Source: a bacterium (lineage in GTDB: Bacteria; Zhuqueibacterota; QNDG01; CAYUAG01). From it: a stretch of DNA of 64,000 nt. The notes under the pieces were generated by a model. That model was given only the letters and a program-made list of their open reading frames with translations. It ran no database searches and had not been told where the DNA came from. The stretch covers positions 11,981-75,980 of the forward strand of contig JAWODZ010000126.1 in the NCBI GenBank assembly GCA_046483025.1. Direction: 5' to 3'. Positions 1 to 64,000 of this stretch are shown here, piece by piece. A program made the position numbers and the translations under genes. The first letter of the stretch is position 1, and each line of letters opens with the position of its first letter.

Positions 1-1568
1 CCGGTTAAACCGTTTGGCTTTTGTTTAATAAGAAGTTTGGCACCATTAGTGATGCCTTCTCTGTTCTCAATAACATTATTTAAAAAATCAAGTCTGCCGT
101 TTAATAATTCACAATCGTTTTGGGTTTTATAGGTTTCTTCTTTTAGCTCTGTTAGCTGATTATTAAGGTTCTGTTCTTTATCAGTTATTTTTTCAAGAGA
201 ACTGGTCAGTTTGTTTTTTTTATTGTTCAGTTCATTCAGAGATGAGGTTAAATTCTTTTCTGAAGTTTGGGCCTCATTAAGTGATATTCGCACCCGGGAA
301 TCCTCTTCATCCAGTCTTTCCAGTCTTCCTTGATTATTATCAATTTTTGTCCGGGAGGCAGATTCTTCATTGCTGAGACTGTTTATTTTTTCAAGGCATT
401 CAATTATCTCTTTTTTCTTGGCATTCAAGTCCAGTCGTTTGAGGTTCAGATTTTGCTGAAATACTTCCAGTTCTTTCTTTTTATTATTAAAAATTCTTCC
501 GGAACTGGTAATTTTAACCTGAAAAGATTCCCGCTCATGTCTGGTATATTCCAGATGTTCTTTTTGATCTTTGTATCTTTGTTTTAAATTTACTATTTCA
601 TGTTCAGCTCTCTGAACTCTGCTCTTTAAAGAAGAAATTTTTTCTTTACTTACTTTTATATCACTTTCCTGATGATGAATTTTTTCAATAATGTTGTTTA
701 ACGCATTTCTACACTCAATCACATATTTTTCGTTTTCAGTTAGTTTTAATCTCAGGGTTTCCAGATCAGCTTCTTCTTTTGAAATTTCTACTGTTCTTCC
801 CTCTTTGGATTTTTTCAGTGTGTCTAATTTTATTCTTAAAGGTTTGATTTGCTCCTGATAATCGAACAGAATTTTACGACTGATTTTCAGTTCCAGCTCT
901 TTTTTTTCTTCCTGTAATTTTTTGTATCTTCTTGCCCGCTGAACCTGTCTTTTCAGAGATCTCTCATTACGTGCAACTTCCTGAATGATATCATTTACCC
1001 GCAGGAGGTCATTCTGAGTTGCATCTAATTTTTTCTCTGCGGATTTGATTCTGTATTTATATTTGGTTACTCCTGCAGCCTCTTCCAGAAGTTTTCTTCG
1101 ATCCTCAGCTTTATCGCTGAGGATATCTTCGATCATCTTTAATTCAATTACTGAATAGCAATCAGCACCAATTCCGGTATCCATGAGCAGGTTGTTGATG
1201 TCTTTCAGCCGGACAGGGGACTTATTAAGAAGATATTCACTTTCACCAGAGCGGAATAATCTTCTGGTGATCACCACTTCATTGTAGTCTATGGGCATTA
1301 TTCCTCTGGAATTATCAAAAGTGATAGAAACTTCGGCCATGCCCAGAGGTTTGGCAGATTGAGCACCACTGAAAATAATGTCCTCCATTCGATCAGTGCG
1401 GAGAATAGAATGCTTCTGCTCTCCCAGCCCCCAGCGAATAGCATCTACAATATTAGTTTTACCGCATCCGTTAGGGCCGACTACAGCAGTCAGTTCTCCG
1501 TCAAAATGCAGGTCAATTTTTTTGGCAAAGGATTTAAATCCATGAAGAGAAACTTTTGATAAAATCAT
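1..1568 (-). CDS. smc: chromosome segregation protein SMC, N-terminal part (gene runs off the window start)
   Basis: Minus-strand translation from the ATG complementary to 1566-1568 gives MILSKVSLHGFKSFAKKIDLHFDGELTAVVGPNGCGKTNIVDAIRWGLGEQ... It has the Walker A GPNGCGKTN and the SMC N-terminal signature, followed by a long K/E/L-rich coiled coil. Track ORFs 330-587 and 1359-1559 (+) are antisense artefacts inside it. Confidence 0.85.
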   Translation of the reverse strand, partial: MILSKVSLHGFKSFAKKIDLHFDGELTAVVGPNGCGKTNIVDAIRWGLGEQKHSILRTDRMEDIIFSGAQSAKPLGMAEVSITFDNSRGIMPIDYNEVVITRRLFRSGESEYLLNKSPVRLKDINNLLMDTGIGADCYSVIELKMIEDILSDKAEDRRKLLEEAAGVTKYKYRIKSAEKKLDATQNDLLRVNDIIQEVARNERSLKRQVQRARRYKKLQEEKKELELKISRKILFDYQEQIKPLRIKLDTLKKSKEGRTVEISKEEADLETLRLKLTENEKYVIECRNALNNIIEKIHHQESDIKVSKEKISSLKSRVQRAEHEIVNLKQRYKDQKEHLEYTRHERESFQVKITSSGRIFNNKKKELEVFQQNLNLKRLDLNAKKKEIIECLEKINSLSNEESASRTKIDNNQGRLERLDEEDSRVRISLNEAQTSEKNLTSSLNELNNKKNKLTSSLEKITDKEQNLNNQLTELKEETYKTQNDCELLNGRLDFLNNVIENREGITNGAKLLIKQKPNGLT

Positions 1569-1747
1569 ATATCACTCTAAATAATAGATTTTTACACAAA
1601 ATACACATTCAATAACTTACCTGTCAGTTTACATAGGTTAATTATTCACCTGAAATAGTTAAACTGGGGAAGTAAAATGAATTGCTCCCTAAACAAAAAA
1701 AATATACTGAATAAATAAAAAATAGTCAAGTTTAATTTTTTAACTCA

Positions 1748-1776
1748 TTGACTCTTAGTTATAGATTGATTATATT
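1748..1776 (+). promoter_or_regulatory. sigma70-like promoter TTGACT-17-TATATT upstream of lepA; the -10 lies only about 8 nt from the ATG, so the mRNA may be leaderless
   Basis: ttgactcttagttatagattgattatatt. No SD sits between the -10 and the ATG at 1785. Confidence 0.45.
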
Positions 1777-1784
1777 ATCGAACT

Positions 1785-3581
1785 ATGTGGAAGAATAATA
1801 TACGAAATTTTAGTATCATTGCTCATATTGATCATGGCAAGTCTACTCTGGCAGACCGTCTCCTGGAGCATACCCATACTGTATCTCCTCAAACCATGAT
1901 GGATCAGGTTCTTGATGATATGGATTTGGAGCGGGAAAGAGGTATTACCATAAAATCTCATGCCATTACTATGTATTATACTCATTCCGATAGGGAAAAA
2001 TATACCCTGAATCTTATAGACACCCCCGGACATGTGGATTTTTCCTATGAAGTATCCCGCAGTCTGGCTGCCTGTGAAGGGGCTTTGGTGGTTGTTGATG
2101 CAAGCCAGGGAATTGAAGCCCAGACGGTGAGCAATATATACCTGGCTATGGAGAATGATCTTACCATGATCCCGGTTATAAATAAAATTGATCTCCCCGG
2201 GGCTCAAATAGATGAAACCAGAGAACAATTAAAAGAACTTATGGGAGTTTCTGATGAAGAAATTCTCCTGGTAAGTGCTAAGGAAGGCCGGGGTATCAAG
2301 AAATTACTTGATACTATTATTGAAAAGATTTCTGCTCCCAGGGGAGACAGTAAAGCGCCTCTGCGGGCCTTGATTTTTGATTCTGTCTATGATTACTATA
2401 GAGGAGTTATAACCTATATTAAAATTATTGATGGTTGTTTAAAAAAGGGGGATACAATTACATTTTTTTCCAATGGAAAGGAATTTACTGCTGAGGAGCT
2501 CGGATTACTTCGTTTACATCGCCAACCAACTGAAAATTTTAAAACCGGAGAAGTAGGCTATCTGATTGCTAATGTGAAGAATTTAAAAGATGCCAGAGTG
2601 GGGGATACCATAATGTTAGCTGATAATCCTCATCCAGAACCGCTTCCCGGATTTAAGAAATGTAAACCGATGGTGTTTTCGGGGATGTTCCCTGCTTCTG
2701 CAGAGGATCTGGAAGATTTGCGGAACAGTCTGGATCGGTTGCAGCTCAATGATGCTTCTTTAATTGTTGAGCCCGAAAATTCAGAAGCTCTGGGATTCGG
2801 TTTTAGAGTAGGATATCTGGGACTTCTTCATATGGAAATAATACAGGAAAGACTGGAGAGAGAATATGACCAGAATTTAATTACCACTATCCCCAATGTT
2901 GAATACCGTATTACTTTAAATAATGGAGAAAAAGTTTTAATTGATAATCCTGCTCAGTTCCCTGCAAATCATACTATAGAAAAAGTGGAAGAACCTTTTA
3001 TTGCCGGACAAATAATTGTACCAGCTGATTTCCAGGGAAATATTATGCAATTAGCCCAGCAAAGAAGAGGTGTTTATAAAAATACTATTTATCTTGATTC
3101 TCAACGGGTAACACTTACTTATGATTTACCCCTTTCAGAAATCATCTTTGATTTTTATGATAAGCTGAAAAGTATTTCTAAGGGGTATGCTTCTTTTGAC
3201 TATGAGGTGACTGGATTCAGAGAATCAGATATGGTACGAGTGGATATTTTAATAAATTTTGAACCAGTGGATGCGTTATCCATGATTGTTCATAAAGAGA
3301 AAGCATATACCTGGGGGAAGAAATTAACCGGAAAATTGCGGGAGCTCATCCCCCGGCAAATGTTTGAGGTAGCAATTCAGGCTGCAATCGGCAGTAAAAT
3401 TATTGCCCGGGATACAGTTAAGGCTTTAAGAAAAAACGTTACAGCCAAATGTTATGGCGGGGATATTAGCAGAAAGCGGAAACTTTTGGAAAAACAGAAA
3501 GAGGGCAAGAAGCGGATGAAGAATCTGGGGAAGATAGAAATTCCCCAGGAAGCATTTTTGGCTGTTTTACAGATAAAATAG
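1785..3581 (+). CDS. lepA: elongation factor 4 (LepA), translational GTPase
   Basis: 598 aa. G1 motif AHIDHGKSTL, DTPGHVDF and NKIDL motifs. Full-length LepA architecture including the C-terminal LepA_C segment. Confidence 0.95.
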   Translation: MWKNNIRNFSIIAHIDHGKSTLADRLLEHTHTVSPQTMMDQVLDDMDLERERGITIKSHAITMYYTHSDREKYTLNLIDTPGHVDFSYEVSRSLAACEGALVVVDASQGIEAQTVSNIYLAMENDLTMIPVINKIDLPGAQIDETREQLKELMGVSDEEILLVSAKEGRGIKKLLDTIIEKISAPRGDSKAPLRALIFDSVYDYYRGVITYIKIIDGCLKKGDTITFFSNGKEFTAEELGLLRLHRQPTENFKTGEVGYLIANVKNLKDARVGDTIMLADNPHPEPLPGFKKCKPMVFSGMFPASAEDLEDLRNSLDRLQLNDASLIVEPENSEALGFGFRVGYLGLLHMEIIQERLEREYDQNLITTIPNVEYRITLNNGEKVLIDNPAQFPANHTIEKVEEPFIAGQIIVPADFQGNIMQLAQQRRGVYKNTIYLDSQRVTLTYDLPLSEIIFDFYDKLKSISKGYASFDYEVTGFRESDMVRVDILINFEPVDALSMIVHKEKAYTWGKKLTGKLRELIPRQMFEVAIQAAIGSKIIARDTVKALRKNVTAKCYGGDISRKRKLLEKQKEGKKRMKNLGKIEIPQEAFLAVLQIK

Positions 3582-3596
3582 TAAATAGAGGTAATT

Positions 3597-4577
3597 ATGG
3601 GAAAAGAAACAAACAGTAATAGTAAGGATCTGAAAAAAAGAAAATCAACTCAAGAGAAAAAGGGATCTGTCAGAGAGTTTTTTGAATCACTTGTTTTTGC
3701 AGTAGTAGTAGCTTTGGTAATACGGGCACTGGTAATCTATCCTTTTCGTATTCCTACTGGTTCTATGGAGGATACACTTTTGATAGGAGATTTTTTACTG
3801 GCTAACAAGTTTGTCTATGGGATTCGTTCTCCGGACTGGATTGGAATACCAACTACCAGAGTTGGTTTCAGTATTCCATTTTTTCGCACTCCGGGATTCA
3901 GAAAACCGAAAAAAGGAGATGTGGTTATTTTTAAATATCCTCAGGATTCCCAGTTGAATTATATCAAAAGATGCGTGGGGGTGAGTGGGGATACTATTTT
4001 GATCCGTGACAAAGTTTTATATATTAATGGGGAAAAATTCCCGAATCCTCCTGAATCCAAATTTATCAATTATCAAACTGCTCCGGAAGATTTTATTCAA
4101 CCGGAAATTTTTCCTCCGGGAGCAGGTAATATTGATTTTTATGGCCCGGTGCGGGTTCCGGCAAAAGGGGATACTTTTCATTTTACCCAGTCAAATAAAG
4201 ATGAATGGTTTGAACGGTTTCAGCTTATGGTGTACGAAGGGAATAAGCTGGAGATCTCCTATAAAGGGGAATCAATAGCGTTAACTGTTGACAATCAAAA
4301 TCGATGGCAGAGAGCAATTCAGGTTTATCCGCCGGAATCATTTCTTGTAAATGGTACACCTGTTAATCAAGTGGTATATGAAGTGGAAAATCGTCACTAT
4401 TTTATGATGGGCGACAACCGGGACAACAGTCTTGACAGCAGATACTGGGGATTTCTTCCGGAAAGATATGTGGTGGGAGAAGGGTTGATAATATATTTTT
4501 CCTGGAACAAAGATGTTCCTCTGTACAGGATTTTTAAAAAAATTCGCTGGGGCAGGATCCTGAAACTCATCAGATAA
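3597..4577 (+). CDS. lepB: signal peptidase I (S26 family)
   Basis: N-terminal TM helix, catalytic Ser box GSMEDTL, and conserved box E region (MMGDNRDNSLDSRYWGF). Classic lepA-lepB synteny. Confidence 0.9.
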   Translation: MGKETNSNSKDLKKRKSTQEKKGSVREFFESLVFAVVVALVIRALVIYPFRIPTGSMEDTLLIGDFLLANKFVYGIRSPDWIGIPTTRVGFSIPFFRTPGFRKPKKGDVVIFKYPQDSQLNYIKRCVGVSGDTILIRDKVLYINGEKFPNPPESKFINYQTAPEDFIQPEIFPPGAGNIDFYGPVRVPAKGDTFHFTQSNKDEWFERFQLMVYEGNKLEISYKGESIALTVDNQNRWQRAIQVYPPESFLVNGTPVNQVVYEVENRHYFMMGDNRDNSLDSRYWGFLPERYVVGEGLIIYFSWNKDVPLYRIFKKIRWGRILKLIR

Positions 4578-4584
4578 AGGGATA

Positions 4585-5688
4585 ATGGAAGGAATATACC
4601 TACACTTTCCTTTTTGTCAGTCTAAATGCAGCTACTGTGATTTTTATTCCATTGTTTATTCCGAAAAACTGGTTTCAGAATATGTTCAGGCTCTGAAAAC
4701 CGAGATTCGGCTTTATTCTGATTTTTTCACCAGCAATAAAACAATCGATACAATTTATTTGGGGGGAGGTACTCCTTCCCTTCTTAAAATCGGACAGATT
4801 AAAGATATATTACATCATTTGTATAATGTCTTCAACATCAGTGAATCTTCGGAAATAACCATTGAGATGAATCCCGGAAATACCTCCCTGAAAGATCTCT
4901 CTGCTTACAGAGAGATTGGTATTAACCGGATCAGTATCGGGGCTCAGTCTTTTAAAAAGAATGAGCTGGCCGTAATGAAACGGATCCACAATCCTGATGA
5001 AATTAAAACCATATGTTCCTCTGTCCGGAAAGCCGGTTTAGAGAATTTCAGTCTTGATCTTATTTTTGGTCTTCCCGGACAGAATCTTCAGGACTGGAAA
5101 TACACCTTATCTGAATCTTTTTCTTTACAGCCAAAACATATTTCAGCGTACAGTTTAACCTGGAGTTCTAAAACGCCTCTGGGCAGAAAGATAATCAAAG
5201 GAGATATCCCGGCTCCTCAGGAGGAAATGGTAGCTGAAATGTTTCTGTATGCAGATGATATGTTAGTAGAAAGCGGATATGAGCATTATGAAATTTCCAA
5301 TTATGCCTTGCCGGGATACCGGTGCAGACATAATGAGGGATACTGGAATGGACAATCCTATCTGGGGCTGGGCCCGTCTGCTCATTCTTTCAGAGAAAAT
5401 AAGCGGTTCAGGAATGTTTCTGATGTCAGAGAGTATATTTCACGACTTTCCCAATCTTTTCTCCCGGTTGAGGAAGAAGAAGTGCTGTCTTCAGAACAGA
5501 TACGAACAGAACGTATTGCAGTGGGGCTGCGGAGAAAAGAGGGGATTGACATCAGGAAAAACAATATCGATCTGTCTGAAGTTGAGGGTTTTGTGCAGAA
5601 GGGATTGGTAGTTCATGATGAAAATGTACTTACGTTAACTCCCCAGGGGATGCTTTTTGCGGATGAGGTGGCGTTGCGGGTGGTGTGA
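4585..5688 (+). CDS. hemW: radical SAM heme chaperone HemW / oxygen-independent coproporphyrinogen-III oxidase-like protein
   Basis: CxxxCxxC radical SAM motif CQSKCSYCDF, GGGTPS motif and a HemN_C-like C-terminus. Ends with a TGA stop at 5686-5688. Confidence 0.85.
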   Translation: MEGIYLHFPFCQSKCSYCDFYSIVYSEKLVSEYVQALKTEIRLYSDFFTSNKTIDTIYLGGGTPSLLKIGQIKDILHHLYNVFNISESSEITIEMNPGNTSLKDLSAYREIGINRISIGAQSFKKNELAVMKRIHNPDEIKTICSSVRKAGLENFSLDLIFGLPGQNLQDWKYTLSESFSLQPKHISAYSLTWSSKTPLGRKIIKGDIPAPQEEMVAEMFLYADDMLVESGYEHYEISNYALPGYRCRHNEGYWNGQSYLGLGPSAHSFRENKRFRNVSDVREYISRLSQSFLPVEEEEVLSSEQIRTERIAVGLRRKEGIDIRKNNIDLSEVEGFVQKGLVVHDENVLTLTPQGMLFADEVALRVV

Positions 5689-5922
5689 GTCTTATTTTTT
5701 ATATTGAGGGGAGTATGAAAATTATCGGAGGTTATTTATGGCCACAGGATTAGGATTTTCCTGTGGAACTCAGAAACCCTCCCCCGAGATCCTGAAATGA
5801 ATTCAGGATGACAACCCCATTCTGTATTATATTGAATCTTATTTTAAATATGTCATGCTGAGCCTTGTGCTGAACTTGGTTCAGTATTGTTCCAGAATCT
5901 CATGCAGTAATTAATTAGCCAA

Positions 5923-5969
5923 CCTCCCGAAGGTTTTGAATCCTCTTCATTCAGGACAAGTTCTTCGGG
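5923..5969. repeat. REP-like hairpin element (family C), copy 1: CCTCCCGAAGG...CTTCGGG stem
   Basis: Near-identical copy at 19595-19648 (cctcctgaaggtttcgaatccttcatt..caggacaggctcttcagggggg). It sits in a 565-bp non-coding gap with three more perfect hairpins (ccacagg/cctgtgg, atcctgaa/ttcaggat, ctgaac/gttcag). Confidence 0.6.
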
Positions 5970-6182
5970 AAATGTTGCCTTAACCCTGGGGCTGACCAAA
6001 AAATCCAAAAATAATGAAAACACAAGATCACAAAATAAATATAAATAATATATTACATCTGTATCCTCATCTTTTACTCTGTGAATTCTGTGGTTATTTT
6101 TTTCTTTTTGGACCGATCCACCAGAAGGAGTGAAACAGAGTTTAACACTTTAATACGTTACCAAAGGAGTAAAATTGCCCAC

Positions 6183-6211
6183 TTGACTTTAATAATTCGA
6201 TTGATTATAAT
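6183..6211 (+). promoter_or_regulatory. consensus sigma70 promoter TTGACT-17-TATAAT
   Basis: ttgactttaataattcgattgattataat, 44 bp upstream of the ATG at 6255. It shares the GATTGATTATA(A/T)T -10 context with the lepA promoter. Confidence 0.55.
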
Positions 6212-6254
6212 AGATTAACATGTAAAATTTTAAAGAAAAGAAAGGATACATTCT

Positions 6255-6569
6255 ATGGATCAAAATAAAGGCAGACAGCAGGTTAATGTTGAACTGGGTG
6301 ATAAGGAAGCTGAGGGAATTTATTCTAATTTAGTGTTGATAAGCCATTCCCCTGCAGAATTTGTTATGGATTTTACCCGTATGGTGCCTGGTGTACCTAA
6401 GGCCAAGGTTTATTCCCGTATAATAATGACACCCCAGCATATCAAGTCATTCTCCAAGGCATTGAATGATAATATAGAAAAATTCGAAAAGCAACATGGT
6501 GAAATTAAAGCTGCCGGAAATCAGGGGAAAAATATTGGATTTAAACCTGCAGGAACACAGCAGCAATAG
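6255..6569 (+). CDS. DUF3467 family protein
   Basis: 104 aa. Core YSNLVLISHSPAEFVMDFTRMVPGVPKAKVYSRIIMTPQHIKSFSKAL matches the DUF3467 signature seen in Bacteroidetes/Chlorobi. RBS aaagga upstream. Confidence 0.7.
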   Translation: MDQNKGRQQVNVELGDKEAEGIYSNLVLISHSPAEFVMDFTRMVPGVPKAKVYSRIIMTPQHIKSFSKALNDNIEKFEKQHGEIKAAGNQGKNIGFKPAGTQQQ

Positions 6570-6591
6570 GGCAATATCGGAATATATTTAT

Positions 6592-7233
6592 ATGAGATCA
6601 ATAATCTACACATTAAAAAAATATTTTTTCACATTTAATGTATGCATTTTTACCATTCTGATGAGTATTATTCTGACAGACAGTGCATCTGCTCAGAACA
6701 GCATAATACCTAAAAGAAAATCTTTATCTCTGGAAATCGGAAACTGGCAGCCCAATACCATTAATAATGAACCAAGTTTTGATACCTTTGGCAAAGCCGG
6801 AGCCACTCCCTATATGGGAGTATCTTTTTATATGCCCGTTGTCAAAAATTTGGGGGTTGAACTTTCAGCTGCTTACTGGTCTCTCCGGGATGTGGAAAAA
6901 ATTGAACAAGTACATTCTTTGATAATCCATCCGGTAAGAGTAGATATAAAATACTGGCTGGTTCCGGATTCCTTTTTATCTGCCTATGTGATTTATGGTG
7001 GGGGTGTTTATTGGGGGGTTGAGAATGAAATCAGGCCTTTGGGTTCCAGCATAACCAAGGCCAGAGCAGGGTGGGGTTGTGATCTGGGCGCTGGTTTTGA
7101 TATTGCTTTTACCAGTTTTTTTGGAATGGGAATCTCCTGTACCTATCTTTATGTCACATTTAATAAAAAGTTGGCTGGTGTAGATGACTTCAGCGGACCC
7201 AAGATATCAGGAGTTTTTTATTTTTACCTTTAA
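6592..7233 (+). CDS. small outer-membrane beta-barrel protein (OmpW/OmpA-like 8-strand type)
   Basis: Sec signal peptide ending SASA/QN, alternating amphipathic beta-strands, Gly/aromatic-rich, C-terminal FYFYL. Start moved to the internal Met at 6592 because the track ORF start at 6496 overlaps the upstream gene. Confidence 0.65.
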   Translation: MRSIIYTLKKYFFTFNVCIFTILMSIILTDSASAQNSIIPKRKSLSLEIGNWQPNTINNEPSFDTFGKAGATPYMGVSFYMPVVKNLGVELSAAYWSLRDVEKIEQVHSLIIHPVRVDIKYWLVPDSFLSAYVIYGGGVYWGVENEIRPLGSSITKARAGWGCDLGAGFDIAFTSFFGMGISCTYLYVTFNKKLAGVDDFSGPKISGVFYFYL

Positions 7234-7257
7234 TACATATTATTTTTAGGGGGTGTT

Positions 7258-8691
7258 ATGTCAGATAAGTATTCATTTATTATTGACGGAGAACATTGTA
7301 CCTCGGGAGAGGTTCTGGAAGTGAAAAACCCTTACAAAAGTGAAGTTATTGGTGTTGTTTTCCGGCCCGGGGATTCTGAGGTGGAAAGATCCATTGAATC
7401 GTCAGTCCGCGGCTTTCAGAAGAGCAGAAAATTTCCAACTTATAAGCGATCCCAGCTTCTTGCTTCCGCAGCATCCACTATTGATAAAAGAAAAGAGGAG
7501 CTGGCAGCCCTACTCTGCCGGGAGTCAGGAAAACCAATAAAATTCGCTAAAGCAGAGGTGCAAAGAGCAGTCAGCACTCTCAGCATTGCCTCTGAAGAGG
7601 CAACCCGTATAGTAGGAGAAACTGTGCCCCTGGACATAACTGAAAAAGCAGGAGATCGTCTGGGTATTGTACGCCGGTTTCCTGTAGGACCGATTGCCGG
7701 AATTACTCCCTTTAATTTTCCTCTTAATCTGGTGTGTCATAAAGTTGCACCTGCTTTAGCAGCGGGCAATACCATCTCTATTAAACCTGCCACAGCAACA
7801 CCGCTCTCAGCCCTGACTCTGGGGGAGATTTTTCTGGAGAATGATATCCTGCCGGGTTTTTTGAATGTTATTCCCTGTTCTTCACAGACAGCTGATAAAC
7901 TGGTTACAGATCCACGGATTAAAATGATCACCTTTACCGGCAGTGCGGAGGTAGGATGGAATCTTAAATCCGAGGCAGGAAAAAAGAAAGTCTGTCTTGA
8001 GCTGGGGGGAAACGCAGCAGTCGTAATAGAGCCGGATTGTGATATTAAAACAGCGGTGCAGCGCTCTATTCTGGGAGGTTTTGCTTTTTCCGGGCAGGTA
8101 TGTATTTCAGTACAGCGGATCTTTGTACATGAGAAGATTTTTGATGAGTTCACTGAATCCTTTCTCCGGGAAGTAAAGAAACTCATCCTGGGAGATCCTC
8201 TTTCCGAAAAAACGGATATAGGTCCTATGATTGATGAGGGTGCAGCTATACGAACTGAAGAATGGGTAAAAGAGGCAACCGATAAGGGAGGAAAAATCCT
8301 CACCGGTGGGGAACGGGATGGAAATATGTTCGCGCCCACAGTATTGACCAATGTACCTGCTGAGGCCCGGGTTTGCAGCGCTGAAGTTTTTGCTCCGGTG
8401 GTAGTTATGGAAAAGTATACATCTTTTGAGGATGCGCTTGATAAAGTAAACGATTCTGTTTTTGGTCTGCAGGCAGGAGTGTTTACCAGAGATATTGACA
8501 AGGCCTTCCGTGCTTTTAATACCATAGAAGTGGGAGGTGTGATAATCAATGACGTGCCTACTTTCAGAGTTGATTCCATGCCCTATGGAGGAGTAAAGGA
8601 GTCCGGATTCGGACGGGAAGGTGTCAAGTATGCATTAGAGGAAATGACAGAATTAAAGATTATGGTGGTTAATCATGGGCTGGACCGGTGA
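7258..8691 (+). CDS. NAD(P)-dependent aldehyde dehydrogenase (GapN / succinate-semialdehyde DH-like)
   Basis: 477 aa. Motifs ITPFNFP, catalytic Glu in ELGGNAAV and catalytic Cys in FSGQVCISV. Ends with a TGA stop. Confidence 0.85.
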   Translation: MSDKYSFIIDGEHCTSGEVLEVKNPYKSEVIGVVFRPGDSEVERSIESSVRGFQKSRKFPTYKRSQLLASAASTIDKRKEELAALLCRESGKPIKFAKAEVQRAVSTLSIASEEATRIVGETVPLDITEKAGDRLGIVRRFPVGPIAGITPFNFPLNLVCHKVAPALAAGNTISIKPATATPLSALTLGEIFLENDILPGFLNVIPCSSQTADKLVTDPRIKMITFTGSAEVGWNLKSEAGKKKVCLELGGNAAVVIEPDCDIKTAVQRSILGGFAFSGQVCISVQRIFVHEKIFDEFTESFLREVKKLILGDPLSEKTDIGPMIDEGAAIRTEEWVKEATDKGGKILTGGERDGNMFAPTVLTNVPAEARVCSAEVFAPVVVMEKYTSFEDALDKVNDSVFGLQAGVFTRDIDKAFRAFNTIEVGGVIINDVPTFRVDSMPYGGVKESGFGREGVKYALEEMTELKIMVVNHGLDR

Positions 8692-8871
8692 TGAGTTTTT
8701 TTGACCTGGAAAAACTAAAAAGAGTCCACTAATTACACTAATTACACGAATTTCACTAAATAGAATTAATTAATATAATTTATGAGGTTGCCGTAAGTGG
8801 AGAAAACAGAAGTTATGGGATTAATAACTTCTGTTTAATCAAAAAAAATTGAATGGATTACTGTTCGCACT

Positions 8872-10017
8872 ATGAAAAATTACAATTTTGATGCTTTTAT
8901 TGACAGGAATCGGACTGCAAGTTTAAAATGGGATACATATAAAGGGAAAGATATTATTCCTCTCTGGGTAGCGGATATGGATTTCAAATCACCTGATGTT
9001 GTGATAGAAGCCTTGAAACAGAGAAGTGAGCATGGGATATATGGATATACACTTCCACCTGAAGAATTGTATGAAGTGGTGATATCCCGGTTAAAGCAGA
9101 AATACGGATGGCACATAAAAAAAGACTGGCTGGTATGGCTGCCGGGTCTGGTGAGCGGGATTAATATAGCCTGCCGGGCAGTAGGCAGTGAGGGAGATGA
9201 GGTGATGACTGTTACTCCGGCCTATCCTCCTTTTTTAACTGCACCTGATAATATGAACCGCACTTTAGTGACCTCTCTCATGATCAGTGATCAGAACAGC
9301 TGGATAATGGATATGGATGATCTCCGCTCAAAGGTTACTTCCCGGACAAAACTATTTCTTTTGTGCAGTCCTCACAATCCCACCGGACGGATATTTTCCA
9401 GAAGAGAATTATCGGATTTTATTGAATTCTGTGTGGAAAATGACATCATAATCTGTTCTGATGAAATCCACTGCGATATAATTCTAAATGAGACTACACA
9501 GCATGTGCCGACTGCAGCTTTCAGTTCCGAAGCTGCAGACAGAACTATCACTCTGATGGCACCCAGTAAGACCTATAATATTGCCGGACTGGGGTGTTCA
9601 TTTGCAGTAATTCCAAACTCTTCTCTGAGGCAGTCTTTCAGAAAGGCAATGGAAGGTATCGTCCCTCATGTAAATCTTATGGGATATACAGCAGCTTTGG
9701 CAGCATACAAATATGGTCATACCTGGCTGACCGAGGTATTGGCTTATCTGAAAAAAAATCATGATTATGTTTATTCCAGTATAAAAGGCATGAACTTTTT
9801 GCATATGTATCCTGCTCAGGGAACCTATTTAGCCTGGATTAATGCTGCTGCGATTGAAAAGAAGAATCCGGCAGCCTTCTTTGAACAGTATGGGCTGGGT
9901 TTTTCAGATGGATATGACTTTGGAGAGAAGAATTTTATTCGTTTGAATTTCGGATGTCCACGTTTTCTGCTGGAAAAAGCAATAGATAGATTACACCATT
10001 CTTTAAAGAATCTATAA
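8872..10017 (+). CDS. PLP-dependent C-S lyase / aminotransferase class I (MalY/PatB family cystathionine beta-lyase-like)
   Basis: N-terminus FDAFIDRNRTASLKWD....PLWVADMDF is the MalY/PatB signature. PLP-lysine region SKTYNIAG. Confidence 0.8.
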   Translation: MKNYNFDAFIDRNRTASLKWDTYKGKDIIPLWVADMDFKSPDVVIEALKQRSEHGIYGYTLPPEELYEVVISRLKQKYGWHIKKDWLVWLPGLVSGINIACRAVGSEGDEVMTVTPAYPPFLTAPDNMNRTLVTSLMISDQNSWIMDMDDLRSKVTSRTKLFLLCSPHNPTGRIFSRRELSDFIEFCVENDIIICSDEIHCDIILNETTQHVPTAAFSSEAADRTITLMAPSKTYNIAGLGCSFAVIPNSSLRQSFRKAMEGIVPHVNLMGYTAALAAYKYGHTWLTEVLAYLKKNHDYVYSSIKGMNFLHMYPAQGTYLAWINAAAIEKKNPAAFFEQYGLGFSDGYDFGEKNFIRLNFGCPRFLLEKAIDRLHHSLKNL

Positions 10018-10027
10018 AGGAGAAATA

Positions 10028-10918
10028 ATGAAATTCAAAAAATTATCTGTATTCCAGATATATGCTGCAGTTTTAGTACTGACATTTTTATTTCAGGTTT
10101 CTGCATCAGCAGAAGATAAAAACTGTCTCTGGAGAATAAAGACAGACAACAATACAGTTTATTTTTTAGGATCAATTCATATGCTCAAGAAGGAGTGTTA
10201 TCCTCTGGACCCTGCTATTCAGGATGCCTATCATGATGCTCAGATAGTGGTCTTTGAAGTTAATATTGACAGCAGTCAGTCTTTTCAGGCTCAACAGAAA
10301 ATTATGGTAAAAGCAATATCTAAGGATACTACCTCCTTAAAGGATAAATTAAATTCAGATACTTATCAGCGAGCTGCTTGCATACTCAGTGAAGCAGGTG
10401 TAAATATTTCACAATTTAATATGTTTGAACCCTGGTTTTTTTCCATCAGTCTTATGGCTATGAAAATTCAGCAGTTAGGCTTTGATCCGTCGTATGGAAT
10501 TGATTATCATTTTTTCAATAAGGCTAAACAAAACGGCAAACAAATATTGAGTCTGGAAACAATTGACTTTCAAATTGATCTTTTTGATGAGTTAAATAGT
10601 GAAGATCAGGAAGCCATTGTCAAGCAAACTCTGGATGAGATAGATTTGCTGGAAGAAGAATTGGATAAAATGATAAATCTCTGGGTTACAGGAGATGCTG
10701 AGCAGTTGGCAGAAATGGTGATTAAGAATTTTAGGGATTATCCCCGTATATACAACAAATTTCTGATAGAAAGAAATAAAAGGTGGTTAGATTTAATTGA
10801 GTCCTTATTAAAAGATGATAAGAACAGTTTGATTATTACTGGTACAGCTCATTTATTGGGAGATGAAGGTGTACTTTCTTTATTAGAGAGAAAAAAATAT
10901 ATTATTGAACAGCTATAA
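10028..10918 (+). CDS. TraB/GumN family protein, secreted
   Basis: Signal peptide and the family motif VYFLGSIHML near the N-terminus. 296 aa. Confidence 0.65.
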   Translation: MKFKKLSVFQIYAAVLVLTFLFQVSASAEDKNCLWRIKTDNNTVYFLGSIHMLKKECYPLDPAIQDAYHDAQIVVFEVNIDSSQSFQAQQKIMVKAISKDTTSLKDKLNSDTYQRAACILSEAGVNISQFNMFEPWFFSISLMAMKIQQLGFDPSYGIDYHFFNKAKQNGKQILSLETIDFQIDLFDELNSEDQEAIVKQTLDEIDLLEEELDKMINLWVTGDAEQLAEMVIKNFRDYPRIYNKFLIERNKRWLDLIESLLKDDKNSLIITGTAHLLGDEGVLSLLERKKYIIEQL

Positions 10919-10932
10919 CAAAACGGAAAAAT

Positions 10933-11376
10933 ATGTCCAAGAAAAGTCAATTACGCATAAAAAAAATTTTTTATGCTTCCACAGGCACCAAACAGGAGAT
11001 ACCACTCTATTCCTCCCGGGTTTCTGCAGGATTTCCATCTCCGGCTGAAGACTATATCACCAGACAGCTTGATTTAAACGATTTACTTATTAAACGGCCG
11101 GCTGCAACATTTTTTGTAGAAGTTGAAGGAGATTCTATGCTGGATGCAGGAATCCATGATGGAGATATCCTGGTTGTGGACAGAGGAGAAATGCCTGCTA
11201 ATAATAAAATTGTGGTGGCAGCTCTGGACGGAGAGCTAACCGTGAAAAAGATTGCTAAAATTAAAGGCAAACTTTATTTATTACCAGAGAATCCGGATTT
11301 TGATCCTATGGAAATATCCGGTGAGATGGAACTAATGATCTGGGGTATTGTGACCTATGTTATTCATAAAGTATGA
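10933..11376 (+). CDS. umuD: translesion polymerase V accessory subunit UmuD (S24 LexA-like peptidase)
   Basis: 147 aa. Ser-Lys dyad context GDSMLDAGIHDGD ... VVAALDGELTVKKI. Confidence 0.85.
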   Translation: MSKKSQLRIKKIFYASTGTKQEIPLYSSRVSAGFPSPAEDYITRQLDLNDLLIKRPAATFFVEVEGDSMLDAGIHDGDILVVDRGEMPANNKIVVAALDGELTVKKIAKIKGKLYLLPENPDFDPMEISGEMELMIWGIVTYVIHKV

Positions 11377-11529
11377 AGTACTTTTTATCGGAAAACAATA
11401 ATAAGTTTAATCTAAAAAGATATCTCCCACGAAATACACAAAACTCACTAAATAATTTATTTGATCTATATTTCGTGAATTCAGTGTCTTTTGTGGGAAT
11501 TACAGAATGAGCGTAAAAGTAGAACAATC

Positions 11530-12825
11530 ATGAAACAAACATCTCCCATATTTGCCCTGGTCGATTGTAATAATTTTTACGTGTCCTGTGAACGGGTATT
11601 TAATCCCTGTCTGGAGAATCATCCTACAGTGGTGTTATCCAATAATGACGGATGTGTGGTTGCCCGTTCCGAAGAGGTGAAAAAATTAGGAATTGCCATG
11701 GGCATGCCTTTATTTAAGTGCAGAGATGTGATAAAAAAATACGATATTGCAGTGCGTTCTTCAAACTATGCTCTGTACGGAGATATGTCCCGTCGGGTTA
11801 TGCAGACACTGGAGCAGTTTACTGACAGAATAGAAATATATTCCATAGACGAGGCATTTCTTCGTCTGGATAATTTACCCATTACTGATTATCACAAATA
11901 TGCAGAAAAGGTCAAACGTACCGTGTTTAAGTGGACAGGCGTCCCTGTTTCCATTGGTATTGCTGAGACCAAGACTCTTGCTAAGATTGCCAACAGAGTG
12001 GCCAAGAAGGAAAAAGCTCAAAGAGGAGTTATGAATATAGTTCGGCATCCTGATATAGATAGAATTCTGGAGTCAATTGAGATTGGAAAAGTATGGGGAG
12101 TAGGACGTCAATATGCCAGGATGCTGAGGAGAAATGGTATTAACAATGCAAAACAGTTTAAATATGCGGACAGGAAATGGATTAAAGGGAATATGACAGT
12201 TGTAGGGGAGAGACTTTTGCTGGAACTGGGAGGTGAGCCGGTCATTACCCTGGAACAAGCTCCTCCGCCTAAAAAAGCCATCTGCACTTCAAAATCTTTT
12301 GGAAGGCCGGTTGAGCAAAAGAGCGAAATGCATGCTGCGGTTACCGAGTATGCTGCCCGTTCTGCTGAAAAAGCAAGAAAGCAGGGTTCAGCAGCTTCCA
12401 TGGTGATGGTCTTTATGACTACAAATCCGTTTAAAAAGGAACCGCAGTATGCAAACTATAAACAGATGCGTCTTCCTGGTCCCAGTAATAATACCATGGA
12501 AATAGTAAAGGTTGCTTCCAGTCTGGGGGATCAGATATTCCGAGAAGGATATAAATACAAAAAATGCGGAGTTTTATTAACTCAGTTAATATCCTCTCAT
12601 ACTATACAGAAGAATTTGTTTACCGATGAACAGTTAACTGACAAAAGAAATAAATTGATGCAGGTGATTGACAGTATAAACAGTGTCTGGGGCAAGGATA
12701 AAATCAGAGTAGCATCAGCTGGTTTTACCAATCCCTGGGCCATGAGAAGGGAAATGAAGTCTCCTGAGTATACAACCTGCTGGGCAGAAATACCTGTTGT
12801 ACATTGTCAGGATAATAAAACATAA
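11530..12825 (+). CDS. umuC: Y-family DNA polymerase UmuC (Pol V catalytic subunit)
   Basis: [29 protein letters not shown]-terminus with SIDEAFLD motif. Start set at the internal Met ([17 protein letters not shown]). A 153-bp spacer separates it from umuD. Confidence 0.85.
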
Positions 12826-12959
12826 GAACTTGATAAATTATTAAGTATATATCTTCTATTAAATTAGGAAAGGATTCAATATTTGTTAAAGTTGAATATT
12901 TAGATAATTTTTGATAAATTGGAAAACGTAAAAATATTAAATTAATATCGGGTGTCTAA

Positions 12960-14267
12960 ATGAAAACAAGACATACTTGCATTATTGGTGATTCAAGAAA
13001 AATGGATGATATTAAAGATTCTTCCGTCCATTTAGTTGTAACTTCACCTCCTTATTGGCAATTGAAAGATTATGGTTCTGATGAACAAATAGGTTATTTT
13101 GATTCATATGAGGATTACATAAATAATCTTAATTTAGTATGGTTGGAGTGTTTTCGTGTTTTACACCCAGGTTGTAGATTATTGGTAAATATTGGAGATC
13201 AATTTGCTCGGGCTGTATATTATGGACGTTATAAAATAATACCAATAAGAACTGAAATTATTAAATTTTGTGAAACTATTGGTTTCGATTATATGGGTGC
13301 AATAATTTGGCAGAAAAAGACTACGATGAATACAACTGGTGGCGCAACGGTAATGGGTTCTTATCCATATCCTAGAAATGGCATTATCGAAATTGATTAT
13401 GAATTTATTTTAATTTTTAAAAAATCTGGTAAAGCTCCAAAAGTAAGTAAAAAAATAAAGGAGAAATCAAAAATAACTAAGGAAAAATGGAGAAAATATT
13501 TTTTAGGACATTGGTATTTTAATGGTGTTCGACAAAATAATCATATTGCTATGTTTCCCTTAGAATTACCTAAAAGAGCTATTGAAATGTTTACTTTTGT
13601 AGGTGATACAGTTTTAGACCCTTTTTTAGGGAGTGGAACTACATCCTTAGCAGCAATAAAGACAAATCGGAATTCTATTGGATATGAACTTAATGAGGAG
13701 TTTCTTCCTATTATTAAAGAAAAACTTAATGTAAATGAAAAGACTTTTTTTGATGATCATGATTTTGTTTTAAAACATCAAGATTATTTAAATATCAATT
13801 GGAAAAAAGAAATTCAGAAATTAAAATATATTTTTAATGATCCAATTAAGTTTAATAAAAAAATCGACCCAAATAAAATGAAATTTGGATCCAAAATTAA
13901 TATTTCTGATGGTATTAGCGGTGCAAAACGTGAAGAATATTTTTATGTAAAAAAAATTATCAAACCAAATTTGATAAAACTTTCAAATAATTTAATAATC
14001 AAATTAATTGGGGTTAAACCGTTTGAAAAGAAACAAAAAGATGCAATAAAATTTCTTGAGAATAAAATATTAAAACGACCGATTTTTTTAAAGTATGATA
14101 AAATGAAATATGATAAAGAAAATAATTTAATGGCATATGTATATATGAAAAATCGGACTTTCATTAATGCCCATTTAATAAAGAATCAATTATGTGGATT
14201 AGATGATAAATATGATTTTAAATATAAACAAAAATTTGAAACATTTATTAAAGGGGAATATAGATGA
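12960..14267 (+). CDS. beta-class N4/N6 DNA methyltransferase (SPPY then FxGxG order) with a C-terminal SNase-like extension
   Basis: Motif IV VVTSPPYW precedes motif I DPFLGSGTT. Residues about 300-435 are extra and resemble the staphylococcal nuclease fold: IKLIGVKPFE versus FRLLLVDTPE, and NLMAYVYMKNRTFINAHLIKNQLC versus [22 protein letters not shown]. Catalytic Arg/Asp positions are substituted. Lies in an AT-rich (about 27% GC) patch. Confidence 0.8.
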   Translation: MKTRHTCIIGDSRKMDDIKDSSVHLVVTSPPYWQLKDYGSDEQIGYFDSYEDYINNLNLVWLECFRVLHPGCRLLVNIGDQFARAVYYGRYKIIPIRTEIIKFCETIGFDYMGAIIWQKKTTMNTTGGATVMGSYPYPRNGIIEIDYEFILIFKKSGKAPKVSKKIKEKSKITKEKWRKYFLGHWYFNGVRQNNHIAMFPLELPKRAIEMFTFVGDTVLDPFLGSGTTSLAAIKTNRNSIGYELNEEFLPIIKEKLNVNEKTFFDDHDFVLKHQDYLNINWKKEIQKLKYIFNDPIKFNKKIDPNKMKFGSKINISDGISGAKREEYFYVKKIIKPNLIKLSNNLIIKLIGVKPFEKKQKDAIKFLENKILKRPIFLKYDKMKYDKENNLMAYVYMKNRTFINAHLIKNQLCGLDDKYDFKYKQKFETFIKGEYR

Positions 14268-14854
14268 AAACACGTGTTAAAATTAAAAATTCTGAAATTA
14301 AAGAATTACTAGGTACTAAACCAATTGAATTCCCAAAATATTCAACACAAATTATTAATTTAGCAAATCAGAATGCTCAAGGTACTAGACCTCCTGTTGT
14401 TGGTCAAATGAGTGAATTAATTCAAGAATTTACAGGGAAATCTATTTCAGAATGGGAGAAATGGTATTTAGCTAGGCATCCAGATGCTATTGATAAAGCT
14501 ACTGAAAAGATATCTGAAATGGTTGAGAAATTTTGAAATGTAATAAATGAAATTGATCGTAATATGATTGAAGATTGGGTAAAAGATTTAGTAATTATAA
14601 AAACTTTTATAGGATTAAAATTTCAAGAAGCAATTTTAAAGAAAACAGCGAATTTATTAAATACTTCATACCGTTTATCTGACTCTTTAGACGAATCTAA
14701 GGGGATCGATGGATATATAAATGATATTCCAATAAGTATCAAACCTGAAACATATAAAACTAAGAAGAGTCTCCAGGAAAAAATTGAAGTAAAATTTATA
14801 TATTATAAGAAAGTAAAAGATGGAATAAATATTGATTTAGAGGAAATAGTATAA
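14264..14854 (+). pseudogene. MTase-coupled partner ORF (candidate cognate restriction endonuclease) interrupted by a single in-frame TGA at 14534-14536
   Basis: Track ORFs 14264-14536 and 14564-14854 are in the same frame, separated only by one TGA and 9 sense codons. The ATGA overlap with the MTase stop implies translational coupling. A D...SIK segment (GIDGYINDIPISIK) is a possible PD-(D/E)xK-like motif. TGA is a genuine stop elsewhere in the window. Confidence 0.5.
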
Positions 14855-14926
14855 ATAAATAGATAATTTAATTATTAATAATCTGATTTTTTTATAATTA
14901 TAATTAAGACAAACAAAGGAGAAATT

Positions 14927-15961
14927 ATGTTAAAGAAAGTTGTAGTTATCTTATTAATTTCTGTGGTGTTTTGTTACTGCAGCGGTTCTTATTCCCCTCC
15001 TTTTAAAAAGGAAGGGCAAATCCATTCATTTTTTAAAAAAATGTCCGATTCTCTTGATATTAAGGTTCTGGATCCTGATAATTCGGTAAAGTTGATCACT
15101 ACGAATTCTTTTTCTATATATAATGGTGATATTATGCCTGATTTGTATCAGCAGTTTAGTAATTTTTTAAATAGTCTGAGTTCATTAAAACAAAGAAAAG
15201 ACTATATAATAAATATTATTAAAGCTTTTGCTGAACAAAAAGCAGAAAACAGAATTTTATTACAGAAGGCAAAAGAAAAAGATGTTACAGTTTCTGAGGA
15301 CAGTGTTATTGCCCGTAAAGAAGCCCTTTATAAAGACTATGGAGATAAAGAAACATATCTTGCTTTAATCGATTCATTAGGGTTGTCTGAAGAATATGTA
15401 ATGAAGAATATTAGGGAAGGATTAAGGATGCAGGCCTTCATTGATCAATATATATTGACAGAAGGATTAGTATTGGATCAGGAATTAAGGCAATATTATT
15501 CCAGAGATAAAGCTGCTACAGTACGCCATATTTTATTTTTAACTCAGGAGAAATCAGAATCTGAAAGAATGGAAATCATAGAAAAGGCTCAGCGTGTTCT
15601 TGGAATGGCACGATCCGGATATGATTTTGCCGAACTTGTGGAAAAATATTCAGAGGATCCGGGGTCTAATACTAAAGGTGGATTATATGAGAATATTGAA
15701 CGAGGTGATATGGTCAGACCTTTTGAACAGGCTGCATTTAATTTACCTGTGGGTGAAGTCAGTGATATAGTAGAGACCAGATACGGCTATCATATAATCA
15801 AGGTGCTGGAAAGAAGTAAAGAGGAGCGTCCTCTTGAAGAAGTGAAAGATGAATTGATCGAAGAGATTCTTCAGCAGAAACAGGGGAATGTTCTTTTTAT
15901 AACCTTAAATTATTTAAAGAATGAATGTGGATATCAGGAACATTTTGATTTATTAGAATAA
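14927..15961 (+). CDS. parvulin-type peptidyl-prolyl cis-trans isomerase lipoprotein (SurA/PrsA-like)
   Basis: Lipoprotein signal with Cys (VVFCYCSGS). PpiC domain HILF...GGLYENIERGDMVRPFEQAAFNLPVGEVSDIVETRYGYHIIKV. Confidence 0.8.
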   Translation: MLKKVVVILLISVVFCYCSGSYSPPFKKEGQIHSFFKKMSDSLDIKVLDPDNSVKLITTNSFSIYNGDIMPDLYQQFSNFLNSLSSLKQRKDYIINIIKAFAEQKAENRILLQKAKEKDVTVSEDSVIARKEALYKDYGDKETYLALIDSLGLSEEYVMKNIREGLRMQAFIDQYILTEGLVLDQELRQYYSRDKAATVRHILFLTQEKSESERMEIIEKAQRVLGMARSGYDFAELVEKYSEDPGSNTKGGLYENIERGDMVRPFEQAAFNLPVGEVSDIVETRYGYHIIKVLERSKEERPLEEVKDELIEEILQQKQGNVLFITLNYLKNECGYQEHFDLLE

Positions 15962-16028
15962 TGATGTTAATTTTGCTGTGAATTATATTCGTACTTGTAG
16001 ACCATTGATGTTCTAGAAAGGAGTTTGC

Positions 16029-16604
16029 ATGATAAACAGTAATGATATTGAAAATATTTTTAAAGAACAGCTTGCAAAAATAGATGATGATACCTTGAAA
16101 GGAAATGTTATAAAAACCTGGATCAAAGCATGCACCCAAGGGAACTGGAACAGCATAGAAGAGTTAAAAAATATACCGTTTACACTTTTGGTTGAAACCG
16201 CGGGAATTAATTTTATTGAACATACAATAGCTGTTACAGAAGGAGCTGCATGTTTAGCCAGGTCACATATGGATTATTATAACACATTACCTTATCAAAT
16301 AGATTTTGACAGAATATATGTCGGAGGTCTCTTACATGATGTAGGGAAATTGGTTGAGATTGAGCCTGATGAAAAGGGCGGGTATCAAAAAAGTCTGTCC
16401 GGGAAATATGCCAGACACCCCATCAGCGGAGCTATCCTTGCGGCTGAATGTGGAATACCAGAGTCTATTGTTAATATTATTGCCTGTCACTCCAAAGAAG
16501 GCGATGGCAGACCTCAGGTCATTGAAACGATCTTTATACATCAGGCAGATTTTGCCTGTTTTAATCCATTGGTAATGAAAGCGAATGGACTGCTCATAGA
16601 GTAA
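16029..16604 (+). CDS. HD/HDIG domain phosphohydrolase
   Basis: H..H and GGLLHDVGK motifs. 191 aa. Confidence 0.7.
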   Translation: MINSNDIENIFKEQLAKIDDDTLKGNVIKTWIKACTQGNWNSIEELKNIPFTLLVETAGINFIEHTIAVTEGAACLARSHMDYYNTLPYQIDFDRIYVGGLLHDVGKLVEIEPDEKGGYQKSLSGKYARHPISGAILAAECGIPESIVNIIACHSKEGDGRPQVIETIFIHQADFACFNPLVMKANGLLIE

Positions 16605-16695
16605 ATGTGGAAGAGGGACAAAGGAAAGAGATGAAGGAGAATGGAGGAAGGAGAAGTGAATATGGAGAATGGAAAATGGCGAAAATCCTCCTGTT

Positions 16696-16719
16696 TCCAT
16701 TTTCCCGTTTCCGTTTTCC
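16696..16719. repeat. dispersed repeat family B (TCCATTTTCCCGTTTCCGTTTTCC), copy 1
   Basis: Near-identical 24-mer at 58877-58899. Here it is the pyrimidine arm of a long purine/pyrimidine hairpin spanning 16607-16722. Confidence 0.55.
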
Positions 16720-16792
16720 TCGAATAAAACTCTAACATTAAGAAAATTGGATTAGTTACAATTTTCAAAAAATTGAGTAAAGGAGACGGCAC

Positions 16793-18598
16793 ATGGGACA
16801 GACAATGATAGAGAAGATTTTTACCAATCACAGCAGTAAAAAGATTACTGCCGGGGATATTGCAGAAATCAGCATAGATGCCCGTATTGCCAGGGATTTT
16901 GGCGGGGCAAATGTAGTAAAGAATATTCAGTCCCATAATCTTGCAATTGATGATCCTCAAAAAACCTTTTTTACCTTCGACTGTAATCCGGGAGGATCTG
17001 ATCAGCAATATGCAGAGAATCAGCACATCTGCCGTCAGTTTTCCCGGGAACGGGGAATCAAGGTGTATGATATCCAGTCAGGGATCGGTACTCATATTGC
17101 CATTGATGAGGGTCTGGTCCGACCAGGGGGCACGTTGGTATCCACAGATTCTCATGCCAATATTTTAGGATCAATCGGTGCATTTGGACAGGGTATGGGA
17201 GATCGGGACATTGCAGCGGTCTGGTCGGAAGGGAAAATTTGGTTTAAAACTCCGGAAACGGTAAAATTACTTTTTCATGGTACTCCACCAGATGAAATTT
17301 GTGCCAAGGATATAGTGCTGTTTTTATTGAAAAATCTGGGAGCTGCAGGATTATTAGGAAAAGCTGCGGAGTTGGAAGGTGACTATATCCAAACGCTCAG
17401 TCTAAATTCCCGCATAACCATTTCATCCATGGCTACTGAAATGGGTGGTATCATCGCTCTTTTTGCCCCCAATAAGGATGTCCTAGACCATTTTAAGGAA
17501 GCTACTGGAGAGGAGATAGAGCCAGTATACGCAGACAAGGATGCTCGATATGTTGCGGTGAAGGAATGTGATTTAAGTAAGATGGAACCTCTGACTTCCC
17601 TGCCCGGCCATCCGGAGGATGTGGTCAAGGTTACCGACCTGAAAGAAGTCAAAATTGATTCAGCCTTCATCGGATCCTGTACTAATGGACGATTATCAGA
17701 TATGCAAGCAGCTGCTAATATATTAAAGAACCGTAAGGTAGCTCCCGGAGTGGTGTTAAAGATTGTTCCATCTACCCGAAAAATATGGGAGCAGTGTCTG
17801 GAACAGGGAATCATTGATATTTTCATGAAAGCAGGAGCCTTGGTGGGTAATGCCGGTTGTGCCGGCTGTGCCAAGGGACAGATCGGGCAGAACGGTCCGG
17901 GTGAGATCACCATAAGTACCGGGAACAGGAATTTTGCCGGAAAGCAAGGTAAAGGGGAGGTGTATCTGGCCTCCCCGGAAACAGTTGCTGCTTCTGCAGT
18001 CAGCGGAATCATTACCAGTAAAAATAATATTCTGTCAAGTCCGAAAAGATACAAAACGGCAGATTATACAAAATCTGAAAAGAAAGTATCTTCACCAAAA
18101 ACCGAGAAGAAACCGGTAGAAATCCAGGGGCGGGTTTGGGTAGTTGACCAGGATAACATTGATACGGATATGATTTTTCACAATCGTTATCTTACCATAA
18201 CCGATGTTGACGAAATGGGGCAGTATACTTTTGATAATCTCAAAGGCTGGGAGGATTTTTCCGATAAAGCTGAAAAAGGTGACATCATTGCGACCGGATC
18301 CAATTTCGGAGCCGGTTCTTCCCGACAGCAGGCTGTGGATTGTTTTAAAAGCCTGGGAATACAGGCCATAATTGCAAAATCATTCGGAGCAATTTATGAG
18401 AGAAACGGCGTCAATTCCGGTTTTCCATTGATCAGTGGTGATTTGATTTCGTCGGGTATAGAAAGTGGTGAAGAAATAAAAGTGAATTTCAAGACCGGTG
18501 AAATTACCCGGTTAAAAACGGGTGAGACCATTCAGGCACAGCCCTTTTCTGACGTGCAGATGGACATTTATCAGAAGGGGGATCTGTTGAGGAAGTAA
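16793..18598 (+). CDS. aconitase-family dehydratase: fused large (LeuC-like) plus small (LeuD-like) subunits, 3-isopropylmalate/homoaconitate dehydratase type
   Basis: 601 aa. Residues 1-420 are LeuC/HACN-like with the Fe-S ligands ...GSCTNGR... and ..NAGCAGCAKG... Residues about 440-600 are LeuD-like (GSNFGAGSSRQQA). The unfused paralog pair lies at 19927-21677. Confidence 0.8.
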   Translation: MGQTMIEKIFTNHSSKKITAGDIAEISIDARIARDFGGANVVKNIQSHNLAIDDPQKTFFTFDCNPGGSDQQYAENQHICRQFSRERGIKVYDIQSGIGTHIAIDEGLVRPGGTLVSTDSHANILGSIGAFGQGMGDRDIAAVWSEGKIWFKTPETVKLLFHGTPPDEICAKDIVLFLLKNLGAAGLLGKAAELEGDYIQTLSLNSRITISSMATEMGGIIALFAPNKDVLDHFKEATGEEIEPVYADKDARYVAVKECDLSKMEPLTSLPGHPEDVVKVTDLKEVKIDSAFIGSCTNGRLSDMQAAANILKNRKVAPGVVLKIVPSTRKIWEQCLEQGIIDIFMKAGALVGNAGCAGCAKGQIGQNGPGEITISTGNRNFAGKQGKGEVYLASPETVAASAVSGIITSKNNILSSPKRYKTADYTKSEKKVSSPKTEKKPVEIQGRVWVVDQDNIDTDMIFHNRYLTITDVDEMGQYTFDNLKGWEDFSDKAEKGDIIATGSNFGAGSSRQQAVDCFKSLGIQAIIAKSFGAIYERNGVNSGFPLISGDLISSGIESGEEIKVNFKTGEITRLKTGETIQAQPFSDVQMDIYQKGDLLRK

Positions 18599-18798
18599 GG
18601 GGGTGTACTTATAGCCACGGATTTACACGGATAGACATGGATTTAGGTTAGTTAATAATTCTTGAAAAAAAATACCCATGGCAAAATTACCCATTTCCCT
18701 CCCTTGAAGGGAGGGAATAAAGGGAGGGTGAGATCGGAGCAGTCACTCTCCCCGAAAGAGTAGTTACCCTTCTTTCAGAAGGTTAGCTTCTGAATTGT
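18599..18798. repeat. about 200-bp dispersed intergenic repeat (family A), copy 1
   Basis: About 90% identical to 19645-19841. It contains three tandem CACGGATnnn units and a perfect hairpin CCCTCCC-ttgaa-GGGAGGG at 18697-18715. Confidence 0.75.
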
Positions 18799-18804
18799 GC
18801 ACCA

Positions 18805-18842
18805 GGTGGACTCCATCTCAGAGATGGAGTCCACCTTTGTGG
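18805..18842 (+). terminator. candidate intrinsic terminator (13-bp stem GGTGGACTCCATC / GATGGAGTCCACC, 5-nt loop, followed by TTTGTGG)
   Basis: Perfect inverted repeat unique to copy 1 of repeat A, downstream of the fused leuCD gene. The T-tract is weak. Confidence 0.45.
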
Positions 18843-18939
18843 TATATTTAGAAATCTGCTTGATTTATTTGAATTATTTCTATATATTAAAGTTGAACTT
18901 GAAGTTTAACTCTAATATGAAAATGAAAAGGAGCATACA

Positions 18940-19173
18940 TTGAAAAAAATTTCTATGTTACAATTGCGGAAAAATTCAAAACAAATAATCCAATGGGCCC
19001 GGCAGGGGAAAAAAATGATTTTAACCTATAGGGGAAATCCTGTTTTTCGTATTGAACCTATACAGGAAAATTCACCGGATGAAAACGATTTATTTTATAG
19101 TATAGATAAGCTTGCTGTGGATGAAGGGCAAAATATAACCAACCAGAAAATGGATACAATCATTTATGAATAA
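18940..19173 (+). CDS. type II antitoxin, Phd/YefM-like
   Basis: 77 aa. TTG start with RBS AAAGGAG 7 nt upstream. Overlaps the downstream PIN toxin by 8 nt (ATGAATAA). Confidence 0.65.
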   Translation: MKKISMLQLRKNSKQIIQWARQGKKMILTYRGNPVFRIEPIQENSPDENDLFYSIDKLAVDEGQNITNQKMDTIIYE

Positions 19174-19579
19174 AAATATATTTATTGATACCAGCGGTTA
19201 TTATGCTTTACTTATAAATCAGGATAATGCCCATAGAAAAGCAGTAGATATTTTACATGAAGCAGCTGAGGAGAAAATTCAATTTATAACTTCAGATTAT
19301 ATTCTTGATGAGATTGCTACCTTACTTCAATTTCGAGGAGTCGGGCACTTACTTCCTGAATTTTTTAAAAGAGTTTTCAACTCTCAGGCGTGTAGAATTG
19401 AATGGATGGACGAAGAACTGTTTCAGCAAACTAAATTATTTTTTTTCAAAAATAGTGATCATAAATATTCATTCACGGATTGTTTTAGTTTTATATTGAT
19501 GCAAAGAAACGGATTGGAAAAAGCATTGACCAAAGATCATCATTTCCGGGAAGCTGGATTTATTTCTCTTTTGAGTTAA
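19166..19579 (+). CDS. vapC: type II toxin VapC (PIN domain ribonuclease)
   Basis: 137 aa. N-terminal IFIDTSGYYALL with Asp7, and later D/E acidic residues typical of the PIN fold. Confidence 0.75.
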   Translation: MNKNIFIDTSGYYALLINQDNAHRKAVDILHEAAEEKIQFITSDYILDEIATLLQFRGVGHLLPEFFKRVFNSQACRIEWMDEELFQQTKLFFFKNSDHKYSFTDCFSFILMQRNGLEKALTKDHHFREAGFISLLS

Positions 19580-19594
19580 TTTTCAGTGCAAAAA

Positions 19595-19648
19595 CCTCCT
19601 GAAGGTTTCGAATCCTTCATTTCATTCAGGACAGGCTCTTCAGGGGGG
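19595..19648. repeat. REP-like hairpin element (family C), copy 2, directly abutting repeat A copy 2
   Basis: cctcctgaaggtttcgaatccttcatttcattcaggacaggctcttcagggggg versus the copy at 5923-5969. Confidence 0.6.
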
Positions 19649-19841
19649 TGTACTTTTAGCCACGGATTTACACGGATAGACACGGATTTGGGTTGGTAAA
19701 TAACTCTTGAAAAAATTATTCATTGCAAATCACCCATTTCCCTCCCTCGAAGGGAGGAAATAAAGGGAGGGTGAGATCTGAGCAGTCACTCTCCCCGAAA
19801 GTGAAGCTACCCTTCTCTCATAAGGTTAGCTTCTGAATTGT
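19645..19841. repeat. about 200-bp dispersed intergenic repeat (family A), copy 2
   Basis: Aligned with 18599-18798 over its whole length: same CACGGAT triplet and same CCCTCCC..GGGAGG hairpin. Confidence 0.75.
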
Positions 19842-19926
19842 CCACCTAAACTTAAAAAAAATTTATAAAAATTGCTGAAAAATTTGTATCTTTATGATAA
19901 AAGGTTATTAATTAAAAAAGGCATAT

Positions 19927-21198
19927 ATGATGGGAAAAACATTTATTGAAAAAATGCTTGCCAAAAAATCCGGTAAAGAATCTGTAGAGGTTGGAGAAAT
20001 AGTAACAGTGAAACCTGATCATCTTTTAACTCATGATAATACCTCGGCTATAATTTCCAAGATCAAACCGGAATTAAAAAAATATGGAGTAGTTGATCCT
20101 GAATTTCCGGTCATTGTTCTTGATCATGTCATTCCGGCTGCCAGTGAAAAGAATGCATCCGGTCATAAAAAAATACGCGAGTTTGTAAAAGAACATTCCC
20201 TGATAAATTTTTTTGATATTGGAGAAGGAATCTGTCACCAGGTAGTGTATGAAAAGGGACTGGCTTTACCGGGAATGCTGGTGGTTGGAAGTGATTCCCA
20301 CACCTGTTCTTATGGTGCAGTGGGAGCCATGTCAATCGGAATTGACAGAACCGAAGCAGCAAGCTTACTGCTTACCGGTGAAATGTGGCTAAAGGTGGTT
20401 CCAACTATCAAGGTAACTGTTAAGGGTACACTGCAGCCCGGTGTGTCTGCCAAAGATGTCATCCTATATTTTATTGGTAGAATAGGTGCAGATGGTGCTA
20501 CCTACTGTGCAGTAGAATTTCACGGAGAAGTAGAGAATCTCAGCATGGATGAGCGCTTTACCATTGCCAATATGGGAATTGAAATGGGAGCCAAGATAGC
20601 AGTTTTTCCGGTGGATACTCTAACCAGAGAGTTTTTATCTTCGATAGGTATTAAGTCCGGTAGTTACAAGGAAGTTTGGGCTGATAAAGATGCTGAGTAT
20701 ATGGAGGAGCTAACCATTAATCTAAATGAGATCACGCCGGTGATTGCCAAACCGCATACGGTTGACAATGTAGTTAAGATCAGTGAAGTTAAGGGAACAT
20801 CCATTGATCAGGGATTGATCGGGACCTGTACCAATGGCAGATTAAGTGATTTCAGAGAAGCTGCAGAAATTCTTAAGGGGAAAAAGATTGCTAAAAATTT
20901 CCGGCTTTTAATTCTTCCGGCTTCCAGAAATATTTATCGACAGTTAGTGAAAGAGGGATTAATGGATACTCTGGTGGAATCAGGGGGAGTTATACTGCCC
21001 CCGGGTTGCGGTCCCTGTCTGGGGGCGCACCAGGGAGCTCTGGCTCCGAAAGAGACATGTCTGAGTACGGCAAACCGGAATTTCAAAGGGCGTATGGGTT
21101 GCAAGGAAGCAGAAATCTATCTGGGAAGTGCTCAAACAGTCGCAGCATCTGCTCTGTATGGTAAAATAACTGATCCCAGAAAGGAGATTAAAAAATGA
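19927..21198 (+). CDS. leuC: 3-isopropylmalate/homoaconitate dehydratase large subunit (archaeal-type LeuC)
   Basis: 423 aa. Motifs ..GSDSHT.., GTCTNGR and PGCGPCLG. Confidence 0.85.
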   Translation: MMGKTFIEKMLAKKSGKESVEVGEIVTVKPDHLLTHDNTSAIISKIKPELKKYGVVDPEFPVIVLDHVIPAASEKNASGHKKIREFVKEHSLINFFDIGEGICHQVVYEKGLALPGMLVVGSDSHTCSYGAVGAMSIGIDRTEAASLLLTGEMWLKVVPTIKVTVKGTLQPGVSAKDVILYFIGRIGADGATYCAVEFHGEVENLSMDERFTIANMGIEMGAKIAVFPVDTLTREFLSSIGIKSGSYKEVWADKDAEYMEELTINLNEITPVIAKPHTVDNVVKISEVKGTSIDQGLIGTCTNGRLSDFREAAEILKGKKIAKNFRLLILPASRNIYRQLVKEGLMDTLVESGGVILPPGCGPCLGAHQGALAPKETCLSTANRNFKGRMGCKEAEIYLGSAQTVAASALYGKITDPRKEIKK

Positions 21199-21677
21199 AG
21201 GTATGGAAATATAGTGATGATATTAATACTGATATGCTTTTCCCGGGTAAATATACCTATACCTGTTCCACACCCGAGGAAATCAAACCTCATTTACTGG
21301 AAGATTTGGATCCTGATTTCAACAAGCAGGTCCAACCAGGGGATGTTATTTTTGCCGGAAAGAATTTTGGCTGCGGCAGTTCACGAGAACAGCCGGCTGT
21401 AGGATTAAAACATGTGGGGATAGCAGCAATAGTAGCAAAAAGTTTTTCCAGAATTTTTTACCGTGCCTCTTTAAATCAGGGATTACTACTTATAGAATCT
21501 CCTGAAAGTGTGGAAGCTTATACTTCCGGGGATCAGGTAGAGATAAAAGCCAGGGAAGGGAAAATATTGGTTGGGGATAAAGAATTTAGCTTTCCCCGAC
21601 TCCCTGATTCTATTATCGGAATAATGGAAGCAGGTGGATTACTGGAATATACTCGGAGGAGGTTGGGAAAAAGTTAG
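21195..21677 (+). CDS. leuD: 3-isopropylmalate/homoaconitate dehydratase small subunit (LeuD)
   Basis: 160 aa. GKNFGCGSSREQ motif. Its ATGA overlaps the leuC stop. Confidence 0.85.
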   Translation: MKVWKYSDDINTDMLFPGKYTYTCSTPEEIKPHLLEDLDPDFNKQVQPGDVIFAGKNFGCGSSREQPAVGLKHVGIAAIVAKSFSRIFYRASLNQGLLLIESPESVEAYTSGDQVEIKAREGKILVGDKEFSFPRLPDSIIGIMEAGGLLEYTRRRLGKS

Positions 21678-21785
21678 GTTCGGTTAAGGTTCAGGGTTCA
21701 AAGGTTCAGAGTTCAGGGTTGGAAGGTTAATAATCAACATATATCCTGAATTTTAAACCCGGAACTCAGAACTCTGAAATTTGAA
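21677..21785. repeat. short tandem repeat (GGTTCAG-type heptamers) plus complementary CTGAA-rich arm forming an imperfect long hairpin
   Basis: aggttcggttaaggttcagggttcaaaggttcagagttcagggttgg, then ...cctgaattttaaacccggaactcagaactctgaaatttgaa. TTCAGAGTTC pairs with GAACTCTGAA. Confidence 0.6.
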
Positions 21786-21842
21786 TTTAAAAAACCTAAG
21801 CAGTTTCTAGTAATCAGATAAACTTAGTAATTTTACAATGAG

Positions 21843-23138
21843 GTGATGATGCGATTATATGAGAATGAATCAAAGAAAATTTTCACTCGTCAAGGAATTC
21901 CGGTTCCCGGTCAGCTGGGAATAATATGCAGATCCAAGGAAGTTAAAAAAGTTTTAAAAGAGAGTGACTTCCCGGTGATGTTGAAATCTTTAATACTGGT
22001 AGGAGGAAGAGGAAAAGCAGGAGGAATAAAAAAGGCAAACAATGTTGCAGAAGCAGAAAGGAATGCCAAGAAGATTTTAAAAATGAGAATCAAGGGATAT
22101 CCGGTTGAAATGCTCATGCTGGAAAAGGCGGTTGTAGAAAACAGTGCAGTATATCTGGGAGTAACCATGAATCCTGAAACCTATAACAATATCATTATTG
22201 TAAGTCCCTCCGGAGGAGTAGATATTGAAACTGTAGCCAATGAGACTCCGGAGTTAATTTTCAGGTTGGAGTTGAAAGAAAATGAAAAGATCCTGCCGGA
22301 TGCTGCTGCTCAAAATGCTTCCGATTTTTTGACTGAGCATCTGGATACAGATGCTCAGTTCAATAATGAATTAAAAGACATTATTTCCATACTCTATAAT
22401 ACTTATCAAAAGCTGGACTGTAAAACTGCAGAGATTAATCCTTTGATTATCACTCCTGAAGGTCCGGTGGCAGCGGATGCCAAAATTGTGCTGGATGATA
22501 ATGCTCTGTTCAGACAAAAAGAAGTTTTCGGATTGCTGGGCATAAAAGAAGTCAGACATGATGTTTCCGAACCTACCAGAAATGAAGTCAGGGCTAGAGA
22601 GGCCGGATTTCCCTATGTTGATTTGCTTTCTGAAGATCACAAAAAAGACAATGATAAACTCTATGTTGGTCTGGTACCCGGGGGTGCCGGATATGGAATA
22701 TTTTCCATTGATGAAGTAGCCAATGTAGGAGAACGATTCTTTGACGGTCGAGTGATTCCGGTAAATTTTATGGATTCCGGGGGAGGTCCCTCCCTGGAGA
22801 AAGTTGCTGAAATGTTTCATTTGTTAATGGATTATAAGATTGTGGATTTAATTATTACTTCCAGATTCGGGGGTATTTCTTCCTGTGATACTTTTATCAA
22901 AGGATTGATTCAAGCAATTCTGGACCGGTTCAGATCAGGCAGGAGAATGATTCCTGTGTATGGCCGCATGGTGGGAACAGATCTTCCCAGTGCACGGGAA
23001 TATTTAGATAAAGCCAAGCAAAGATATTCAGAAGAATTAAAGGATATGGATATAACCGTTGGTAATAAAAAGATAATGGCAGAAGTTATCCGAGAAGGTA
23101 TTGAAAAAGCATTTAATAATAAGGAAAGGAAATCATGA
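21843..23138 (+). CDS. aclB: ATP-citrate lyase small subunit (ATP-grasp, SucC-like)
   Basis: 431 aa ATP-grasp fold (..VMLKSLILVGGRGKAGG..). Translationally coupled to the downstream large subunit (ATGA overlap at 23135). Confidence 0.75.
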   Translation: MMMRLYENESKKIFTRQGIPVPGQLGIICRSKEVKKVLKESDFPVMLKSLILVGGRGKAGGIKKANNVAEAERNAKKILKMRIKGYPVEMLMLEKAVVENSAVYLGVTMNPETYNNIIIVSPSGGVDIETVANETPELIFRLELKENEKILPDAAAQNASDFLTEHLDTDAQFNNELKDIISILYNTYQKLDCKTAEINPLIITPEGPVAADAKIVLDDNALFRQKEVFGLLGIKEVRHDVSEPTRNEVRAREAGFPYVDLLSEDHKKDNDKLYVGLVPGGAGYGIFSIDEVANVGERFFDGRVIPVNFMDSGGGPSLEKVAEMFHLLMDYKIVDLIITSRFGGISSCDTFIKGLIQAILDRFRSGRRMIPVYGRMVGTDLPSAREYLDKAKQRYSEELKDMDITVGNKKIMAEVIREGIEKAFNNKERKS

Positions 23139-25279
23139 AGCAAAAAATAAATGCTACTGAAGGAATGCTCTATTATATTGTAGAAAAGATACGGCCGAAA
23201 CTGGCTGAAAAGATAAAAAAGACCAATGAGCTGGAAACCATGATTATTGGATTGGGGGGACAGGGTACTAAACATGCAGGATTGATGAAAGAATTTGGAA
23301 CAAATGTAACTGCAGGGGTTGCTCCGGGAAAGGGGGGAAGAAGGGTACATGAAACTATTCCGGTCTATAATACAATTCAAGAGACTTTGGAAAACCACCC
23401 GAATATTGTAGCAGCCAGTATCTGGAGACATTATTCTACTGCAAAAAATTCTGCTGTTGAAGCTATTGAAGCAGGGATACCGCTGATTGTTTTAATTTCT
23501 GAGTTTATTCCTCTGAAAGATGTACGAGATATTCTCATTACAGCCAGAAAACATAATACTCTCTTAATCGGCGGCAATACTCCGGGTTTGATATTTCCTC
23601 CGGAAAGGATTAAAATCGGAATGCTTCCTGATGTTTTTCAGCCCCAGGTGAAAAAATCCGGTCAGTTGGGATCAAAAGGGGTTACCATTATTTCCAGAAG
23701 CGGAGCAATTCTGTATCATATGTCGGATGCAATGTCCAGTGTGGGGATAGCCCAGAATGCAGTTATCGGAGTGGGAGGAGATGGAGCTATTGGTTCAACT
23801 TTTAAAGATTTGGTACCTCTGGCCATGGAATATAAGAATACAGATGCAGTGGTGGTGGCAGGTGAGATCGGAGGATGTCAGGAAGAAGTTCTGGCCCGGG
23901 ATATGAAAGAGAATCCGGAGAAATATCCCAAACCCTTAATAGCTTTAATTTCCGGGGCCCATGCTCCGGAAGGAAAAACCATGGGACATGCAGGTGCAAT
24001 AGTAACTCCGGGAGGAGAAACCGGAACTTTCGCTTCCAAAAAGAAAGCTTTAGAAGAAGCGGGTGTGATAGTTGTTAACAGTCAATATGATTTAATTACA
24101 GCTGTTCAGAAAGCACTTCAGGATAAACAATATTTCGATCCGAAAGAATATTATAAAAAAATGAAAGAAAAATGGGAGGCACCTCCTCCTGAGCCCAGCT
24201 GGGGAACTATGATCACAGAGGTTAAGCCTAATAATTTGATAATCAGAGGATACGGACTACAGGATATTATAGAAAGTACTTCTCTTCTTTCTGCTGCTAG
24301 CTTAATTCTTCAAGGCGAGATTTTAGATGAACGATACGGCAGAGCGTTGAACAAACTTGCCTGTGATGCTGCCAAAAAGAGAGCACCTGAAATCCCTCAT
24401 AATCCGGATGAAGATATCTCCAAGAGTTTACAGAAGTATTTATTAAACGATGAAGAGCTGGTAAGTTTTGAGCCTCAGGGTGAAAACAGACCGGTTGAAA
24501 AATCCATCTATTGTCTGGGACGTTTTTGCTCCTATTTAGCTGATTCCCTGGGTAATCAAAAAGTCTTGATGGAAAAAAGTGATAGAGAGAATTTTTCTGA
24601 TTTGATTTATAACGCCTTAACCGGGGAATCGCAAAATATAGAAAAATCAAAAATGATAGAAGCAATGATAACGGCCTGCATTGATCATGGTGTAACTCCA
24701 CCTTCTGCTCAGGCTACACTTATTGCTGCTTCAGTGAGGGCAGATTATGAAGTTGCAGTTGCGCAAGGTGTGGGAGCTATTACTGATGTTCATGGTGGTG
24801 CCGGCGAAAAAGCAGCCGAATTTTTTATCAAATGTGCCGCCTTGGCTAAAGAGCGGAAAATTTCCCTGAAAGATGCAACCTATACTATGATGCAACAGTT
24901 CATTACTTCAGGTATCAGAATTGAAGGAATGGGCCACCGCATTCACACCCAGGATCCCAGAAGAGATGTTCTGTGGTCAATAGCAGAGAAAAATAAAATT
25001 TCAGGAGACTGTATAAAAATATCAAAGATCGCAAGTGGGGTTTTACAGCAGATAAGGGGGATTAATCTGCCGGTAAATGTGGATGGAGTAATTGGAGCAA
25101 TTATAGCGGATATGGGACTTGATCCCAAATGTGCGAAAGCAATTTTTATTTTTGGTCGGGTCTGTGGGCTGTCTGCGCATTATTTTGAAGAAATCATTAC
25201 ACAGTCACCTATGCGCAGAATTAATTTTTCTCAAGCTGTATACAAGGGAAGTAAAGAGAGAAAGTTTCCTAAAACCTGA
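23135..25279 (+). CDS. aclA: ATP-citrate lyase large subunit (CoA-binding SucD-like domain plus citrate-synthase-like domain)
   Basis: N-terminal CoA-binding GLGGQGTKH. Phosphohistidine loop MGHAGAIV. C-terminal citrate synthase-type GMGHRIH motif. Confidence 0.75.
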   Translation: MKQKINATEGMLYYIVEKIRPKLAEKIKKTNELETMIIGLGGQGTKHAGLMKEFGTNVTAGVAPGKGGRRVHETIPVYNTIQETLENHPNIVAASIWRHYSTAKNSAVEAIEAGIPLIVLISEFIPLKDVRDILITARKHNTLLIGGNTPGLIFPPERIKIGMLPDVFQPQVKKSGQLGSKGVTIISRSGAILYHMSDAMSSVGIAQNAVIGVGGDGAIGSTFKDLVPLAMEYKNTDAVVVAGEIGGCQEEVLARDMKENPEKYPKPLIALISGAHAPEGKTMGHAGAIVTPGGETGTFASKKKALEEAGVIVVNSQYDLITAVQKALQDKQYFDPKEYYKKMKEKWEAPPPEPSWGTMITEVKPNNLIIRGYGLQDIIESTSLLSAASLILQGEILDERYGRALNKLACDAAKKRAPEIPHNPDEDISKSLQKYLLNDEELVSFEPQGENRPVEKSIYCLGRFCSYLADSLGNQKVLMEKSDRENFSDLIYNALTGESQNIEKSKMIEAMITACIDHGVTPPSAQATLIAASVRADYEVAVAQGVGAITDVHGGAGEKAAEFFIKCAALAKERKISLKDATYTMMQQFITSGIRIEGMGHRIHTQDPRRDVLWSIAEKNKISGDCIKISKIASGVLQQIRGINLPVNVDGVIGAIIADMGLDPKCAKAIFIFGRVCGLSAHYFEEIITQSPMRRINFSQAVYKGSKERKFPKT

Positions 25280-25366
25280 TATTTTTTATAAAATGCAGAG
25301 TTTGCTGAGAAAATGGAGGAAAATTGAAATAGTTTTAATTACTAATTTTTCTAACAGGAGAGTAAT

Positions 25367-26740
25367 ATGAATAAAAATATTTTCAGAACCTATGATATCC
25401 GGGGAATTGCTGATAAAGATCTGACAGATGATGTAGTAGAAATGATCGGAAAAGCATATGGTACCTACATGATCAGGAAAAAGAAAAAAACTATTACCGT
25501 GGGAAGAGATATCCGGTTGTCTTCGGAACGAATAAAAAATGCTTTAGTTCGGGGAGTTCTTTCTACTGGAGTAAATGTTATTGATGTGGGAGTGGTACCT
25601 ACTCCGGTTGTTTATTTTTCAATTGTTCATTATGCAACAGATGGGAGTGTAATGATAACCGGTAGTCATAATCCTATAGAATATAATGGTCTTAAAATGA
25701 ACAATGGGCTGTATTCAATTTACGGAGATGAGGTTATAAAAATAAGAGAACTTATTGAGAAACAAGATTTTGAATCAGGGGATGGCTCCATTGAGAATCG
25801 GGAAATAGTATCTCATTATAAACAGATGCTCAGGGAGAGAATAAACATAAATAAACCTTTTAAAATAGTTATTGATGCCGGAAATGGAACTGCTGGACCT
25901 ATTGCTCCGGATATGTTTGAGGAGTTTGGATGTACAGTAACACGACTTTATTGTGACCCTGATGGTACCTTTCCCAACCATCTTCCTGATCCAACTGTGA
26001 TGAAATATATTGAGAAGCTGCGTACAACAGTAGTGGAGGAACATGCTGATATTGGGATCGGATATGACGGAGATTCAGATAGAATGGGGATTGTAGATGA
26101 TAGGGGAAAGGTTATCTATGCTGATAAGTTACTGGCAGTTTTAGCCAGAGAAGTATTGAAGAAGAACCCAGGATCAAAAATAATTTTTGATGTAAAATGC
26201 TCTCAGTTGGTTCCTGAAGAGATTGAGAGAATGGGTGGAATACCCCTGATGTGGAAAACAGGTCATTCCATAATCAAAGAAAAGATGAGAAATGAGCAAG
26301 CTCCACTTGCAGGAGAGATGTCCGGGCATATATTTTTTAAAGATGGGTATTTCGGGTATGATGATGGTATTTTTTCTTCCTTCCGTTTACTGCAGTATTT
26401 ATCCAAGCAAAAACAGACTCTAGGAGAAATTGTTGATCAGTTACCACAGTTTTATTCCACCCCTGAAATAAGAATTGCCTGTCCGGATGATAAGAAATTC
26501 AAAATTGTGGAAAAACTGAAAGAGGATTTTAAAAAAGAACATGAGGTTATTGATGTTGACGGGGCCCGAGTATTATTTGGGGACGGTTGGGGATTGGTCA
26601 GAGTTTCCAATACCCAGCCACTTCTAGTACTTCGTTTTGAAGCTAAAACAGAGAAGCGTTTAAAAGAAATGATAGCGTTGTTTAAGGAAAGACTCATTAA
26701 ATTTCCTTCTGTTGCGGTTGAAGAAATGGATAACATTTAA
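25367..26740 (+). CDS. phosphoglucomutase/phosphomannomutase (alpha-D-phosphohexomutase family)
   Basis: Active-site ITGSHNP, metal loop DGDSDR, sugar loop GEMSGH. Confidence 0.9.
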   Translation: MNKNIFRTYDIRGIADKDLTDDVVEMIGKAYGTYMIRKKKKTITVGRDIRLSSERIKNALVRGVLSTGVNVIDVGVVPTPVVYFSIVHYATDGSVMITGSHNPIEYNGLKMNNGLYSIYGDEVIKIRELIEKQDFESGDGSIENREIVSHYKQMLRERININKPFKIVIDAGNGTAGPIAPDMFEEFGCTVTRLYCDPDGTFPNHLPDPTVMKYIEKLRTTVVEEHADIGIGYDGDSDRMGIVDDRGKVIYADKLLAVLAREVLKKNPGSKIIFDVKCSQLVPEEIERMGGIPLMWKTGHSIIKEKMRNEQAPLAGEMSGHIFFKDGYFGYDDGIFSSFRLLQYLSKQKQTLGEIVDQLPQFYSTPEIRIACPDDKKFKIVEKLKEDFKKEHEVIDVDGARVLFGDGWGLVRVSNTQPLLVLRFEAKTEKRLKEMIALFKERLIKFPSVAVEEMDNI

Positions 26741-26898
26741 TCTTTTAATGATTTGGCATGATATTAGCCTTTATTTTATTCAATAGAGAATAAGGTAAGC
26801 AATGATTATGTATAAGTTTATATTATTTATTAATTTATATGGGTTATTAATACCTTTTAGATTTATTGAATTTAAGAAATAGTGGATAATATTCTTTC

Positions 26899-29800
26899 AT
26901 GCTTGATAAATATTATATAAAAATGATTAAAAAAATAATTGCGCTGATATTGTTTTCAATAATTATTATTTGGGCAACTACTCTTTATTCACAGGAAAAC
27001 TGGGTCTGGTCGGATCCGATTGATATATTATCTTATGTAAATACACCAGATTTTGATATTGACAGGAATAATTCACACTTACATATTGTTTCAATGAAAG
27101 TGTTTGGGGGAGGGGTTCGCTATACTGAGGTTGATTCACTCGGTAATATTATTATTGAAGCTTTTCCTGTAGACAACAAAGATCTGGGAGGGATTTATTA
27201 TGGTGCAAGTATTGCAGTTGATCAGGATGGGTATCCACATATTTGTTACAGAAAACATTTAGTTGAACCCTGGTATTATCATCTATACTATACTTATAAA
27301 ACGGATAGCGGATGGTCAAATCATAAGTTAATAGCTGCTAATGTTAAAAGAGGATATCTTGTCAGAATGGATATAGATGGGGAAAATAGAGTACATATTA
27401 TTCATAGTTCTTTATCTGATTCTTCATACGGGAAAGTTACCTATTATCAGATCCGGGATGGTAATGTTATGGGCCAGTTAACCAAAACAATAACTGATCC
27501 TTTAAATTCTGAAGATGTTCTTTTTAAACTGGATAATCGATTTGAACTTGAAGCTTCCTATGATGGTGATATTCATGTGGTGCTTGGCTGCCCTTTTCCA
27601 GAATATGGGAAAATTACTTATTTTTATTCTCATGATGCCGGAGAGAGTTTTACTAAATGGGGTCACCTTCATTCGACCGATTGTAAAAGAAGGAAGGGTG
27701 ATCCTGATGTTTTCCTGGATCAGGTTGGCAACATTCATTTCAGTTATGGAACAAACCATGATAGATCTTTAGATAATGAACCATCTGTAAGATATTTACG
27801 CATGTCAGATGATGATATACAGGAACATAATGTTGTTAATACTAAAGGTTCCATAGAAAAATCGGGTGATGATCCATTCTGGGGATTAGGGTCAGTAGCA
27901 GCCAGTGATAAAGGTAAGTATGTTGTTGCTACTTATTTATCTAAATCTGGCGGAAAACTGTGGGCAAGAATTTCTGAGGATGGTGGTGAAACCTGGGGAA
28001 CTCGGAAAATGTTATCTGAGTCATGTGGCGGTTATGAAGGGAGAAACAAACATCTTATAAGAGCCTGCAGAAATCATTTTTATGTAGTTTATCCTGAAAA
28101 TAATCCCACAAAATTGCGTATGAGAATGATCCATTTTGGTGACTATCATCCTGTAGCTTCAGCCGGGGGACCATATTCTGGTAAAGAAGGTGAGTCCATA
28201 GAACTTGATATGTCAGCTTCATCTGACAGCGGCTGGTATGCAGGTATTTCTGAGTATGCCTGGGATTGGGATCAGGATGGGGAATACGATTTTAAAACCA
28301 AACTTTCAAAAACCACCTATACATTTGATGATGATTTTTCAGGAAATGCTGTTTTAAGAGTTACCGATAATTCTGGAAAATTTGATTTTGATACTGCATA
28401 TTTTACTGTTACTAATGTCCCTCCTATAGTAGATGCAGGAAGTGATATAGTTTGTGAAGAAGGGGATACTTTACATTTTTCTGCAGTTGTAGAAGATCCG
28501 GGAGATGATGTGATTTCATTTGTTTGGGATTTTGATGATGGCAATTATAGTGACGAACCAAAACCCACCCATATTTATATTGATGACAGCACTTATAATG
28601 TTACTGTGAGGGTAGATGATGGAGATGGCGGTGTAAGTGAGGATGAAATAGTGTGTCATGTCAATAATTGTGATCCGATAGCTGATGCAGGAGGGCCATA
28701 TGTTGGGGTGATAAAATCTGATATCTTATTAAAGGCAGAGGTGTACGACAAAGGAGCTGGGGATTCAATTATTTATAAAAGATGGGATTTAGATAATGAT
28801 AATATTTTTGAAACCTCGGGATATGAAGCTGTAGTAAATTATGAACAGGCCGGGACTTATATTGTGTGGTTTAAAGCAGGAGATGATGATGGAGGAGTAG
28901 GATCAGACAGCGCAGTTGTTTTAGTTTCATGTGAAGCGCCCTATATATCATCTATACCTAATCAGTCAATTGATGAGGGGGGTACATTCCAGGAAGTAGA
29001 ACTGGATAATTATGTGTATGATCAGGATCATACTGTAGATCAGTTGGAATGGAGTTTTAAAGGAAATGAAGTCTTGGATGTTTCAATTAATGAACGAATA
29101 TTGTTTGTTTGTGTTCCGGATAGTAATTGGTGGGGAGAGGAAAAAATTACTTTAATGGTTAGAGATCCAGTGGATAACAAGGATAGTTGTGAGGTTTTAT
29201 TTACAGTACACCCGGTAAATGATCCTCCCCGATGGATTAGCATAGATAAATTTTCTTTTACTGAAGATGATTCACTTATTATTGGATATCAGGAATTTTA
29301 TGATCATGTTGAAGATATTGATGATGAATTAGAAGATTTACGTTTTGACATTGAAGGTAATGTTAATATACAATGGTACACAGACTATAATAGAGAAATT
29401 TTTTGTTTGTTTGCTCCCCCCGATTGGTATGGTACAGAAGAATTAACGTTTATTGTAATTGATACCTCTGATGCCAGAGATCAAATTCAAAATACAGTAT
29501 CTGTTTATGATGATAAGTCTGATCCTCCCTTACCGTTTGATTTAATTCAACCATTATCTTATTCTTTTAAACACTGGCCGGATACCATTAAATTTATATG
29601 GCACAGTACCACTGATCCGGATTCAGAAAGTTATGTATTTTATAAATGGGAGTTAAGGTCTCAGGGTGGGGGTGTTGTTGTTGATAATAAAACATTTTTA
29701 AATGAGGAAGATACAGTTTTTTACCATCAACCTGATACAACTCTTCCTGCCGGTACCTATCTTTGGAATGTTACGGCGTACGATGAACAAAATTATAGTT

Positions 29801-30153
29801 TTAAAGCTTATCCTCCCGGATCATTAATATTGGAACGTCCTACTGCTGTTGAGAAGAACAGAGCTTCTGTCCCCAATGACTTCAGACTTTTAGAAAACTA
29901 TCCCAATCCATTTAATCCTGAGACAAAAATAAAATATGAATTACCTGTTGCAGGAAATGTAACAATTAAAATTTATAATATGATGGGTCAGCAGGTACGA
30001 ACCCTGGTAAATGGTTTTGAAGAAGCTGGATATCATCAGGTTATTTGGGATGGATGTAATGATAAGGCAAATAAGGTGCCCAGCGGGATGTATATATATA
30101 TCATGCAATGTGGTTCGCATGTACGTATGCAGAAAGCATTATTAATGAAGTAG
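26899..30153 (+). CDS. large secreted multidomain protein with BNR/Asp-box beta-propeller, PKD/cadherin-like repeats and a T9SS C-terminal sorting domain
   Basis: Signal peptide. Asp-box SxDxGxTW motifs (SHDAGESFTKW, SEDGGETWG). Repeated D-rich Ig-like modules. C-terminal ...NYPNPFNPETKIKYELPVAGNVTIKIYNMMGQQVRTLV... is the type A Por-secretion CTD. Confidence 0.8.
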   Translation: MLDKYYIKMIKKIIALILFSIIIIWATTLYSQENWVWSDPIDILSYVNTPDFDIDRNNSHLHIVSMKVFGGGVRYTEVDSLGNIIIEAFPVDNKDLGGIYYGASIAVDQDGYPHICYRKHLVEPWYYHLYYTYKTDSGWSNHKLIAANVKRGYLVRMDIDGENRVHIIHSSLSDSSYGKVTYYQIRDGNVMGQLTKTITDPLNSEDVLFKLDNRFELEASYDGDIHVVLGCPFPEYGKITYFYSHDAGESFTKWGHLHSTDCKRRKGDPDVFLDQVGNIHFSYGTNHDRSLDNEPSVRYLRMSDDDIQEHNVVNTKGSIEKSGDDPFWGLGSVAASDKGKYVVATYLSKSGGKLWARISEDGGETWGTRKMLSESCGGYEGRNKHLIRACRNHFYVVYPENNPTKLRMRMIHFGDYHPVASAGGPYSGKEGESIELDMSASSDSGWYAGISEYAWDWDQDGEYDFKTKLSKTTYTFDDDFSGNAVLRVTDNSGKFDFDTAYFTVTNVPPIVDAGSDIVCEEGDTLHFSAVVEDPGDDVISFVWDFDDGNYSDEPKPTHIYIDDSTYNVTVRVDDGDGGVSEDEIVCHVNNCDPIADAGGPYVGVIKSDILLKAEVYDKGAGDSIIYKRWDLDNDNIFETSGYEAVVNYEQAGTYIVWFKAGDDDGGVGSDSAVVLVSCEAPYISSIPNQSIDEGGTFQEVELDNYVYDQDHTVDQLEWSFKGNEVLDVSINERILFVCVPDSNWWGEEKITLMVRDPVDNKDSCEVLFTVHPVNDPPRWISIDKFSFTEDDSLIIGYQEFYDHVEDIDDELEDLRFDIEGNVNIQWYTDYNREIFCLFAPPDWYGTEELTFIVIDTSDARDQIQNTVSVYDDKSDPPLPFDLIQPLSYSFKHWPDTIKFIWHSTTDPDSESYVFYKWELRSQGGGVVVDNKTFLNEEDTVFYHQPDTTLPAGTYLWNVTAYDEQNYSFKAYPPGSLILERPTAVEKNRASVPNDFRLLENYPNPFNPETKIKYELPVAGNVTIKIYNMMGQQVRTLVNGFEEAGYHQVIWDGCNDKANKVPSGMYIYIMQCGSHVRMQKALLMK

Positions 30154-30205
30154 TAACATACTAATAATCTTATTATAAAATTGGTTTTTAAAAAAGCAAA
30201 TCCAT

Positions 30206-31720
30206 TTATTTTTGTCTTTCTTTGACCATCTCGGTTATGGTCCTGAAATCAAGTTTTCCGCTTCCCATTTTGGGTAGTTCAGGAAAAACCATGAATATTT
30301 TTGGAATTGCTATCTTAGGTAATTCTTTACCTAATTTTTTAAGTATTTCTTTTCTGTTAATTTTCTCAGACACAGCAGCAATTAATTGAGCTCCTTTGGT
30401 GGGATGCGGGACTTCTACTACGCAACAATCAATATGATCCGGAAGTGCGGTATTCAGTATACTTTCCGTATTAACCAGAGAAACCATTTCACCTCCAATT
30501 TTCACAAATCGTTTTAGTCTCCCTTTATGCCAGAGATACCCATCCTCATCCAGCATACCCATATCACCGGTATCATACCATCCGTCTTTGATACGAAGAG
30601 AGGTCTCTTCAATATCATCGAAATAACCTTTCATAACATTGGGGCCTTTAACCAGAATTTTTCCTTCTTTATTTGGCGGTAATTCAGTACCACTTTCAAT
30701 ATCCACTATTTTAACGTTTTGATCCGGAAAAACTTTTCCAATACTACCGGCTCGGTTATGTTCCAGAGTATTTACTGAAATCACCGGACTTGTTTCAGTG
30801 GTTCCATACCCCTCCAGTAATAACTTATTATGTTTTTCTTTATACCCTTTTCGGAGTCTGTCCGGAGTTTTATCAGCACCAGCAACTAAAATTCGGAGAG
30901 AATCAAAATCTCCGGGTCGTGATTCTCTTAAATACCCTGCAAAAAAGACCGGAGTGGCAGCGATCATGACTGGTTTTTCTTCTTTTATTATTTTGGGGAT
31001 AGTTTTGAAATCAAGTGGATTGGCATAGGTTATAGCAGTTGAACCTAAGAGAAGCGGAAGCCAGAAATTTACCATATGCCCGAAAACATGAAAGAGAGGG
31101 AGAATACAGAGAATACTGTCTTCAGGGGTTAATTTAAAAATTTCGATTGCAGTCAGTGCATTTGAAGCTAAATTTTTATGGGTTAACTGAACAGCTTTGG
31201 GCTCTTTTTCGCTGCCGCTGGTGAAAAGAATAACAGCATTATAATCTTCAGTCAATTTTGCAGTTGATTTACAGATTTTTTTTACAGATAATTTAGAACG
31301 AAATAAAGCTTTTATTTTGTCAAATTTTGTAATACTCTCCATTATATCTTCGATATATATCATTCCCTCAATTTTTGGACATTTAATTTTTTCCAGAAGA
31401 GCCTTGGAGGTAATGATTTTTTTAAATCCACATTTATCCTGAGCATATACTGCATTTTTTTCCGCACCAGTAGAATAGTTGATCATAACCGGAACTTTTC
31501 CAGCCAGGAGTGCACCTAAAATTGCCAGAAATGATCCGGCGGAATTGGGGATCATTATTCCCAGGTAGCCCTTTTCGTATTTATTGAATTTTCTTGCCAA
31601 AAGAATTGCTGCAATTAAGGCTTTAGAGTAAGGAACTCTTTTATCAGTAGTACGGTCAATGATTGCTAATTTTTTTCCCATTTTTTTGGCAATTTTTACA
31701 AATTCATGATGTAATATCAT
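30206..31720 (-). CDS. AMP-dependent acyl-CoA synthetase/ligase
   Basis: 504 aa. AMP-binding motif TSGSEKEPKAV, EGYGTTE and the C-terminal GKLDFR lysine motif. Confidence 0.85.
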   Translation of the reverse strand: MILHHEFVKIAKKMGKKLAIIDRTTDKRVPYSKALIAAILLARKFNKYEKGYLGIMIPNSAGSFLAILGALLAGKVPVMINYSTGAEKNAVYAQDKCGFKKIITSKALLEKIKCPKIEGMIYIEDIMESITKFDKIKALFRSKLSVKKICKSTAKLTEDYNAVILFTSGSEKEPKAVQLTHKNLASNALTAIEIFKLTPEDSILCILPLFHVFGHMVNFWLPLLLGSTAITYANPLDFKTIPKIIKEEKPVMIAATPVFFAGYLRESRPGDFDSLRILVAGADKTPDRLRKGYKEKHNKLLLEGYGTTETSPVISVNTLEHNRAGSIGKVFPDQNVKIVDIESGTELPPNKEGKILVKGPNVMKGYFDDIEETSLRIKDGWYDTGDMGMLDEDGYLWHKGRLKRFVKIGGEMVSLVNTESILNTALPDHIDCCVVEVPHPTKGAQLIAAVSEKINRKEILKKLGKELPKIAIPKIFMVFPELPKMGSGKLDFRTITEMVKERQK

Positions 31721-31933
31721 AATATTCCCCTTAATTTTTTATTAAATTAGAATATGATATAATTTTTGTTACTATTTAAACAATTATTAATAACCAAAAA
31801 CAATACTGAATAATATATAAAATATTAAATTTTTTTAAAAATTGCAATATTTTTTTATGAATAAATTCTTTGATTAAAAGTAAATATTTATTAATATTAG
31901 AGTATTCATTAATCGGAATCTTTCGAAATTACT

Positions 31934-33847
31934 ATGAAATCAAAATATAAAAAAAGTCCCTATAACATATTCCAGTTTTTTAAAAATGTTCTGGATGCTA
32001 TGGCTGATCTGGTTTATATAGTTAACAAAGACAGAGAGATACAGTATATCAATCCTGCCATGAAAAAAGTATTCGGCTCCAAAGATGGTAAAAAATGCTA
32101 TGAATACCTTTCAGATTTATCGATGACCTGCCCCTGGTGCAGTCATGAAAATGTATTAGATGGTCATACCATTCGCAGGGAGTGGTATTGTCAAAAAAAA
32201 GATAGAATCTATGATGTAATTGAAACTCCTTTACATAATGAGAATGGTCAGGTTTTCAAGCTAAAAATTATGCGTGATATCACAGATCTAAAGAGATGGG
32301 AACAAAAACTTCAGAATGAGAGAGATTTATTGAAAAATATCATGGAAAACACCCATTCCATGATGGCATATCTGGATAAAGATTTTAATTTTATTCATGT
32401 CAATACAGCTTATGCAGAAGGTTCGGGTTATTCAGTTAAAGAGCTAATCGGCAGAAATCATTTTGATTTATTTCCCAATCAAGAGAATTATGCAATATTT
32501 AAAAAAGTCAGAGATACCGGCAACTCAATCGGGTTAAAAGATAAACCTTTTACATTTGCCCATCAACCGGAAAGAGGTGTTACGTACTGGAACTGGACAC
32601 TCAATCCCATAACAAATTCAGCTGGGGATACAGAGAATCTGGTTTTAACGCTGGAAGAAACCACCAAACGAAAAAGAATTGAAAATAAACTCAAGGAAAG
32701 TGAGGCCAGGTATAAACTTGCCCAAAAAGCTGCCCATATTGGTACCTGGGATTGGGATATCAAAACAGGCAAGCTTGTCTGGTCTGAAGAAGTTGAAACC
32801 TTGTTTGGGTTGCAAACCGGAGAGTTTAAAAATGATTATAAAGAATTTGTCAAACTAATCCATCCTGAGGACAGAGAGAAGGTTCAGTCAGCAATTGACA
32901 GATGCATTGAAGTAAAAGAAGATTATGATGTAGAACACCGTATAATCTGGCCGGATGGATCAATTCACTGGTTGAGAGAAATGGGGAATGTTATTTGTGA
33001 TGAAAAACAATTGGCAGTACGTATGCTGGGAATTGTTCAGGATATCACTGAACAAAAGGAAGCCCGAGAAATATTGGAAAACACCAGAGAGCAGTTGGAG
33101 CGAGGTGTAAAAAAGCGAACCGAAGAGCTGGAAAAACTCAATACAATATTACAGCAGGAAATTGCAGAACGTAAAAATTATCAAGAACAGCTCCACTCTT
33201 TAATGTCTCGTATGACAAAGATGGAAGAACAGGCGCGCAGAAGAATTGCCACCGGATTACATGATCGCATTGTTCAATCTTTGGCCCTGACCAAAATCAA
33301 ACTGGAGAAGATCATTGATAATAATGAGGATATAAAACTGAAAGACACCTTAGAAGAGATTCATCAGCTTGTGGATCAAAATATTAATGAGACCCGTTCC
33401 TTAACTTTTGAAATAAGTCCGCCTATACTGTATGAAATGGGTTTGGTATCGGCTATTGAATGGCTTGCAGATAAGATGAGCAAAAAGCACGATCTTGATA
33501 TTACTGTTAAAAACGATGGTGAATTCACATCCATGGATGATAATATACGCAATATTCTTTTTCAAACCGTTCAGGAATTACTGAATAACATTCAAGAACA
33601 TGCCGGAGCCAGCCAGGCAGAAATACAGATAGCAGAAGAAGAGGATAATATTGTAATTCAGATTAAAGATAACGGAGTTGGTTTTAAGGTATCGGAAGTA
33701 AAACCGGATATGTCCCGTTTGACCGGCTTTGGGCTTTTCAATATTAAAGAACGACTGAAATATGTAAAGGGTCAGTGCAGGATTACATCCGGGAAGAATC
33801 AAGGTACAACTGTTGTTATTAAAGCCCCCTGGAAAAAGAATAATTGA
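31934..33847 (+). CDS. PAS-domain sensor histidine kinase (HisKA_3 / NarL-type), copy 1
   Basis: Two or three PAS/PAC modules, coiled-coil linker, H-box HDRIVQSLA and HATPase_c (GFGL..). Paralogous to 55773-58067. Confidence 0.85.
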   Translation: MKSKYKKSPYNIFQFFKNVLDAMADLVYIVNKDREIQYINPAMKKVFGSKDGKKCYEYLSDLSMTCPWCSHENVLDGHTIRREWYCQKKDRIYDVIETPLHNENGQVFKLKIMRDITDLKRWEQKLQNERDLLKNIMENTHSMMAYLDKDFNFIHVNTAYAEGSGYSVKELIGRNHFDLFPNQENYAIFKKVRDTGNSIGLKDKPFTFAHQPERGVTYWNWTLNPITNSAGDTENLVLTLEETTKRKRIENKLKESEARYKLAQKAAHIGTWDWDIKTGKLVWSEEVETLFGLQTGEFKNDYKEFVKLIHPEDREKVQSAIDRCIEVKEDYDVEHRIIWPDGSIHWLREMGNVICDEKQLAVRMLGIVQDITEQKEAREILENTREQLERGVKKRTEELEKLNTILQQEIAERKNYQEQLHSLMSRMTKMEEQARRRIATGLHDRIVQSLALTKIKLEKIIDNNEDIKLKDTLEEIHQLVDQNINETRSLTFEISPPILYEMGLVSAIEWLADKMSKKHDLDITVKNDGEFTSMDDNIRNILFQTVQELLNNIQEHAGASQAEIQIAEEEDNIVIQIKDNGVGFKVSEVKPDMSRLTGFGLFNIKERLKYVKGQCRITSGKNQGTTVVIKAPWKKNN

Positions 33848-33859
33848 AAAGGATTTTTT

Positions 33860-34507
33860 ATGAAAACCAAAATCATACTGGCTGATGATCATCAGATAAT
33901 CAGGGATGGATTAAAATCTTTAATTGATAAGGAGACGGTTTTTGAGCTGTTGGCCGAGGCCAGTAATGGAAGAACCACTGTACAACTGGCTGAAGAGATG
34001 AAGCCGGATGTGGTGATTATGGATATCAGCATGCCGGGACTCAATGGTATGGAAGCAGCTCGTCAGATTTTACACACCAATCCTGATATTAAGATTATTG
34101 CTCTGTCAGTACATTCAGAAAAACAGTTTGTATCCGGAATGCTGCGGGCGGGTGCTTCTGCTTATTTGTTGAAAGACTGTGCCTTCCGGGAGCTTAAAGA
34201 GGCCATTAACTTGGTCAAGCAGAATCAAATTTATTTAAGTCCGAAAATTACCGGTTTAATTATTCATGATTACAAAGAAAAACTGATTAAAGAAGATCAG
34301 TCAGTATTCAATGTGTTAACCGGCAGAGAAAGGGAAGTGCTTCAGCTACTTGCAGAGGGGAAAACAACCAAACAGGTTGCCGGAGAGCTGTATATCAGTG
34401 TGAAAACAGTTGAAACTCACAGACAGAATATAATGAACAAATTGAGTGTATACAACCTTCCGGAACTGGTAAAATATGCAATCCGCCAGGGTATTGTAAG
34501 TCTTTAA
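33860..34507 (+). CDS. LuxR/NarL-family response regulator, copy 1
   Basis: REC domain (DDH...D in VIMDISMP...K) plus a C-terminal GerE/LuxR HTH. About 60% identical to 58091-58741. Confidence 0.9.
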   Translation: MKTKIILADDHQIIRDGLKSLIDKETVFELLAEASNGRTTVQLAEEMKPDVVIMDISMPGLNGMEAARQILHTNPDIKIIALSVHSEKQFVSGMLRAGASAYLLKDCAFRELKEAINLVKQNQIYLSPKITGLIIHDYKEKLIKEDQSVFNVLTGREREVLQLLAEGKTTKQVAGELYISVKTVETHRQNIMNKLSVYNLPELVKYAIRQGIVSL

Positions 34508-34605
34508 CCAACCTGAATAATTTAGGCTGGATTTTTTAACCTTCCATCCATTTTACAAGTATTTTTTATTTACAGATTAACATCTCATACTTTTTTTCTG
34601 TGAAA

Positions 34606-34622
34606 ATAGGGAATTTCCCTAT
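34606..34622. promoter_or_regulatory. 17-bp perfect palindrome ATAGGGAA-T-TTCCCTAT, 34 bp upstream of the second regulator gene
   Basis: Seen directly: 8-bp arms around a central T. Size and symmetry fit a LuxR/GerE-type dimer operator. Confidence 0.5.
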
Positions 34623-34655
34623 TGTATCTCTCTCCCAATATTTTTTTCTTAGGTT

Positions 34656-35288
34656 ATGAGTATAAACATTTTAGTTGCTGAAAATAATATTGATATGAGA
34701 AAACAGATTTGTGAACTTTTGAGAAATGAGAGGAGTTTCAAAATTATTGCTGAAGATGCTGATGGTATGTCAGCCGTACAGACAGCCAAAAGAATAAAGC
34801 CGGATATGGTTTTAATGGATATTGCCATGCCGGAGCTTAGTGGAATGGCAGCTACTCATCTTATCAAGGAATTTAGTGAAAAAATAAAGATAGTGGGTTT
34901 AACCATGTTTATGGAGATGAGTTTTGTGAAGAGTATGTTCAAGGCCGGGGCCTCGGGATATATTTTAAAGGATACAATGGTACGAGAACTTCCGGTGGCA
35001 GTGCATAAGGTCTCTAGAAATCAGATTTATTTCAGTAATAAGATTGAGACTATGATTCTTTCTGATTATTTAAAAAAAATGAATACAGAACAATATAATC
35101 GGCAACAGTATCTTTCTGAGAATGATATGAAAATATTACAGTGTCTGGCACGGGGAGAAACCTGGGAGGAAATAACTGAAAAAACAGGACTGAATTGTAA
35201 TACGGTTGAAATAATTCACCAAAAAATATTACAGACCTGGATAATTTTTATAAAATCATTGAATAGTCAGGGAAAGAACTATTTGTAG
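34656..35288 (+). CDS. REC-domain protein with LuxR-type HTH and atypical receiver (AENN replaces the DD acidic pair)
   Basis: [16 protein letters not shown]... The phospho-acceptor Asp (MDIAMP) and the conserved Lys are retained. C-terminal GerE-like HTH ([29 protein letters not shown]). Sits directly upstream of korAB. Confidence 0.7.
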
Positions 35289-35299
35289 GAGACAATCAG

Positions 35300-37012
35300 A
35301 TGGTAAAAAAAGATGACATTTCTATAGTGCTTTGTGGTCCAGCAGGTCAGGGCATAAAGACTGCTGAACAGGTAATGGTGTCAATTTTTCGAAAAGCAGG
35401 ATATAATGTTTTTGCCACCAAAGAATACATGTCCCGTATCAGAGGAGGCAGTAATTCCACCTCTATCCGAGTATCATCAAAACAAGTGAAATCTTTTGTA
35501 GATCGCATGGATATCTTGGTTCCTCTCGACCGGGAGGCCTTGGAACATATTGAATCCCGTATTACCCCGGAAACAATGGTCATCGGGGAAAAGGAAATTT
35601 TACTAAAAGAAGATAAAAAGATAGATTATCAGATCCATGATGTAGCTTTAACTGAATTGGCCGAAGAAGCAGGTGGTAAAATTTATTCCAACATGATAGT
35701 AGTGGGAATTATAGCTGGTTTACTAGATATTGATAGTTCCTTGGTTCATACTTTTGTAGAAGAAATCTTCAGTAATAAAGAAAAAGAGATTGTAAAAAAG
35801 AATATTAGTGCTATTGATAAGGGATATAACCTCAGTTCCATTTTAGCAGCAGATTCCATCATTGAAATCAAAACCAAAGATAAGAACCAGATCCAAAAGG
35901 AGTTTTTAGTTAATGGTGGCGAGGCGGTAAGTATGGGAGCAGTAGCCGGAGGCTGTAATTTCATTGCTTCCTATCCTATGACTCCTTCCACCTCGGTTTT
36001 GACCTTTCTTGCCCAACATGGGAAAAAGTTCACTATTATTGCAGAGCAGGCTGAAGATGAAATAGCAGCCATTAATATGGTATTGGGTGCCTGGTATGCA
36101 GGAGCGCGGGGTATGGTGACCACCTCCGGAGGAGGATTTGCTTTGATGACAGAAGGATTGAGTCTTTCCGCCATGCTGGAGTCACCCCTGGTGATTCACC
36201 TTGCCCAGAGGCCGGGTCCGGCAACCGGGCTTCCTACCCGTACGGAGCAGGGTGATCTCTTGTTTGCTTTGCACGCCGGTCATGGTGAATTTCCCCGCAT
36301 AATTTTTTCCCCCGGTACTTTAGAGGATGCTTTCTTTTTAACCCAGAAGGCTTTTAATCTGGCAGATAAATACCAGATTCCGGTATTCATTCTCACGGAT
36401 CAGTATTTTATTGATTCCTATTACAACATCCGGAAGTTTGATCTATCGAAAGTTAAAAACCAACACTTTATAGTTAAAACCGGTAACGACTACCAGAGGT
36501 ATGAGCTTACAGACAATGGGGTTTCTCCCCGGGGAATACCGGGATATGGCGATGGTCTGGTGGCAGTGGACAGTGATGAACATGACTATGAAGGACATAT
36601 TACGGAAGATTTAGAGATCCGTGCCAACATGGTGGAGAAACGGTTAAAGAAGATGAACAGTCTGGTCAAAGAAGCATTAGTTGCGGAAAGAATTGGTCCG
36701 GATAACAGTGATACTCTGGTGATCTGCTGGGGATCGACAGTTCATATAGTGAAAGAGGCCCTGGAAAACATTGATGCAGATAAGATTGCTGTACTGTATT
36801 TCAAACAGGTCTTTCCGCTTTCTCCTCAGACAGCAGATATTCTTAATAAGGCAAAAAAGCTGATTATGGTAGAAAACAATGCAACGGCTCAATTTGCCCA
36901 GCTTTTGAAACTGCACCTAAATATTGATATTTCGATTAAAGTTTTAAAATACAATGGTCTGTGCTTTTCAGTGGAAGAGGTGGAAAAAGAATTACAGAAG
37001 GTAATCAATTAG
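35300..37012 (+). CDS. korA: 2-oxoacid:ferredoxin oxidoreductase alpha subunit (KorA/OorA type)
   Basis: 570 aa. Fused gamma-alpha organisation typical of two-subunit OFORs. Confidence 0.85.
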
Positions 37013-37018
37013 GAGAAC

Positions 37019-37876
37019 ATGATGAGTAAAAATGTTTACGACATGAGCGATATTGATGTGGCCTGGTGTCCGGGATGTGGTAATTTTACTATCTGGAAAG
37101 TGTTAAGGGAAACACTTTCGGAGATGAGCATAAAACCCCAGGAAGTAGTGATTGTATCCGGTATTGGTCAGGCAGCTAAGATGCCTCATTATTTACGCTG
37201 CAATGTATTTAACGGCTTGCACGGCAGAGCTTTACCTCCGGCTGTTGGTATAAAGTCAGTTAATCCTGAACTTACCGTAATTGCAGAAAGCGGAGACGGA
37301 GATATGTATGGTGAAGGAGGTAATCATTTTATGCACACCATCAGAAGAAATCCCAATATTACCAATCTTGTGCATAACAATATGGTTTACGGCTTGACCA
37401 AAGGCCAGGCTTCTCCCACCAGCCAGTCGGGATTTGTGACCCCGATACAGGTTGACGGTGTTACTCTGAAGCCTTTTAATCCGCTTGTGGTGGCAATTGC
37501 CCTGGATGCATCTTTTGTAGCCCGAACCAGCACCGTGGATACCGAGAAATTCAAGATGATCCTGAAAGAGGCAATAGAGCATCCCGGATATGCCCTAATT
37601 GATATTTTTCAACCCTGTGTTTCCTTTAACAAAGTCAATACCTACAAATGGTTCAAGGAAAACACCTATTATCTGGAAGAAAAGTATGATCCGAGGAACA
37701 AGGTTGAAGCCTTTACCCGGGCTTCGGAAACAGAAAAATTTCCTTTGGGAATTCTCTATAAAAATACTGATAAAAAGAGCTTTGAGCAAAGTCTGACAGT
37801 ATATCAGAAAGATAAAAGTCCTGTTATAAACAGATCCTTTAACCTGGAAAAGTTAGAGGAATTTATGAATAAGTAG
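37019..37876 (+). CDS. korB: 2-oxoacid:ferredoxin oxidoreductase beta subunit (TPP-binding)
   Basis: CPGCGNF motif at the N-terminus, TPP-binding GDG..Y region. An alternative ATG at 37022 has better SD spacing. Confidence 0.85.
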
Positions 37877-37914
37877 AATTTAGGATTGTAGAATGAATCT
37901 AAAGAATTAGGGAT

Positions 37915-37975
37915 TAGTGTCGCTGTCGCAATTGATTCCGATAGCGATTGCGATCCTGATACCGATAGTGATGAA
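37915..37975. repeat. hexamer-periodic GATnnn tract (intergenic)
   Basis: gtcgctgtcgcaattgattccgatagcgattgcgatcctgataccgatagtgatgaa. Confidence 0.55.
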
Positions 37976-38020
37976 AATTTAAAATTATTAATTGTAATAA
38001 TGATAAGAAAGGAGAAGAAG

Positions 38021-38245
38021 ATGAAAGTAACAATTGACAGAGATGAATGCACTATGTGTGCTTTATGTTGGGAAACCTGCCCGGATTTTTTTGAAGAAAG
38101 TCAGGAGGATGGGATGAGCCAAATAGTAGCAGAATACAGGGATAACGGTAATGTTGATCAGGGTGAAGCTCCTGAATCCTTGTATGATTGTGTAACTGAA
38201 GCAGCAGAAGAATGCCCGGTGGAGATTATTCACATTGAAGAATGA
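38021..38245 (+). CDS. small single-cluster ferredoxin
   Basis: CxxCxxCxxxCP (CTMCALCWETCP) plus a distal CP (EECP). SD aggagaag precedes the ATG at 38021; the track ORF starts at 38000. Confidence 0.75.
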   Translation: MKVTIDRDECTMCALCWETCPDFFEESQEDGMSQIVAEYRDNGNVDQGEAPESLYDCVTEAAEECPVEIIHIEE

Positions 38246-38313
38246 GCAGGTTAATACTAATACCGCGATAATGATTTATAATCAATCAATTAGACATAAG
38301 GGAGGAAGAAAAA

Positions 38314-38709
38314 ATGAAAAATTTAGGTGAACATATTCAGCAAGCAGATTGGAAAACAGAAAAACATGTACCAGTCATTGAATGTTCGGATAAGGTGAAA
38401 GCGGAAGAAGTATTCGAGGTAAAAGTAGGATTGGGTAAGGAAGTGGCACATCCCAATACTACTGAGCATCATATTCGCTGGATCAGTCTTTATTTTTATC
38501 CGGAAGGTGATAAGTTTCCTTATGAAGTCGGTCATTTTGAATTCAATTCTCATGGAGAAGCTGTAAAAGGGGCTAATGAAGGACCGGTTTATACCCACCA
38601 TCAGGTTGGAGTCAATATGAAAGTTACCAAATCCGGGACTTTGCATGCTCTGGCTTTATGTAATATTCACGGACTCTGGGAAAACAGTAAAGATATTGAG
38701 ATTGGTTAA
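38314..38709 (+). CDS. sor: superoxide reductase (neelaredoxin/desulfoferrodoxin centre II type, 1Fe-SOR)
   Basis: EKHVPV motif with the E-K pair, His ligands, and CNxHGxW (CNIHGLW). Confidence 0.85.
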   Translation: MKNLGEHIQQADWKTEKHVPVIECSDKVKAEEVFEVKVGLGKEVAHPNTTEHHIRWISLYFYPEGDKFPYEVGHFEFNSHGEAVKGANEGPVYTHHQVGVNMKVTKSGTLHALALCNIHGLWENSKDIEIG

Positions 38710-38738
38710 AGGGTCGGGGAAAATTTTTGGGGATTAAT

Positions 38739-38789
38739 GATAGTGATGTCGAATACGATATCGATACCGATACCGATACCGAAAGTGAG
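38739..38789. repeat. hexamer-periodic GATnnn / CGATAC tandem tract (intergenic)
   Basis: gatagtgatgtcgaatacgatatcgataccgataccgataccgaaagtgag. Confidence 0.55.
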
Positions 38790-38825
38790 GAAAAGATAAA
38801 GAAGTAATATTACATATATTAATTT

Positions 38826-39851
38826 ATGGAGGCAATAATGATTGATATAAGTACTCAGTATATGGGAATAGAATTAAAAAATCCTGTCATTGTCGGAGCC
38901 AGTAGTTTGACATCGGATATGGAAACCATAAAACACATTGAAAAAGCCGGTGCTGGTGCTCTTGTGACCAAATCTCTTTTTGAAGAGCAGATTCAGCTGG
39001 AACGATATAAAATGGATGAGGACCGGGAGAAGTACAGCTATCGTAATGCGGAAATGATTACGGTTTTTCCGGAACAGGAACATGCGGGGCCCAAAGAACA
39101 TCTCTACTGGGTTGAGAAAACCAAGGAAAGTCTTTCAATTCCTGTAATTGCCAGCTTGAATGCAGTACATAAAGAAACCTGGATTGAATATGCCAAACTC
39201 CTGGAAGAGACCGGTGTGGATGCCCTGGAATTGAACTTTTATGCTTCTCCCAAAGAATTCAAAAAAGATGCGGAATCCATTGAAAAAGAACAGATCTCCA
39301 TAATAAAAAAGATCAAAGCAAAAGTTTCGATTCCGGTATCAGTGAAGCTGAGTTTTTTCTATACCAATCCTCTTCATTTCATTTCTCACATTGATAAAAT
39401 TAATGTTGACGGACTGGTATTATTCAATCGGTTTTTCCAGCCTGATATAGATGTATACAAACAAAAACACATTTCCCCTTTTCTTCTAAGTGAACGATCA
39501 GACAACCGTTTGCCTTTGAAATTTACCGGATTATTATCAGAGAATATCAAAGCAGATATTTGCAGCAGTACCGGACTCATCGAGGGTGAAGATGTGGTTA
39601 AAATGATCCTGGCTGGTGCAGCTTCAGTTCAGGTAGTGAGCACCCTGTACAAAAATGGTATTGATTATATCAGTAAGATATTAGAAAATTTACAATTCTG
39701 GATGGAACAGAAAGGATATACTGCCTTAAATGATTTTCGGGGAAAGATGAATAAGAAAAACAGTACTGATCCTTGGGTGTATATGCGTTCTCAGTATATA
39801 AAATTGTTGATGAATCCCAAAGATTTATTGGATAATTATCCTGTACCTTAA
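38826..39851 (+). CDS. dihydroorotate dehydrogenase-like TIM-barrel flavoprotein
   Basis: MGIELKNPVIVGAS N-terminus and overall PyrD class-1-like layout. The catalytic Cys position reads NFYASP rather than NxSCPN, so function is uncertain. Confidence 0.6.
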   Translation: MEAIMIDISTQYMGIELKNPVIVGASSLTSDMETIKHIEKAGAGALVTKSLFEEQIQLERYKMDEDREKYSYRNAEMITVFPEQEHAGPKEHLYWVEKTKESLSIPVIASLNAVHKETWIEYAKLLEETGVDALELNFYASPKEFKKDAESIEKEQISIIKKIKAKVSIPVSVKLSFFYTNPLHFISHIDKINVDGLVLFNRFFQPDIDVYKQKHISPFLLSERSDNRLPLKFTGLLSENIKADICSSTGLIEGEDVVKMILAGAASVQVVSTLYKNGIDYISKILENLQFWMEQKGYTALNDFRGKMNKKNSTDPWVYMRSQYIKLLMNPKDLLDNYPVP

Positions 39852-39866
39852 TCAAGGAGGGTTCTC

Positions 39867-40373
39867 ATGAAGGTTGCAATTTTATTGGAAAATCAGTATC
39901 AGGTTTTGGAAGTATGGTATCCCTTCCTCCGGTTTCGGGAAGAAGGCATAGAAACGGTTCTGGTGGGAACCGATAAAACAAATTACCTGAGTAAGGAAGG
40001 TTATCCGGCACAGGAAACAATTCCTGTTAAAAAGGCCAGGTCCAAAGATTTCGAGGGAGTAATTGTTCCGGGCGGGTATGCCCCTGATTACCTGCGCCGG
40101 CATGCAGAAATCAATCAATTTGTAAAAAATATATTCGAGTCCGGAAAACTGACAGCTGCTATCTGTCACGGCGGATGGGTACTGGTTTCAGCCGGGATAT
40201 TAAAGAAAAAAAGAGTTACCTCATTTATGGCCATTAAAGATGATATGATCAATGCCGGGGCAGAATATCTGGATCAGGAAGTAGTGGTTGATAATAATCT
40301 TATTACTTCCAGGAATCCTTATGATCTTCCTGCTTTTTGTAGGGAAATCATTTCCTTTTTAAAATCAGGGTAA
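39867..40373 (+). CDS. DJ-1/PfpI family protein
   Basis: Nucleophile elbow AICHGGWVL. 168 aa. Confidence 0.8.
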   Translation: MKVAILLENQYQVLEVWYPFLRFREEGIETVLVGTDKTNYLSKEGYPAQETIPVKKARSKDFEGVIVPGGYAPDYLRRHAEINQFVKNIFESGKLTAAICHGGWVLVSAGILKKKRVTSFMAIKDDMINAGAEYLDQEVVVDNNLITSRNPYDLPAFCREIISFLKSG

Positions 40374-40379
40374 AAGTGA

Positions 40380-41051
40380 ATGAAAGAGAGAATCATCAAG
40401 TACAAAGGCAGGGATATTGACGTCTATTTTACGGTTGATCGCTGTACCCATGTTGCTGAGTGTATCCGGGGTTCCCCGGACGTATTTAATGCGGGCAGAC
40501 GTCCCTGGATTATGGCTGATGCTGCAGAATCCGATAAAGTAGCAGAAGTAATTCAACGTTGTCCTACCGGAGCTTTACATTTTAAAAGAAAAAACGGAGG
40601 ATCAGAGGAGGCGGTTCCTGCTGAGAATGCAGTTCGAATTTGTCGGCATGGCCCTCTGTACCTGAAAGGTGATCTGAAGCTGAAAAATTTTGACGGATCA
40701 TCGATTTTAACAGATACCCGTATTGCTCTGTGTCGGTGCGGTGAATCCCGGATAATGCCTATTTGTGATAAAAGTCATGCTTTTACCGGGTTCCGGGACA
40801 AGGGAACATTTGCTCGAGGAAAAATACAGCAGAATTCAGACCAGGGATCACTTACTGTTACTCTCACAAAAAATGGACCTCTTCTCCTGCAGGGACCGGT
40901 GGAAATACTGGATCCGGAAGGTGAACTATGCTTTAAAGGAAAAACTGTTACCCTGTGCCGTTGCGGTCAGTCTCAGAATATGCCTTTCTGCGACGGAACA
41001 CATGTAAAGGCAGGTTTTAAAACCAAAAAAGATGTTGTGTTACATCATTAA
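40380..41051 (+). CDS. iron-sulfur protein: divergent 4Fe-4S mono-cluster domain plus two CDGSH-type [2Fe-2S] domains
   Basis: N-terminal C..C..C...CP-like CTHVAEC...RCPTGAL. Two CDGSH motifs: CRCGESRIMPICDKSH and CRCGQSQNMPFCDGTH. Confidence 0.8.
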   Translation: MKERIIKYKGRDIDVYFTVDRCTHVAECIRGSPDVFNAGRRPWIMADAAESDKVAEVIQRCPTGALHFKRKNGGSEEAVPAENAVRICRHGPLYLKGDLKLKNFDGSSILTDTRIALCRCGESRIMPICDKSHAFTGFRDKGTFARGKIQQNSDQGSLTVTLTKNGPLLLQGPVEILDPEGELCFKGKTVTLCRCGQSQNMPFCDGTHVKAGFKTKKDVVLHH

Positions 41052-41067
41052 ATAAGGAGTTTGAAAA

Positions 41068-42234
41068 ATGGCAACAGATCCTATTTGCGGTATGAAAGTA
41101 GATGAAAAGCATGGATTAAAACTCACTCATGAAGGTAAAACCTACTATTTCTGCAGCCAGCATTGTATGGAAAAATTTATTGAAGAAAACCAGATAACCG
41201 GAGTTCAATGTACTGAATGCGGTCCGGAAGCAAAGCAGCCTTTTTACCGCAATAAGCTGTTTATTGTTGTTTCCGCATTAGCAGTACTGTCGTTATTGTC
41301 TTTTTGGATTCCTTTTCTACAAGCCTTCCGCAGAGAATTATTCGACTATTTCCGAATGATCTGGTGGGCAATTCTGCTGGGGCTGGTTCTTGGAGGTGTG
41401 ATCGATTATTTTATTCCCAGAGAGTATGTCTCCCATGTACTTGCCCGGCCCTCCAAACGAACCATTGTTTATTCCGTATTTGTGGGATTTCTCATGAGTG
41501 CCTGTTCCCACGGAATACTGGCCCTTGCCATTCAGCTTTATAAAAAGGGAGCTTCGGTGCCGGCAGTGGTGGCCTTTCTCTTGGCCAGTCCCTGGGCAAA
41601 TATGACTCTGACTATTATGCTTATTGGTCTTTTCGGACTCAAAGCTCTCTTCATTATCCTCTCTGCCATTGTAGTCGCAATTATTACCGGACTGATATTT
41701 CAGGTTCTGGAAAAGGCAAAGCGGGTGGAAACCAATCCTCATTCAATTCCTTTTGATGAAAAATTTTCCATTGTGCAGGACATTAAAAAAAGAGTAAGAC
41801 AAACCAAGCTAACCTCTTCTACAGTGGGAGAAGCTTTCAAAGGGATTTTTCAGGGGATAGTCAGCCTGAGCAATATGGTTCTGTGGTGGATTCTGATTGG
41901 TATGGGGCTGGCGAGTTTGGCCGGAGCCTATGTTCCCAGTTCTTTTTTTGTGAACTATATGGGCCCTACCATTGCGGGACTTCTGATTACTCTGGCTTTT
42001 GCTACTATTATTGAAATATGTTCCGAAGGCTCGGCTCCCATGGCTTTCGAGATTTTCAAACAAACTGCCGCCTTTGGCAACAGTTTTGTGTTTCTTATGG
42101 CTGGTGTGGTTACTGATTACACCGAGATCGGACTGTTATGGCATAATGTAGGGAAGAAAACCGCAATTATGCTTCCAGTGATCACAGTTCCTCAGGTGAT
42201 CTTACTCGGTATGCTGGCTAACTGGCTGTTTTAG
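41068..42234 (+). CDS. YHS/TRASH metal-binding domain fused to a DUF318-type permease
   Basis: N-terminal DPICGMKVDEK...YYFCSQHCMEKF (YHS), then a second Cys cluster CTECGPE, then about 8 TM helices with an EICSEGSAP motif. Confidence 0.7.
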   Translation: MATDPICGMKVDEKHGLKLTHEGKTYYFCSQHCMEKFIEENQITGVQCTECGPEAKQPFYRNKLFIVVSALAVLSLLSFWIPFLQAFRRELFDYFRMIWWAILLGLVLGGVIDYFIPREYVSHVLARPSKRTIVYSVFVGFLMSACSHGILALAIQLYKKGASVPAVVAFLLASPWANMTLTIMLIGLFGLKALFIILSAIVVAIITGLIFQVLEKAKRVETNPHSIPFDEKFSIVQDIKKRVRQTKLTSSTVGEAFKGIFQGIVSLSNMVLWWILIGMGLASLAGAYVPSSFFVNYMGPTIAGLLITLAFATIIEICSEGSAPMAFEIFKQTAAFGNSFVFLMAGVVTDYTEIGLLWHNVGKKTAIMLPVITVPQVILLGMLANWLF

Positions 42235-42261
42235 ACATCTAAGATGGAAAATCCTTGCTAT

Positions 42262-42298
42262 TCGGAATCGACATTGGATTGGTAATCGAAATCGAAGG
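42262..42298. repeat. hexamer-periodic CGAnnn tract (intergenic)
   Basis: tcggaatcgacattggattggtaatcgaaatcgaagg. Confidence 0.45.
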
Positions 42299-42393
42299 GA
42301 AAATAATGTTTCTTTGATGAATGATAACAGCTATAATGATGATTGGATATATCATTAAATTTTAAACATGATTGACAAAAAACGGGTGGTGAC

Positions 42394-42819
42394 ATGAAAG
42401 AAATTGGGATAATTGTGGATGTAAAAAAAGATAAGGGGATTGTGCGGCTGAGTTCGAAAAAGGAATGCAGGCATTGTTCTATGAATCAGCTTTGTCAAAG
42501 TACGGATCCCGGGAATAGAGTACTTGAAGTCGGACTTGGAGGGAAAAACTATCAGGTTGGAGATTGTGTGCAAATCATGACATCTGCTAAAAGCTATATG
42601 ACTGCTGCTGCATTGGTTTTCATGGTACCTCTGATTATTTCAATTGCAGGTTATGCTTTGGTGTATTCCATTACCAGGAGTCAGGGATGGGGAATTGCCG
42701 GTTTTACAGGATTCCTGGTTCTTTCCGGATTTTTTCTTTACTGGTTTGATAAAAGGTTTGGAAAGAAACGATTTTTCGAACCGCGTATCATTGGGAAAGT
42801 GAACAGGAGTCTGGGGTGA
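42394..42819 (+). CDS. RseC/MucC (SoxR-reducing system) family membrane protein
   Basis: N-terminal Cys cluster CRHCSMNQLC plus two C-terminal TM helices. 141 aa. Confidence 0.65.
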   Translation: MKEIGIIVDVKKDKGIVRLSSKKECRHCSMNQLCQSTDPGNRVLEVGLGGKNYQVGDCVQIMTSAKSYMTAAALVFMVPLIISIAGYALVYSITRSQGWGIAGFTGFLVLSGFFLYWFDKRFGKKRFFEPRIIGKVNRSLG

Positions 42820-42913
42820 ATCTCTGGATAAAGGGATAATTTATAAAAAAATGAAATGAGAAGGTCGGGGCATAATGAGTAGAAAAAATCAATAAGGTTA
42901 ATGAGGTGTTTCA

Positions 42914-44014
42914 ATGTTTATTGATCCTGTATGTGGTATGGAAATAAAGGATGATACATATTCCCTGTTGAGGAAAGGCAGACTATATCACTTTTGTTCT
43001 GAAGGATGTATGAAGCGGTTTAAAAAGTCAAAAGGAAAGTACATTAAACGAAAAGATTACGATCTTATTATTATTGGAGGAGGACCTGCTGGATTGACAG
43101 CAGCTGTCTATGCATCCATGCAACATCTGGATACTTTTCTCATCACCAAAGATATCGGTGGTCAGGCCATTGATAGTACAAAAGTTAAGAATTATATGGG
43201 ATTTGATTTTATTACAGGACCGGAACTGACCTCTAAATTTCAAAACCAATTTCTTCACACCCATTTCATCGATCATCGAATTGGTGAGGTCATTGCTATT
43301 GAGAAAAAAGAGAATCGGTTCTTGCTCCGAACCAGAAATGGAGAAAACTACATTGCCCTTTCCATTATTCTGACGACCGGCATGCAGAGAAAAAAACTTG
43401 GAGTACCTGGTGAGGAGAGACTTCAGCGCCAAGGGATTTTTTATAATCGGGTTCAAGATACCGGCCTCTTGGAGGATATTCCAGTAGCTGTGATCGGTGG
43501 TGGCAATACAGGCGTTCAGGCAGCATTGGACTTATTCAAGGTGGCTTCTAAAGTAACTCTGATTACTTTCGAAGATTTAACTGCCGACGCTCATTTGAAA
43601 AAAGATATTCAACGGTCACCTATACAGGTGTTCACACAGTATGCGGTTGTATCTATCGAAGGAGAAGATCGAGTCAAAGGAGTTGTTATTAGGCCTCGGT
43701 CAGGAGGCAAGACGATTTCTATTGAAGTGGGAGCAGTTTTTGTTGGGATTGGTTTAATGCCCAATACTTCACTAGTATCCAAACTTCTAAAAAGAAACAA
43801 ATTAGGAGAGGTCGTCATCTCAAAGGATTGTTGGACTTCTGTTCCTGGAATTTTTGCAGCTGGCGATGTTACGGATGTTCATGATAAAAGAATCGTTATC
43901 GCTTCGGGAGAGGGTGCAAAGGCAGCACTTGCTGCCCATCGTTATTTGAAAGAATTGAAGAGGAGTAATTCAAATTTTAATAAAGGAAAATTGGAGGATG
44001 TTGATTATGAATAA
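42914..44014 (+). CDS. YHS domain fused to a thioredoxin-reductase-like FAD/NAD(P) flavoprotein lacking the CxxC redox disulfide
   Basis: N-terminal [23 protein letters not shown]. FAD motif [12 protein letters not shown]. The region aligning to Trx[13 protein letters not shown] reads [13 protein letters not shown], with no Cys. GGGNTG second dinucleotide fold. GD motif AAGDVTD. Confidence 0.75.
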   Translation: [366 protein letters not shown]

Positions 44015-46094
44015 ACCTCCGGATTCAAGAAATAAGGATTACCAACAACATGATGAGAAGAATATGGGGCGTAAGAGGCATAAAGGTCAAAAGATACATG
44101 AATCGCATGACCAGCAGGTACACTCTAATCATAACAGGCATCATGATCACCATGCCCACATGGTGGCTGATTTTCGCAAACGGTTCTGGATTTCCCTGGG
44201 AGCAACCATCCCTATTTTGATCTTGTCGCCCATGATTCAGGGTTTTTTGGGTTTTACACAGGCGCTTGATTTTCCGGGGGATGTGTATGTATTATGGACT
44301 CTTTCCTCGTTTGTTTACTTTTACGGCGGCTGGCCCTTTCTCAAAGGACTTTTTAATGAACTGCAAAAGAAACAGCCCGGAATGATGACCTTGATTGCGG
44401 TTGCTGTTACTACAGCTTATGGTTACAGCAGCATAGTTGTTTTCGGTTTGAGCGGAAAGGTTTTTTTCTGGGAATTAGCCACGCTTATCGATATCATGCT
44501 TTTGGGGCACTGGATTGAAATGAAGTCGGTCATGGGTGCTTCCCGCGCCCTGGAAGAGATTGCCAAACTCATGCCTTCCGACGCCCACAAAGTCATGGAG
44601 GACGGAAGTACCGAAGACGTTCCCATCGAAGAGCTCCAGCCCGGGGACAAGGTTCTGATAAAACCGGGAGAGAAAGTTCCGGTCGACGGAGAGGTGGTGG
44701 AAGGCGAGAGCTCGGTGAATGAGGCCATGTTGACCGGAGAATCCAGGCCGGTGGAAAAACAAACCGGGTCCAGAGTGATCGGTGGTTCCCTTAATGGTGA
44801 AGGCGCAATCACTACAGAAGTACAAAAAACAGGTAAGGATTCTTTTTTGTCCCAGATGATCGATCTGGTGGAACAGGCTCAGAAAAGCAAATCCAGAAGT
44901 CAGGATCTGGCCAATCGTGCTGCTTTATGGCTTACTATCATTGCCCTTACAGTGGGAGTGATCACTTTGGCAGTATGGCTGGTTATCCTGGAAAGGGACT
45001 TTTCTTTTGCACTGGAAAGGACGGTGACAGTTATGGTGATCACCTGTCCTCATGCCCTGGGACTTGCAGTACCCTTGGTTGTTGCTGTATCCACCGCACT
45101 TTCCGCCAAGAACGGCCTTCTTATACGGGATCGGGCTTCTTTTGAGAGAGGACGTAACATCCAGGCAATCATCTTTGACAAAACCGGTACCCTGACCAAG
45201 GGTGAATTCGGTGTAACTGATACAATTTCATTTTCTGATGGAATGGATGAGAAAAAATTACTTGAATATGCTGCTGCAGTGGAAGCACATTCAGAACATC
45301 CTATAGCAAAAGGAATTGCTGCTTCAGTTGAAAAACCACCTGGTGTCAAGGATTTCAAGGCTATACCCGGAAAAGGTGCCCAGGGTCTGGTTGAGGGAAA
45401 GCAGGTCAAAGTTGTAAGTCCTGGTTTTCTCAGAGAAAATAATATGTCCAGGCAAGATGAGAGGATCGACACATTCAATTCCCAGGCGAAAACCGTGGTT
45501 TTTGTGATAATTGATGGAGATCTCAAAGGGGCTGTTGCACTGGCGGATATTATCAGGGAGGAATCCAAAGAAGCTATCTCCAGACTCAAGGGAATGGGAA
45601 TAAAGTGCATGATGCTCACTGGTGACAACAATCTGGTCGCCAAGTGGGTTGCAGAGGAGATAGGTCTGGATGAATATTTTGCTGAAGTTTTGCCCCAGGA
45701 TAAAGCTGAAAAAGTTAAGGAGGTTCAGTCACGGGGGTTGATTGTGGCAATGACCGGAGACGGTGTCAATGATGCTCCAGCCCTTGCCCAGGCCGATGTG
45801 GGCATTGCTATCGGCGCCGGGACGGATGTTGCAGTCCAAACAGCTGATATTATACTGGTTCACAGCAATCCCCTGGATGCTGTGGCCATTTTGGATCTTT
45901 CCCGGGCTACTTACCGGAAGATGGTACAGAATCTGGGATGGGCAACCGGTTACAATGCTTTTGCCATCCCTTTAGCTGCCGGAATTCTATTCAAATACGG
46001 TATACTTTTGAGTCCTGCAGCAGGTGCTATTTTAATGTCATTGAGTACAGTAATTGTGGCCATCAATGCAAGATTTTTAAAGATTAAGCATTGA
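43998..46094 (+). CDS. copB: heavy-metal P1B-type ATPase, CopB-like (P1B-3, CPH motif, His-rich N-terminus)
   Basis: His-rich N-terminus HKGQKIHESHDQQVHSNHNRHHDHHAHM. TM6 CPH (ITCPHALGL), not CPC. DKTGTLT phosphorylation site, GDGVNDAP hinge. Confidence 0.85.
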   Translation: MLIMNKPPDSRNKDYQQHDEKNMGRKRHKGQKIHESHDQQVHSNHNRHHDHHAHMVADFRKRFWISLGATIPILILSPMIQGFLGFTQALDFPGDVYVLWTLSSFVYFYGGWPFLKGLFNELQKKQPGMMTLIAVAVTTAYGYSSIVVFGLSGKVFFWELATLIDIMLLGHWIEMKSVMGASRALEEIAKLMPSDAHKVMEDGSTEDVPIEELQPGDKVLIKPGEKVPVDGEVVEGESSVNEAMLTGESRPVEKQTGSRVIGGSLNGEGAITTEVQKTGKDSFLSQMIDLVEQAQKSKSRSQDLANRAALWLTIIALTVGVITLAVWLVILERDFSFALERTVTVMVITCPHALGLAVPLVVAVSTALSAKNGLLIRDRASFERGRNIQAIIFDKTGTLTKGEFGVTDTISFSDGMDEKKLLEYAAAVEAHSEHPIAKGIAASVEKPPGVKDFKAIPGKGAQGLVEGKQVKVVSPGFLRENNMSRQDERIDTFNSQAKTVVFVIIDGDLKGAVALADIIREESKEAISRLKGMGIKCMMLTGDNNLVAKWVAEEIGLDEYFAEVLPQDKAEKVKEVQSRGLIVAMTGDGVNDAPALAQADVGIAIGAGTDVAVQTADIILVHSNPLDAVAILDLSRATYRKMVQNLGWATGYNAFAIPLAAGILFKYGILLSPAAGAILMSLSTVIVAINARFLKIKH

Positions 46095-46143
46095 ATAAAA
46101 TACGAAAATTTGAATCGCATCTATTAACTATAAAAAGAGGGGT

Positions 46144-46860
46144 ATGGTAATGAACGTAAAATTGGTTATTTTGATTTTTGGAATCTTAATATTTAATCTA
46201 CAGTTTGCTCATACTCAACATATTGAAGAAGAGCATGAAGATCATTTTCTGCATCCATTTCTGGCTCATATGGCACTCCCGGACAGGCCCGGTGAAATTA
46301 GTGTCAGAGTGTCTCCGTTTCAAGAACGTTTGGGTGTGGAGACGATTCAAGACATTGGTGTCCATATTGAAGCAGGAATTTTACCAAGACTGGGCCTTCA
46401 TGTCAGGAATGATGCGATAAAAGAAGGTCCTTATACGGAAATGATGATCATGTACGCTCTTATCCAAAATACTTCACTGAGTAGAGGTATCAGTCTATTT
46501 GGTCAGTTAAGTATACCGACAGGCCCGATTGAGTCCAATCGGAACAGGACATTGTTCGGATTAGCAGCCAGGGAAACCTTGAAAAAATTCGTTATCATCA
46601 ATACAAATGTTCATATTGATGTCAAAGAGGAGATGGCAGATATTGGAAGTTCTTTCGTATTTCGGCTATCGGAAAAATTATATCCTATCTTTGAAGTACA
46701 TGGAGAAATAGGAGAAGAAGAAACACATGCATCCGGCTTGTTTGCTTTAAAATTCAGGGTTAAACAACATACTGGTCTGGGATTTGGGTTCCAATTTCCC
46801 TTCAGTGGACATAAAGAATATGATACCCAATTGCTGGCCACTTTCGATTTGACTTTTTAA
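46144..46860 (+). CDS. secreted beta-strand-rich protein with His-rich N-terminus, putative outer-membrane barrel
   Basis: Signal peptide. HIEEEHEDHFLHPFLAHM. Alternating hydrophobic pattern. C-terminal ...ATFDLTF. Confidence 0.5.
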   Translation: MVMNVKLVILIFGILIFNLQFAHTQHIEEEHEDHFLHPFLAHMALPDRPGEISVRVSPFQERLGVETIQDIGVHIEAGILPRLGLHVRNDAIKEGPYTEMMIMYALIQNTSLSRGISLFGQLSIPTGPIESNRNRTLFGLAARETLKKFVIINTNVHIDVKEEMADIGSSFVFRLSEKLYPIFEVHGEIGEEETHASGLFALKFRVKQHTGLGFGFQFPFSGHKEYDTQLLATFDLTF

Positions 46861-46880
46861 TATAAAGGAGGAGATCAAAT

Positions 46881-47084
46881 ATGTTCGGAGGAATGATTAT
46901 TATCTGGATTTTTATAGTTGTAGGAGTTATCTGGTTGATCAGATATTTGACTGAACAAAAAAATATGAAAAATAATGAAATGGAAAAAGAAACCAGCGCC
47001 CTGGATATATTGAAAATACAATATGCCAAGGGTGAGATCAACAGAGAAGAGTTCAAGAAACGTAAAAAAGATTTAGAAAATTAA
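46881..47084 (+). CDS. SHOCT-domain small membrane protein (copy 1)
   Basis: One TM, then ALDILKIQYAKGEINREEFKKRKKDL, the SHOCT signature. Confidence 0.7.
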   Translation: MFGGMIIIWIFIVVGVIWLIRYLTEQKNMKNNEMEKETSALDILKIQYAKGEINREEFKKRKKDLEN

Positions 47085-47088
47085 AAAA

Positions 47089-47340
47089 TTGAAAGGAGTG
47101 AAAATTATGCATGACTGGGGAATGATGAACTGGGGCTGGGGCGGTATGATTGTTCAATTGCTTTTCTGGATAGTTATTATTGTTGCTATTATCTGGGCAA
47201 TCAGGCATTTTACCGGACCTGGTCGAAGTGATGGATCTGCTTCCGGCAGTGAATCGGCTCTGGATGTACTGAAAAAACGTTACGCCAGCGGAGAGATCGA
47301 CAAACAAGAATTTGAAGAAAAGAAAAGGGATATTTTATGA
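47089..47340 (+). CDS. SHOCT-domain small membrane protein (copy 2)
   Basis: W/G-rich N-terminus, one TM, ALDVLKKRYASGEIDKQEFEEKKRDIL. An alternative start at 47107 is possible. Confidence 0.7.
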   Translation: MKGVKIMHDWGMMNWGWGGMIVQLLFWIVIIVAIIWAIRHFTGPGRSDGSASGSESALDVLKKRYASGEIDKQEFEEKKRDIL

Positions 47341-47732
47341 AAAAAACTTCATATGCATTCACCAAAACAGTAAATAGAGATTTTGACCAAACCATTCAGA
47401 AACTTACGGAAGAATTGAAAAAGGAGGGTTTTGGTATTCTGACTGAGATTGATGTTCAGGCTACTCTTAAGAAAAAACTGGATGTTGATTTCAGGCCTTA
47501 CAAGATTCTGGGTGCTTGTAATCCTTCCTTTGCCTATAAAGCCTTACAGGCGGAAGAACAGATCGCATTAATGCTGCCCTGTAATGTTATTGTGTATGTG
47601 AATGAAGAGAAAGAAACCGTAGTCGCAGCTATTGATCCGGAGGCCTCAATGACGGCAATTGATAATCCTGAATTACAGGGAATCAATAAAGAAGTTCAGA
47701 CCAAGCTCAGATCAGTGATTGAGCGATGTTGA
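47337..47732 (+). CDS. DUF302 domain protein
   Basis: 131 aa. GFGILTEIDVQATLKKKLDV...YKILGACNP is the DUF302 core. Confidence 0.7.
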   Translation: MKKTSYAFTKTVNRDFDQTIQKLTEELKKEGFGILTEIDVQATLKKKLDVDFRPYKILGACNPSFAYKALQAEEQIALMLPCNVIVYVNEEKETVVAAIDPEASMTAIDNPELQGINKEVQTKLRSVIERC

Positions 47733-47779
47733 GAGAATAAGAAAAGATTAAAAAATTTTTGTAAGGAGGTGAACGAATT

Positions 47780-48016
47780 ATGCACGGATGGGAGTTTATG
47801 CACTGGGGCTGGTTTGGTTTTATTGTGCAGATTATTTTCTGGGTAGCAATCATACTGCTTATAGTATGGGTGGCAAAGAAAGTCACAGAGTCAGGTTCCG
47901 GAGATCGATCTTCTTCTGCGGGAGAATCAGCCCTGGACATTTTGAAAAAAAGATATGCCAAGGGAGAGATTGACAAAGATGAGTATGAAAAAAAGAAAAA
48001 GGACTTGACTGCATGA
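47780..48016 (+). CDS. SHOCT-domain small membrane protein (copy 3)
   Basis: MHGWEFMHWGW.. TM, then ALDILKKRYAKGEIDKDEYEKKKKDL. Confidence 0.7.
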   Translation: MHGWEFMHWGWFGFIVQIIFWVAIILLIVWVAKKVTESGSGDRSSSAGESALDILKKRYAKGEIDKDEYEKKKKDLTA

Positions 48017-48274
48017 AAAATGTACTCATTGGGAGGTCAGATTATTATTAGTTGTAACTGTTGCAAAAGTTATTTTATGTCTTTTCAAGAAGCACAGTGA
48101 TCAGGCAATCTCCTGACATAGAGTGAGAATTCAGGTGGTTATTGTACAAAAAAAATTCTTGCTATGATAAGATGAGTACTTTTTTTATCAGTCACCAAAA
48201 AGGGGGTGGTAACTAAAGATGAATTTGAGTAATGTAACTAAACTGTACGTTAATATTTTAAAGGAGAGATAATT

Positions 48275-48781
48275 ATGAAAAAACAATTATTCATTTTATT
48301 GGTAAGTATGCTGGTACTGGCTTTGTTTACATTGCCGGTTTTTTCTCAGCAGCATCATAAAAAAGAGAAACAGGAAAAAATGGAAATGATGCAGCATGGA
48401 AAAATGATGGGAGAACAGAAAGGTATGATGGATATGCATCAGATGAATGTTATGATGGATTCTACCATGAAGAGATGCAAAATGACAAATGAGTACATGC
48501 AGAAAATGAAAGACAGTCAAATGATGGGTGGTAAAATGGGTATGAAATCCATGATGGGAATGAATCAGAACCTGGAGGGAATGGCACAACAGATGAAGAT
48601 GATGACTGAAAACATGGAAACAATGATGAACAGCGAAGAGATGATGTCTGATAAAGATTTTATGGAACATATGAATAAAATGCATGAAATGATGTCACAG
48701 ACTTCCAAAAACATGGACCAGATGGCAAAGATGATGCATAGTATGATGGAGCAGACTGACAAACAAAAAGAGATGGAATAG
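48275..48781 (+). CDS. secreted methionine-rich protein (about 30% Met; MxM/MxxM repeats), putative Cu(I)-binding periplasmic protein
   Basis: Signal peptide, then MEMMQHGKMMGEQKGMMDMHQMNVMMDSTM...MMSQTSKNMDQMAKMMHSMMEQ. SD ggagag upstream. Confidence 0.7.
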   Translation: MKKQLFILLVSMLVLALFTLPVFSQQHHKKEKQEKMEMMQHGKMMGEQKGMMDMHQMNVMMDSTMKRCKMTNEYMQKMKDSQMMGGKMGMKSMMGMNQNLEGMAQQMKMMTENMETMMNSEEMMSDKDFMEHMNKMHEMMSQTSKNMDQMAKMMHSMMEQTDKQKEME

Positions 48782-48983
48782 AATTCGGTTAGAGTTGGAG
48801 GTTGTTATATAAGTTTACAAAAATGAAACCACAGGATACACAGAGAAAATAAAGAAGTTAAAAAGTATATGAATTAGTAATCCCCTTATTTTATTTTTTG
48901 CTCTGTGTATTCTTTATGGTTTTTTGTCATCCTTTAGTTTGTAAATCAATGTTAATGTAAAATTCGATAATAAAATACTGAAT

Positions 48984-49616
48984 ATGAATATACATACCAG
49001 AAAAATAAAAAGACGCTACGGCCGTATTGCCGGCATATATGATGTGATGGAAAAACCCATGGAGTTCATATTTGCCACATGGCGTCGGGAATTGATGAAA
49101 GAAGTATCCGGAGAAGTGCTGGAAGTAGGAGTGGGTACAGGTAAAAATTTACAATACTATCCCCAGGGTATGAACGTGACAGCCATAGATTTCAGTTCCC
49201 GCATGATTGACAAAGCTAGGCAAAAAGTTCGAGAACTTGAACGGCACTTCGATTTACGGGTGATGGACGTTCAGGATATGAATTTCCCGGATAACACTTT
49301 CGATACCGTGGTGACTTCCTGTGTGTTCTGTTCGGTACCGGATCCGGTAAAAGGACTGAAAGAGATCCGCCGGGTGTGTAAATCAGGAGGAAAAGTAGTG
49401 ATGCTGGAGCATGTACGCAGTCAGAGACCAATATTAGGCCCTTTAATGGATATTTTGAATCCTGTACCAGTTTTAATGTATGGAGCCAATATCAATCGAA
49501 ATACCATTCAGAATCTGAGAATGGCCGGTTTTCGGAATATAGAAGTCAGGAATTTATGGTTGGATATTGTAAAACTGATCGTTGTTACACATGTAAAACA
49601 ATCAGTAGGTAAATAG
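48984..49616 (+). CDS. class I SAM-dependent methyltransferase (Methyltransf_11/UbiE-like)
   Basis: Motif I VLEVGVGTGKNL, motif post-I IDFS..M. Confidence 0.75.
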   Translation: MNIHTRKIKRRYGRIAGIYDVMEKPMEFIFATWRRELMKEVSGEVLEVGVGTGKNLQYYPQGMNVTAIDFSSRMIDKARQKVRELERHFDLRVMDVQDMNFPDNTFDTVVTSCVFCSVPDPVKGLKEIRRVCKSGGKVVMLEHVRSQRPILGPLMDILNPVPVLMYGANINRNTIQNLRMAGFRNIEVRNLWLDIVKLIVVTHVKQSVGK

Positions 49617-49676
49617 ATTTTAATCCGGAACTTTACATGGTAAAATACTAATTTTTATATGTACGAGGAGAAATGA

Positions 49677-51926
49677 ATGAAGAAAATTTTAGGGATTCTA
49701 CTGGTTTTGTTATTATTTAATACAGTTTTTGCTCATAATGAATTGACTCCCACAGTCAATGGGGATTCTATTATTTATGAGCTTACCATTCATTATAAAA
49801 CCGTCAATTTTACCGGAAAAGAAACCCAGGCCATAGCGGTGAACAATTCCATTCCGGCTCCCGTGCTCCGGTTTCAGGAAGGTAAAATTGCTGTAATACA
49901 AGTGACAAACGAAATGTCGGAAGAGGCGTCCATTCACTGGCATGGACTGATTCTGCCTAATTTTCAGGATGGAGTACCCTATCTTACTACACCTCCCATA
50001 CGTGCCGGTAAAACCTTTACTTACAGTTTTCCGCTCAAACAGTCAGGCACTTACTGGTATCACTCCCATACCGGGCTGCAGGAACAAAAAGGATTATACG
50101 GCGGGATTATAATTGAACCCAGAGAAAGTACAATTCAGTACGATCGGGATCTGGTCCTGGTGCTTTCGGACTGGACGGATCAGGATCCCCGCAAGGTTCT
50201 TAAAAACCTGAAACGTCATAATGAGTGGTACGGAGTAAAGATCGGAAATGCTCCCTCACTCTGGGATGCAGTAAAAAATAACACCTTGATACCCCAGTTT
50301 AAATTATGGGCTGATCAGATGCCGGGCATGCATATATCTGATATTTATTATGATGCTTTTTTGATCAACGGTAAGAAGGAACAGGTATACGAAGATTTTT
50401 TACCTGGTGAAGAGGTCAGGTTACAGGTAATAAATGCTGCTGCCTCCAGTTATTTCTGGCTCACCTGGGCCGGAGGTGATTTGGAGATTATCTCAGCAGA
50501 TGGCCTGAATGTACAGCCGGTTAAAGCTGAGAAAGTTTTGATCGGGATAGCGGAAACTTATGATTTTATCATTACAATTGCGGAAGGTAAAAGCCTTGAA
50601 TTCAGGGCCACTGCTCAGGATGTTACCGGAAGTTCATCTGTTTTTATGGGGAGAGGAAAAAGAACAGAAGCTCCCGGGATCCCTTTTCCCAATTATCAAA
50701 AGCTGGGAAGAAAGATGGCAGAGCTGCACGGGGGAGGAGACAGTATGGAGCTTAAAGGTGATGAAAAAGGTGATTTAAAAAAGCATGATAATGTCATGAA
50801 AATGTCCAGTGATCATTCTACAGATAAAATGCAGAAAAATACGGACTCAGCCATGCAGCATACCATGCAGGAAGAACATGGTATGAAAGTAACCGATCCC
50901 ATGATTATGTGGAACGCGGGGTATTCTAATACAATATTAAAATCAGTGGAACCGACAAAATTTTCCCAGGATTCCCCGGTAAGACATCTGGTTTTAAATC
51001 TTACAGGTGATATGTGGCGATATAACTGGAATATCAACGGAAAACCTCTCTCAAAAGCGGATAAGATCAGGATAAACAAAGGTGAAGTAGTCCAGATTAC
51101 TCTGAACAATACTACTATGATGCATCATCCCATGCATTTACACGGTCATTTTTTCAGAGTGCTGAATGGTAATGGAGATCATTCTCCCCTGAAACATACA
51201 GTGGACATACCCCCAATGAGCAGAACAACCATTGAATTTGCTGCCTCAGAAGATAAAGACTGGTTCTTTCACTGTCATATTCTGTATCATATGTCAGCGG
51301 GTATGGCCCGGATTTTCAGTTATAATCACAGCATTAGAGATAAAAGACTTGATAAATATCCACTCAAAAATTTCTTAAAACATGACAGTGAATGGTTTTT
51401 CTGGGGTGATATCAGCGGATTAAGTCATAAGGGGGTACTTGAACTGGTTTTGTCCAACACCTATAATCAAATTAATCTAAAAGCAGAATATGGGTGGCAA
51501 CAACAGATATATGAAGCCAAATTAGACTATGAACGATTTATCCAAAATTATTTCAGAATATACACCGGTCTGAAAGCTGAAACCGAAGAAGCTGATAACT
51601 GGGATGATCCGCATACATCCGGCAGAGTCGGTATTCGGTATTTACTTTTGTATATTTTAGATACGGATATAAGCATTGATCATCAACTGAGACCGGAAAT
51701 AGCCTTGGAAGCCCATCTGCCTCTTACCAAACGCCTGATATCGGCAGGGCATCTGGAATGGAAAAATGATTTTGGCTGGATCAATGAATTACCTGAAGGT
51801 GTGAACCAGGAAGGGGAGCTGGTCTGGAATGTGAATCTTGAATATATTTTAGGAAAGAATTTTTTGCTTTCAGCCGGATATGATAATCGTTTTGAGTGGG
51901 GAGGGGGACTTAAAATATTATTTTAA
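49677..51926 (+). CDS. multicopper oxidase (CopA/CueO-like) with Met-rich insert and an about 210-aa C-terminal beta-rich extension ending in Phe
   Basis: Copper motifs HWHGL, WYHSH, HPMHLHGH and HCHILYHMSAGM. Met-rich segment MKMSSDHSTDKMQKNTDSAMQHTMQEEHGMKVTDPMIMW. Extension from about residue 540 ends ...GGGLKILF. Confidence 0.8.
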   Translation: MKKILGILLVLLLFNTVFAHNELTPTVNGDSIIYELTIHYKTVNFTGKETQAIAVNNSIPAPVLRFQEGKIAVIQVTNEMSEEASIHWHGLILPNFQDGVPYLTTPPIRAGKTFTYSFPLKQSGTYWYHSHTGLQEQKGLYGGIIIEPRESTIQYDRDLVLVLSDWTDQDPRKVLKNLKRHNEWYGVKIGNAPSLWDAVKNNTLIPQFKLWADQMPGMHISDIYYDAFLINGKKEQVYEDFLPGEEVRLQVINAAASSYFWLTWAGGDLEIISADGLNVQPVKAEKVLIGIAETYDFIITIAEGKSLEFRATAQDVTGSSSVFMGRGKRTEAPGIPFPNYQKLGRKMAELHGGGDSMELKGDEKGDLKKHDNVMKMSSDHSTDKMQKNTDSAMQHTMQEEHGMKVTDPMIMWNAGYSNTILKSVEPTKFSQDSPVRHLVLNLTGDMWRYNWNINGKPLSKADKIRINKGEVVQITLNNTTMMHHPMHLHGHFFRVLNGNGDHSPLKHTVDIPPMSRTTIEFAASEDKDWFFHCHILYHMSAGMARIFSYNHSIRDKRLDKYPLKNFLKHDSEWFFWGDISGLSHKGVLELVLSNTYNQINLKAEYGWQQQIYEAKLDYERFIQNYFRIYTGLKAETEEADNWDDPHTSGRVGIRYLLLYILDTDISIDHQLRPEIALEAHLPLTKRLISAGHLEWKNDFGWINELPEGVNQEGELVWNVNLEYILGKNFLLSAGYDNRFEWGGGLKILF

Positions 51927-51975
51927 AAAAGTAAGATGTACATTATAAAACCTACTGAATATAAATGGCAAGGTT

Positions 51976-52614
51976 ATGAAGTTAACATTTCTGGGAACTC
52001 GTGGGTACATTGAGGCTCGAAGCCGCCATCACCGGATGCACAGTTCCCTGATGGTCAGCTATCAGGGTAAAAAAGTAATGATCGACTGCGGTGAGGACTG
52101 GCTGGGAGCAGTATATGATCTTCATCCCCGGGCTATTGTGCTCACGCATGCGCATCCGGATCATGCCGGGGGACTGAAGGGGGAAGCTCCCTGTCCGGTG
52201 TATGCTATCCGAGTATCCTGGGAAAAGTTAAAGGATTACGGAATCGAGAAGCGAGTAACTATACCGGAAAGAAAGGCGGTGACAATTGCCGGGATTACTT
52301 TCCAGGCTTTTCCCGTGGATCATTCCACCCGGGCTCCTGCAGTAGGGTACCGTATCAGCGCCGGAAAGGTGACGATTTTTTATGCCCCGGATCTGGTCTG
52401 GATCCATGACCGTACAGCAGCTCTTTCCGGGGTTAAGGTATACATCGGAGACGCGGCTACTATCAGTAAATCCCTGGTGCGCAAGATGGAGGGGAATTTA
52501 ATCGGGCATACTTTTCTTCGTACTCAACTGACCTGGTGTCAGAAAGAAGGAGTTCCCCGGGCCATATTCACTCATCTTGGCGCTGAGATTGTGGAGGGTG
52601 ACGAGCGTTCTTAA
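51976..52614 (+). CDS. MBL-fold metallo-hydrolase (truncated by an in-frame TAA; ancestral frame continues to 52698)
   Basis: HxHxDH motif LTHAHPDHAGG. After the TAA at 52612-52614 the same frame encodes KARIKKLAEERGVQVQIAWDGREEILR, which looks like the usual A.DG..I.L MBL C-terminus. Confidence 0.7.
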   Translation: MKLTFLGTRGYIEARSRHHRMHSSLMVSYQGKKVMIDCGEDWLGAVYDLHPRAIVLTHAHPDHAGGLKGEAPCPVYAIRVSWEKLKDYGIEKRVTIPERKAVTIAGITFQAFPVDHSTRAPAVGYRISAGKVTIFYAPDLVWIHDRTAALSGVKVYIGDAATISKSLVRKMEGNLIGHTFLRTQLTWCQKEGVPRAIFTHLGAEIVEGDERS

Positions 52615-52786
52615 AAAGCCAGGATAAAAAAACTGGCTGAGGAGCGGGGAGTGCAGGTACAGATTGCCTGGGACGGCAGGGAAGAGATTTTGAGATAGTT
52701 CTGTTGACAATATCAATTTTATATTTTGGCTTGATCTTCTTTTTTCAAGTTGTAAAATCAAAGCCATAGTATCTGTAACATAACTA

Positions 52787-53023
52787 TTATTCATACGGAT
52801 ATATCTTTTTACAATTGTTAAATTCCTCTTCTAAATGTACCAAGGATATTTTATTTAGACTGCTTAATTTAGTATTTATGTTTTTTTCGAAAGATTGATC
52901 TACGATATCTTTGAGTTTTTTAGTTTTAATAAACTGAATAAAATCTAAAATTTCATTTAATGACTCGAATGACAAATTTTTTGTTTCTTCAATAATCATT
53001 TTTTCTAATATTTTTTTACTCAT
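52787..53023 (-). CDS. hypothetical small protein (78 aa) in an AT-rich patch
   Basis: Minus-strand ORF with SD GGAGAAAAT upstream. No recognisable domain. Confidence 0.4.
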   Translation of the reverse strand: MSKKILEKMIIEETKNLSFESLNEILDFIQFIKTKKLKDIVDQSFEKNINTKLSSLNKISLVHLEEEFNNCKKIYPYE

Positions 53024-53264
53024 ATTTTCTCCATATCAACGTTCAATTATATTTTGAAATTTACTTAATTAAATATATATAAAAATTTGGGAATAATCAA
53101 TCGTATTTATTTTTGTAGGTTAACATTTTTTCCGTATTAGATGTAAAGTATACCATTTGTTTAGTCAGATTCCCTGAAGAGAAAAATCAGAAATTTACCT
53201 ATTGAATTTTTAGCTTTTATATTCAAAATTTAACAATAAATAAAAGTATAAAACTAGAAAAAGT

Positions 53265-53699
53265 ATGAAAGGAGAAAATATGTATTGTCACAAAATACGA
53301 AATATTCCCATTTATCTGTTTCTGGTAATTGTTGTGATTCTGACAACCGGAATTCTTACTTTGTGTAAAAAGAAAGATCCCAGAGATCAATTTGTAGTAG
53401 AAGGGTATGATGTGGAAATTGTTGATCATGAATTTCACCCCAACAGCATAGATGTGATAAAAGGAAATGAAGTAGTGTGGGAAAATCTGGGGGATACTGT
53501 GCATACAGTTACCAGCGGATTTCCCGAGGATCCCGAACATTATTTTAACAGTGACATCATCAAATCGGGTGAGGAGTTTCACGTACGCTTTGACAGTCTG
53601 GGCTCTTTTGTCTATTACTGTCAATTTCATCCTGATTCCATGACCGGGATTGTGAATGTAGTGGAAGATACCTTAATCAAAAAACCAATTAGTGAATAA
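53265..53699 (+). CDS. cupredoxin (plastocyanin/azurin-like type 1 copper protein), probable lipoprotein
   Basis: Lipobox LTLC. Type 1 Cu ligands H..(n)..YYCQFHPDSM (Cys-His-Met). An alternative start at 53280 is possible. Confidence 0.8.
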   Translation: MKGENMYCHKIRNIPIYLFLVIVVILTTGILTLCKKKDPRDQFVVEGYDVEIVDHEFHPNSIDVIKGNEVVWENLGDTVHTVTSGFPEDPEHYFNSDIIKSGEEFHVRFDSLGSFVYYCQFHPDSMTGIVNVVEDTLIKKPISE

Positions 53700-53711
53700 A
53701 GAGAGGAATCT

Positions 53712-53900
53712 ATGATTTTAGGAATTATTTTTGTTTTAGCCGGAGTGTTAATTGCTCTGTTCCCCCAGTTGCTTGTCTGGATTGTTGCTATTTCTCTGAT
53801 TTTCTGGGGTTTATCTTTTATTTATCTTAGTTTTTATTACCGCAGGATTTCCCGCAGGTTTGACGATCCTTATATTGATTTCTTTTTTCGTTTGAAATAA
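53712..53900 (+). CDS. small two-TM membrane protein, hypothetical
   Basis: 62 aa, two hydrophobic helices. SD agagagg upstream. Confidence 0.45.
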   Translation: MILGIIFVLAGVLIALFPQLLVWIVAISLIFWGLSFIYLSFYYRRISRRFDDPYIDFFFRLK

Positions 53901-53910
53901 AATACCTGGA

Positions 53911-55512
53911 ATGGCTCAGATCGATCAAAAAGAGAAACAATTAAGCGAACAATTGCTCACCGATTTACAGTCACCGGAATCATACCCTTTTCCGGTTGAA
54001 GAAGTGAAGGTGATTCAAACCCACATTTCTTTTGTGGCTCTTACCTCCGACTGGGTCTATAAAATCAAAAAACCGGTGAATCTGGGATTCCTGGACTTCT
54101 CCACCCTGAAAAAACGACGAAAACAATGTGAAAAAGAAGTAAAACTGAATCGACGGTTGTGCAAAAATATGTATGAAGGGGTAGTACCCATTTCCAGAAA
54201 AAATGGTTCTCTGAAGATAGAGGAGGACAGCAACATTGTTGATTATGCCGTAAAGATGAGAAGACTTTCAGAGAATGGATTTTTAAACCGTCAGGTTAGA
54301 GAAGGCAATGTAGATAAAAAAGACATTGATCGGGTAGTGGAGCTTTTAAAAGAATTTTACCGGTCTCAGGAACCGGCAGCTGAACCAGCGGAATGGGGAC
54401 GTCCGGAGAACCTGATGATTTCCATTGATGAAAATTTCCAACAGACAGCCGGTTTTCAGGGTGATTTGTTAAAGGAGTCGGCTTTCCGGGCCATTCAGAC
54501 TTTTCAGAAACAGTTTATGTACTGCCAATCCGATCTTTTAAACCAGAGGAGAGCGGAGGGATGTATTGTAAACGGTCACGGGGATCTGCGTCTGGAACAC
54601 ATCCATCTTACTTCCCCAAATATAAATATTTTTGACTGTATTGAATTCAATGATCGTTTCAGGTTTATTGACATTGCCAATGACGTAGCCTTTTTGGCCA
54701 TGGATCTGGATTATCATAACTGTAGTGATCTGGCTGCATATTTTATCCGCAGAATGAGCAAGGCTCTAGCGGATTCCGATTTACCCCGGATGGTGGATTT
54801 CTATAAAAGTTATCGAGCCTATGTAAGAGCAAAAGTGCAGAGCCTGAAAAGCTGTGAACCTGAGGTTTCTGAGGAACAGAAGAAAAAAAGCAGAAAAGCG
54901 GCGGTTGATTTATTTCGTCTGGCCTTGAATTATTCCCTGAATGGATTGAAACCCATGGTATTGATAATCATGGGAGGAATTGGAACCGGAAAAACAACCG
55001 TAGCACAAGGTCTTGCGGATGCCCTGGGATGGGAGGTATTCCGATCCGACTGCCAGCGTAAACAATTGGCACAGGTTCCCTTACGGAAACGTCCGTTACC
55101 GGAAGAACGGGAAAAACTGTACTCTCCGAAAATGACTAAAAAAACCTATACCGCCCTAAAAGAAAAAGCAATTAAAAGAACACACAATGGAAAAAGTAGT
55201 CTGCTGGATGCCACGTACGGCAGCAAAGGGCTGCGTGATGATCTCCGAGAATCATTACATTCAGCAAATATTCCCTATTTTTTTGCTGAATTATCTGTGA
55301 GTGAAGAGAAGGTCAAGAAACGACTCCAGGAACGTGAATACACATCAAACCTTATTTCTGATGCCAGGATAGAGGATTTTCATCAACTGAAAAAAATGTA
55401 TGAATCACCAGATGCTCTGGAAGATGCCCGGCATTTCGTTGTTGACAGCGAACAATCTCTGGAAAATACTTTGTATGATATTTTAAACGGGACAATCCGT
55501 TTAAGAAATTAG
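53911..55512 (+). CDS. bifunctional aminoglycoside-phosphotransferase-like kinase domain / P-loop ATP-binding (AAA_33-like) protein
   Basis: N-terminal APH/protein-kinase-like fold (HGDLRLEHIHL, D..FLAMDLD). C-terminal Walker A LIIMGGIGTGKTTVA. Confidence 0.7.
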   Translation: MAQIDQKEKQLSEQLLTDLQSPESYPFPVEEVKVIQTHISFVALTSDWVYKIKKPVNLGFLDFSTLKKRRKQCEKEVKLNRRLCKNMYEGVVPISRKNGSLKIEEDSNIVDYAVKMRRLSENGFLNRQVREGNVDKKDIDRVVELLKEFYRSQEPAAEPAEWGRPENLMISIDENFQQTAGFQGDLLKESAFRAIQTFQKQFMYCQSDLLNQRRAEGCIVNGHGDLRLEHIHLTSPNINIFDCIEFNDRFRFIDIANDVAFLAMDLDYHNCSDLAAYFIRRMSKALADSDLPRMVDFYKSYRAYVRAKVQSLKSCEPEVSEEQKKKSRKAAVDLFRLALNYSLNGLKPMVLIIMGGIGTGKTTVAQGLADALGWEVFRSDCQRKQLAQVPLRKRPLPEEREKLYSPKMTKKTYTALKEKAIKRTHNGKSSLLDATYGSKGLRDDLRESLHSANIPYFFAELSVSEEKVKKRLQEREYTSNLISDARIEDFHQLKKMYESPDALEDARHFVVDSEQSLENTLYDILNGTIRLRN

Positions 55513-55772
55513 CATACCTGAAACATATCACTTATAAATTACTAATTTATTTTGTTTCCCTTTTATGAGAATGTTTAATTGTAAAATTATCTGAATTTTT
55601 TTGATATTTTAAGTATATTTAGTTACATTATTTTATAATAGATATGATTATCCGGTTATTGGTACCGGAGATTGTATTCTTTAAATGTATTCAAAAAATT
55701 TGTTTAAATTTCAGAATAAATATTTTTTCATGAAAATTACCCATGAAGTGTAAAGGTTAAAATTTAAGATTA

Positions 55773-58067
55773 TTGAAATTAAACAAAAAAAAATTATATA
55801 CTCCGGAATTGATTGCTGCCATAATTGAAACTATCCGTGGGGCTCTCGTTATTTTAGATGAGGATCTCCGGGTTGTTCATGCAAATCAGTCTTTTTACAG
55901 CACGTTTAAAGTAAATCCTGAGGAAACGGAATCCTGTCTTCTATATGAAATAGGAAACAACCAATGGAATATTCCTAAGTTACGTGAAATCCTGGAGAAG
56001 ATACTTCCCCCAAAAAAAACTATGATGGATTTTCTGGTGGAACATGATTTTCCTCATATTGGCTACCGTATTATGAAGCTGAATGCCATACAGATTACCA
56101 GCAAAGAGAACAGGATGCCGCTGATTCTTTTGGTAATTGAAGATATAACGGACAGAAAAAATAAAGAAAGAGAACTTTATAGTTCCAGAAATCTGCTGCA
56201 ATCAATCATAGATCATGCCGGCTCTATGCTGGCCTATCTGGATAGGGATTTTAATTATGTTTATGTGAATAGACTTTATGCTGAGAACCTGGGATATACT
56301 ATAAAAGAACTGGTAGGACAAAACCACTTTAATCTGTTTAAAAAAACAGAAAATTATAAGGTGTTTAATAAAGTAAGGGAAACAGGAGAAACTGTTTACC
56401 TGCAGGATAGGATAAATCCCTTTATTCGGAATGTAAAAGAAATAAAATATTATAACTTTATTCTGTCTGCGGTTAAAAACAGTAAGGGTAAGGTGAAAGG
56501 TCTGATTTTAACTCTTATGGATACTACCCGGAGAAAAGAATATGAAGATAGCCTTGATGCCAGTGAGAAACGATATAAACTGGCCCAAAAGATGGGTGGG
56601 ATCGGCACCTGGGAGTGGAACATTGAAACCAATAAACTCACCTGGTCGAAGGAGGTTTCCCGGCTCTATGGATTAAAAAAAATTCCCTCAAACTTGACCT
56701 ATAAGGGTTTTCTCAGAATGGTTCATCATGAAGACAGAAGAGAAGTGGAACTGGCTGTGAACCGGTGTATTGAGGAGGAACAAGAATATAATGTGGATCA
56801 CCGTATCCGGTTACCTGATGGTTCCATTCACTGGCTGAGAGAAAAAGGGAATGTGGTGCGGAATAAAAACAAAATGGCTGAGAGAATGCTGGGCGTAGTA
56901 ATGGATATTACCAGCGAAAAGAAAGCAGCTTTGGAGAAAGCCAGGCTGGCTGCTATTGTAAACACCTCTACCGATGCAATTTTGCTCTATAGTTCCCGGG
57001 GTATTCTCATTCACTGGAATTCCGGGGCTCGTCTGGTGTTTGGATATTCGGAAAAGGAGATGGTGGGTAAATCTATTTTCAGATTGGTGCCGGAGAGAAA
57101 GATGGATGAGTTGAATAAAATATTAAAACAGACCCGAGAAGGCAAATCCATCCGATATCTGGAAACCATCCGGAAAAGAAAAGATGGTAAAGAAATTCAT
57201 ATTGCCCTTACTGTAACTCCCATTCGGAATGAGAAGGGAAAAGTCAGTGCCATCTCTACTGTTGAGCGGGATATTTCACATCGCAAGGAGGTGGAAGCAA
57301 AATCCAGAAAACAGCACCAGGAACTGGAGATACGGGTAAAGCAACGAACTGAGGATCTTGCCCGGAGTCGGGACAAGTTGCAGCAGGAAGTGGAAGAACG
57401 TCGTCATTATCAGAAAGAGCTTCAGTCATTGGCTTCTGGTATTTCTCTGGTTGAAGAAAGAGAACGTCGTAAAATAGCTACTTATTTACATGATCAGGTA
57501 GTTCAAAATCTGGTATATTCAAATTTAAAACTGGGTCAACTGGGTCAGATGAAGGTAAATACATCTCAGAAAAATATTTTGAAGGAAGTCTCAAAATATA
57601 TCCGGGAAACTATTGGTGATCTGCGAAACCTGACTTTTGAAATCAGTCCTCCCATTCTCTATGAACTGGGATTTATAAAAGCAGTGGAATGGCTGGCTCA
57701 GCAGTATCAGGAACAATGGAAAATATCAGTTGAAGTAAAATCTACCTCTCTTTCTGTTCCTCTTGATGAAACAAAGCGGGTAGTTTTATTTCAAAGTGTA
57801 CGGGAATGTCTGAACAACATATGTAAACATGCTCAGTCTGAGAAAAATAAAATTTTTATCCGAGAACAAAAAAATAACCTCGAAGTTGAAATAGTGGATG
57901 ATGGTGAGGGTTTTAATCCGGAAGAAGTAAAATTATCCAGTGCTTCAGCACATGGATTCGGCCTGATCAATATACGGGAAAGACTGGAATATTTGAGTGG
58001 TTCCCTGGAAATTCAATCCCAGCCGGGACAAGGAACCCGAATACGGATGCGGATTCCAATTAATTAA
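55773..58067 (+). CDS. PAS-domain sensor histidine kinase (HisKA_3 / NarL-type), copy 2
   Basis: Paralogous to 31934-33847 (for example MLAYLDRDFNYVYVNRLYAE... versus MMAYLDKDFNFIHVNTAYAE...) with one extra PAS module. H-box HDQVVQNLV. TTG start per the track. Confidence 0.85.
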   Translation: MKLNKKKLYTPELIAAIIETIRGALVILDEDLRVVHANQSFYSTFKVNPEETESCLLYEIGNNQWNIPKLREILEKILPPKKTMMDFLVEHDFPHIGYRIMKLNAIQITSKENRMPLILLVIEDITDRKNKERELYSSRNLLQSIIDHAGSMLAYLDRDFNYVYVNRLYAENLGYTIKELVGQNHFNLFKKTENYKVFNKVRETGETVYLQDRINPFIRNVKEIKYYNFILSAVKNSKGKVKGLILTLMDTTRRKEYEDSLDASEKRYKLAQKMGGIGTWEWNIETNKLTWSKEVSRLYGLKKIPSNLTYKGFLRMVHHEDRREVELAVNRCIEEEQEYNVDHRIRLPDGSIHWLREKGNVVRNKNKMAERMLGVVMDITSEKKAALEKARLAAIVNTSTDAILLYSSRGILIHWNSGARLVFGYSEKEMVGKSIFRLVPERKMDELNKILKQTREGKSIRYLETIRKRKDGKEIHIALTVTPIRNEKGKVSAISTVERDISHRKEVEAKSRKQHQELEIRVKQRTEDLARSRDKLQQEVEERRHYQKELQSLASGISLVEERERRKIATYLHDQVVQNLVYSNLKLGQLGQMKVNTSQKNILKEVSKYIRETIGDLRNLTFEISPPILYELGFIKAVEWLAQQYQEQWKISVEVKSTSLSVPLDETKRVVLFQSVRECLNNICKHAQSEKNKIFIREQKNNLEVEIVDDGEGFNPEEVKLSSASAHGFGLINIRERLEYLSGSLEIQSQPGQGTRIRMRIPIN

Positions 58068-58090
58068 AATTAAAAAGAAAGGAAAGACTG

Positions 58091-58741
58091 ATGTCAATCA
58101 AGGTACTACTGGCAGAAGATCATCATATTATGCGTCAGGGCCTTCGCAGTTTATTAGAGGATCAATCCAATATAACTGTTGTGGGGGAAGCAAAAGACGG
58201 CCGGGAGACCATACAATTAGCCGGCAAGTTTAAACCTGATGTAATTGTTATGGATATAAGTATGCCTAACCTTAATGGAATGGAAGCTACTTACCAGATA
58301 CTGGAAGAACTCCCTGACGTAAAAATTATTGGATTATCGGTCCACTCTGATGAACAGTTCATTTCCGGGATGTTTCGGGCTGGAGCCTGCGGTTATCTGC
58401 TCAAAGATTGTGTAATAGATGAATTGATGAACGCTATTGATACAGTAGTACGAGATCAAATTTATATCAGCCCCTCTATTTCCAAACAGGTTATCAAGGA
58501 TTACCGACAATATCTTAAAAAAGATAAGGATTCCGTTTTTGAATTATTAACCGAGCGGGAACGAGAAGTGCTGCAGCTTATAGCAGAAGGCAAGTCCACC
58601 AAAGAGATTGCCGGTACTCTTTATGTCAGTGAAAAGACTGTAGCCACTCATCGACAGAATATGATGAACAAACTTGATATTTACAGTGTTCCAGAATTGG
58701 TGAAATATGCTATTAAAGAAGGGCTGATTTCCCTGAAATGA
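58091..58741 (+). CDS. LuxR/NarL-family response regulator, copy 2
   Basis: REC plus GerE HTH. About 60% identical to 33860-34507. Confidence 0.9.
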   Translation: MSIKVLLAEDHHIMRQGLRSLLEDQSNITVVGEAKDGRETIQLAGKFKPDVIVMDISMPNLNGMEATYQILEELPDVKIIGLSVHSDEQFISGMFRAGACGYLLKDCVIDELMNAIDTVVRDQIYISPSISKQVIKDYRQYLKKDKDSVFELLTEREREVLQLIAEGKSTKEIAGTLYVSEKTVATHRQNMMNKLDIYSVPELVKYAIKEGLISLK

Positions 58742-58876
58742 TTTCTAAAACACCCTCTCTTTTATCTCTCCCTTCGGCGAGCTCAGGAAAGGCCCTCAAG
58801 GGGGCATTCGTATTACTATTTCTTTCCCCTTGAGGGGAGATGTCCGCTGAAGGCGGACAGAGGGGTGTTTTTCCCT

Positions 58877-58899
58877 CCATTTTCCGTTACCCCGTTTCC
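58877..58899. repeat. dispersed repeat family B, copy 2, inside a 400-bp structured intergenic region
   Basis: tccattttccgttaccccgtttcc versus 16696-16719. Confidence 0.55.
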
Positions 58900-58977
58900 T
58901 TCCCCTAAACAGCGTCAACTTCAGAGTACTGTCTTCCGGCCTCTGAACGCTAATCCTCTCACGTTCTAATGCTCTCA

Positions 58978-59022
58978 GGTTCTTAAGTTCTTGTATCTTG
59001 ATTCTTGAGTCTTGAGTCTTCC
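58978..59022. repeat. tandem 7-8-bp repeat (TCTTGAG-like, 6 units)
   Basis: ttcttaagttcttgtatcttgattcttgagtcttgagtcttcc. Confidence 0.6.
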
Positions 59023-59141
59023 TTTTTCCATATCAGACTTTCTGAAGTCAATTATCAGAAACTTCCTGATTGAATTTTTCTTTTAAAATCAATACTTATA
59101 AGTATACTATAGGTTATTGATAAAAAGAAAATGGAAAAGAT

Positions 59142-59747
59142 ATGCCCAAAATTAAAATTTTAGTTGCTGATGATCATGAGATTGTACGTAAGGGGCTCCG
59201 GGAACTGATTAATCAGCAATCTGATATGGAAGTAGTATCTGAGGCAAAGGATGGAGAGGATGCGGTTCGTATGGTCCGTCAATATGCTCCAGATGTTGTG
59301 TTAATGGATGTGGTCATGCCCAACACCAATGGAATCGAGGCAACAAAAGAGATCAAATCTCAATTTCCACAAACCCGTATTATAGCCCTCTCTATTTATG
59401 CTGATCGTTCTTATGTTATTCAGATGTTCAAAATGGGGGTGTCGGGATATTTGCTCAAGGAAAGTGCTTTTAATGAATTGATTAAGGCTATTCGAAAAGC
59501 TCTTAATAATCAGGTTCATCTCAGTTATTTACTTTTTAAAGGAGTTTATCTGGAATTTCAATCTCTCATGCAGAAAGATACAGATCACAATGTACAAATA
59601 TTAAATCAAAGAGAGCAGACAGTTTTAAAGGAATTATCCGATGCGAATTCCATGAAAGAAATTGGGGAAAGAATGAATACCTCGGTTGATAGTATTGAGT
59701 CAGTGATTGAGAGTATTTTAAATAAGTGGATGTTAATTAACAGATAA
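59142..59747 (+). CDS. REC-domain protein with degenerate LuxR-type C-terminus (third member of triad 2)
   Basis: ILVADDHEIVRKGL...VLMDVVMP. C-terminal helix-turn-helix-like EIGERMNTSVDSIESVIESILNKW. Confidence 0.7.
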   Translation: MPKIKILVADDHEIVRKGLRELINQQSDMEVVSEAKDGEDAVRMVRQYAPDVVLMDVVMPNTNGIEATKEIKSQFPQTRIIALSIYADRSYVIQMFKMGVSGYLLKESAFNELIKAIRKALNNQVHLSYLLFKGVYLEFQSLMQKDTDHNVQILNQREQTVLKELSDANSMKEIGERMNTSVDSIESVIESILNKWMLINR

Positions 59748-59834
59748 AGCAAGAAGGAGAGGTGTTATATATTACCTGTAAAAAAAGTTTTATGTCCAAC
59801 GGATTACAGTGATTTTTCCTACCAGGCTCTGGAT

Positions 59835-60218
59835 GTGGCTGTTGAATTTTGTGAGAAATTTAAAGCAAAACTCTATTTGGTACATGTGATTGCACCTGTT
59901 CCGCAATCCATGGGAATGCCCACCTCAGCCGGTTTTGATATTCCCATGTATCAGGAACAGCTCAAGGAGCATAATCAGGAATCACTGAAAAAAGTGACAG
60001 AGGAAAAAATACCGGATAAAATTCAAACGGAATCCCTTATCGGGTATGGATTTGAAGCTGACAGTATCATTAAGGTTGCAGAAGAAAAAGATGTGGATCT
60101 TATAGTTATTTCCACCCATGGTCGGACTGGATTGAAACATTTTTTTCTGGGTTCTGTAGCGGAAAAGGTGCTTCGTCATACTTCCAAACCTGTGCTTACC
60201 ATCCGTGCTTCCGAGTAA
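59835..60218 (+). CDS. universal stress protein (UspA family), N-terminally truncated as annotated
   Basis: ...LYLVHV...GS...ISTHGRTGL..LGSVAEKVLRH..PVLTIR is the UspA core. The same frame upstream encodes KKVLCPTDYSDFSYQALD (the expected first strand) but has no ATG/GTG/TTG. A GTG at 59761 with SD aaggag is +1 out of frame across an A7 run (59779-59785). Confidence 0.7.
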   Translation: MAVEFCEKFKAKLYLVHVIAPVPQSMGMPTSAGFDIPMYQEQLKEHNQESLKKVTEEKIPDKIQTESLIGYGFEADSIIKVAEEKDVDLIVISTHGRTGLKHFFLGSVAEKVLRHTSKPVLTIRASE

Positions 60219-60251
60219 TAAAAGTATAAAATCAAAAAAAAGGAGATATCT

Positions 60252-60683
60252 ATGCGATTATATAATAAGAAAGCAATTATCATAAGTTTTATGATTTTGT
60301 CTGTGGTTATCTGGATGGGATATTCTGACTGCCAGACTGTATCAGAAGATACTCCGAAAAAGTCTTCGGATAGTTTAAAAGTTGCTGGATCCGAAATACA
60401 ATCTGATAAACCGGGAAAAGTCAAAAGAGAATCTGAGACAGATTCCCTGGAAAAACAGATACAATCAGTAGTTTCCCAGATTCAAAGAAAAGAAAATGCC
60501 CTGGAAGAAAAGGAAGCTGAACTGCAAAAGAAAGAAAAACGCTTGCACCGTATGCAGTGGATTTCCTGGATTTTTTTTGGAGTTGGAATTGTTGCTCTGG
60601 GTTTGACTGTGGGAATAATATGGTTTCGACAAAAATCCGGAAAAGAATCCAAACAAACCTCTTCTGCAAAGAAAAAGCAGTAA
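60252..60683 (+). CDS. hypothetical membrane-anchored coiled-coil protein
   Basis: N-terminal TM/signal, central coiled coil (ENALEEKEAELQKKEKRL), C-terminal TM and a basic tail. Confidence 0.45.
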   Translation: MRLYNKKAIIISFMILSVVIWMGYSDCQTVSEDTPKKSSDSLKVAGSEIQSDKPGKVKRESETDSLEKQIQSVVSQIQRKENALEEKEAELQKKEKRLHRMQWISWIFFGVGIVALGLTVGIIWFRQKSGKESKQTSSAKKKQ

Positions 60684-60842
60684 TAATAGAAATTAGTTAG
60701 AAAATAAAATATTCTTTTTTCATTTTTTTAATTCTGCCTTTTATTTGTTTGAACTGATTGATCAAGGGATGAGAATGAAGAAAGATTTGAATTTTTTATA
60801 TCCATTTTTTTATAAATTTTCATTTCTTGAGGAAAATTTTAT

Positions 60843-62762
60843 ATGATAAAGAAGCAAAATAATTCCAATAGTTCAACGTCACAAAAAAGTCCTAAAAAGC
60901 ATTTTTTTGGAAATAAATATTTCATTCCGTTTTTCTGGATGCTGATGTTACTGTTGTTGGTTTGGTTTTTAATTTTACAGCCGCGTGGCAGGAAAAGCAT
61001 TACTATTCCCTATTCAGAGTTTAAAAAGGAAGTTAAACAGAACAGGATACAATCAATAACTGTGAAGGGCCAACAAATTACCGGAGAGTTCAGTGAATTC
61101 TATTTAGAAATAGATAAAAAAAATGAGGATACTCTGACTTATACCTATTTTTCCACCATTAAACCCCCTTTTGAAGATACAGAATTAATAGGGCTATTGG
61201 AAAAACATGAGGTAGAAGTTAAGGCTAGCAAAAAAGATGGATCCTGGCTTCAGACTGCCTTGATTTTCCTCTTACCCTGGATTTTGATTATCGGATATTT
61301 TGTTTATATGGGCCGTAAAATGAAGGGGGGAAAAAAGGGAATGATGGGAGGTGGAATCTTTGATGTGGGAAAGTCCCGTGTTAAGCGGTATAAAAAGGGC
61401 AGTTCGAATGTTACTTTTAAGGATGTTGCCGGGTTAAAAAATGCCAAGCAGGATCTCCGTGAGATCATTGATTATTTGAAAGAACCGGAGAAATTTAAAA
61501 CCCTGGGGGCTGATATCCCCAAAGGAGTTTTATTGATGGGCCCTCCGGGAACAGGAAAGACCTTATTAGGAAGAGCAACTGCAGGTGAAGCAGATGTTTC
61601 TTTTTTCAGTATCAGTGGGTCCGAATTTATTGAAATGTTTGTAGGGGTGGGCGCTTCCCGGGTTCGGGATATGTTTAACAAAGCCAAAAAAGAAGCTCCT
61701 GCGGTTATTTTTATTGATGAAATTGATTCAGTAGGCCGTTCCCGGGGTACTGGTCTGGGGGGTGGTCATGATGAACGGGAACAGACCCTTAATCAGATTC
61801 TATCTGAAATGGATGGATTTTTACCCAATCAATCCGTAGTGGTTATTGCAGCGACCAACCGTCCTGATGTACTTGATCCTGCTCTGACCAGACCGGGGAG
61901 ATTCGATCGGCAAATCACTCTGGAATTACCGGTTAAAGATGCCAGAAAAGAGATTTTAAAAATACATACTCAATCAGTGCCTTTGGCACAAGATACTGAT
62001 TTGAATAATATTGCAGCCCGGACCGTAGGGTTTTCCGGCGCTGATCTTAAAAATTTAGTCAATGAAGCTGCTTTACTGGCTGGTAGAAAGGGTAAAAACA
62101 AGGTTGAACCTAAGGATTTTGATAAGGCCAGAGATAAAATCCTGTTGGGCGCAGAACGGGAAGAAACTATTGAAGATGATGAAAAGCGGCTTATTTCTTA
62201 TCATGAAGCTGGGCATGCCCTGATAGCTACCAAGCTTCCTCATGCTGATCCTCTGCAAAAAGTAACCATTATTCCACGGGGTAGAAGCCTGGGGGTTACC
62301 GAGCAAATCCCAGAGAGCGACAGACATAATCTGAGCAAGTCTTATATGCTGGATCGGATTACAGTGGCTTTGGGAGGAAGAGCTGCGGAAAAATTGATGT
62401 TTAAAGAGATGACCAATGGAGCAGCTAATGATCTGAAACATGTTACCCGGATTGTGCGCCGCATGATAACTCAATGGGGTATGAGTGAAAGGTTAGGTCC
62501 CAGGACATTTCGTCAGGATGAAGATCATCCTTTTCTGGGCCGGGAAATGGCTTCCACCAGGAATTTCAGTGAAGAAACTGCCCGAATAATTGATGAAGAA
62601 ATTCAAAGAATTTTAAAAGATATGGAGACCAGAGCCTTGGATATTCTGAAACAGAACCGTAAACAGTTGGATGCACTGTCCAATGCTCTTCTGGATAAGG
62701 AAACTCTGGACGGGGATGAGATTGAATCGATTTTAAAAAGTCAAAAACAAAAAAAGAAATAA
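60843..62762 (+). CDS. ftsH: ATP-dependent zinc metalloprotease FtsH
   Basis: Walker [20 protein letters not shown] zinc motif, two N-terminal TM helices. Confidence 0.95.
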
Positions 62763-62775
62763 GTTCAGAAAATAT

Positions 62776-62804
62776 TTGACACATTCAGTTATTTGGAAAT
62801 AAAT
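62776..62804 (+). promoter_or_regulatory. sigma70-like promoter TTGACA-17-ATAAAT
   Basis: ttgacacattcagttatttggaaataaat, 27 bp upstream of the ATG at 62831. Confidence 0.5.
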
Positions 62805-62830
62805 GCCCTTATCATCAAAGGAGTTTTAAA

Positions 62831-63415
62831 ATGCAAGTACCGTTAGAAATATCCTACAGAAAGGTAGAAAAAACAGAAAAAATTGAAAACCTTATCCGGC
62901 AAAAAGCAGGGTCACTGGAACAGGCTCATAATCATATCACATCCTGCCGGGTAGCAGTGGAAAAACCCCAGCAGCATCAAAGCAGAGGAAATCCTTACCG
63001 GGTGAGAATTGATCTTACCGTACCACCCGGGCATGAGATTGTAGTCAAACAGGAACCTTCAAAAGGCATTTTACATCGAGGATTGGATGCTGTGATAAGA
63101 AAAGCTTTTTCATCTGCGCGCAGACAGCTGAAAAAACTGGACCAGCGCCAAAGAGGAAAGGTTAAAGCACATCCTGCGGAAACAGAGAATCAGGGTATTG
63201 TCAAACGTATTTTTCCGGAACGTGGCTATGGTTTCTTGAGAACCCTGGATGGACGAGATGTTTATTTTAATAGAAACAGCGTAATACATAACGATTTTGA
63301 TCGGTTGGAAGTCGGCACTGTAGTCCGCTATAGTGAAGAAATGGGAATCAAGGGGCCTCAGGCGAGCACTGTACAAATCGTGGATAAACCGGGTTCTCGG
63401 ATATCGGAGTTGTAA
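62831..63415 (+). CDS. ribosome hibernation factor (HPF/RaiA, S30AE domain) fused to a C-terminal cold-shock domain
   Basis: Residues 1-110 match the HPF pattern (I.I.....V..TE.I...I..K...LE......I....V.V....Q.........V.I.L.VPG.E.V..........L..A.D....K......QLKK). Residues about 125-190 have the CSD motifs RGYGFL and VYFN. Confidence 0.65.
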   Translation: MQVPLEISYRKVEKTEKIENLIRQKAGSLEQAHNHITSCRVAVEKPQQHQSRGNPYRVRIDLTVPPGHEIVVKQEPSKGILHRGLDAVIRKAFSSARRQLKKLDQRQRGKVKAHPAETENQGIVKRIFPERGYGFLRTLDGRDVYFNRNSVIHNDFDRLEVGTVVRYSEEMGIKGPQASTVQIVDKPGSRISEL

Positions 63416-63417
63416 GA

Positions 63418-64000
63418 ATGATGCAAATTCCTGAAAAAGTAAGGAAAAGAGACGGATCAGAGGATCAGTTTGACTCACAGAAGATCACCGAGGCTGTCAG
63501 GAAAGCAGCAACAGAAGTGGTACAGGATCAGAAGAAAGCAAAAACGATTGCTGAACAAGTGACTGAGACAGTAATAAAAAATCTATCCAGGGAAAAAAAT
63601 CCAACTATCGAGACCACTCAGGATGCAGTTGAATCTGCACTGATGGAATCCGGTTATATTCAGATTGCCAGAGCCTATATTCTATACCGGAGTGATCACA
63701 GCCGGATTCGAAAATCAAAATCGGTTTTAGGACTTCAGGATGACATAAAGCTTCCGGTAAACAGTCTTATGGTTTTAAGAAGCCGATACCTTCGGAAGGA
63801 TAACAAACAAAATATTATAGAAACACCACGGGAGATGTTCCGCAGAGTTGCTCATCATGTATCCCGTGCAGAAGAGCGACTGAACACGCAGAAATCTCCT
63901 GATGAGGTAGAAGATACATTCTTCAAAATGATGAAACAGCTTGAATTCCTTCCTAACTTGCCTACCTTAATGAACGCCGGGTCCCCATTGGGACAGCTTG
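63418..64000 (+). CDS. nrdJ: class II (adenosylcobalamin-dependent) ribonucleotide reductase, N-terminal part with ATP-cone (runs off the window end)
   Basis: ATP-cone VRKRDGSEDQFDSQKI. Downstream RNR motif PNLPTLMNAG. No stop before 64000, so it is absent from the ORF track. Confidence 0.7.
   Translation, partial: MMQIPEKVRKRDGSEDQFDSQKITEAVRKAATEVVQDQKKAKTIAEQVTETVIKNLSREKNPTIETTQDAVESALMESGYIQIARAYILYRSDHSRIRKSKSVLGLQDDIKLPVNSLMVLRSRYLRKDNKQNIIETPREMFRRVAHHVSRAEERLNTQKSPDEVEDTFFKMMKQLEFLPNLPTLMNAGSPLGQL

Follow-up and report, generated by a model that had tools for sequence, protein, structure and literature searches.

A small gene in a copper island of the 64,000-nucleotide window (the whole stretch of DNA that was analysed) encodes an exported, extremely methionine-rich protein; in five divergent lineages (25-81% identity), this gene lies within clusters for copper export. 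Periplasmic binding of Cu(I) is the most likely role of the protein, a view that is supported by its genomic context and its composition. On the best reading, which is favoured with modest confidence, it represents a new family of periplasmic buffer or relay proteins for Cu(I)/Ag(I), whose metal binding we infer.

Composition and export

Methionine accounts for 45 of the 168 residues (26.8%) of the full protein and for 43 of the 144 residues (29.9%) that remain after the predicted cleavage between VFS and QQ. The protein contains seven His, one Cys and no Trp, and the mature part has just one Leu, one Val, one Phe, two Ala and no Ile. Among the 68 open reading frames of at least 100 amino acids in the window, the median Met content is 2.8% and the next highest value is 8.4%; the binomial probability of finding at least 45 Met is 8e-31 with p=0.028 and still 2e-12 with p=0.084. 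The sequence-only reading had described a secreted protein of 168 amino acids with a Sec signal, about 30% Met and few His and Cys, and these numbers bear it out. Its description of the motifs was right about the Met excess, but not about MxM arrays: MxM is rarer than expected (five observed versus 12.4 expected), and Met residues recur in excess at i+3, i+6/7 and i+10, the periodicity of a helix. The power in the 95-110 degree band, a measure of helical periodicity, was attained in 87 of 5000 shuffles.

Neither a twin-Arg motif nor a lipobox is present in the signal, and all full-length members of the family carry an N-terminal signal peptide or a lipobox, the latter being characteristic of the P0018/P0021 subgroup. 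The sequence thus supports an exported, expressed-looking gene product with extreme Met content and few His and Cys. The features of the gene and its surroundings are listed in Table 1.

Table 1. Features of the methionine-rich gene and its neighbourhood; coordinates are those of the window.
Feature	Coordinates	Strand	Evidence and remarks
CopB-type (P1B-3-like) copper P-type ATPase	43998..46094	+	TIGR01511, 641 bits; CPH motif at residue 350
Three small SHOCT-domain membrane proteins	46881-47084, 47089-47340, 47780-48016	+	Pfam; directly 5' of the Met-rich gene (block 46881..48016)
DUF302 protein	47337-47732	+	Pfam; within the SHOCT block 5' of the Met-rich gene
Conserved leader of the Met-rich gene	48200..48272	+	Upstream alignment of six loci and per-locus analysis
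Shine-Dalgarno sequence AGGAGA of the Met-rich gene	48262..48267	+	Sequence; 7 nt 5' of the ATG
Met-rich gene, complete	48275..48781	+	168 aa, ATG start, stop codon 48779-48781; ORF listing and translation, dN/dS, family of 18 cluster representatives
Sec-type signal peptide, residues 1-24	48275..48346	+	Read from the sequence: MKKQ n-region, 19-residue hydrophobic core, cleavage site VFS/QQ
N-terminal tail of the mature protein, residues 25-53	48347..48433	+	Met/His/Lys/Gln-rich, probably flexible; low pLDDT
Predicted helix 1, residues 54-79	48434..48511	+	AF2, heptad analysis, alignment; conserved MDS[TC]...C motif
Predicted helix 2, residues 87-118	48533..48628	+	AF2, heptad analysis, alignment; GMA(E/Q)QMK, the most conserved motif
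Predicted helix 3, residues 127-167	48653..48775	+	AF2, heptad analysis, alignment; conserved MHExMxxTxxN motif
Class-I SAM methyltransferase	48984..49616	+	Pfam Methyltransf_11/25; below cutoff for every NCBIfam equivalog
CopA/CueO-like multicopper oxidase (MCO), 749 aa	49677..51926	+	Pfam Cu-oxidase domains; TIGR01480, 400 bits, below its cutoff

Gene structure, conservation and family

The Met-rich ORF is a real gene under purifying selection. Comparison with three homologs gave dN/dS values of 0.07-0.22, with synonymous sites being saturated; codon differences are most frequent at the third position, and among close homologs 30 of 42 Met columns are invariant versus 49 of 112 other columns. 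An alignment of the upstream regions shows that an AGGAG-like block is kept at the Shine-Dalgarno position in syntenic loci. The conserved leader starts with the Shine-Dalgarno-like sequence AAGGGGGTGG (48200-48209), which is followed by an ATG at 48219 opening an upstream ORF of 17 codons, the stop of which lies 2 nt short of the main ATG. An operator search found the conserved upstream block once in the whole window, from which no regulon can be inferred, and no copper-responsive regulator or operator adjoining the gene was identified. Consensus matches for promoters and terminators near the gene were no more numerous than in shuffled sequences, and there is no Rfam match anywhere in the window.

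The opposite strand contains an ORF of 129 amino acids with 35 His (48296-48685, minus strand). Each of the 35 His codons (CAT) results from reading a sense Met codon in exact reverse complement, and the openness of this frame is not kept in homologs, one of which retains 66 amino acids. The antisense ORF is therefore nothing but an ATG/CAT mirror artefact, as had been noted from the sequence alone. Such a long open antisense frame, together with the extreme bias towards a single residue, could suggest a non-coding low-complexity stretch, that is, a spurious or non-functional ORF whose composition results from drift, an explanation that the sequence-only reading had also allowed for. This is contradicted by the dN/dS values and the predominance of third-position differences, by the presence of a Shine-Dalgarno sequence and a signal peptide, by length, motifs and synteny that are kept down to 25% identity, and by the lack of DNA tandem repeats under the Met composition of 48275-48781. 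The conservation data already refute a spurious ORF, which retains a negligible probability.

A profile search among 1.84 billion proteins recovered 18 cluster representatives, and a 9-sequence alignment served as query for the metagenome scan of the family. No source provides a name for it, and there is neither a Pfam nor an NCBIfam model, so that the protein appears from these searches to found a rare unnamed family. Like its relatives, it has a length within 150-190 amino acids, an N-terminal export signal, three heptad-patterned helices and the motifs MDS[TC], GMA[EQ]QMK, MMNxKEM and MHExMxxTxxN. Pfam and NCBIfam searches with the full and the mature protein returned sub-threshold, coiled-coil-like noise (Dynactin_p22, 20 bits; SecM, 14 bits), and a tblastn search against 72,556 plasmids gave no match. 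Among the species-representative genomes of GTDB, two were recovered, both of them uncultured MAGs.

Predicted fold and methionine core

AlphaFold2 (AF2) was run with the family alignment and in single-sequence mode, and the models show a probably flexible tail that leads into an antiparallel three-helix coiled coil, the bundle being the confidently predicted part. The tail has pLDDT values of 50-63 with the alignment and below 50 for mature residues 16-27 in the single-sequence run, and its length is variable, with a 14-residue indel relative to P0001-3. Its first residues, QQHH, are invariant within the close clade. An ATCUN-type Cu(II) site at this N-terminus (QQH...) was considered and given little weight, since the sequence is confined to the closest clade and the N-terminal Gln may cyclise.

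In the predicted coiled coil, Met is found in 10 of the 13 'a' positions and in 9 of the 15 'd' positions (19 of 28 a/d positions), compared with 1 of 28 b/f positions, and some of the flanking e/g positions are likewise nearly all Met. Members of the family with a copper context have 19-23 Met and 2-4 aliphatic residues in the 28 a/d columns, whereas P0017, a relative without such a context, has 10 Met and 10 aliphatic residues. Within the limits of the model, Met is thus conserved in a position-specific manner at the predicted core. The earlier picture of the protein as essentially a string of Met clusters did not hold up, given the conserved non-Met motifs and the predicted three-helix bundle.

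A sequence profile search of the PDB matched designed coiled coils and chemoreceptor bundles only; it is therefore the heptad pattern that is reported here, and not ancestry. AlphaFold2 readily yields bundles for any amphipathic helices, which counts against the reading of a Met core. A core of Met could also be merely an unusual hydrophobic core, which counts against metal binding.

Conserved copper-gene context

In the window and its clade, the gene order is Cu-ATPase, SHOCT/DUF302 genes, Met-rich gene, methyltransferase, MCO and cupredoxin. The CopB-type ATPase, which has a His-rich N-terminus with 11 His in the first 65 residues, is syntenic in loci L005, L021, L022, L028 and L031, and the SHOCT/DUF302 block is found upstream of the Met-rich gene in L002-L005, L010, L011, L014, L021, L022, L026 and L028. 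Across the five lineages, the copper neighbours comprise CopB-type Cu-ATPases, SHOCT/YHS genes, CusCBA, and cupredoxins or MCOs. At 65% identity (L026), the order is HMA-ATPase, SHOCT, Met-rich gene and methyltransferase. At 34% identity (P0016, locus L014), genes for an OEP, CusB(HMBD), RND, YHS and SHOCT protein precede the Met-rich gene, which is followed by a YHS/HMA Cu-ATPase and a cupredoxin; at about 30% identity (P0010), the genes after the Met-rich gene are those of the methyltransferase and of two HMA proteins. The most divergent locus (P0021, 25% identity) contains RND, OEP, CusB, Cu-ATPase, Met-rich gene, methyltransferase and MCO genes, with junctions of 13, 10 and -4 nt. A link to copper, as suggested by the sequence-only reading, is strongly backed by gene context that is kept down to this level of identity. 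For the Met-poorer branches P0017 and P0007-like L023/L024/L027, the available contigs contain no copper genes.

The protein had further been proposed to feed an adjacent MCO. A conserved methyltransferase gene, however, stands between the two genes, the P0016/L014 locus, which includes CusCBA, a Cu-ATPase and a cupredoxin, lacks an MCO within 8 kb, and in L001, whose upstream side ends at the contig end, the pair with the methyltransferase is kept and no MCO lies within 10 kb downstream. Feeding the MCO is therefore one option among several and not a demonstrated role. The MCO of the window possesses a Met-rich insert of its own (residues 352-411, nt 50730-50909, with 9 Met) and a C-terminal extension of 199 amino acids (51327-51926), which resembles the outer-membrane barrel of CopB/PcoB (weak match to CopB PF05275, E=0.0038). 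This extension and a 238-amino-acid unknown protein were tested as possible paralogs and are not paralogs. Outer-membrane-barrel-like domains, desulfoferrodoxin and pyruvate:ferredoxin oxidoreductase suggest that the host is a diderm anaerobe.

The island begins with oxidative-stress genes encoding desulfoferrodoxin, a DJ-1/PfpI protein and a CDGSH protein, which would fit a sacrificial antioxidant: exposed and core Met could scavenge reactive oxygen or chlorine species under copper stress and be oxidised to Met sulfoxide, thereby sparing other periplasmic proteins. One study (PMC9302797) reports that copper stress leads to the oxidation of Met in periplasmic copper proteins, CusF among them, and that MsrPQ repairs these residues. 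However, none of the loci examined encodes a methionine sulfoxide reductase, and the association that holds family-wide is with copper exporters and not with oxidative-stress genes. Moreover, desulfoferrodoxin and pyruvate:ferredoxin oxidoreductase as well as the SMTZ-type sample names of related loci point to an anaerobic host, and a scavenger has no need of Met at core heptad positions. An antioxidant function is thus judged quite improbable.

The methyltransferase partner and equivalent niches

The most constant neighbour of the Met-rich gene is the SAM methyltransferase gene, which usually follows it. This arrangement is found in the window clade, L026, L013 and L031/32, with methyltransferase identities of 34-82%; in L031 the enzyme is 66% identical, compared with 25% for the Met-rich protein. 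Homologs of the enzyme with 39-51% identity are encoded in Cytobacillus, Deinococcus and Thermococcus plasmids beside other copper binders or Met-rich proteins. In Cytobacillus, the homolog (51% identical) lies between a gene of the CopL family (DUF1541), which is immediately upstream, and a gene of the Csp family (DUF326); the YdhK protein matches DUF1541 with 165 bits, and the Csp protein has 19 Cys. In the copper islands of Deinococcus and Thermococcus, the methyltransferase homologs are found near exported Met-rich proteins. Comparison of the family with the Deinococcus protein gave a helix-1-like match of 25 residues with a probability of 16%, and there was no match to the Thermococcus protein. 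Judged by these comparisons, non-homologous proteins fill the same niche beside the methyltransferase elsewhere.

The buffer/relay model does not account for why a gene for a cytoplasmic methyltransferase should be conserved beside the Met-rich gene. The Met-rich protein and the enzyme might form a two-gene functional unit in which copper is only indirectly involved; the enzyme could, for instance, modify the Met-rich protein ahead of its export, or both might be involved in handling a metabolite that is methylated or contains a thioether. The constancy of the arrangement, its persistence in L001 and the far better conservation of the enzyme would agree with such a unit. Nevertheless, the enzyme also occurs in the Cytobacillus, Deinococcus and Thermococcus copper islands, where no family member is present, and P0016 has no adjoining methyltransferase. 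The enzyme furthermore lacks an export signal while the Met-rich protein acts outside the cytoplasm, and the characterised enzymes closest to it, PmtA and UbiE, have lipids and quinones as substrates. Such a unit is therefore considered very unlikely.

Met-rich surfaces mediate promiscuous peptide binding, and the protein could be an adaptor or stress chaperone whose flexible Met-lined surfaces bind partners or unfolded periplasmic proteins, similar to the SRP54 M-domain or to the helical periplasmic proteins Spy/CpxP/ZraP, and for which metal would be secondary; candidate docking sites are the ATPase, the SHOCT proteins or the MCO. Its predicted nature as a small, all-helical periplasmic protein and the SHOCT membrane proteins that constantly adjoin its gene would be in line with this, and so would its divergence, which is faster than that of its neighbours at the same loci (51-81% versus 72-92% identity), as is frequent for adaptor surfaces. 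On the other hand, no sequence or profile similarity to Spy, CpxP, ZraP or, beyond coiled-coil bundles, to PDB proteins was detected, Met is kept and Leu/Ile are excluded at the core only in members with a copper context, and unrelated metal-binding proteins hold the same genomic niche elsewhere. An adaptor or chaperone role thus appears improbable.

Proposed function and significance

According to the preferred model of a buffer or relay, Sec export would deliver a soluble protein with a flexible tail and an antiparallel three-helix coiled coil to the periplasm, where Cu(I) and Ag(I), as soft monovalent ions, could be bound by thioether side chains in the space between the helices or along their Met-lined flanks. 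The protein would thereby act as a high-capacity, rapidly exchanging buffer or relay: Cu(I) expelled by the co-encoded CopB-type ATPase would be taken up, held off periplasmic targets and passed to the sink that the respective genome provides, which might be the outer-membrane-tethered MCO here and the CusCBA pump or a cupredoxin in relatives. What we infer comprises metal binding and its stoichiometry, the partners of the protein, and whether the bundle is pre-formed or folded by the metal. In anaerobic Escherichia coli, resistance was conferred by the catalytic activity of CueO and not by the copper-binding capacity of its Met-rich domain (PMC12510620); passive thioether sequestration may therefore contribute little on its own.

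A more specific version of the model, which is possible but rather unlikely, combines a pre-formed bundle, in which stacked Met3 thioether layers hold a column of Cu(I), with membership in a conserved module of ATPase, sulfur-rich binder and SAM methyltransferase. If true, the bundle would be the thioether counterpart of the Cys-lined Csp bundles and a soluble, multiplied version of the Met-triad filter of Ctr1. The module, in which an ATPase of the CopB type is joined by an exported, sulfur-rich protein for copper binding and by a dedicated SAM methyltransferase, would be previously unrecognised. It would be shared, with binders that are not homologous to each other, by organisms ranging from sediment bacteria to Bacillota, Deinococcota and Thermococcus. 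Independently of this version, a specific methyltransferase is found repeatedly in the copper islands of different phyla, which points to an unrecognised step of copper resistance.

Periplasmic handling of Cu(I) by Met is known only from single sites (CusF, CopC, CopK), from the PcoE/SilE sponges and from the loops of CueO, and the role of the latter is still debated. A stand-alone, foldable protein with an all-Met hydrophobic core would be a clean natural model for the capacity, affinity and exchange rate of thioether Cu(I)/Ag(I) binding. It would also help to ask whether such a protein can function under conditions that make thiolate chemistry or oxygen-dependent oxidation unreliable, such as those of anoxic sulfidic sediments, and it may be of interest for protein design, as the closest structural matches are de novo coiled coils.

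Comparison with known copper proteins

As judged by sequence and profile comparisons, the Met-rich protein is not homologous to SilE/PcoE, Csp, CusF or CopL. The parallel to the Met-rich loops of CusF, PcoC and CopB that the sequence-only reading had drawn is one of analogy and not of homology, since no Pfam, NCBIfam or PDB relation was detected, and the same applies to SilE/PcoE. The latter are periplasmic Met/His sponges, which were proposed to act as a first-line buffer for Cu(I)/Ag(I) and are helical when metal-bound (PMC5008109, PMC7558416). They share with the Met-rich protein a length of about 140-170 amino acids, Sec export, solubility, a location within copper/silver resistance clusters, and soft-metal ligands at the helical spacing i+3/i+4. 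However, SilE/PcoE contain 10 conserved His and 10-15 Met in HxxM/MxxH motifs (PMC5008109), compared with 45 Met and seven His in the Met-rich protein; in the family alignment, relatives have 2-13 His, none of which is invariant, and the ten conserved His are absent. Furthermore, SilE/PcoE are disordered without metal, whereas a regular three-helix coiled coil with a Met core is predicted here, by a method that does not discriminate between apo and holo states. The NCBIfam library including the SilE model NF047789, which recognises genuine PcoE and SilE with 144 and 280 bits, gave no match at E<=0.1, and the hhalign probabilities for the family profile were 1.1% with PcoE and 0.5% with SilE.

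The Met-rich domain of CueO has been described as binding Cu(I) transiently and recruiting it by means of many Met (PMC11494321). Such domains of CueO-type MCOs are Met-dense, partly helical and periplasmic and are located beside the site of cuprous oxidation, and the Met-rich protein could act in this manner in trans. It differs in being a separate protein, which has a signal peptide and a fold of its own, and the neighbouring MCO already has a Met insert. CopL (YdhK/DUF1541) is a lipoprotein that is found with the P1B-3 ATPases CopB/CopX in Staphylococcus and Listeria and for which extracytoplasmic copper binding was suggested (PMC10233261). Both proteins are extracytoplasmic accessories that are encoded with a His-rich, CPH-type copper ATPase and sometimes with an MCO; CopL, however, is a Gram-positive lipoprotein, whereas the Met-rich protein is soluble, lacks a lipobox and belongs to an island with likely outer-membrane barrel domains. 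No DUF1541 match was found in the Met-rich protein, and sequence and fold are unrelated to those of CopL. Pfam and NCBIfam searches also gave no match to CusF, which has an OB fold and a Met2-His(-Trp) site, while the Met-rich protein is predicted to be all-alpha and has no Trp; CopM/DUF305 was not matched even at E<=5.

The four-helix bundles Csp1 and Csp3 (DUF326) have one type of sulfur amino acid at inward positions, which provides many potential Cu(I) sites, and the same would apply to the predicted bundle of the Met-rich protein. Csp1 is likewise periplasmic, being exported via Tat (PMC7558416). The two systems differ in the ligand, which is a Cys thiolate in Csp and a Met thioether in the Met-rich protein with its single Cys, in the number of helices (four versus three) and in the export route (Tat versus Sec). 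The Met-rich protein does not match DUF326, hhalign against genuine Csp gave a probability of 0.06%, and no Csp chain was found in the PDB profile search. Binding would be expected to be much weaker and faster-exchanging than in Csp. Met-triad rings of Ctr1 and Met clusters of CusA, CusB and CusF offer a purely structural analogy; they belong to membrane-channel or OB-fold proteins and form one to few sites, whereas the soluble bundle proposed here may offer about nine layers. If its a/d layers bind metal, three helices with Met at i/i+4 would form stacked three-thioether sites with selectivity for Cu(I)/Ag(I).

The methionine-rich gene and its product

The open reading frame of the Met-rich gene is real, and its translation is identical to the protein quoted in the sequence-only reading. 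The 168-aa product contains 45 Met (26.8%), seven His and one Cys. In the mature part, which starts after a predicted cleavage site between VFS and QQ, 43 of 144 residues are Met (29.9%), and aliphatic residues are nearly absent (Leu 1, Ile 0, Val 1, Phe 1, Ala 2). Among open reading frames of at least 100 aa in the window, the median Met content is 2.8% and the second-highest value 8.4%. The binomial probability of the observed Met count is 8e-31 (p=0.028) and still 2e-12 at p=0.084, so a chance origin is ruled out. No tandem DNA repeat was found beneath this composition. The described Met motifs call for one correction: MxM is rarer than expected (5 observed versus 12.4 expected), and the enriched Met-Met spacings are 3, 6-7 and 10, a helical pattern. 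The antisense frame is open, and 35 of its 35 His codons are reverse complements of sense Met codons, which bears out its description as a mirror image; it is broken in homologs. The proposed Sec signal is likewise present and consists of MKKQ, a 19-residue hydrophobic stretch and the cleavage site, with neither a twin-arginine motif nor a lipobox in the signal peptide. Every full-length relative carries an export signal, and a lipoprotein box is found in the branch of the relatives P0018 and P0021.

The leader upstream of the gene (48200-48272) contains the Shine-Dalgarno-like AAGGGGGTGG, followed by an ATG at 48219 that opens a 17-codon reading frame, MNLSNVTKLYVNILKER, ending 2 nt before the main ATG. 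The motif occurs only once in the window. A GGGGGTG block with a nearby start codon is kept in six syntenic loci, where the peptide length ranges from 3 to 17 aa; in the loci L002, L004 and L028, the upstream frame continues in frame into the main one. It may be a regulatory upstream reading frame or an alternative start.

Family and selection

A word-indexed search of 5.8 billion proteins identified three full-length homologs with 54-60% identity, and an exhaustive HMM search of 1.84 billion cluster representatives retrieved only 18 proteins at E<=1e-3, 15 of which are 150-190 aa long and three of which are shorter fragments. In all sources, the members are named only 'hypothetical protein', and no Pfam domain matches any of them. 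The Met-rich protein founds a small, unnamed and undescribed family with a distinctive architecture. Codon comparison with the three homologs yielded dN/dS values of 0.07-0.22 at saturated synonymous sites, and differences are most common at third codon positions. Of the 42 Met columns, 30 are invariant, as against 49 of the 112 other columns, and the family alignment keeps motifs beyond mere composition (MDS[TC], GMA[EQ]QMK, MMNxKEM, MHExMxxTxxN). This codon-level and motif conservation rules out a non-expressed low-complexity frame, and a spurious reading frame is scarcely credible.

Predicted structure

AlphaFold2 with a 20-sequence alignment gave a model with a mean pLDDT of 83 and a pTM of 0.62, consisting of a low-confidence tail (approximately residues 25-53) and three long helices (54-79, 87-118 and 127-167), mostly at pLDDT >90. 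A single-sequence prediction of the mature protein reproduced the helix boundaries (pLDDT 72). In the heptad assignment of the three helices, Met fills 10 of 13 'a' and 9 of 15 'd' positions, about one third of e/g positions and one of 28 b/f positions; the predicted core would therefore consist almost wholly of thioethers, the most unusual trait of the protein. Of the Met columns of the window protein, 14 are also Met in 70% or more of the family, 15 swap with hydrophobic residues and 13 with polar residues, which suggests that the latter are surface positions. The protein might also be read as a protein-binding adaptor or chaperone, which we consider unlikely.

Gene neighborhood

The Met-rich gene lies within a long series of plus-strand genes.

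Features of the window and of related loci
Feature	Locus	Position	Strand	Remarks
PAS-HisKA_3 kinase/LuxR-type regulator pairs	window	31934-34507; 55773-58741		near-duplicates
YHS-fused ArsP/SO_0444-like Cu/Zn efflux permease	window	41068-42234	+	upstream part of the run; RseC next
YHS-fused thioredoxin-reductase/AhpF-like flavoprotein	window	42914-44014	+	
Copper P-type ATPase, CopB/P1B-3 type	window	43998-46094	+	CPH motif at residue 350; 11 His in first 65 residues
Unannotated 238-aa protein	window	46144-46860	+	signal peptide; His/Glu-rich mature N-terminus HTQHIEEEHEDHFLHPFLAH; C-terminal ...TFDLTF
Two SHOCT proteins, DUF302, third SHOCT	window	46881-48016	+	directly upstream of Met-rich gene
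Ribosome-binding site AGGAGA	window	48262-48267		
Met-rich gene	window	48275-48781	+	
Antisense frame	window	48296-48685		
Class-I SAM methyltransferase	window	48984-49616	+	between Met-rich gene and oxidase
CopA/CueO-like multicopper oxidase (MCO)	window	49677-51926	+	749 aa; C-terminal extension 51327-51926
MBL-fold protein, then cupredoxin	window	after MCO	+	
Methyltransferase	L031	9473-10096		
Methyltransferase homolog	L035	5977-6597		
Methyltransferase homolog	L036	5941-6627		
Methyltransferase homolog	L038	5992-6609		
Met-dense exported protein, Thermococcus peptonophilus plasmid	L036	5481-5828	-	'hypothetical'; ...GGYMHGGMMGYGMHGMMDDEMYEQMEDYM...
Met-dense exported protein, Deinococcus sp. 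D7000 plasmid	L038	4945-5382		'hypothetical'; ...GGDMMGGDMNAMMKQCMQMMQDMQMMQ...
Split methyltransferase	L001	928-1550		frames of 73 and 134 aa

The CPH motif, the His-rich N-terminus and the absence of an HMA domain assign the ATPase to the CopB/P1B-3 type. At its start, the ATPase gene overlaps with the end of the upstream flavoprotein gene, whose YHS fusion is an unusual pairing and hints at metal-linked redox activity, possibly of a cupric or disulfide reductase. The syntenic loci L005, L021 and L022 lack the 238-aa protein, which has no Pfam or NCBIfam match and whose C-terminus is characteristic of outer-membrane barrels; the 199-aa C-terminal extension of the MCO is not its paralog. This extension ends in ...GGGLKILF and weakly matches CopB/PcoB (PF05275, E=0.004) and an outer-membrane beta-barrel family, which suggests a CopA-CopB-like fusion with the oxidase tethered to the outer membrane. 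The MCO length of about 750 aa is kept in L005, L006, L021 and L022. The three small SHOCT membrane proteins are paralogous, with N-termini like MHDWGMMNWGWGG and MHGWEFMHWGWFG in two of them; together with DUF302, they consistently accompany the Met-rich gene and the ATPase. The SHOCT literature offers only a silver-induced SHOCT protein of Haloferax (PMC10694973). The two-component gene pairs flank the stress/copper island on both sides, and the region examined yielded no copper regulator of the CsoR, CueR or CopY type.

Oxidative-stress genes upstream in the window would fit a sacrificial Met antioxidant, and so would the known Met oxidation of CusF (PMC9302797); however, no Msr gene occurs in the loci examined and the core placement of Met would be left unexplained, making this reading quite improbable.

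Relatives from other samples (L002-L011, L021, L022 and L028) share this gene order. There, neighboring proteins are 72-92% identical to those of the window and the Met-rich protein only 51-81%; the Met-rich gene thus diverges much more quickly than the rest of the operon, with its Met columns preserved. The contigs with the 81% and 51% variants share the sample prefix Ga0180433 (comparison of L021, L022 and L005 with window 38.3-55.5 kb).

The copper association persists in distant members. The gene of P0016 (34% identity; locus GC 53%) is flanked on one side by OEP, CusB(HMBD), RND, YHS, SHOCT and glutaredoxin-like genes, and on the other by a YHS/HMA copper ATPase and a cupredoxin. In the P0010 locus (about 30% identity; GC 57%), a methyltransferase of this kind and two HMA proteins come after the Met-rich gene, and in L026 (65% identity; GC 44%), an HMA-ATPase and SHOCT precede the Met-rich gene and methyltransferase. 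The locus of the lipoprotein P0021 (25% identity; GC 47%) comprises RND, OEP, CusB, PII, a Cu-ATPase (59% identical to that of the window), the Met-rich gene, the methyltransferase (66%) and an MCO of a different type (530 aa, 22% identity), with junctions of 13, 10 and -4 nt. In two Met-poorer branches, P0017 (9.5% Met) and the P0007-like loci (about 15% Met), no copper genes were found on the available contigs. Accordingly, across 28 core columns, copper-context members have 19-23 Met and only 2-4 aliphatic residues, whereas P0017 has 10 of each; selection favors Met as such, beyond mere hydrophobicity, and tracks the copper context.

The split methyltransferase copy that follows the Met-rich gene in L001 (MAG GCA_964554015.1) may be decaying, rearranged or an assembly error; no MCO lies within 10 kb downstream, where a Na+/H+ exchanger follows instead.

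The methyltransferase

The methyltransferase is a generic class-I enzyme that scores under the cutoffs of all named families; PmtA-type phospholipid N-methyltransferases and UbiE come closest. In annotated plasmids, homologs with 39-54% identity occupy six distinct contexts, four of which are copper islands. In Cytobacillus, the homolog lies between a YdhK/CopL-family protein (DUF1541) and a Csp-type 'four-helix bundle copper-binding protein' (DUF326), and a plastocyanin-family gene is close by. A copper ATPase, a cupredoxin, a Csp and DUF305 accompany the Deinococcus homolog, together with an exported protein that has a Met-dense segment, and the Thermococcus homolog adjoins a heavy-metal ATPase, a TRASH protein and a further Met-rich protein with an export signal. 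SHOCT, DUF302 and DUF305 are about 5 kb from the Jeotgalibaca homolog. One specific methyltransferase recurs in copper islands of sediment MAGs, Cytobacillus, Deinococcus, Thermococcus and Jeotgalibaca. The Deinococcus and Thermococcus Met-dense proteins and Csp were rejected as homologs of the Met-rich protein (hhalign probabilities of only 16%, 1% and 0.06%). Unrelated sulfur-rich copper binders thus fill an equivalent genomic niche, which independently supports a copper-binding role. The methyltransferase is a conserved partner that the copper model leaves unexplained; that the Met-rich protein is dedicated to this enzyme is very improbable.

Proposed role

The earlier observation is borne out, with its motif description corrected, and the copper-binding interpretation holds in part: the copper link stands through gene context. 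Copper or silver binding is probably the overall explanation of the protein; metal binding itself, the number of sites and the partners are inferred. Once exported through Sec and freed of its signal peptide, the protein would consist of a flexible tail rich in ligands and a bundle with some nine a/d layers, the majority made up of Met alone. Several Cu(I)/Ag(I) ions could be bound through thioethers in fast exchange, so that metal delivered by the CopB-type ATPase would be buffered and then relayed to the oxidase or efflux machinery. This proposal agrees with the current view that the Met-rich domain of CueO recruits Cu(I) transiently (PMC11494321) and with the suggestion that PcoE/SilE act as sponges (PMC5008109, PMC7558416). 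In anaerobic E. coli, resistance came from CueO catalysis and not from the binding capacity of its Met domain (PMC12510620), which favors buffering and relay over a static store. In the most novel variant, which is rather unlikely, the protein would be a pre-formed Cu(I) storage column lined with thioethers and part of a conserved module of ATPase, binder and methyltransferase.

Comparison with known systems

Functionally, PcoE/SilE, Csp1, the CueO Met-rich domain and CopL are nearest. The model NF047789 recognizes real PcoE and SilE but not the Met-rich protein, and profile-profile probabilities were at most 1%; family-model scans found no DUF326, DUF1541, DUF305 or CusF matches in it. Its predicted fold and ligand set differ as well. 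Since the membership tests placed it in none of these systems, the protein probably works like a known kind of protein, a periplasmic soft-metal buffer or chaperone, yet belongs to a new family of its own.

Follow-up and report, generated by a model that had tools for sequence, protein, structure and literature searches.

A probable spacer of repeat DNA and a conserved 47-bp block between two regulator genes of an uncultured bacterium, probably of the FCB group

Families of REP palindromes are usually lineage-specific, the gene for their RAYT (a Y1 transposase) lies in the same genome with copies of the repeat on its flanks, and the cyanobacterial STRR are heptamer repeats (CCCCAGT and the like). 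REP and REPIN sequences are short extragenic palindromes present in multiple copies, often as inverted pairs that fold into a larger hairpin; they are often found just 3' of ORFs, and their presence is variable among strains (PMC3116915, PMC3337134, PMC3733652). REPINs are inverted REP doublets that are mobilised by RAYT transposases (PMC3116915, PMC3337134). Two large REP super-families are defined by a GTAG or CGTC tag, which is unpaired and lies at one end of the element, and REP elements have been proposed to terminate or stabilise messages (PMC3733652). Intergenic repeats of the heptamer TAACTGA are found in Beggiatoaceae, Cyanobacteria and Bacteroidetes (PMC4679880). The gap discussed here lies in a 64-kb stretch of bacterial DNA (the window; GC content 38.6%) and can be compared with both kinds of repeat. 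The source is an uncultured bacterium whose FtsH shares 61-67% identity with proteins labelled KSB1, Calditrichia, Ignavibacteriaceae and Chitinispirillaceae, which places it probably in the FCB group. The gap probably lies between two transcription units and consists of three layers: an inverted doublet of a palindromic unit and a set of short tandem arrays, which together form a spacer of repeat DNA, and a 47-bp control block for the RR3-usp unit.

The gap (58742-59141, 400 bp) separates RR2, a NarL-type regulator with REC and GerE domains (58091-58741), from RR3 (59142-59747, plus strand), a regulator of 201 aa that combines a receiver domain with a degenerate tail giving a weak, partial GerE match. 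RR2 belongs to the gene row cupredoxin-DUF3096-AAA kinase-HK-RR2, and on the 3' side RR3 is followed by usp, a 143-aa ORF (orf143), ftsH and an HPF-CSD gene; a paralogous triad (triad 1) is located at 31934-35288. An earlier sequence-only reading of the window had described a structured intergenic region of 400 bp, which is borne out with the limits given above, and its observation was confirmed in part: both the hairpins and the array of TCTTGAG-like units proved to be genuine and not random. The same reading had called the downstream gene REC-only; the receiver domain is there, but the degenerate GerE-like tail means that the product is not strictly REC-only. The third regulators of both triads (59142-59747 and 34656-35288) have a receiver domain and a degenerate HTH-like tail, with a GerE match of 22 bits over profile positions 2-44 of 57 or none, and they share 30% identity with each other. 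In a collection of 5.8 billion proteins, just five are close relatives of RR3 (100, 82, 74, 74 and 73% identity), beyond which lie ordinary NarL regulators at no more than 49% identity. In usp, the window has ATA at 59769-59771 where the orthologue on contig L002 (position 7910) has its ATG start; the mechanical ORF starts only at the GTG at 59835 (127 aa), and its Pfam match runs from profile position 21. An unusual start codon, a mutation or a sequencing error could each account for the ATA. For a small minus-strand ORF at 58713-58880 Pfam gave no match, and it was discarded as non-coding.

The first layer begins 6 nt past the RR2 stop codon and has a T run (T5) at its end. At 58747-58871, an outer stem (AAAACACCCTCT/AGAGGG(G)TGTTTT) surrounds three local hairpins. 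Most of what had been described here was recovered: the enclosing outer arms AAAACACCC/GGGTGTTTT at 58747-55 and 58863-71, the hairpin GTCCGC-tgaag-GCGGAC at 58842-58858, and a perfect inner hairpin with 11-nt arms CCCTCAAGGGG/CCCCTTGAGGG at 58793-58803 and 58826-58836, the spacer of which is 22 nt and not 25 as stated. The folding energy of a 144-nt stretch is -55.3 kcal/mol on the plus strand (z -3.28) and -56.3 on the minus strand (z -3.95), values equalled by 0 of 200 shuffles on either strand. R1, a covariance model of the palindromic unit that was run on the window and on fetched loci, matches this stretch twice. The right unit (58822-58870, plus strand) scores 64.9 bits (E 1e-21) and comprises hairpin B (TTCCCC-TTGA-GGGGAG, 58824-58839), hairpin C (TGTCCGC-tgaag-GCGGACA, 58841-58859) and a tail, GAGGGGTGT (58860-58868). 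The left unit (58748-58803, minus strand; 13.4 bits, E 0.006) is diverged and has an expanded hairpin C, and its sub-type is also present in contigs L094, L166 and L189. Since the two R1 matches sit on opposite strands, the nested hairpins are an inverted doublet of the unit. Rfam returned only chance-level matches over the whole window (gathering thresholds) and over 58600-59300 (E up to 10), namely snoRNAs, whalefall-1 (14.8 bits) and CRISPR-DR10, and a search inside the window for a second copy of the gap gave nothing beyond chance matches of 10-15 nt. The ends of attC sites have the consensus RYYYAAC/GTTRRRY; on inspection the ends of the doublet do not fit it, and an attC or integron site was rejected.

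The unit is not confined to this locus. Its architecture, T-CTCCCC-TTGA-GGGGAG-A followed by a variable hairpin and then GAGGGGTGT, recurs at the start of contig L088 as CTCTCCCCTTGAGGGGAGA-CCCTCGGCgtcaGCCGAGG-aagaaGGGTGT, which matches window positions 58826-58868 in its arrangement. A metagenome scan with the pattern CCCCTTGAGGGGAGA-N16-30-GGGTGT yielded 106 stretches, which have in common, beyond the specified bases, TCT in front, a hairpin within the variable segment and GAG before GGGTGT; the apparent sequence constancy of the constant hairpin is partly by design because the scan pattern fixed it. R1 finds 160 matches in 552 kb of fetched loci, mostly outside long ORFs, and a single doublet in the 64-kb window. 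More than 100 contigs bear the unit, often in multiple copies (four to eight in several, such as L112, L105, L103 and L097), with a GC content of 31-71%; the taxonomic breadth of the unit was judged by this GC content and by sample types only. Inverted pairs are frequent, about two dozen by our reading of the R1 match table. A further copy, in contig L094, matches the window at 78% identity across 115 nt, a span that takes in the following array, and this contig has neither an RR2 or RR3 homologue nor synteny to the window. Rfam gave nothing but a tRNA on 15 other unit-bearing loci.

In the variable hairpin C of the family, double compensatory changes are found in 7 of 7 pairs, and its covariation score is 0.346 compared with 0.112 in shuffles (reached by 0 of 500) and at most 0.093 for slid partners, these counts being taken from an alignment that was itself fitted to R1. 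Mismatches in the family's pairs are divided about equally between GU (63) and AC (59), and orientation relative to flanking ORFs, on crude ORF calls, is even, with 16 units in the 'same,same' and 16 in the 'opp,opp' arrangement. Balanced GU and AC mismatches and the even orientation argue for a DNA-level palindrome and not for a strand-specific RNA. The unit appears to behave like a dispersed, multi-copy DNA-level repeat of the REP/REPIN type.

Like REP and REPIN sequences, the unit is a short palindrome that is found in inverted doublets, often just 3' of ORFs, and is variable between strains; in several contigs it is multi-copy, and its matches lie mostly outside long ORFs. The two units of the window (58748-58803 on the minus strand, 58822-58870 on the plus strand) are separated by a spacer and able to fold as one hairpin. 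At about 49 nt with two hairpins, it is slightly longer than classical REPs (20-40 nt). The differences are of several kinds. The GTAG or CGTC tag is absent from the flanks of 150 aligned units, the conserved ends of which are instead T-CTCCCC and GAGGGGTGT; the unit is bipartite, in that a constant hairpin is joined to a variable one and then to a G-rich tail in which the 3' arm of the first hairpin recurs; and the same 15-nt hairpin occurs in contigs of 31 to 71% GC. No RAYT was seen among the ORFs beside units, whereas DUF559 endonuclease genes are flanked by the unit. The doublet is thus kept out of the two REP super-families, since it lacks the tag and no RAYT was seen. A full-text search of the searchable literature for the hairpin sequence of the unit gave nothing relevant.

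Several observations were made around the family. In the syntenic contigs L105, L125, L136, L148 and L168 a unit stands directly after one gene (ending ...TDPRVFIQQTVI*), with heptamer arrays before it, and because the variable hairpins of these contigs are quite different, different species have kept the unit at this one site or gained it there anew. In a GC-rich subgroup of the pattern matches (L099, L114, L150, L161, L178, L183 and L193), an extra conserved GGAACCGGCTTTGCCGG is found upstream and GCTACACGCAGTGAGC in the variable hairpin; each contig has a single copy, and this sequence, which has no Rfam match, may be a distinct conserved element. Elsewhere in the window, a Phd-like/PIN toxin-antitoxin pair (18940-19173, 19166-19579) has on either side one of two direct copies, about 90% identical, of an element of about 210 nt (18597-18803 and 19642-19848). 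Both copies open with GGGGGTGT, carry an array of three CACGGATTTA units and contain a hairpin, TCCCTCCC-TTGA-AGGGAGGGA followed by AGGGAGGGTGAG, of the same style as the unit of the gap.

Comparison of the gap with orthologous loci, which had been proposed as a check, separates what is stable from what is not: the hairpins are not conserved, the arrays vary and a 47-bp block is invariant. For this comparison, contigs of RR3 relatives were fetched and five lineages were aligned over the proximal gap. The gap, 400 bp long in the window, extends to about 625 bp in L002 and to 1,336 bp in L084, and in both of the latter the unit and the nested hairpins are absent after the RR2 stop codon. A Logan contig, L001 (sample SRR31818008), matches the window without a difference over 2,305 nt (56470-58774; 100% identity) and then diverges abruptly at 58775, which is the centre of its own palindrome (compare L001 2306-2553 with 58775-59022). 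It carries only the simple palindrome TCTCTCCCTTAAGGGAGAGA, and an identity of 69% resumes within the arrays. Where the window has the doublet, L001 has a single unit (2279-2316, minus strand, 19.5 bits), so the structured part is polymorphic even among near-identical genomes. The first 27 nt of the left unit (58748-58774) are common to both; because L001 shares these and not the right end of the element, this is not a clean insertion or excision, and a simple MITE insertion was rejected. No target-site duplication is visible between L001 and the window. On these comparisons, the unit appears to be gained, lost and exchanged between strains.

The same sample holds contig L082, which starts at window position 60826 and in which the ftsH product is identical to that of the window from 60843 on; no exact match to the RR3 or orf143 protein is recorded for SRR31818008. 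It may be that the segment 58775-60826, with RR3, usp and orf143, is a divergent allele that arose by recombination and has repeats at its ends. In another RR3 lineage, a gene for an IS110-family transposase lies in the gap upstream of RR3 (L088 434-1645; also L086 2-994). In L088 this gene is located between the arms ACCACGAAG...CTTCGTGGT, and in L084 the same arms enclose a palindrome of tandem arrays.

The position of the doublet suggests what it may do for its host. It sits directly after the RR2 stop codon with a closing stem and a T run, and on this basis it would probably act as a terminator of the kinase-RR2 message, as a stabilising hairpin at the 3' end of that message, or as both. 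The likeness to intrinsic terminators lies in the GC-rich closing stem followed by TTTTT immediately past the stop codon, and a run of A on the 5' side of the doublet would give bidirectionality. In contrast to the canonical case, the closing stem spans about 100 nt with three hairpins, far above a canonical loop, and the orthologues examined (L002 and L084) have no hairpin at that position. The whole repeat portion might also be read as purely selfish or neutral DNA, in which the doublet is a non-autonomous mobile element, the arrays are products of slippage and nothing has a role even in termination. The presence/absence polymorphism, the dispersal and the lack of orientation bias in the family agree with such a reading, as does the landing of an IS110 element in the same gap in another lineage. 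It is not really exclusive of the layered reading, and against it stand the start of the doublet 6 nt past the stop codon, its end in T5 and the units with differing hairpin C that are kept after the same gene in several related contigs. The last of these, units kept directly after one gene, hints at use as a 3'-end hairpin. The purely neutral reading is somewhat unlikely.

How the unit would be mobilised was addressed by clustering the ORFs beside units in search of a transposase. None was recurrent, and only syntenic housekeeping genes and genes encoding DUF559 proteins came up repeatedly. All 4 DUF559 genes in loci derived from the scan pattern (L096, L101, L112 and L123) have a unit within 30 nt. 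Six further DUF559 loci were chosen independently: two of these (L197 and L198) have strong R1 matches on both sides, one (L203) has weak R1 matches, one (L205) has hairpins of the same style and another sequence, judged by eye only, and no unit was found in the two from Caldithrix. Across L096, L101, L112, L123, L197 and L198, the units stand no more than 30 nt from the small DUF559 genes, in many cases on either side. The 64-kb window has no DUF559 gene, and nothing relevant on a link between DUF559 and palindromic repeats was found in the searchable literature. Most DUF559 homologues lie on contigs below 2 kb, as would be expected if flanking repeats break assemblies. It is conceivable, though unlikely, that the unit belongs to an undescribed cross-phylum class of REP-like elements whose partner is a DUF559 (Vsr-like PD-(D/E)XK) endonuclease and not a RAYT. 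Doublets such as that of the gap would then be non-autonomous derivatives, and the arrays of 7-8-base units could be a by-product of the same process.

The second layer consists of these arrays. A stretch at 58877-58899 had been singled out as a repeat ('repeat B'), an identification that does not hold: even at 3 mismatches the window yields no further copy of it, and only pieces of 10-11 nt recur, at 16694-16712. 'Repeat B' is instead a stretch of a family of arrays with 7-8-base units, here pyrimidine-rich and on the plus strand (58876-58905; TCCATTT TCCGTTAC CCCGTTTC CTTCCCC). Related contigs also have such arrays beside the unit: in L094 the homologous array comes after the doublet, and in L084, L120 and L134 it stands ahead of units. 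Further degenerate tandem arrays were found by TRF at 58950-59022 (plus strand), where a 16-mer (CTAATCCTCTCACGTT) repeated 2.1 times (58950-58983) is followed by a series of units starting with TCTT (TTCTTAAG / TTCTTGTA / TCTTGAT / TCTTGAG / TCTTGAG / TCTTCC). TRF scores the latter as TCTTGAG repeated 3.6 times with 94% matches at 58996-59020, extendable to 58980-59020. The tandem array that had been described as six TCTTGAG units is thus real, and the count of six applies only loosely: on inspection it breaks down into two octamers, three heptamers and one partial unit. With up to 2 mismatches, TCTTGAGTCTTGAG occurs 3 times in comparison with 0.55 expected, and pyrimidines make up 70% of the plus strand in the array part of the gap.

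Arrays of this sort are a general feature of intergenic DNA in this genome. Among the 18 TRF arrays of the window scoring at least 39, 15 fall in its non-coding 15%, and other intergenic examples are located at 16636-16719, 21682-21730, 37933-37972 and 38756-38782. The unit varies by locus (GGAGAAT, TTTCCAT, GGTTCAG, TCTTGAG, CGATAC, CACGGATTTA), and periods of 6-10 occur. At 16633-16719, a GGAGAAT-type array and, directly behind it, its inverse (TTTCCAT/TTTCCCG-type) make up a long imperfect hairpin built of tandem repeats; its second half is the closest relative that 'repeat B' has. Arrays of a similar kind are found next to the unit in the unrelated contigs L092, L097, L102, L105 and L125. 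Like TAACTGA and STRR heptamers, the arrays are tandem, of 7-base period and intergenic, with many loci per genome and a variable copy number. They differ from them in having no dominant unit, with many unrelated units and mixed 7- and 8-base periods, in lying upstream of a promoter block and not a few nucleotides from a start codon, and in their physical coupling to a palindromic unit, which extends to unrelated contigs.

In the orthologous gaps the kinds of array can still be recognised (YCCGWTAC octamers of the 'repeat B' type, the CTCACGTTCTAA type and nTCTT(G/T)AG heptamers), with arrays of the TCTTTAG or CTCTTGC type at the position of TCTTGAG, and unit sequence, copy number and spacing differ. 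Changes in unit sequence and copy number between orthologues also affect 'repeat B', and they speak against the TCTTGAG array as the control site that it had been proposed to be. The arrays turn over fast, most probably through slippage and recombination, and contain no conserved sequence information; they may be tolerated because they lie upstream of the promoter. One finding is not obviously predicted by pure neutral turnover, namely that an array of the TCTT(G/T)AG type lies upstream of the block in 5 of 5 lineages. It is a point in favour of treating the array as a binding array or DNA-shape element for a LuxR-type regulator, that is, as an upstream enhancer of the RR3 promoter: the nTCTT(G/T)AG-like heptamers lie 10-60 nt upstream of the block in every lineage, and three heptamers equal 21 bp, which is the spacing of the TATCAGA repeats within the block. 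Conversely, RR2 is 89% identical, yet the unit (TCTTGAG, TCTTTAG, CTCTTGC), the copy number and the interval between array and block are all variable; comparable arrays built of unrelated units occupy intergenic regions unconnected with these regulators; and no array of this sort precedes a second site that resembles the block, at 53163. An enhancer role for the array is quite unlikely on this balance.

The third layer, which the sequence-only reading did not flag, is the only invariant element of the orthologous gaps. The block TATCAGAcTTTcTGAAGtcAaTTATCAGAAACTtCCTGATTGAATTT (59031-59077, plus strand) contains TCAGA-N3-TCTGA and a 17-bp imperfect palindrome, ATCAGaaacttcCTGAT (59053-59069), which abuts a -35-like TTGAAT; the centres of the two inverted repeats are about 22 bp apart. 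In the five lineages, where RR3 is 73-82% identical, 41 of the 47 positions are invariant (consensus TATCAGAyTTTyTGAAGnnAnTTATCAGAAACTyCCTGATTGAATTT). A candidate promoter at 59070-59098 (plus strand) is made up of TTGAAT (59070-59075), 17 nt and TACTTA (59093-59098), and the form TTGAAT-N17-TAnnTA is kept in all five lineages (alignment; invariant T154, A155, T158 and A159). A sigma-70 scanner reported no plus-strand promoter in 58000-60000; since it did not report this form, the RR3 promoter stays a candidate. A perfect 14-bp palindrome, ATACTTATAAGTAT (59092-59105), overlies the candidate -10 and is absent from the orthologues.

A second copy of the block is located at 53163-53209 (plus strand); some 70 nt further on begins the cupredoxin gene, the first of the kinase-RR2 row. 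It keeps 31 of the 41 invariant positions, as against 25 for the best chance match in 128 kb, and L002 also has a second copy, at 1478, with 32 of 41. The copy in the window has no good -10 at 17 nt, and it retains the sequence without all of the palindromic symmetry, with one clear inverted repeat only, which favours recognition as DNA over an RNA hairpin. Comparable palindromes are found in related systems: in triad 1, ATAGGGAATTTCCCTAT abuts TTGTAT in the same arrangement, and in a triad from Gemmatimonadota (L003; RR 60% identical) ATCAGggtatttCTGAT is followed by TGCATTT in a 600-bp gap between the RR and a REC-only gene. Triad 1 had been thought to hold a 17-bp palindrome (34606-34622) in place of the structure of triad 2; this contrast falls away, as triad 2 has its equivalent at 59053-59069, in the same place relative to the TTGnAT hexamer.

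From its conservation and position, the 47-bp block is the probable operator/promoter region of the RR3-usp unit. The control site for the downstream regulator that the sequence-only reading had proposed is thus probable at 59031-59077, and not in the hairpins or the TCTTGAG array, where it had been placed. The heptamer recognised by NarL is TACYYMT. The block resembles the operators of NarL/FixJ/LuxR regulators in autoregulated two-component systems in that its inverted repeats are about two helical turns apart and abut a -35-like hexamer, that it is present before the system's own operon and before a second target unit, and that the predicted site has a fixed position at the promoter in five lineages, with analogous palindromes in triad 1 and L003. 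It differs from them in that its sequence is not the NarL heptamer and in that the second copy keeps only one clear inverted repeat. A NarL/LuxR-type regulator of the triad, most likely RR2, would bind the block at both sites, and the system would in this way control itself and the RR3-usp unit.

A riboregulator in the gap, that is, a structured cis-acting RNA (3' or 5' UTR) or small RNA controlling RR3 and usp, as the sequence-only reading had also suggested, is very unlikely and finds no support in the comparisons, even though the fold is significantly stable and the element lies between two co-directional genes with a T run after its last stem: the hairpins are a copy of a dispersed repeat with no Rfam match in the gap or at the 15 other unit loci, they are absent from the orthologous gaps examined (L002 and L084) and from L001 despite its identity upstream, the family has no strand bias in wobble pairs and no orientation bias relative to genes, a homologous doublet stands in the unrelated locus of L094, and the second copy of the block keeps sequence and not palindromes, which argues for DNA recognition.

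With the gap read as repeat spacer plus control block, work on binding and on the promoter shifts to 59031-59077 and its twin at 53163-53209, away from the hairpins and the TCTTGAG array. The unit family is absent from Rfam, and the dense intergenic 'structure' in this uncultured lineage, probably of the FCB group, consists for the most part of repeat DNA, which is relevant to screens for riboregulators. For the organism, the prediction is of an autoregulated kinase/RR2 system that would also drive the atypical regulator RR3 and a stress protein.

Follow-up and report, generated by a model that had tools for sequence, protein, structure and literature searches.

In the 64,000-nucleotide stretch of bacterial DNA analysed here (the window), the forward-strand gene at 62831..63415 encodes an S30AE/HPF domain fused to a cold-shock domain (CSD). 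The gene is an orthologue of HPFcold, a named, structurally solved and widespread class of hibernation factors. By analogy with HPFcold of Coxiella burnetii (CBU_0020), we estimate a probability of roughly 0.8 that the protein works as its Coxiella counterpart does, blocking the decoding cleft and clamping the anti-Shine-Dalgarno (anti-SD) sequence to give a protected 70S ribosome. The architecture is already known. A preliminary description of this DNA had implied that the fusion was novel; Chan et al. described this class in 2025 (bioRxiv 10.1101/2025.11.04.686544), and Stuart et al. solved its structure in 2026 (Nat Commun, PMC13392368).

The open reading frame runs from an ATG start to a TAA stop, encodes 194 amino acids and has exactly the boundaries given in the preliminary description. 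All of the strings quoted there are present in the protein: DAVIRKAFSSARRQLKK at residues 86-102, RGYGFL at residues 131-136 and VYFN at residues 144-147. A Shine-Dalgarno sequence, AAAGGAG, can be read at 62817..62823 on the same strand, 7 nt 5' of the ATG, and is kept as GAGGAG in an 80%-identical relative (L084). NCBI already lists the identical protein under the name ‘MAG: HPF/RaiA family ribosome-associated protein [bacterium]’, which gives no hint of the CSD or of the probable 70S mode of action. The host is an uncultured low-GC bacterium (38.6% GC), and its closest named relatives belong to candidate division KSB1.

Profile searches confirmed the two domains that had been proposed. In Pfam, PF02482 (Ribosomal_S30AE) matches residues 6-107 with 43.3 bits against a gathering cut-off of 23.7 (E 6.5e-11), and PF00313 (CSD) matches residues 121-182 with 37.2 bits against a cut-off of 27 (E 2.7e-09), so that the N-terminal region does score as an HPF and the C-terminal region as a CSD. 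No family other than these two was found in the 194-residue protein up to E = 10. The dimerisation domain of long HPFs, PF16321, is therefore absent, in agreement with the proposal that the CSD takes its place. The equivalog models of NCBIfam gave lower scores. The N-terminal domain falls short of the TIGR00741 HPF/YfiA cut-off (23.5 versus 40.9 bits), indicating a divergent HPF. The CSD gives E-values of 1e-7 to 1e-9 against the CspA and CspE models, and its best score, 35.4 bits, is far below the Csp equivalog cut-offs of 111-152 bits. Since the HPF/YfiA and Csp equivalogs all score under their cut-offs, both domains are divergent members of their superfamilies.

The lowest E-value in NCBIfam (7.3e-09) belongs to retron_eff_Se72, and the protein could accordingly be read as a defence effector, or another non-ribosomal effector acting on nucleic acids, with a retron Se72-like CSD. 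We rejected a retron Se72 effector: the match, at 35.4 bits, falls short of the cut-off of 82 and extends over the generic CSD only, the gene is flanked by ftsH and nrdJ and no reverse-transcriptase gene lies in between, and the Rfam search was empty. An assembly artefact that joined two separate genes is countered by the recovery of the same ORF in an independent assembly (Logan SRR31818008) and by thousands of homologues with the same fusion. We regard both explanations as scarcely credible.

The predicted structure agrees with the profile matches. The AlphaFold2 model, calculated with 39 homologues as input, has a mean pLDDT of 84.4 and a pTM of 0.54, and the placement of the two domains relative to each other is of low confidence at this pTM. 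The S30AE/HPF domain (residues 1-110, 62831..63160, + strand) is predicted to fold as β-α-β-β-β-α, with a long β2-β3 loop (KPQQHQSRGNPY, residues 45-56, 62963..62998, + strand) that is inserted with respect to canonical HPFs, and a long basic helix at residues 85-110. The domain is strongly basic, with 23 Lys and Arg residues versus 11 Asp and Glu residues. It is followed by an inter-domain linker, VKAHPAETE (residues 111-119, 63161..63187, + strand), which contains a K-x-H-P motif and is disordered in the model at residues 111-117 (pLDDT < 50). The CSD (residues 120-185, 63188..63385, + strand) is modelled as a five-stranded barrel.

In Foldseek searches, the N-terminal domain matches ribosome-bound RaiA/HPF chains (TM scores of 0.72-0.88; 0.87 for 8rd8_D), and the C-terminal domain matches CspC, CspE and CspA (0.84-0.88). 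RaiA and the short HPFs (Escherichia coli YfiA and HPF) share the N-terminal fold and presumably the same site at the decoding centre; unlike the window protein, they consist of one domain of 95-113 residues and have neither a CSD nor the β2-β3 insertion. Similarly, the CSD resembles CspA, CspB and CspE in its five-stranded OB fold, in ~32% sequence identity and in the aromatic residues of RNP1 and RNP2, but those proteins are single domains of ~70 residues, whereas this CSD is fused within 194 residues and lies under the Csp equivalog cut-offs. Searched against a PDB copy up to 2026-04-08, Foldseek returned matches to the separate domains only and no HPFcold entry.

A sequence search of the PDB identified the fusion as a whole. 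Residues 1-182 match the chain ‘Ribosome hibernation promoting factor’ of 9t0z_9/9tze with an E-value of 2.2e-35, and the window protein aligns end to end with Coxiella CBU_0020 at 40% identity over 181 aligned positions (E 1e-43). CBU_0020 is the HPFcold of the cryo-EM structures 9T0Z and 9TZE (Stuart et al., 2026); its orthologue in Legionella pneumophila is Q5ZW81. In these structures, the S30AE domain fills the tRNA/decoding cleft of the 30S subunit. The CSD occupies the mRNA exit channel, where it wraps the anti-SD at the 3' end of the 16S rRNA, is clamped by bS21 and is touched by uS7 (Stuart et al., 2026).

The window protein and Coxiella HPFcold have the S30AE domain, the short linker and the CSD in the same order, and they share several features. 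The β2-β3 insertion, which sets CBU_0020 apart from the short HPF CBU_0745 (Stuart et al., 2026), aligns with the loop of the window protein without a gap; the gap is 7 residues against a short HPF (9sda_9) and 4 against the Staphylococcus aureus HPF. Gly53, Arg57 and Arg59 are invariant in the 39 homologues. The linker, six residues long in Coxiella (Stuart et al., 2026), is ~7-9 residues in the window protein, with Lys112 invariant and His114 nearly so among the 39 homologues, and it aligns with Coxiella VKTHP, giving a common VK-x-HP pattern. Both proteins also have an Asn in RNP2 (‘YFN’): position 147 is Asn in the window protein and in Coxiella, and His in 37 of 40 relatives. The window protein differs from Coxiella HPFcold in a 5-residue insertion before helix 2 (SKGIL), a linker two residues longer and one rRNA contact.

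The published contacts of the CSD allowed a comparison at the level of single residues. In Coxiella HPFcold, U1534 stacks on Tyr142 and C1535 on Phe132, C1535 forms a pseudo-pair with Arg123, and Arg177 bridges G924-925 and C1530 (Stuart et al., 2026, Supplementary Fig. 3). In the pairwise alignment, Arg123, Phe132 and Tyr142 correspond to Arg126 (63206-63208), Phe135 (63233-63235) and Tyr145 (63263-63265) in the window protein, all encoded on the + strand, which are therefore the predicted anti-SD contact residues. The bridging Arg177 is not kept and is replaced by Thr180. We extended the comparison to an alignment of 40 sequences, Coxiella among them. Phe135 is Phe in all 40, Tyr145 is Tyr in 38, and position 126 is Arg or Lys in 32. 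Judged from this alignment, three of the four published rRNA contacts are family-wide and kept in the window protein. Position 180 is Ser or Thr in 39 of the 40 sequences and Arg in Coxiella alone, suggesting that the fourth contact is Coxiella-specific rather than family-defining. Part of the binding mode of the Coxiella CSD may thus be specific to that lineage. The CSD is also better conserved than the N-terminal domain (majority fractions of 0.74 and 0.68 in the same alignment), as published for the HPFcold family (Stuart et al., 2026). Conservation of the anti-SD-contact residues extends far beyond Proteobacteria, in support of a general role for the fusion in shielding the anti-SD.

Combining the Coxiella structures with these alignments provides a model for the window protein. 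The basic S30AE domain would enter the decoding/tRNA cleft of the 30S subunit and block the A and P sites, tRNA and the mRNA path. The short linker with its K-x-H-P motif would guide the CSD into the mRNA exit channel. There the RNP surface of the CSD (Arg126, Phe135 and Tyr145) is expected to stack on, or pair with, anti-SD bases at the 3' end of the 16S rRNA. The outcome would be an idle 70S ribosome that needs no 100S dimerisation and whose exposed 16S 3' end is protected against RNases. For the window organism, we infer ribosome binding, the 70S state and RNase protection from the Coxiella homologue. An SD core motif precedes 23 of 49 genes of the organism, versus 7 of 49 control positions. 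The organism thus appears to use SD sequences, and a functional anti-SD target is expected. Searches with Rfam found no rRNA or other RNA family in the whole 64-kb window; the 16S 3' end therefore lies outside it. The bS21 gene of the organism is likewise not in the window.

The preliminary description had assigned single-stranded RNA binding to the CSD and a possible link to the handling of mRNA in the cold or in stationary phase. In such a scheme, the HPF domain would anchor the protein on the ribosome and the CSD would bind mRNA as an RNA chaperone or antiterminator, coupling hibernation to mRNA handling. CSDs generally bind any pyrimidine-rich single strand. Most of the canonical RNP aromatic residues are kept in the window protein (Tyr133, Phe135, Tyr145 and Phe156), and the E-values against the CspA and CspE models given above also speak for a Csp-like RNA-binding domain. 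However, the positions that we take, from manual mapping, to correspond to Trp8 and Phe30 of Bacillus subtilis CspB are Arg126 and Arg148, and the scores against the Csp equivalogs are far under their cut-offs (35 versus 120-150 bits). The conserved residues of the CSD are those that touch the anti-SD. In Coxiella HPFcold, the only homologue characterised experimentally, the CSD surface is taken up by the anti-SD of the 16S rRNA and the protein fills the mRNA path (Stuart et al., 2026). We therefore consider a role in mRNA handling very unlikely, and the proposed link to cold or stationary-phase mRNA is not supported. The assignment of single-stranded RNA binding is probably right in kind, by the same analogy, with the difference that the RNA bound in Coxiella is the 16S 3' end and not mRNA. 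The anti-SD clamp remains our preferred reading of the CSD.

A link to 100S ribosomes had also been proposed. Long HPFs (S. aureus and Lactococcus lactis; PF02482 plus PF16321) share with the window protein the S30AE fold, a length of ~190 residues and the NCBI name ‘HPF/RaiA family’. The CSD sits where these proteins have their dimerisation domain, and some Csp proteins, CspD for example, dimerise; the CSD could thus stand in as a dimerisation module and give 100S dimers. The C-terminus of the window protein is a CSD and not PF16321, and the conserved surface of that CSD is its RNA-binding face. The Coxiella structure shows a monomeric 70S ribosome with the CSD buried among bS21, uS7 and the anti-SD, and ribosome dimers were not observed (Stuart et al., 2026). 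Stuart et al. proposed that the CSD guards the RNase-sensitive 16S 3' end, making 100S dimers unnecessary, while allowing that the CSD could still mediate dimerisation and that dimers could vanish during sample preparation. Weighing these points, we find 100S formation by the window protein very unlikely, and the link to 100S ribosomes finds no backing in the Coxiella data. By analogy with Coxiella, 70S rather than 100S hibernation would be expected, in contrast to the long HPFs. RaiA also gives 70S hibernation, via its C-terminal tail, and the short HPF depends on RMF for protection of the anti-SD region.

The fusion is widely distributed, as a survey suggested by the preliminary description revealed. 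A homology search gave 3,208 matches, and both Pfam domains were found in all 120 that were listed; a frequent JGI name among the relatives is ‘cold shock CspA family protein/ribosome-associated translation inhibitor RaiA’. HMMER, run exhaustively against 1.84 billion cluster representatives, matched 181 clusters (50% identity) with E ≤ 1e-30 and 1,587 with E ≤ 1e-10; among the matches listed, those with E ≤ 1e-30 cover essentially the full length. Relatives are encoded in at least 566 species-representative genomes. According to the record titles, the encoding taxa include Cyanobacteria, Desulfobacterales, Syntrophobacteria, Ignavibacteria, Calditrichaceae, Fibrobacteres, Spirochaetes, Dehalococcoidia, Lentisphaeria and Omnitrophota, as well as the acidobacterial groups Solibacteraceae, Bryobacteraceae and Thermoanaerobaculia. 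Among named organisms, the closest relatives of the window protein (71% identity) come from candidate division KSB1. Close structural counterparts of HPFcold, which has so far been characterised only in Coxiella, thus occur in uncultured low-GC relatives of KSB1.

HPF chimeras carrying Csp, SigE or CBS domains were reported independently by Chan et al., according to whom they are mis-annotated as long HPFs (bioRxiv 10.1101/2025.11.04.686544). The window protein is like these chimeras in that it has an HPF N-terminal domain and a stress-protein domain in exchange for the dimerisation domain. The chimeras coexist with canonical HPF, and their loci are variable and often adjoin Balon (Chan et al., 2025). 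Within the 64 kb of the window, HMMs of the N-terminal domain and the CSD, together with phmmer searches using an E. coli HPF query and one resembling Balon, detected no ORF with an S30AE domain, a CSD or similarity to Balon besides the HPFcold gene itself.

The genes around HPFcold provide modest leads on the co-regulation of hibernation genes, namely the coupling to nrdJ in the window lineage and the phosphoribosyltransferase (PRTase), DUF2267 and Balon neighbours in the family. The mildly novel points of this analysis are limited to that lineage-specific coupling and to this neighbourhood; the finding otherwise adds little new. The neighbours ftsH and nrdJ were named correctly in the preliminary description. 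Upstream, ftsH (60843..62762, + strand, 639 residues) encodes FtsH_ext, AAA and Peptidase_M41 domains and ends 68 nt 5' of HPFcold. Downstream, the window contains the 5' part of nrdJ (63418..64000, + strand), which encodes a class II ribonucleotide reductase NrdJ/Z of 590 residues in full, with ATP-cone, RNR_lgN and RNR_lgC domains; it scores 470.8 bits against the TIGR02504 cut-off of 399.95. Genes for a DHH phosphoesterase and then a DUF498 protein follow 3' of nrdJ on the same strand, beyond the window (L001).

Only 2 nt separate the HPFcold stop codon from the nrdJ start, and the Shine-Dalgarno sequence of nrdJ (GGAG, 63406-63409) is inside the HPFcold gene. In L084, the two genes overlap at an ATGA junction. 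The short gap and the overlap suggest that membership of an operon with nrdJ, and possibly translational coupling to it, is conserved within a narrow lineage. Relatives that are 76% and 71% identical have a gene for a LonC-type protease 3' of HPFcold, not nrdJ. We also considered a widely conserved ftsH-HPFcold-nrdJ synteny and rejected it, because in a tblastn survey covering 80 species-representative loci, 3 had FtsH close to the gene and 1 had NrdJ. The arrangement is specific to the window lineage and is shared only with L084. The context of the window gene, with ftsH 5' and a putatively translationally coupled nrdJ 3', differs from that of the Coxiella gene.

The gene had also been credited with its own promoter, TTGACA-17-ATAAAT. 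The string is present on the + strand (TTGACA at 62776-62781 and, after 17 nt, ATAAAT at 62799-62804), but several observations argue against its function. The candidate -10 hexamer matches TATAAT at 3 of 6 positions and does not have the A at position 2. A sigma-70 scan of 62400-64000 predicted 2 promoter-like sites, where shuffled sequences would give 3.3, and the candidate was not one of them. In the alignment of the intergenic region with that of L084, neither hexamer is conserved. Given the scan and the L084 alignment, we rejected the string as HPFcold's own promoter and treat it as either a chance occurrence or a weak promoter. The intergenic regions of the cluster have only AT-rich 9-mers in common, with no convincing regulatory motif among them. 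A scan for terminator-like sites on the + strand between ftsH and HPFcold found none, and read-through from ftsH into HPFcold is possible.

Further upstream, all on the + strand, are genes for a PAS-HisKA_3 histidine kinase (55773-58067), two LuxR/NarL-type response regulators (58091-58741 and 59142-59747), a Usp protein (ending at 60218) and a 143-residue protein with no family match (60252-60683). This run of PAS kinase, LuxR-type regulators, Usp and FtsH, together with the putative coupling to nrdJ, suggests that HPFcold may be expressed with stress or slow-growth functions.

Other neighbours recur in the family. Among the 80 homologous loci, a small PRTase gene lies within 400 bp of the HPFcold gene in 15 spread over several phyla, of which 11 are from Nostocales and the rest from Calditrichaceae, Desulfobacterales, Spirochaetaceae and Ignavibacteriaceae. 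A DUF2267 gene lies within 200 bp in 4 of the 80. A Balon-like baeRF gene, whose protein matches NF052287 with an E-value of 2.4e-32, is found within ~400 bp in 7 loci; widening the limit to 8 kb raises the count to 11. The 7 close neighbours agree with the Balon adjacency described by Chan et al. (2025).

The co-directional run of kinase, regulators, Usp, 143-residue protein, FtsH, HPFcold and NrdJ, with the recurring PRTase, Balon-like and DUF2267 neighbours, led us to a more speculative reading: in the window lineage, HPFcold might be the ribosome-silencing part of a dormancy module like the DosR regulon. We hold this only tentatively and think it doubtful. In mycobacteria, the DosR regulon has a similar make-up, with nrdZ, Usp proteins, the S30AE protein Rv0079 and a protein with a PRTase domain. 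The Balon paper reports that hypoxia activates the Balon homologue Rv2629. Our literature search found no papers linking PRTase, ribosome hibernation and DosR. If the reading is correct, these genes would form a conserved ‘hibernation island’, so far undescribed, that coordinates ribosome storage with nucleotide supply.

In the window, the gene for HPFcold, the fusion of an S30AE/HPF domain and a cold-shock domain (CSD), is preceded by the FtsH gene. In the loci of its next-closest relatives, with 76% and 71% identity (L082 and L083), the downstream gene is not nrdJ and encodes a LonC-type protease (L082:6544-8967 and L083:5567-7990). The latter relative, with 71% identity, is named KSB1. Therefore, HPFcold adjoins an AAA+ protease each time in this clade, with FtsH upstream in the window and LonC downstream in the two relatives.

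Neighbours across the wider family were counted over 80 species-representative HPFcold loci. In 15 of the 80 loci (L005, L006, L012, L020, L027, L028, L033, L034, L039, L044, L050, L053, L055, L056 and L080), HPFcold has a phosphoribosyltransferase gene (PF00156) of ~220-250 aa no more than 400 bp away, nearly always directly upstream on the same strand. The pairing occurs in Nostocales as well as in Calditrichaceae, Desulfobacterales, Spirochaetaceae and Ignavibacteriaceae. Our literature search found no paper that joins ribosome hibernation, phosphoribosyltransferase and DosR. Four of the 80 loci (L003, L016, L040 and L071) carry a DUF2267 gene no more than 200 bp upstream of HPFcold; to our knowledge, this link has not been described before. 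Balon-like baeRF genes (PF18849/PF18845), which match NF052287 with an E-value of 2.4e-32, are found within ~400 bp of HPFcold in 7/80 loci (L025, L051, L066, L068, L071, L074 and L081). This adjacency is consistent with a recent study (Chan et al., bioRxiv 10.1101/2025.11.04.686544).

The HPFcold protein itself is extended in some homologues. An additional acidic C-terminal tail that terminates in a conserved PP[LA]GW motif is present in about one third of the aligned homologues (14 of 39, alignment A1; for instance P0010, P0011, P0016, P0042, P0054, P0069, P0103, P0113, P0114 and P0118). The window protein does not have this tail, and neither does the Coxiella HPFcold (CBU_0020). Some cluster representatives align over the full HPFcold sequence yet are 130-230 residues longer, namely P0123 (351 aa), P0183 (425 aa), P0247 and P0264 (both 324 aa) and P0260 (364 aa), suggesting that more domains have been added to the HPF-CSD core.

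The universal stress protein (Usp) gene in the window (59769-60218) appears to have lost its ATG start, judging from a comparison with the Usp gene at the locus of the 80%-identical relative (L084:758-1216). The latter begins with ATG TTA CCT ATA AAA (MLPIKKIL...), and the matching window position reads ATA TTA CCT GTA AAA, with the same ribosome-binding site ahead of it. The ATA could serve as a non-canonical start, or it could reflect a mutated start codon or an error in sequencing. Because ATA replaces ATG at this position, the first canonical start is a GTG at 59835, which gives a protein of 127 aa in which the initial 20 Usp profile positions are missing.

Three structured repeats lie in the 400-nt stretch (58742-59141) that separates the two genes for LuxR-type response regulators: a perfect 11-nt inverted repeat (CCCTCAAGGGG at 58793 and CCCCTTGAGGG at 58826), a hairpin at 58842 (GTCCGCTGAAGGCGGAC) and tandem TCTTGAG units at 59003. 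No further copies of these elements were found elsewhere in the window. Upstream of the HPFcold gene cluster is a copper-related gene group (49677-53699), which consists of the genes for a multicopper oxidase of 749 aa (49677-51926), a protein with a metallo-beta-lactamase fold (51976-52614) and a protein resembling cupredoxin/plastocyanin (53265-53699).
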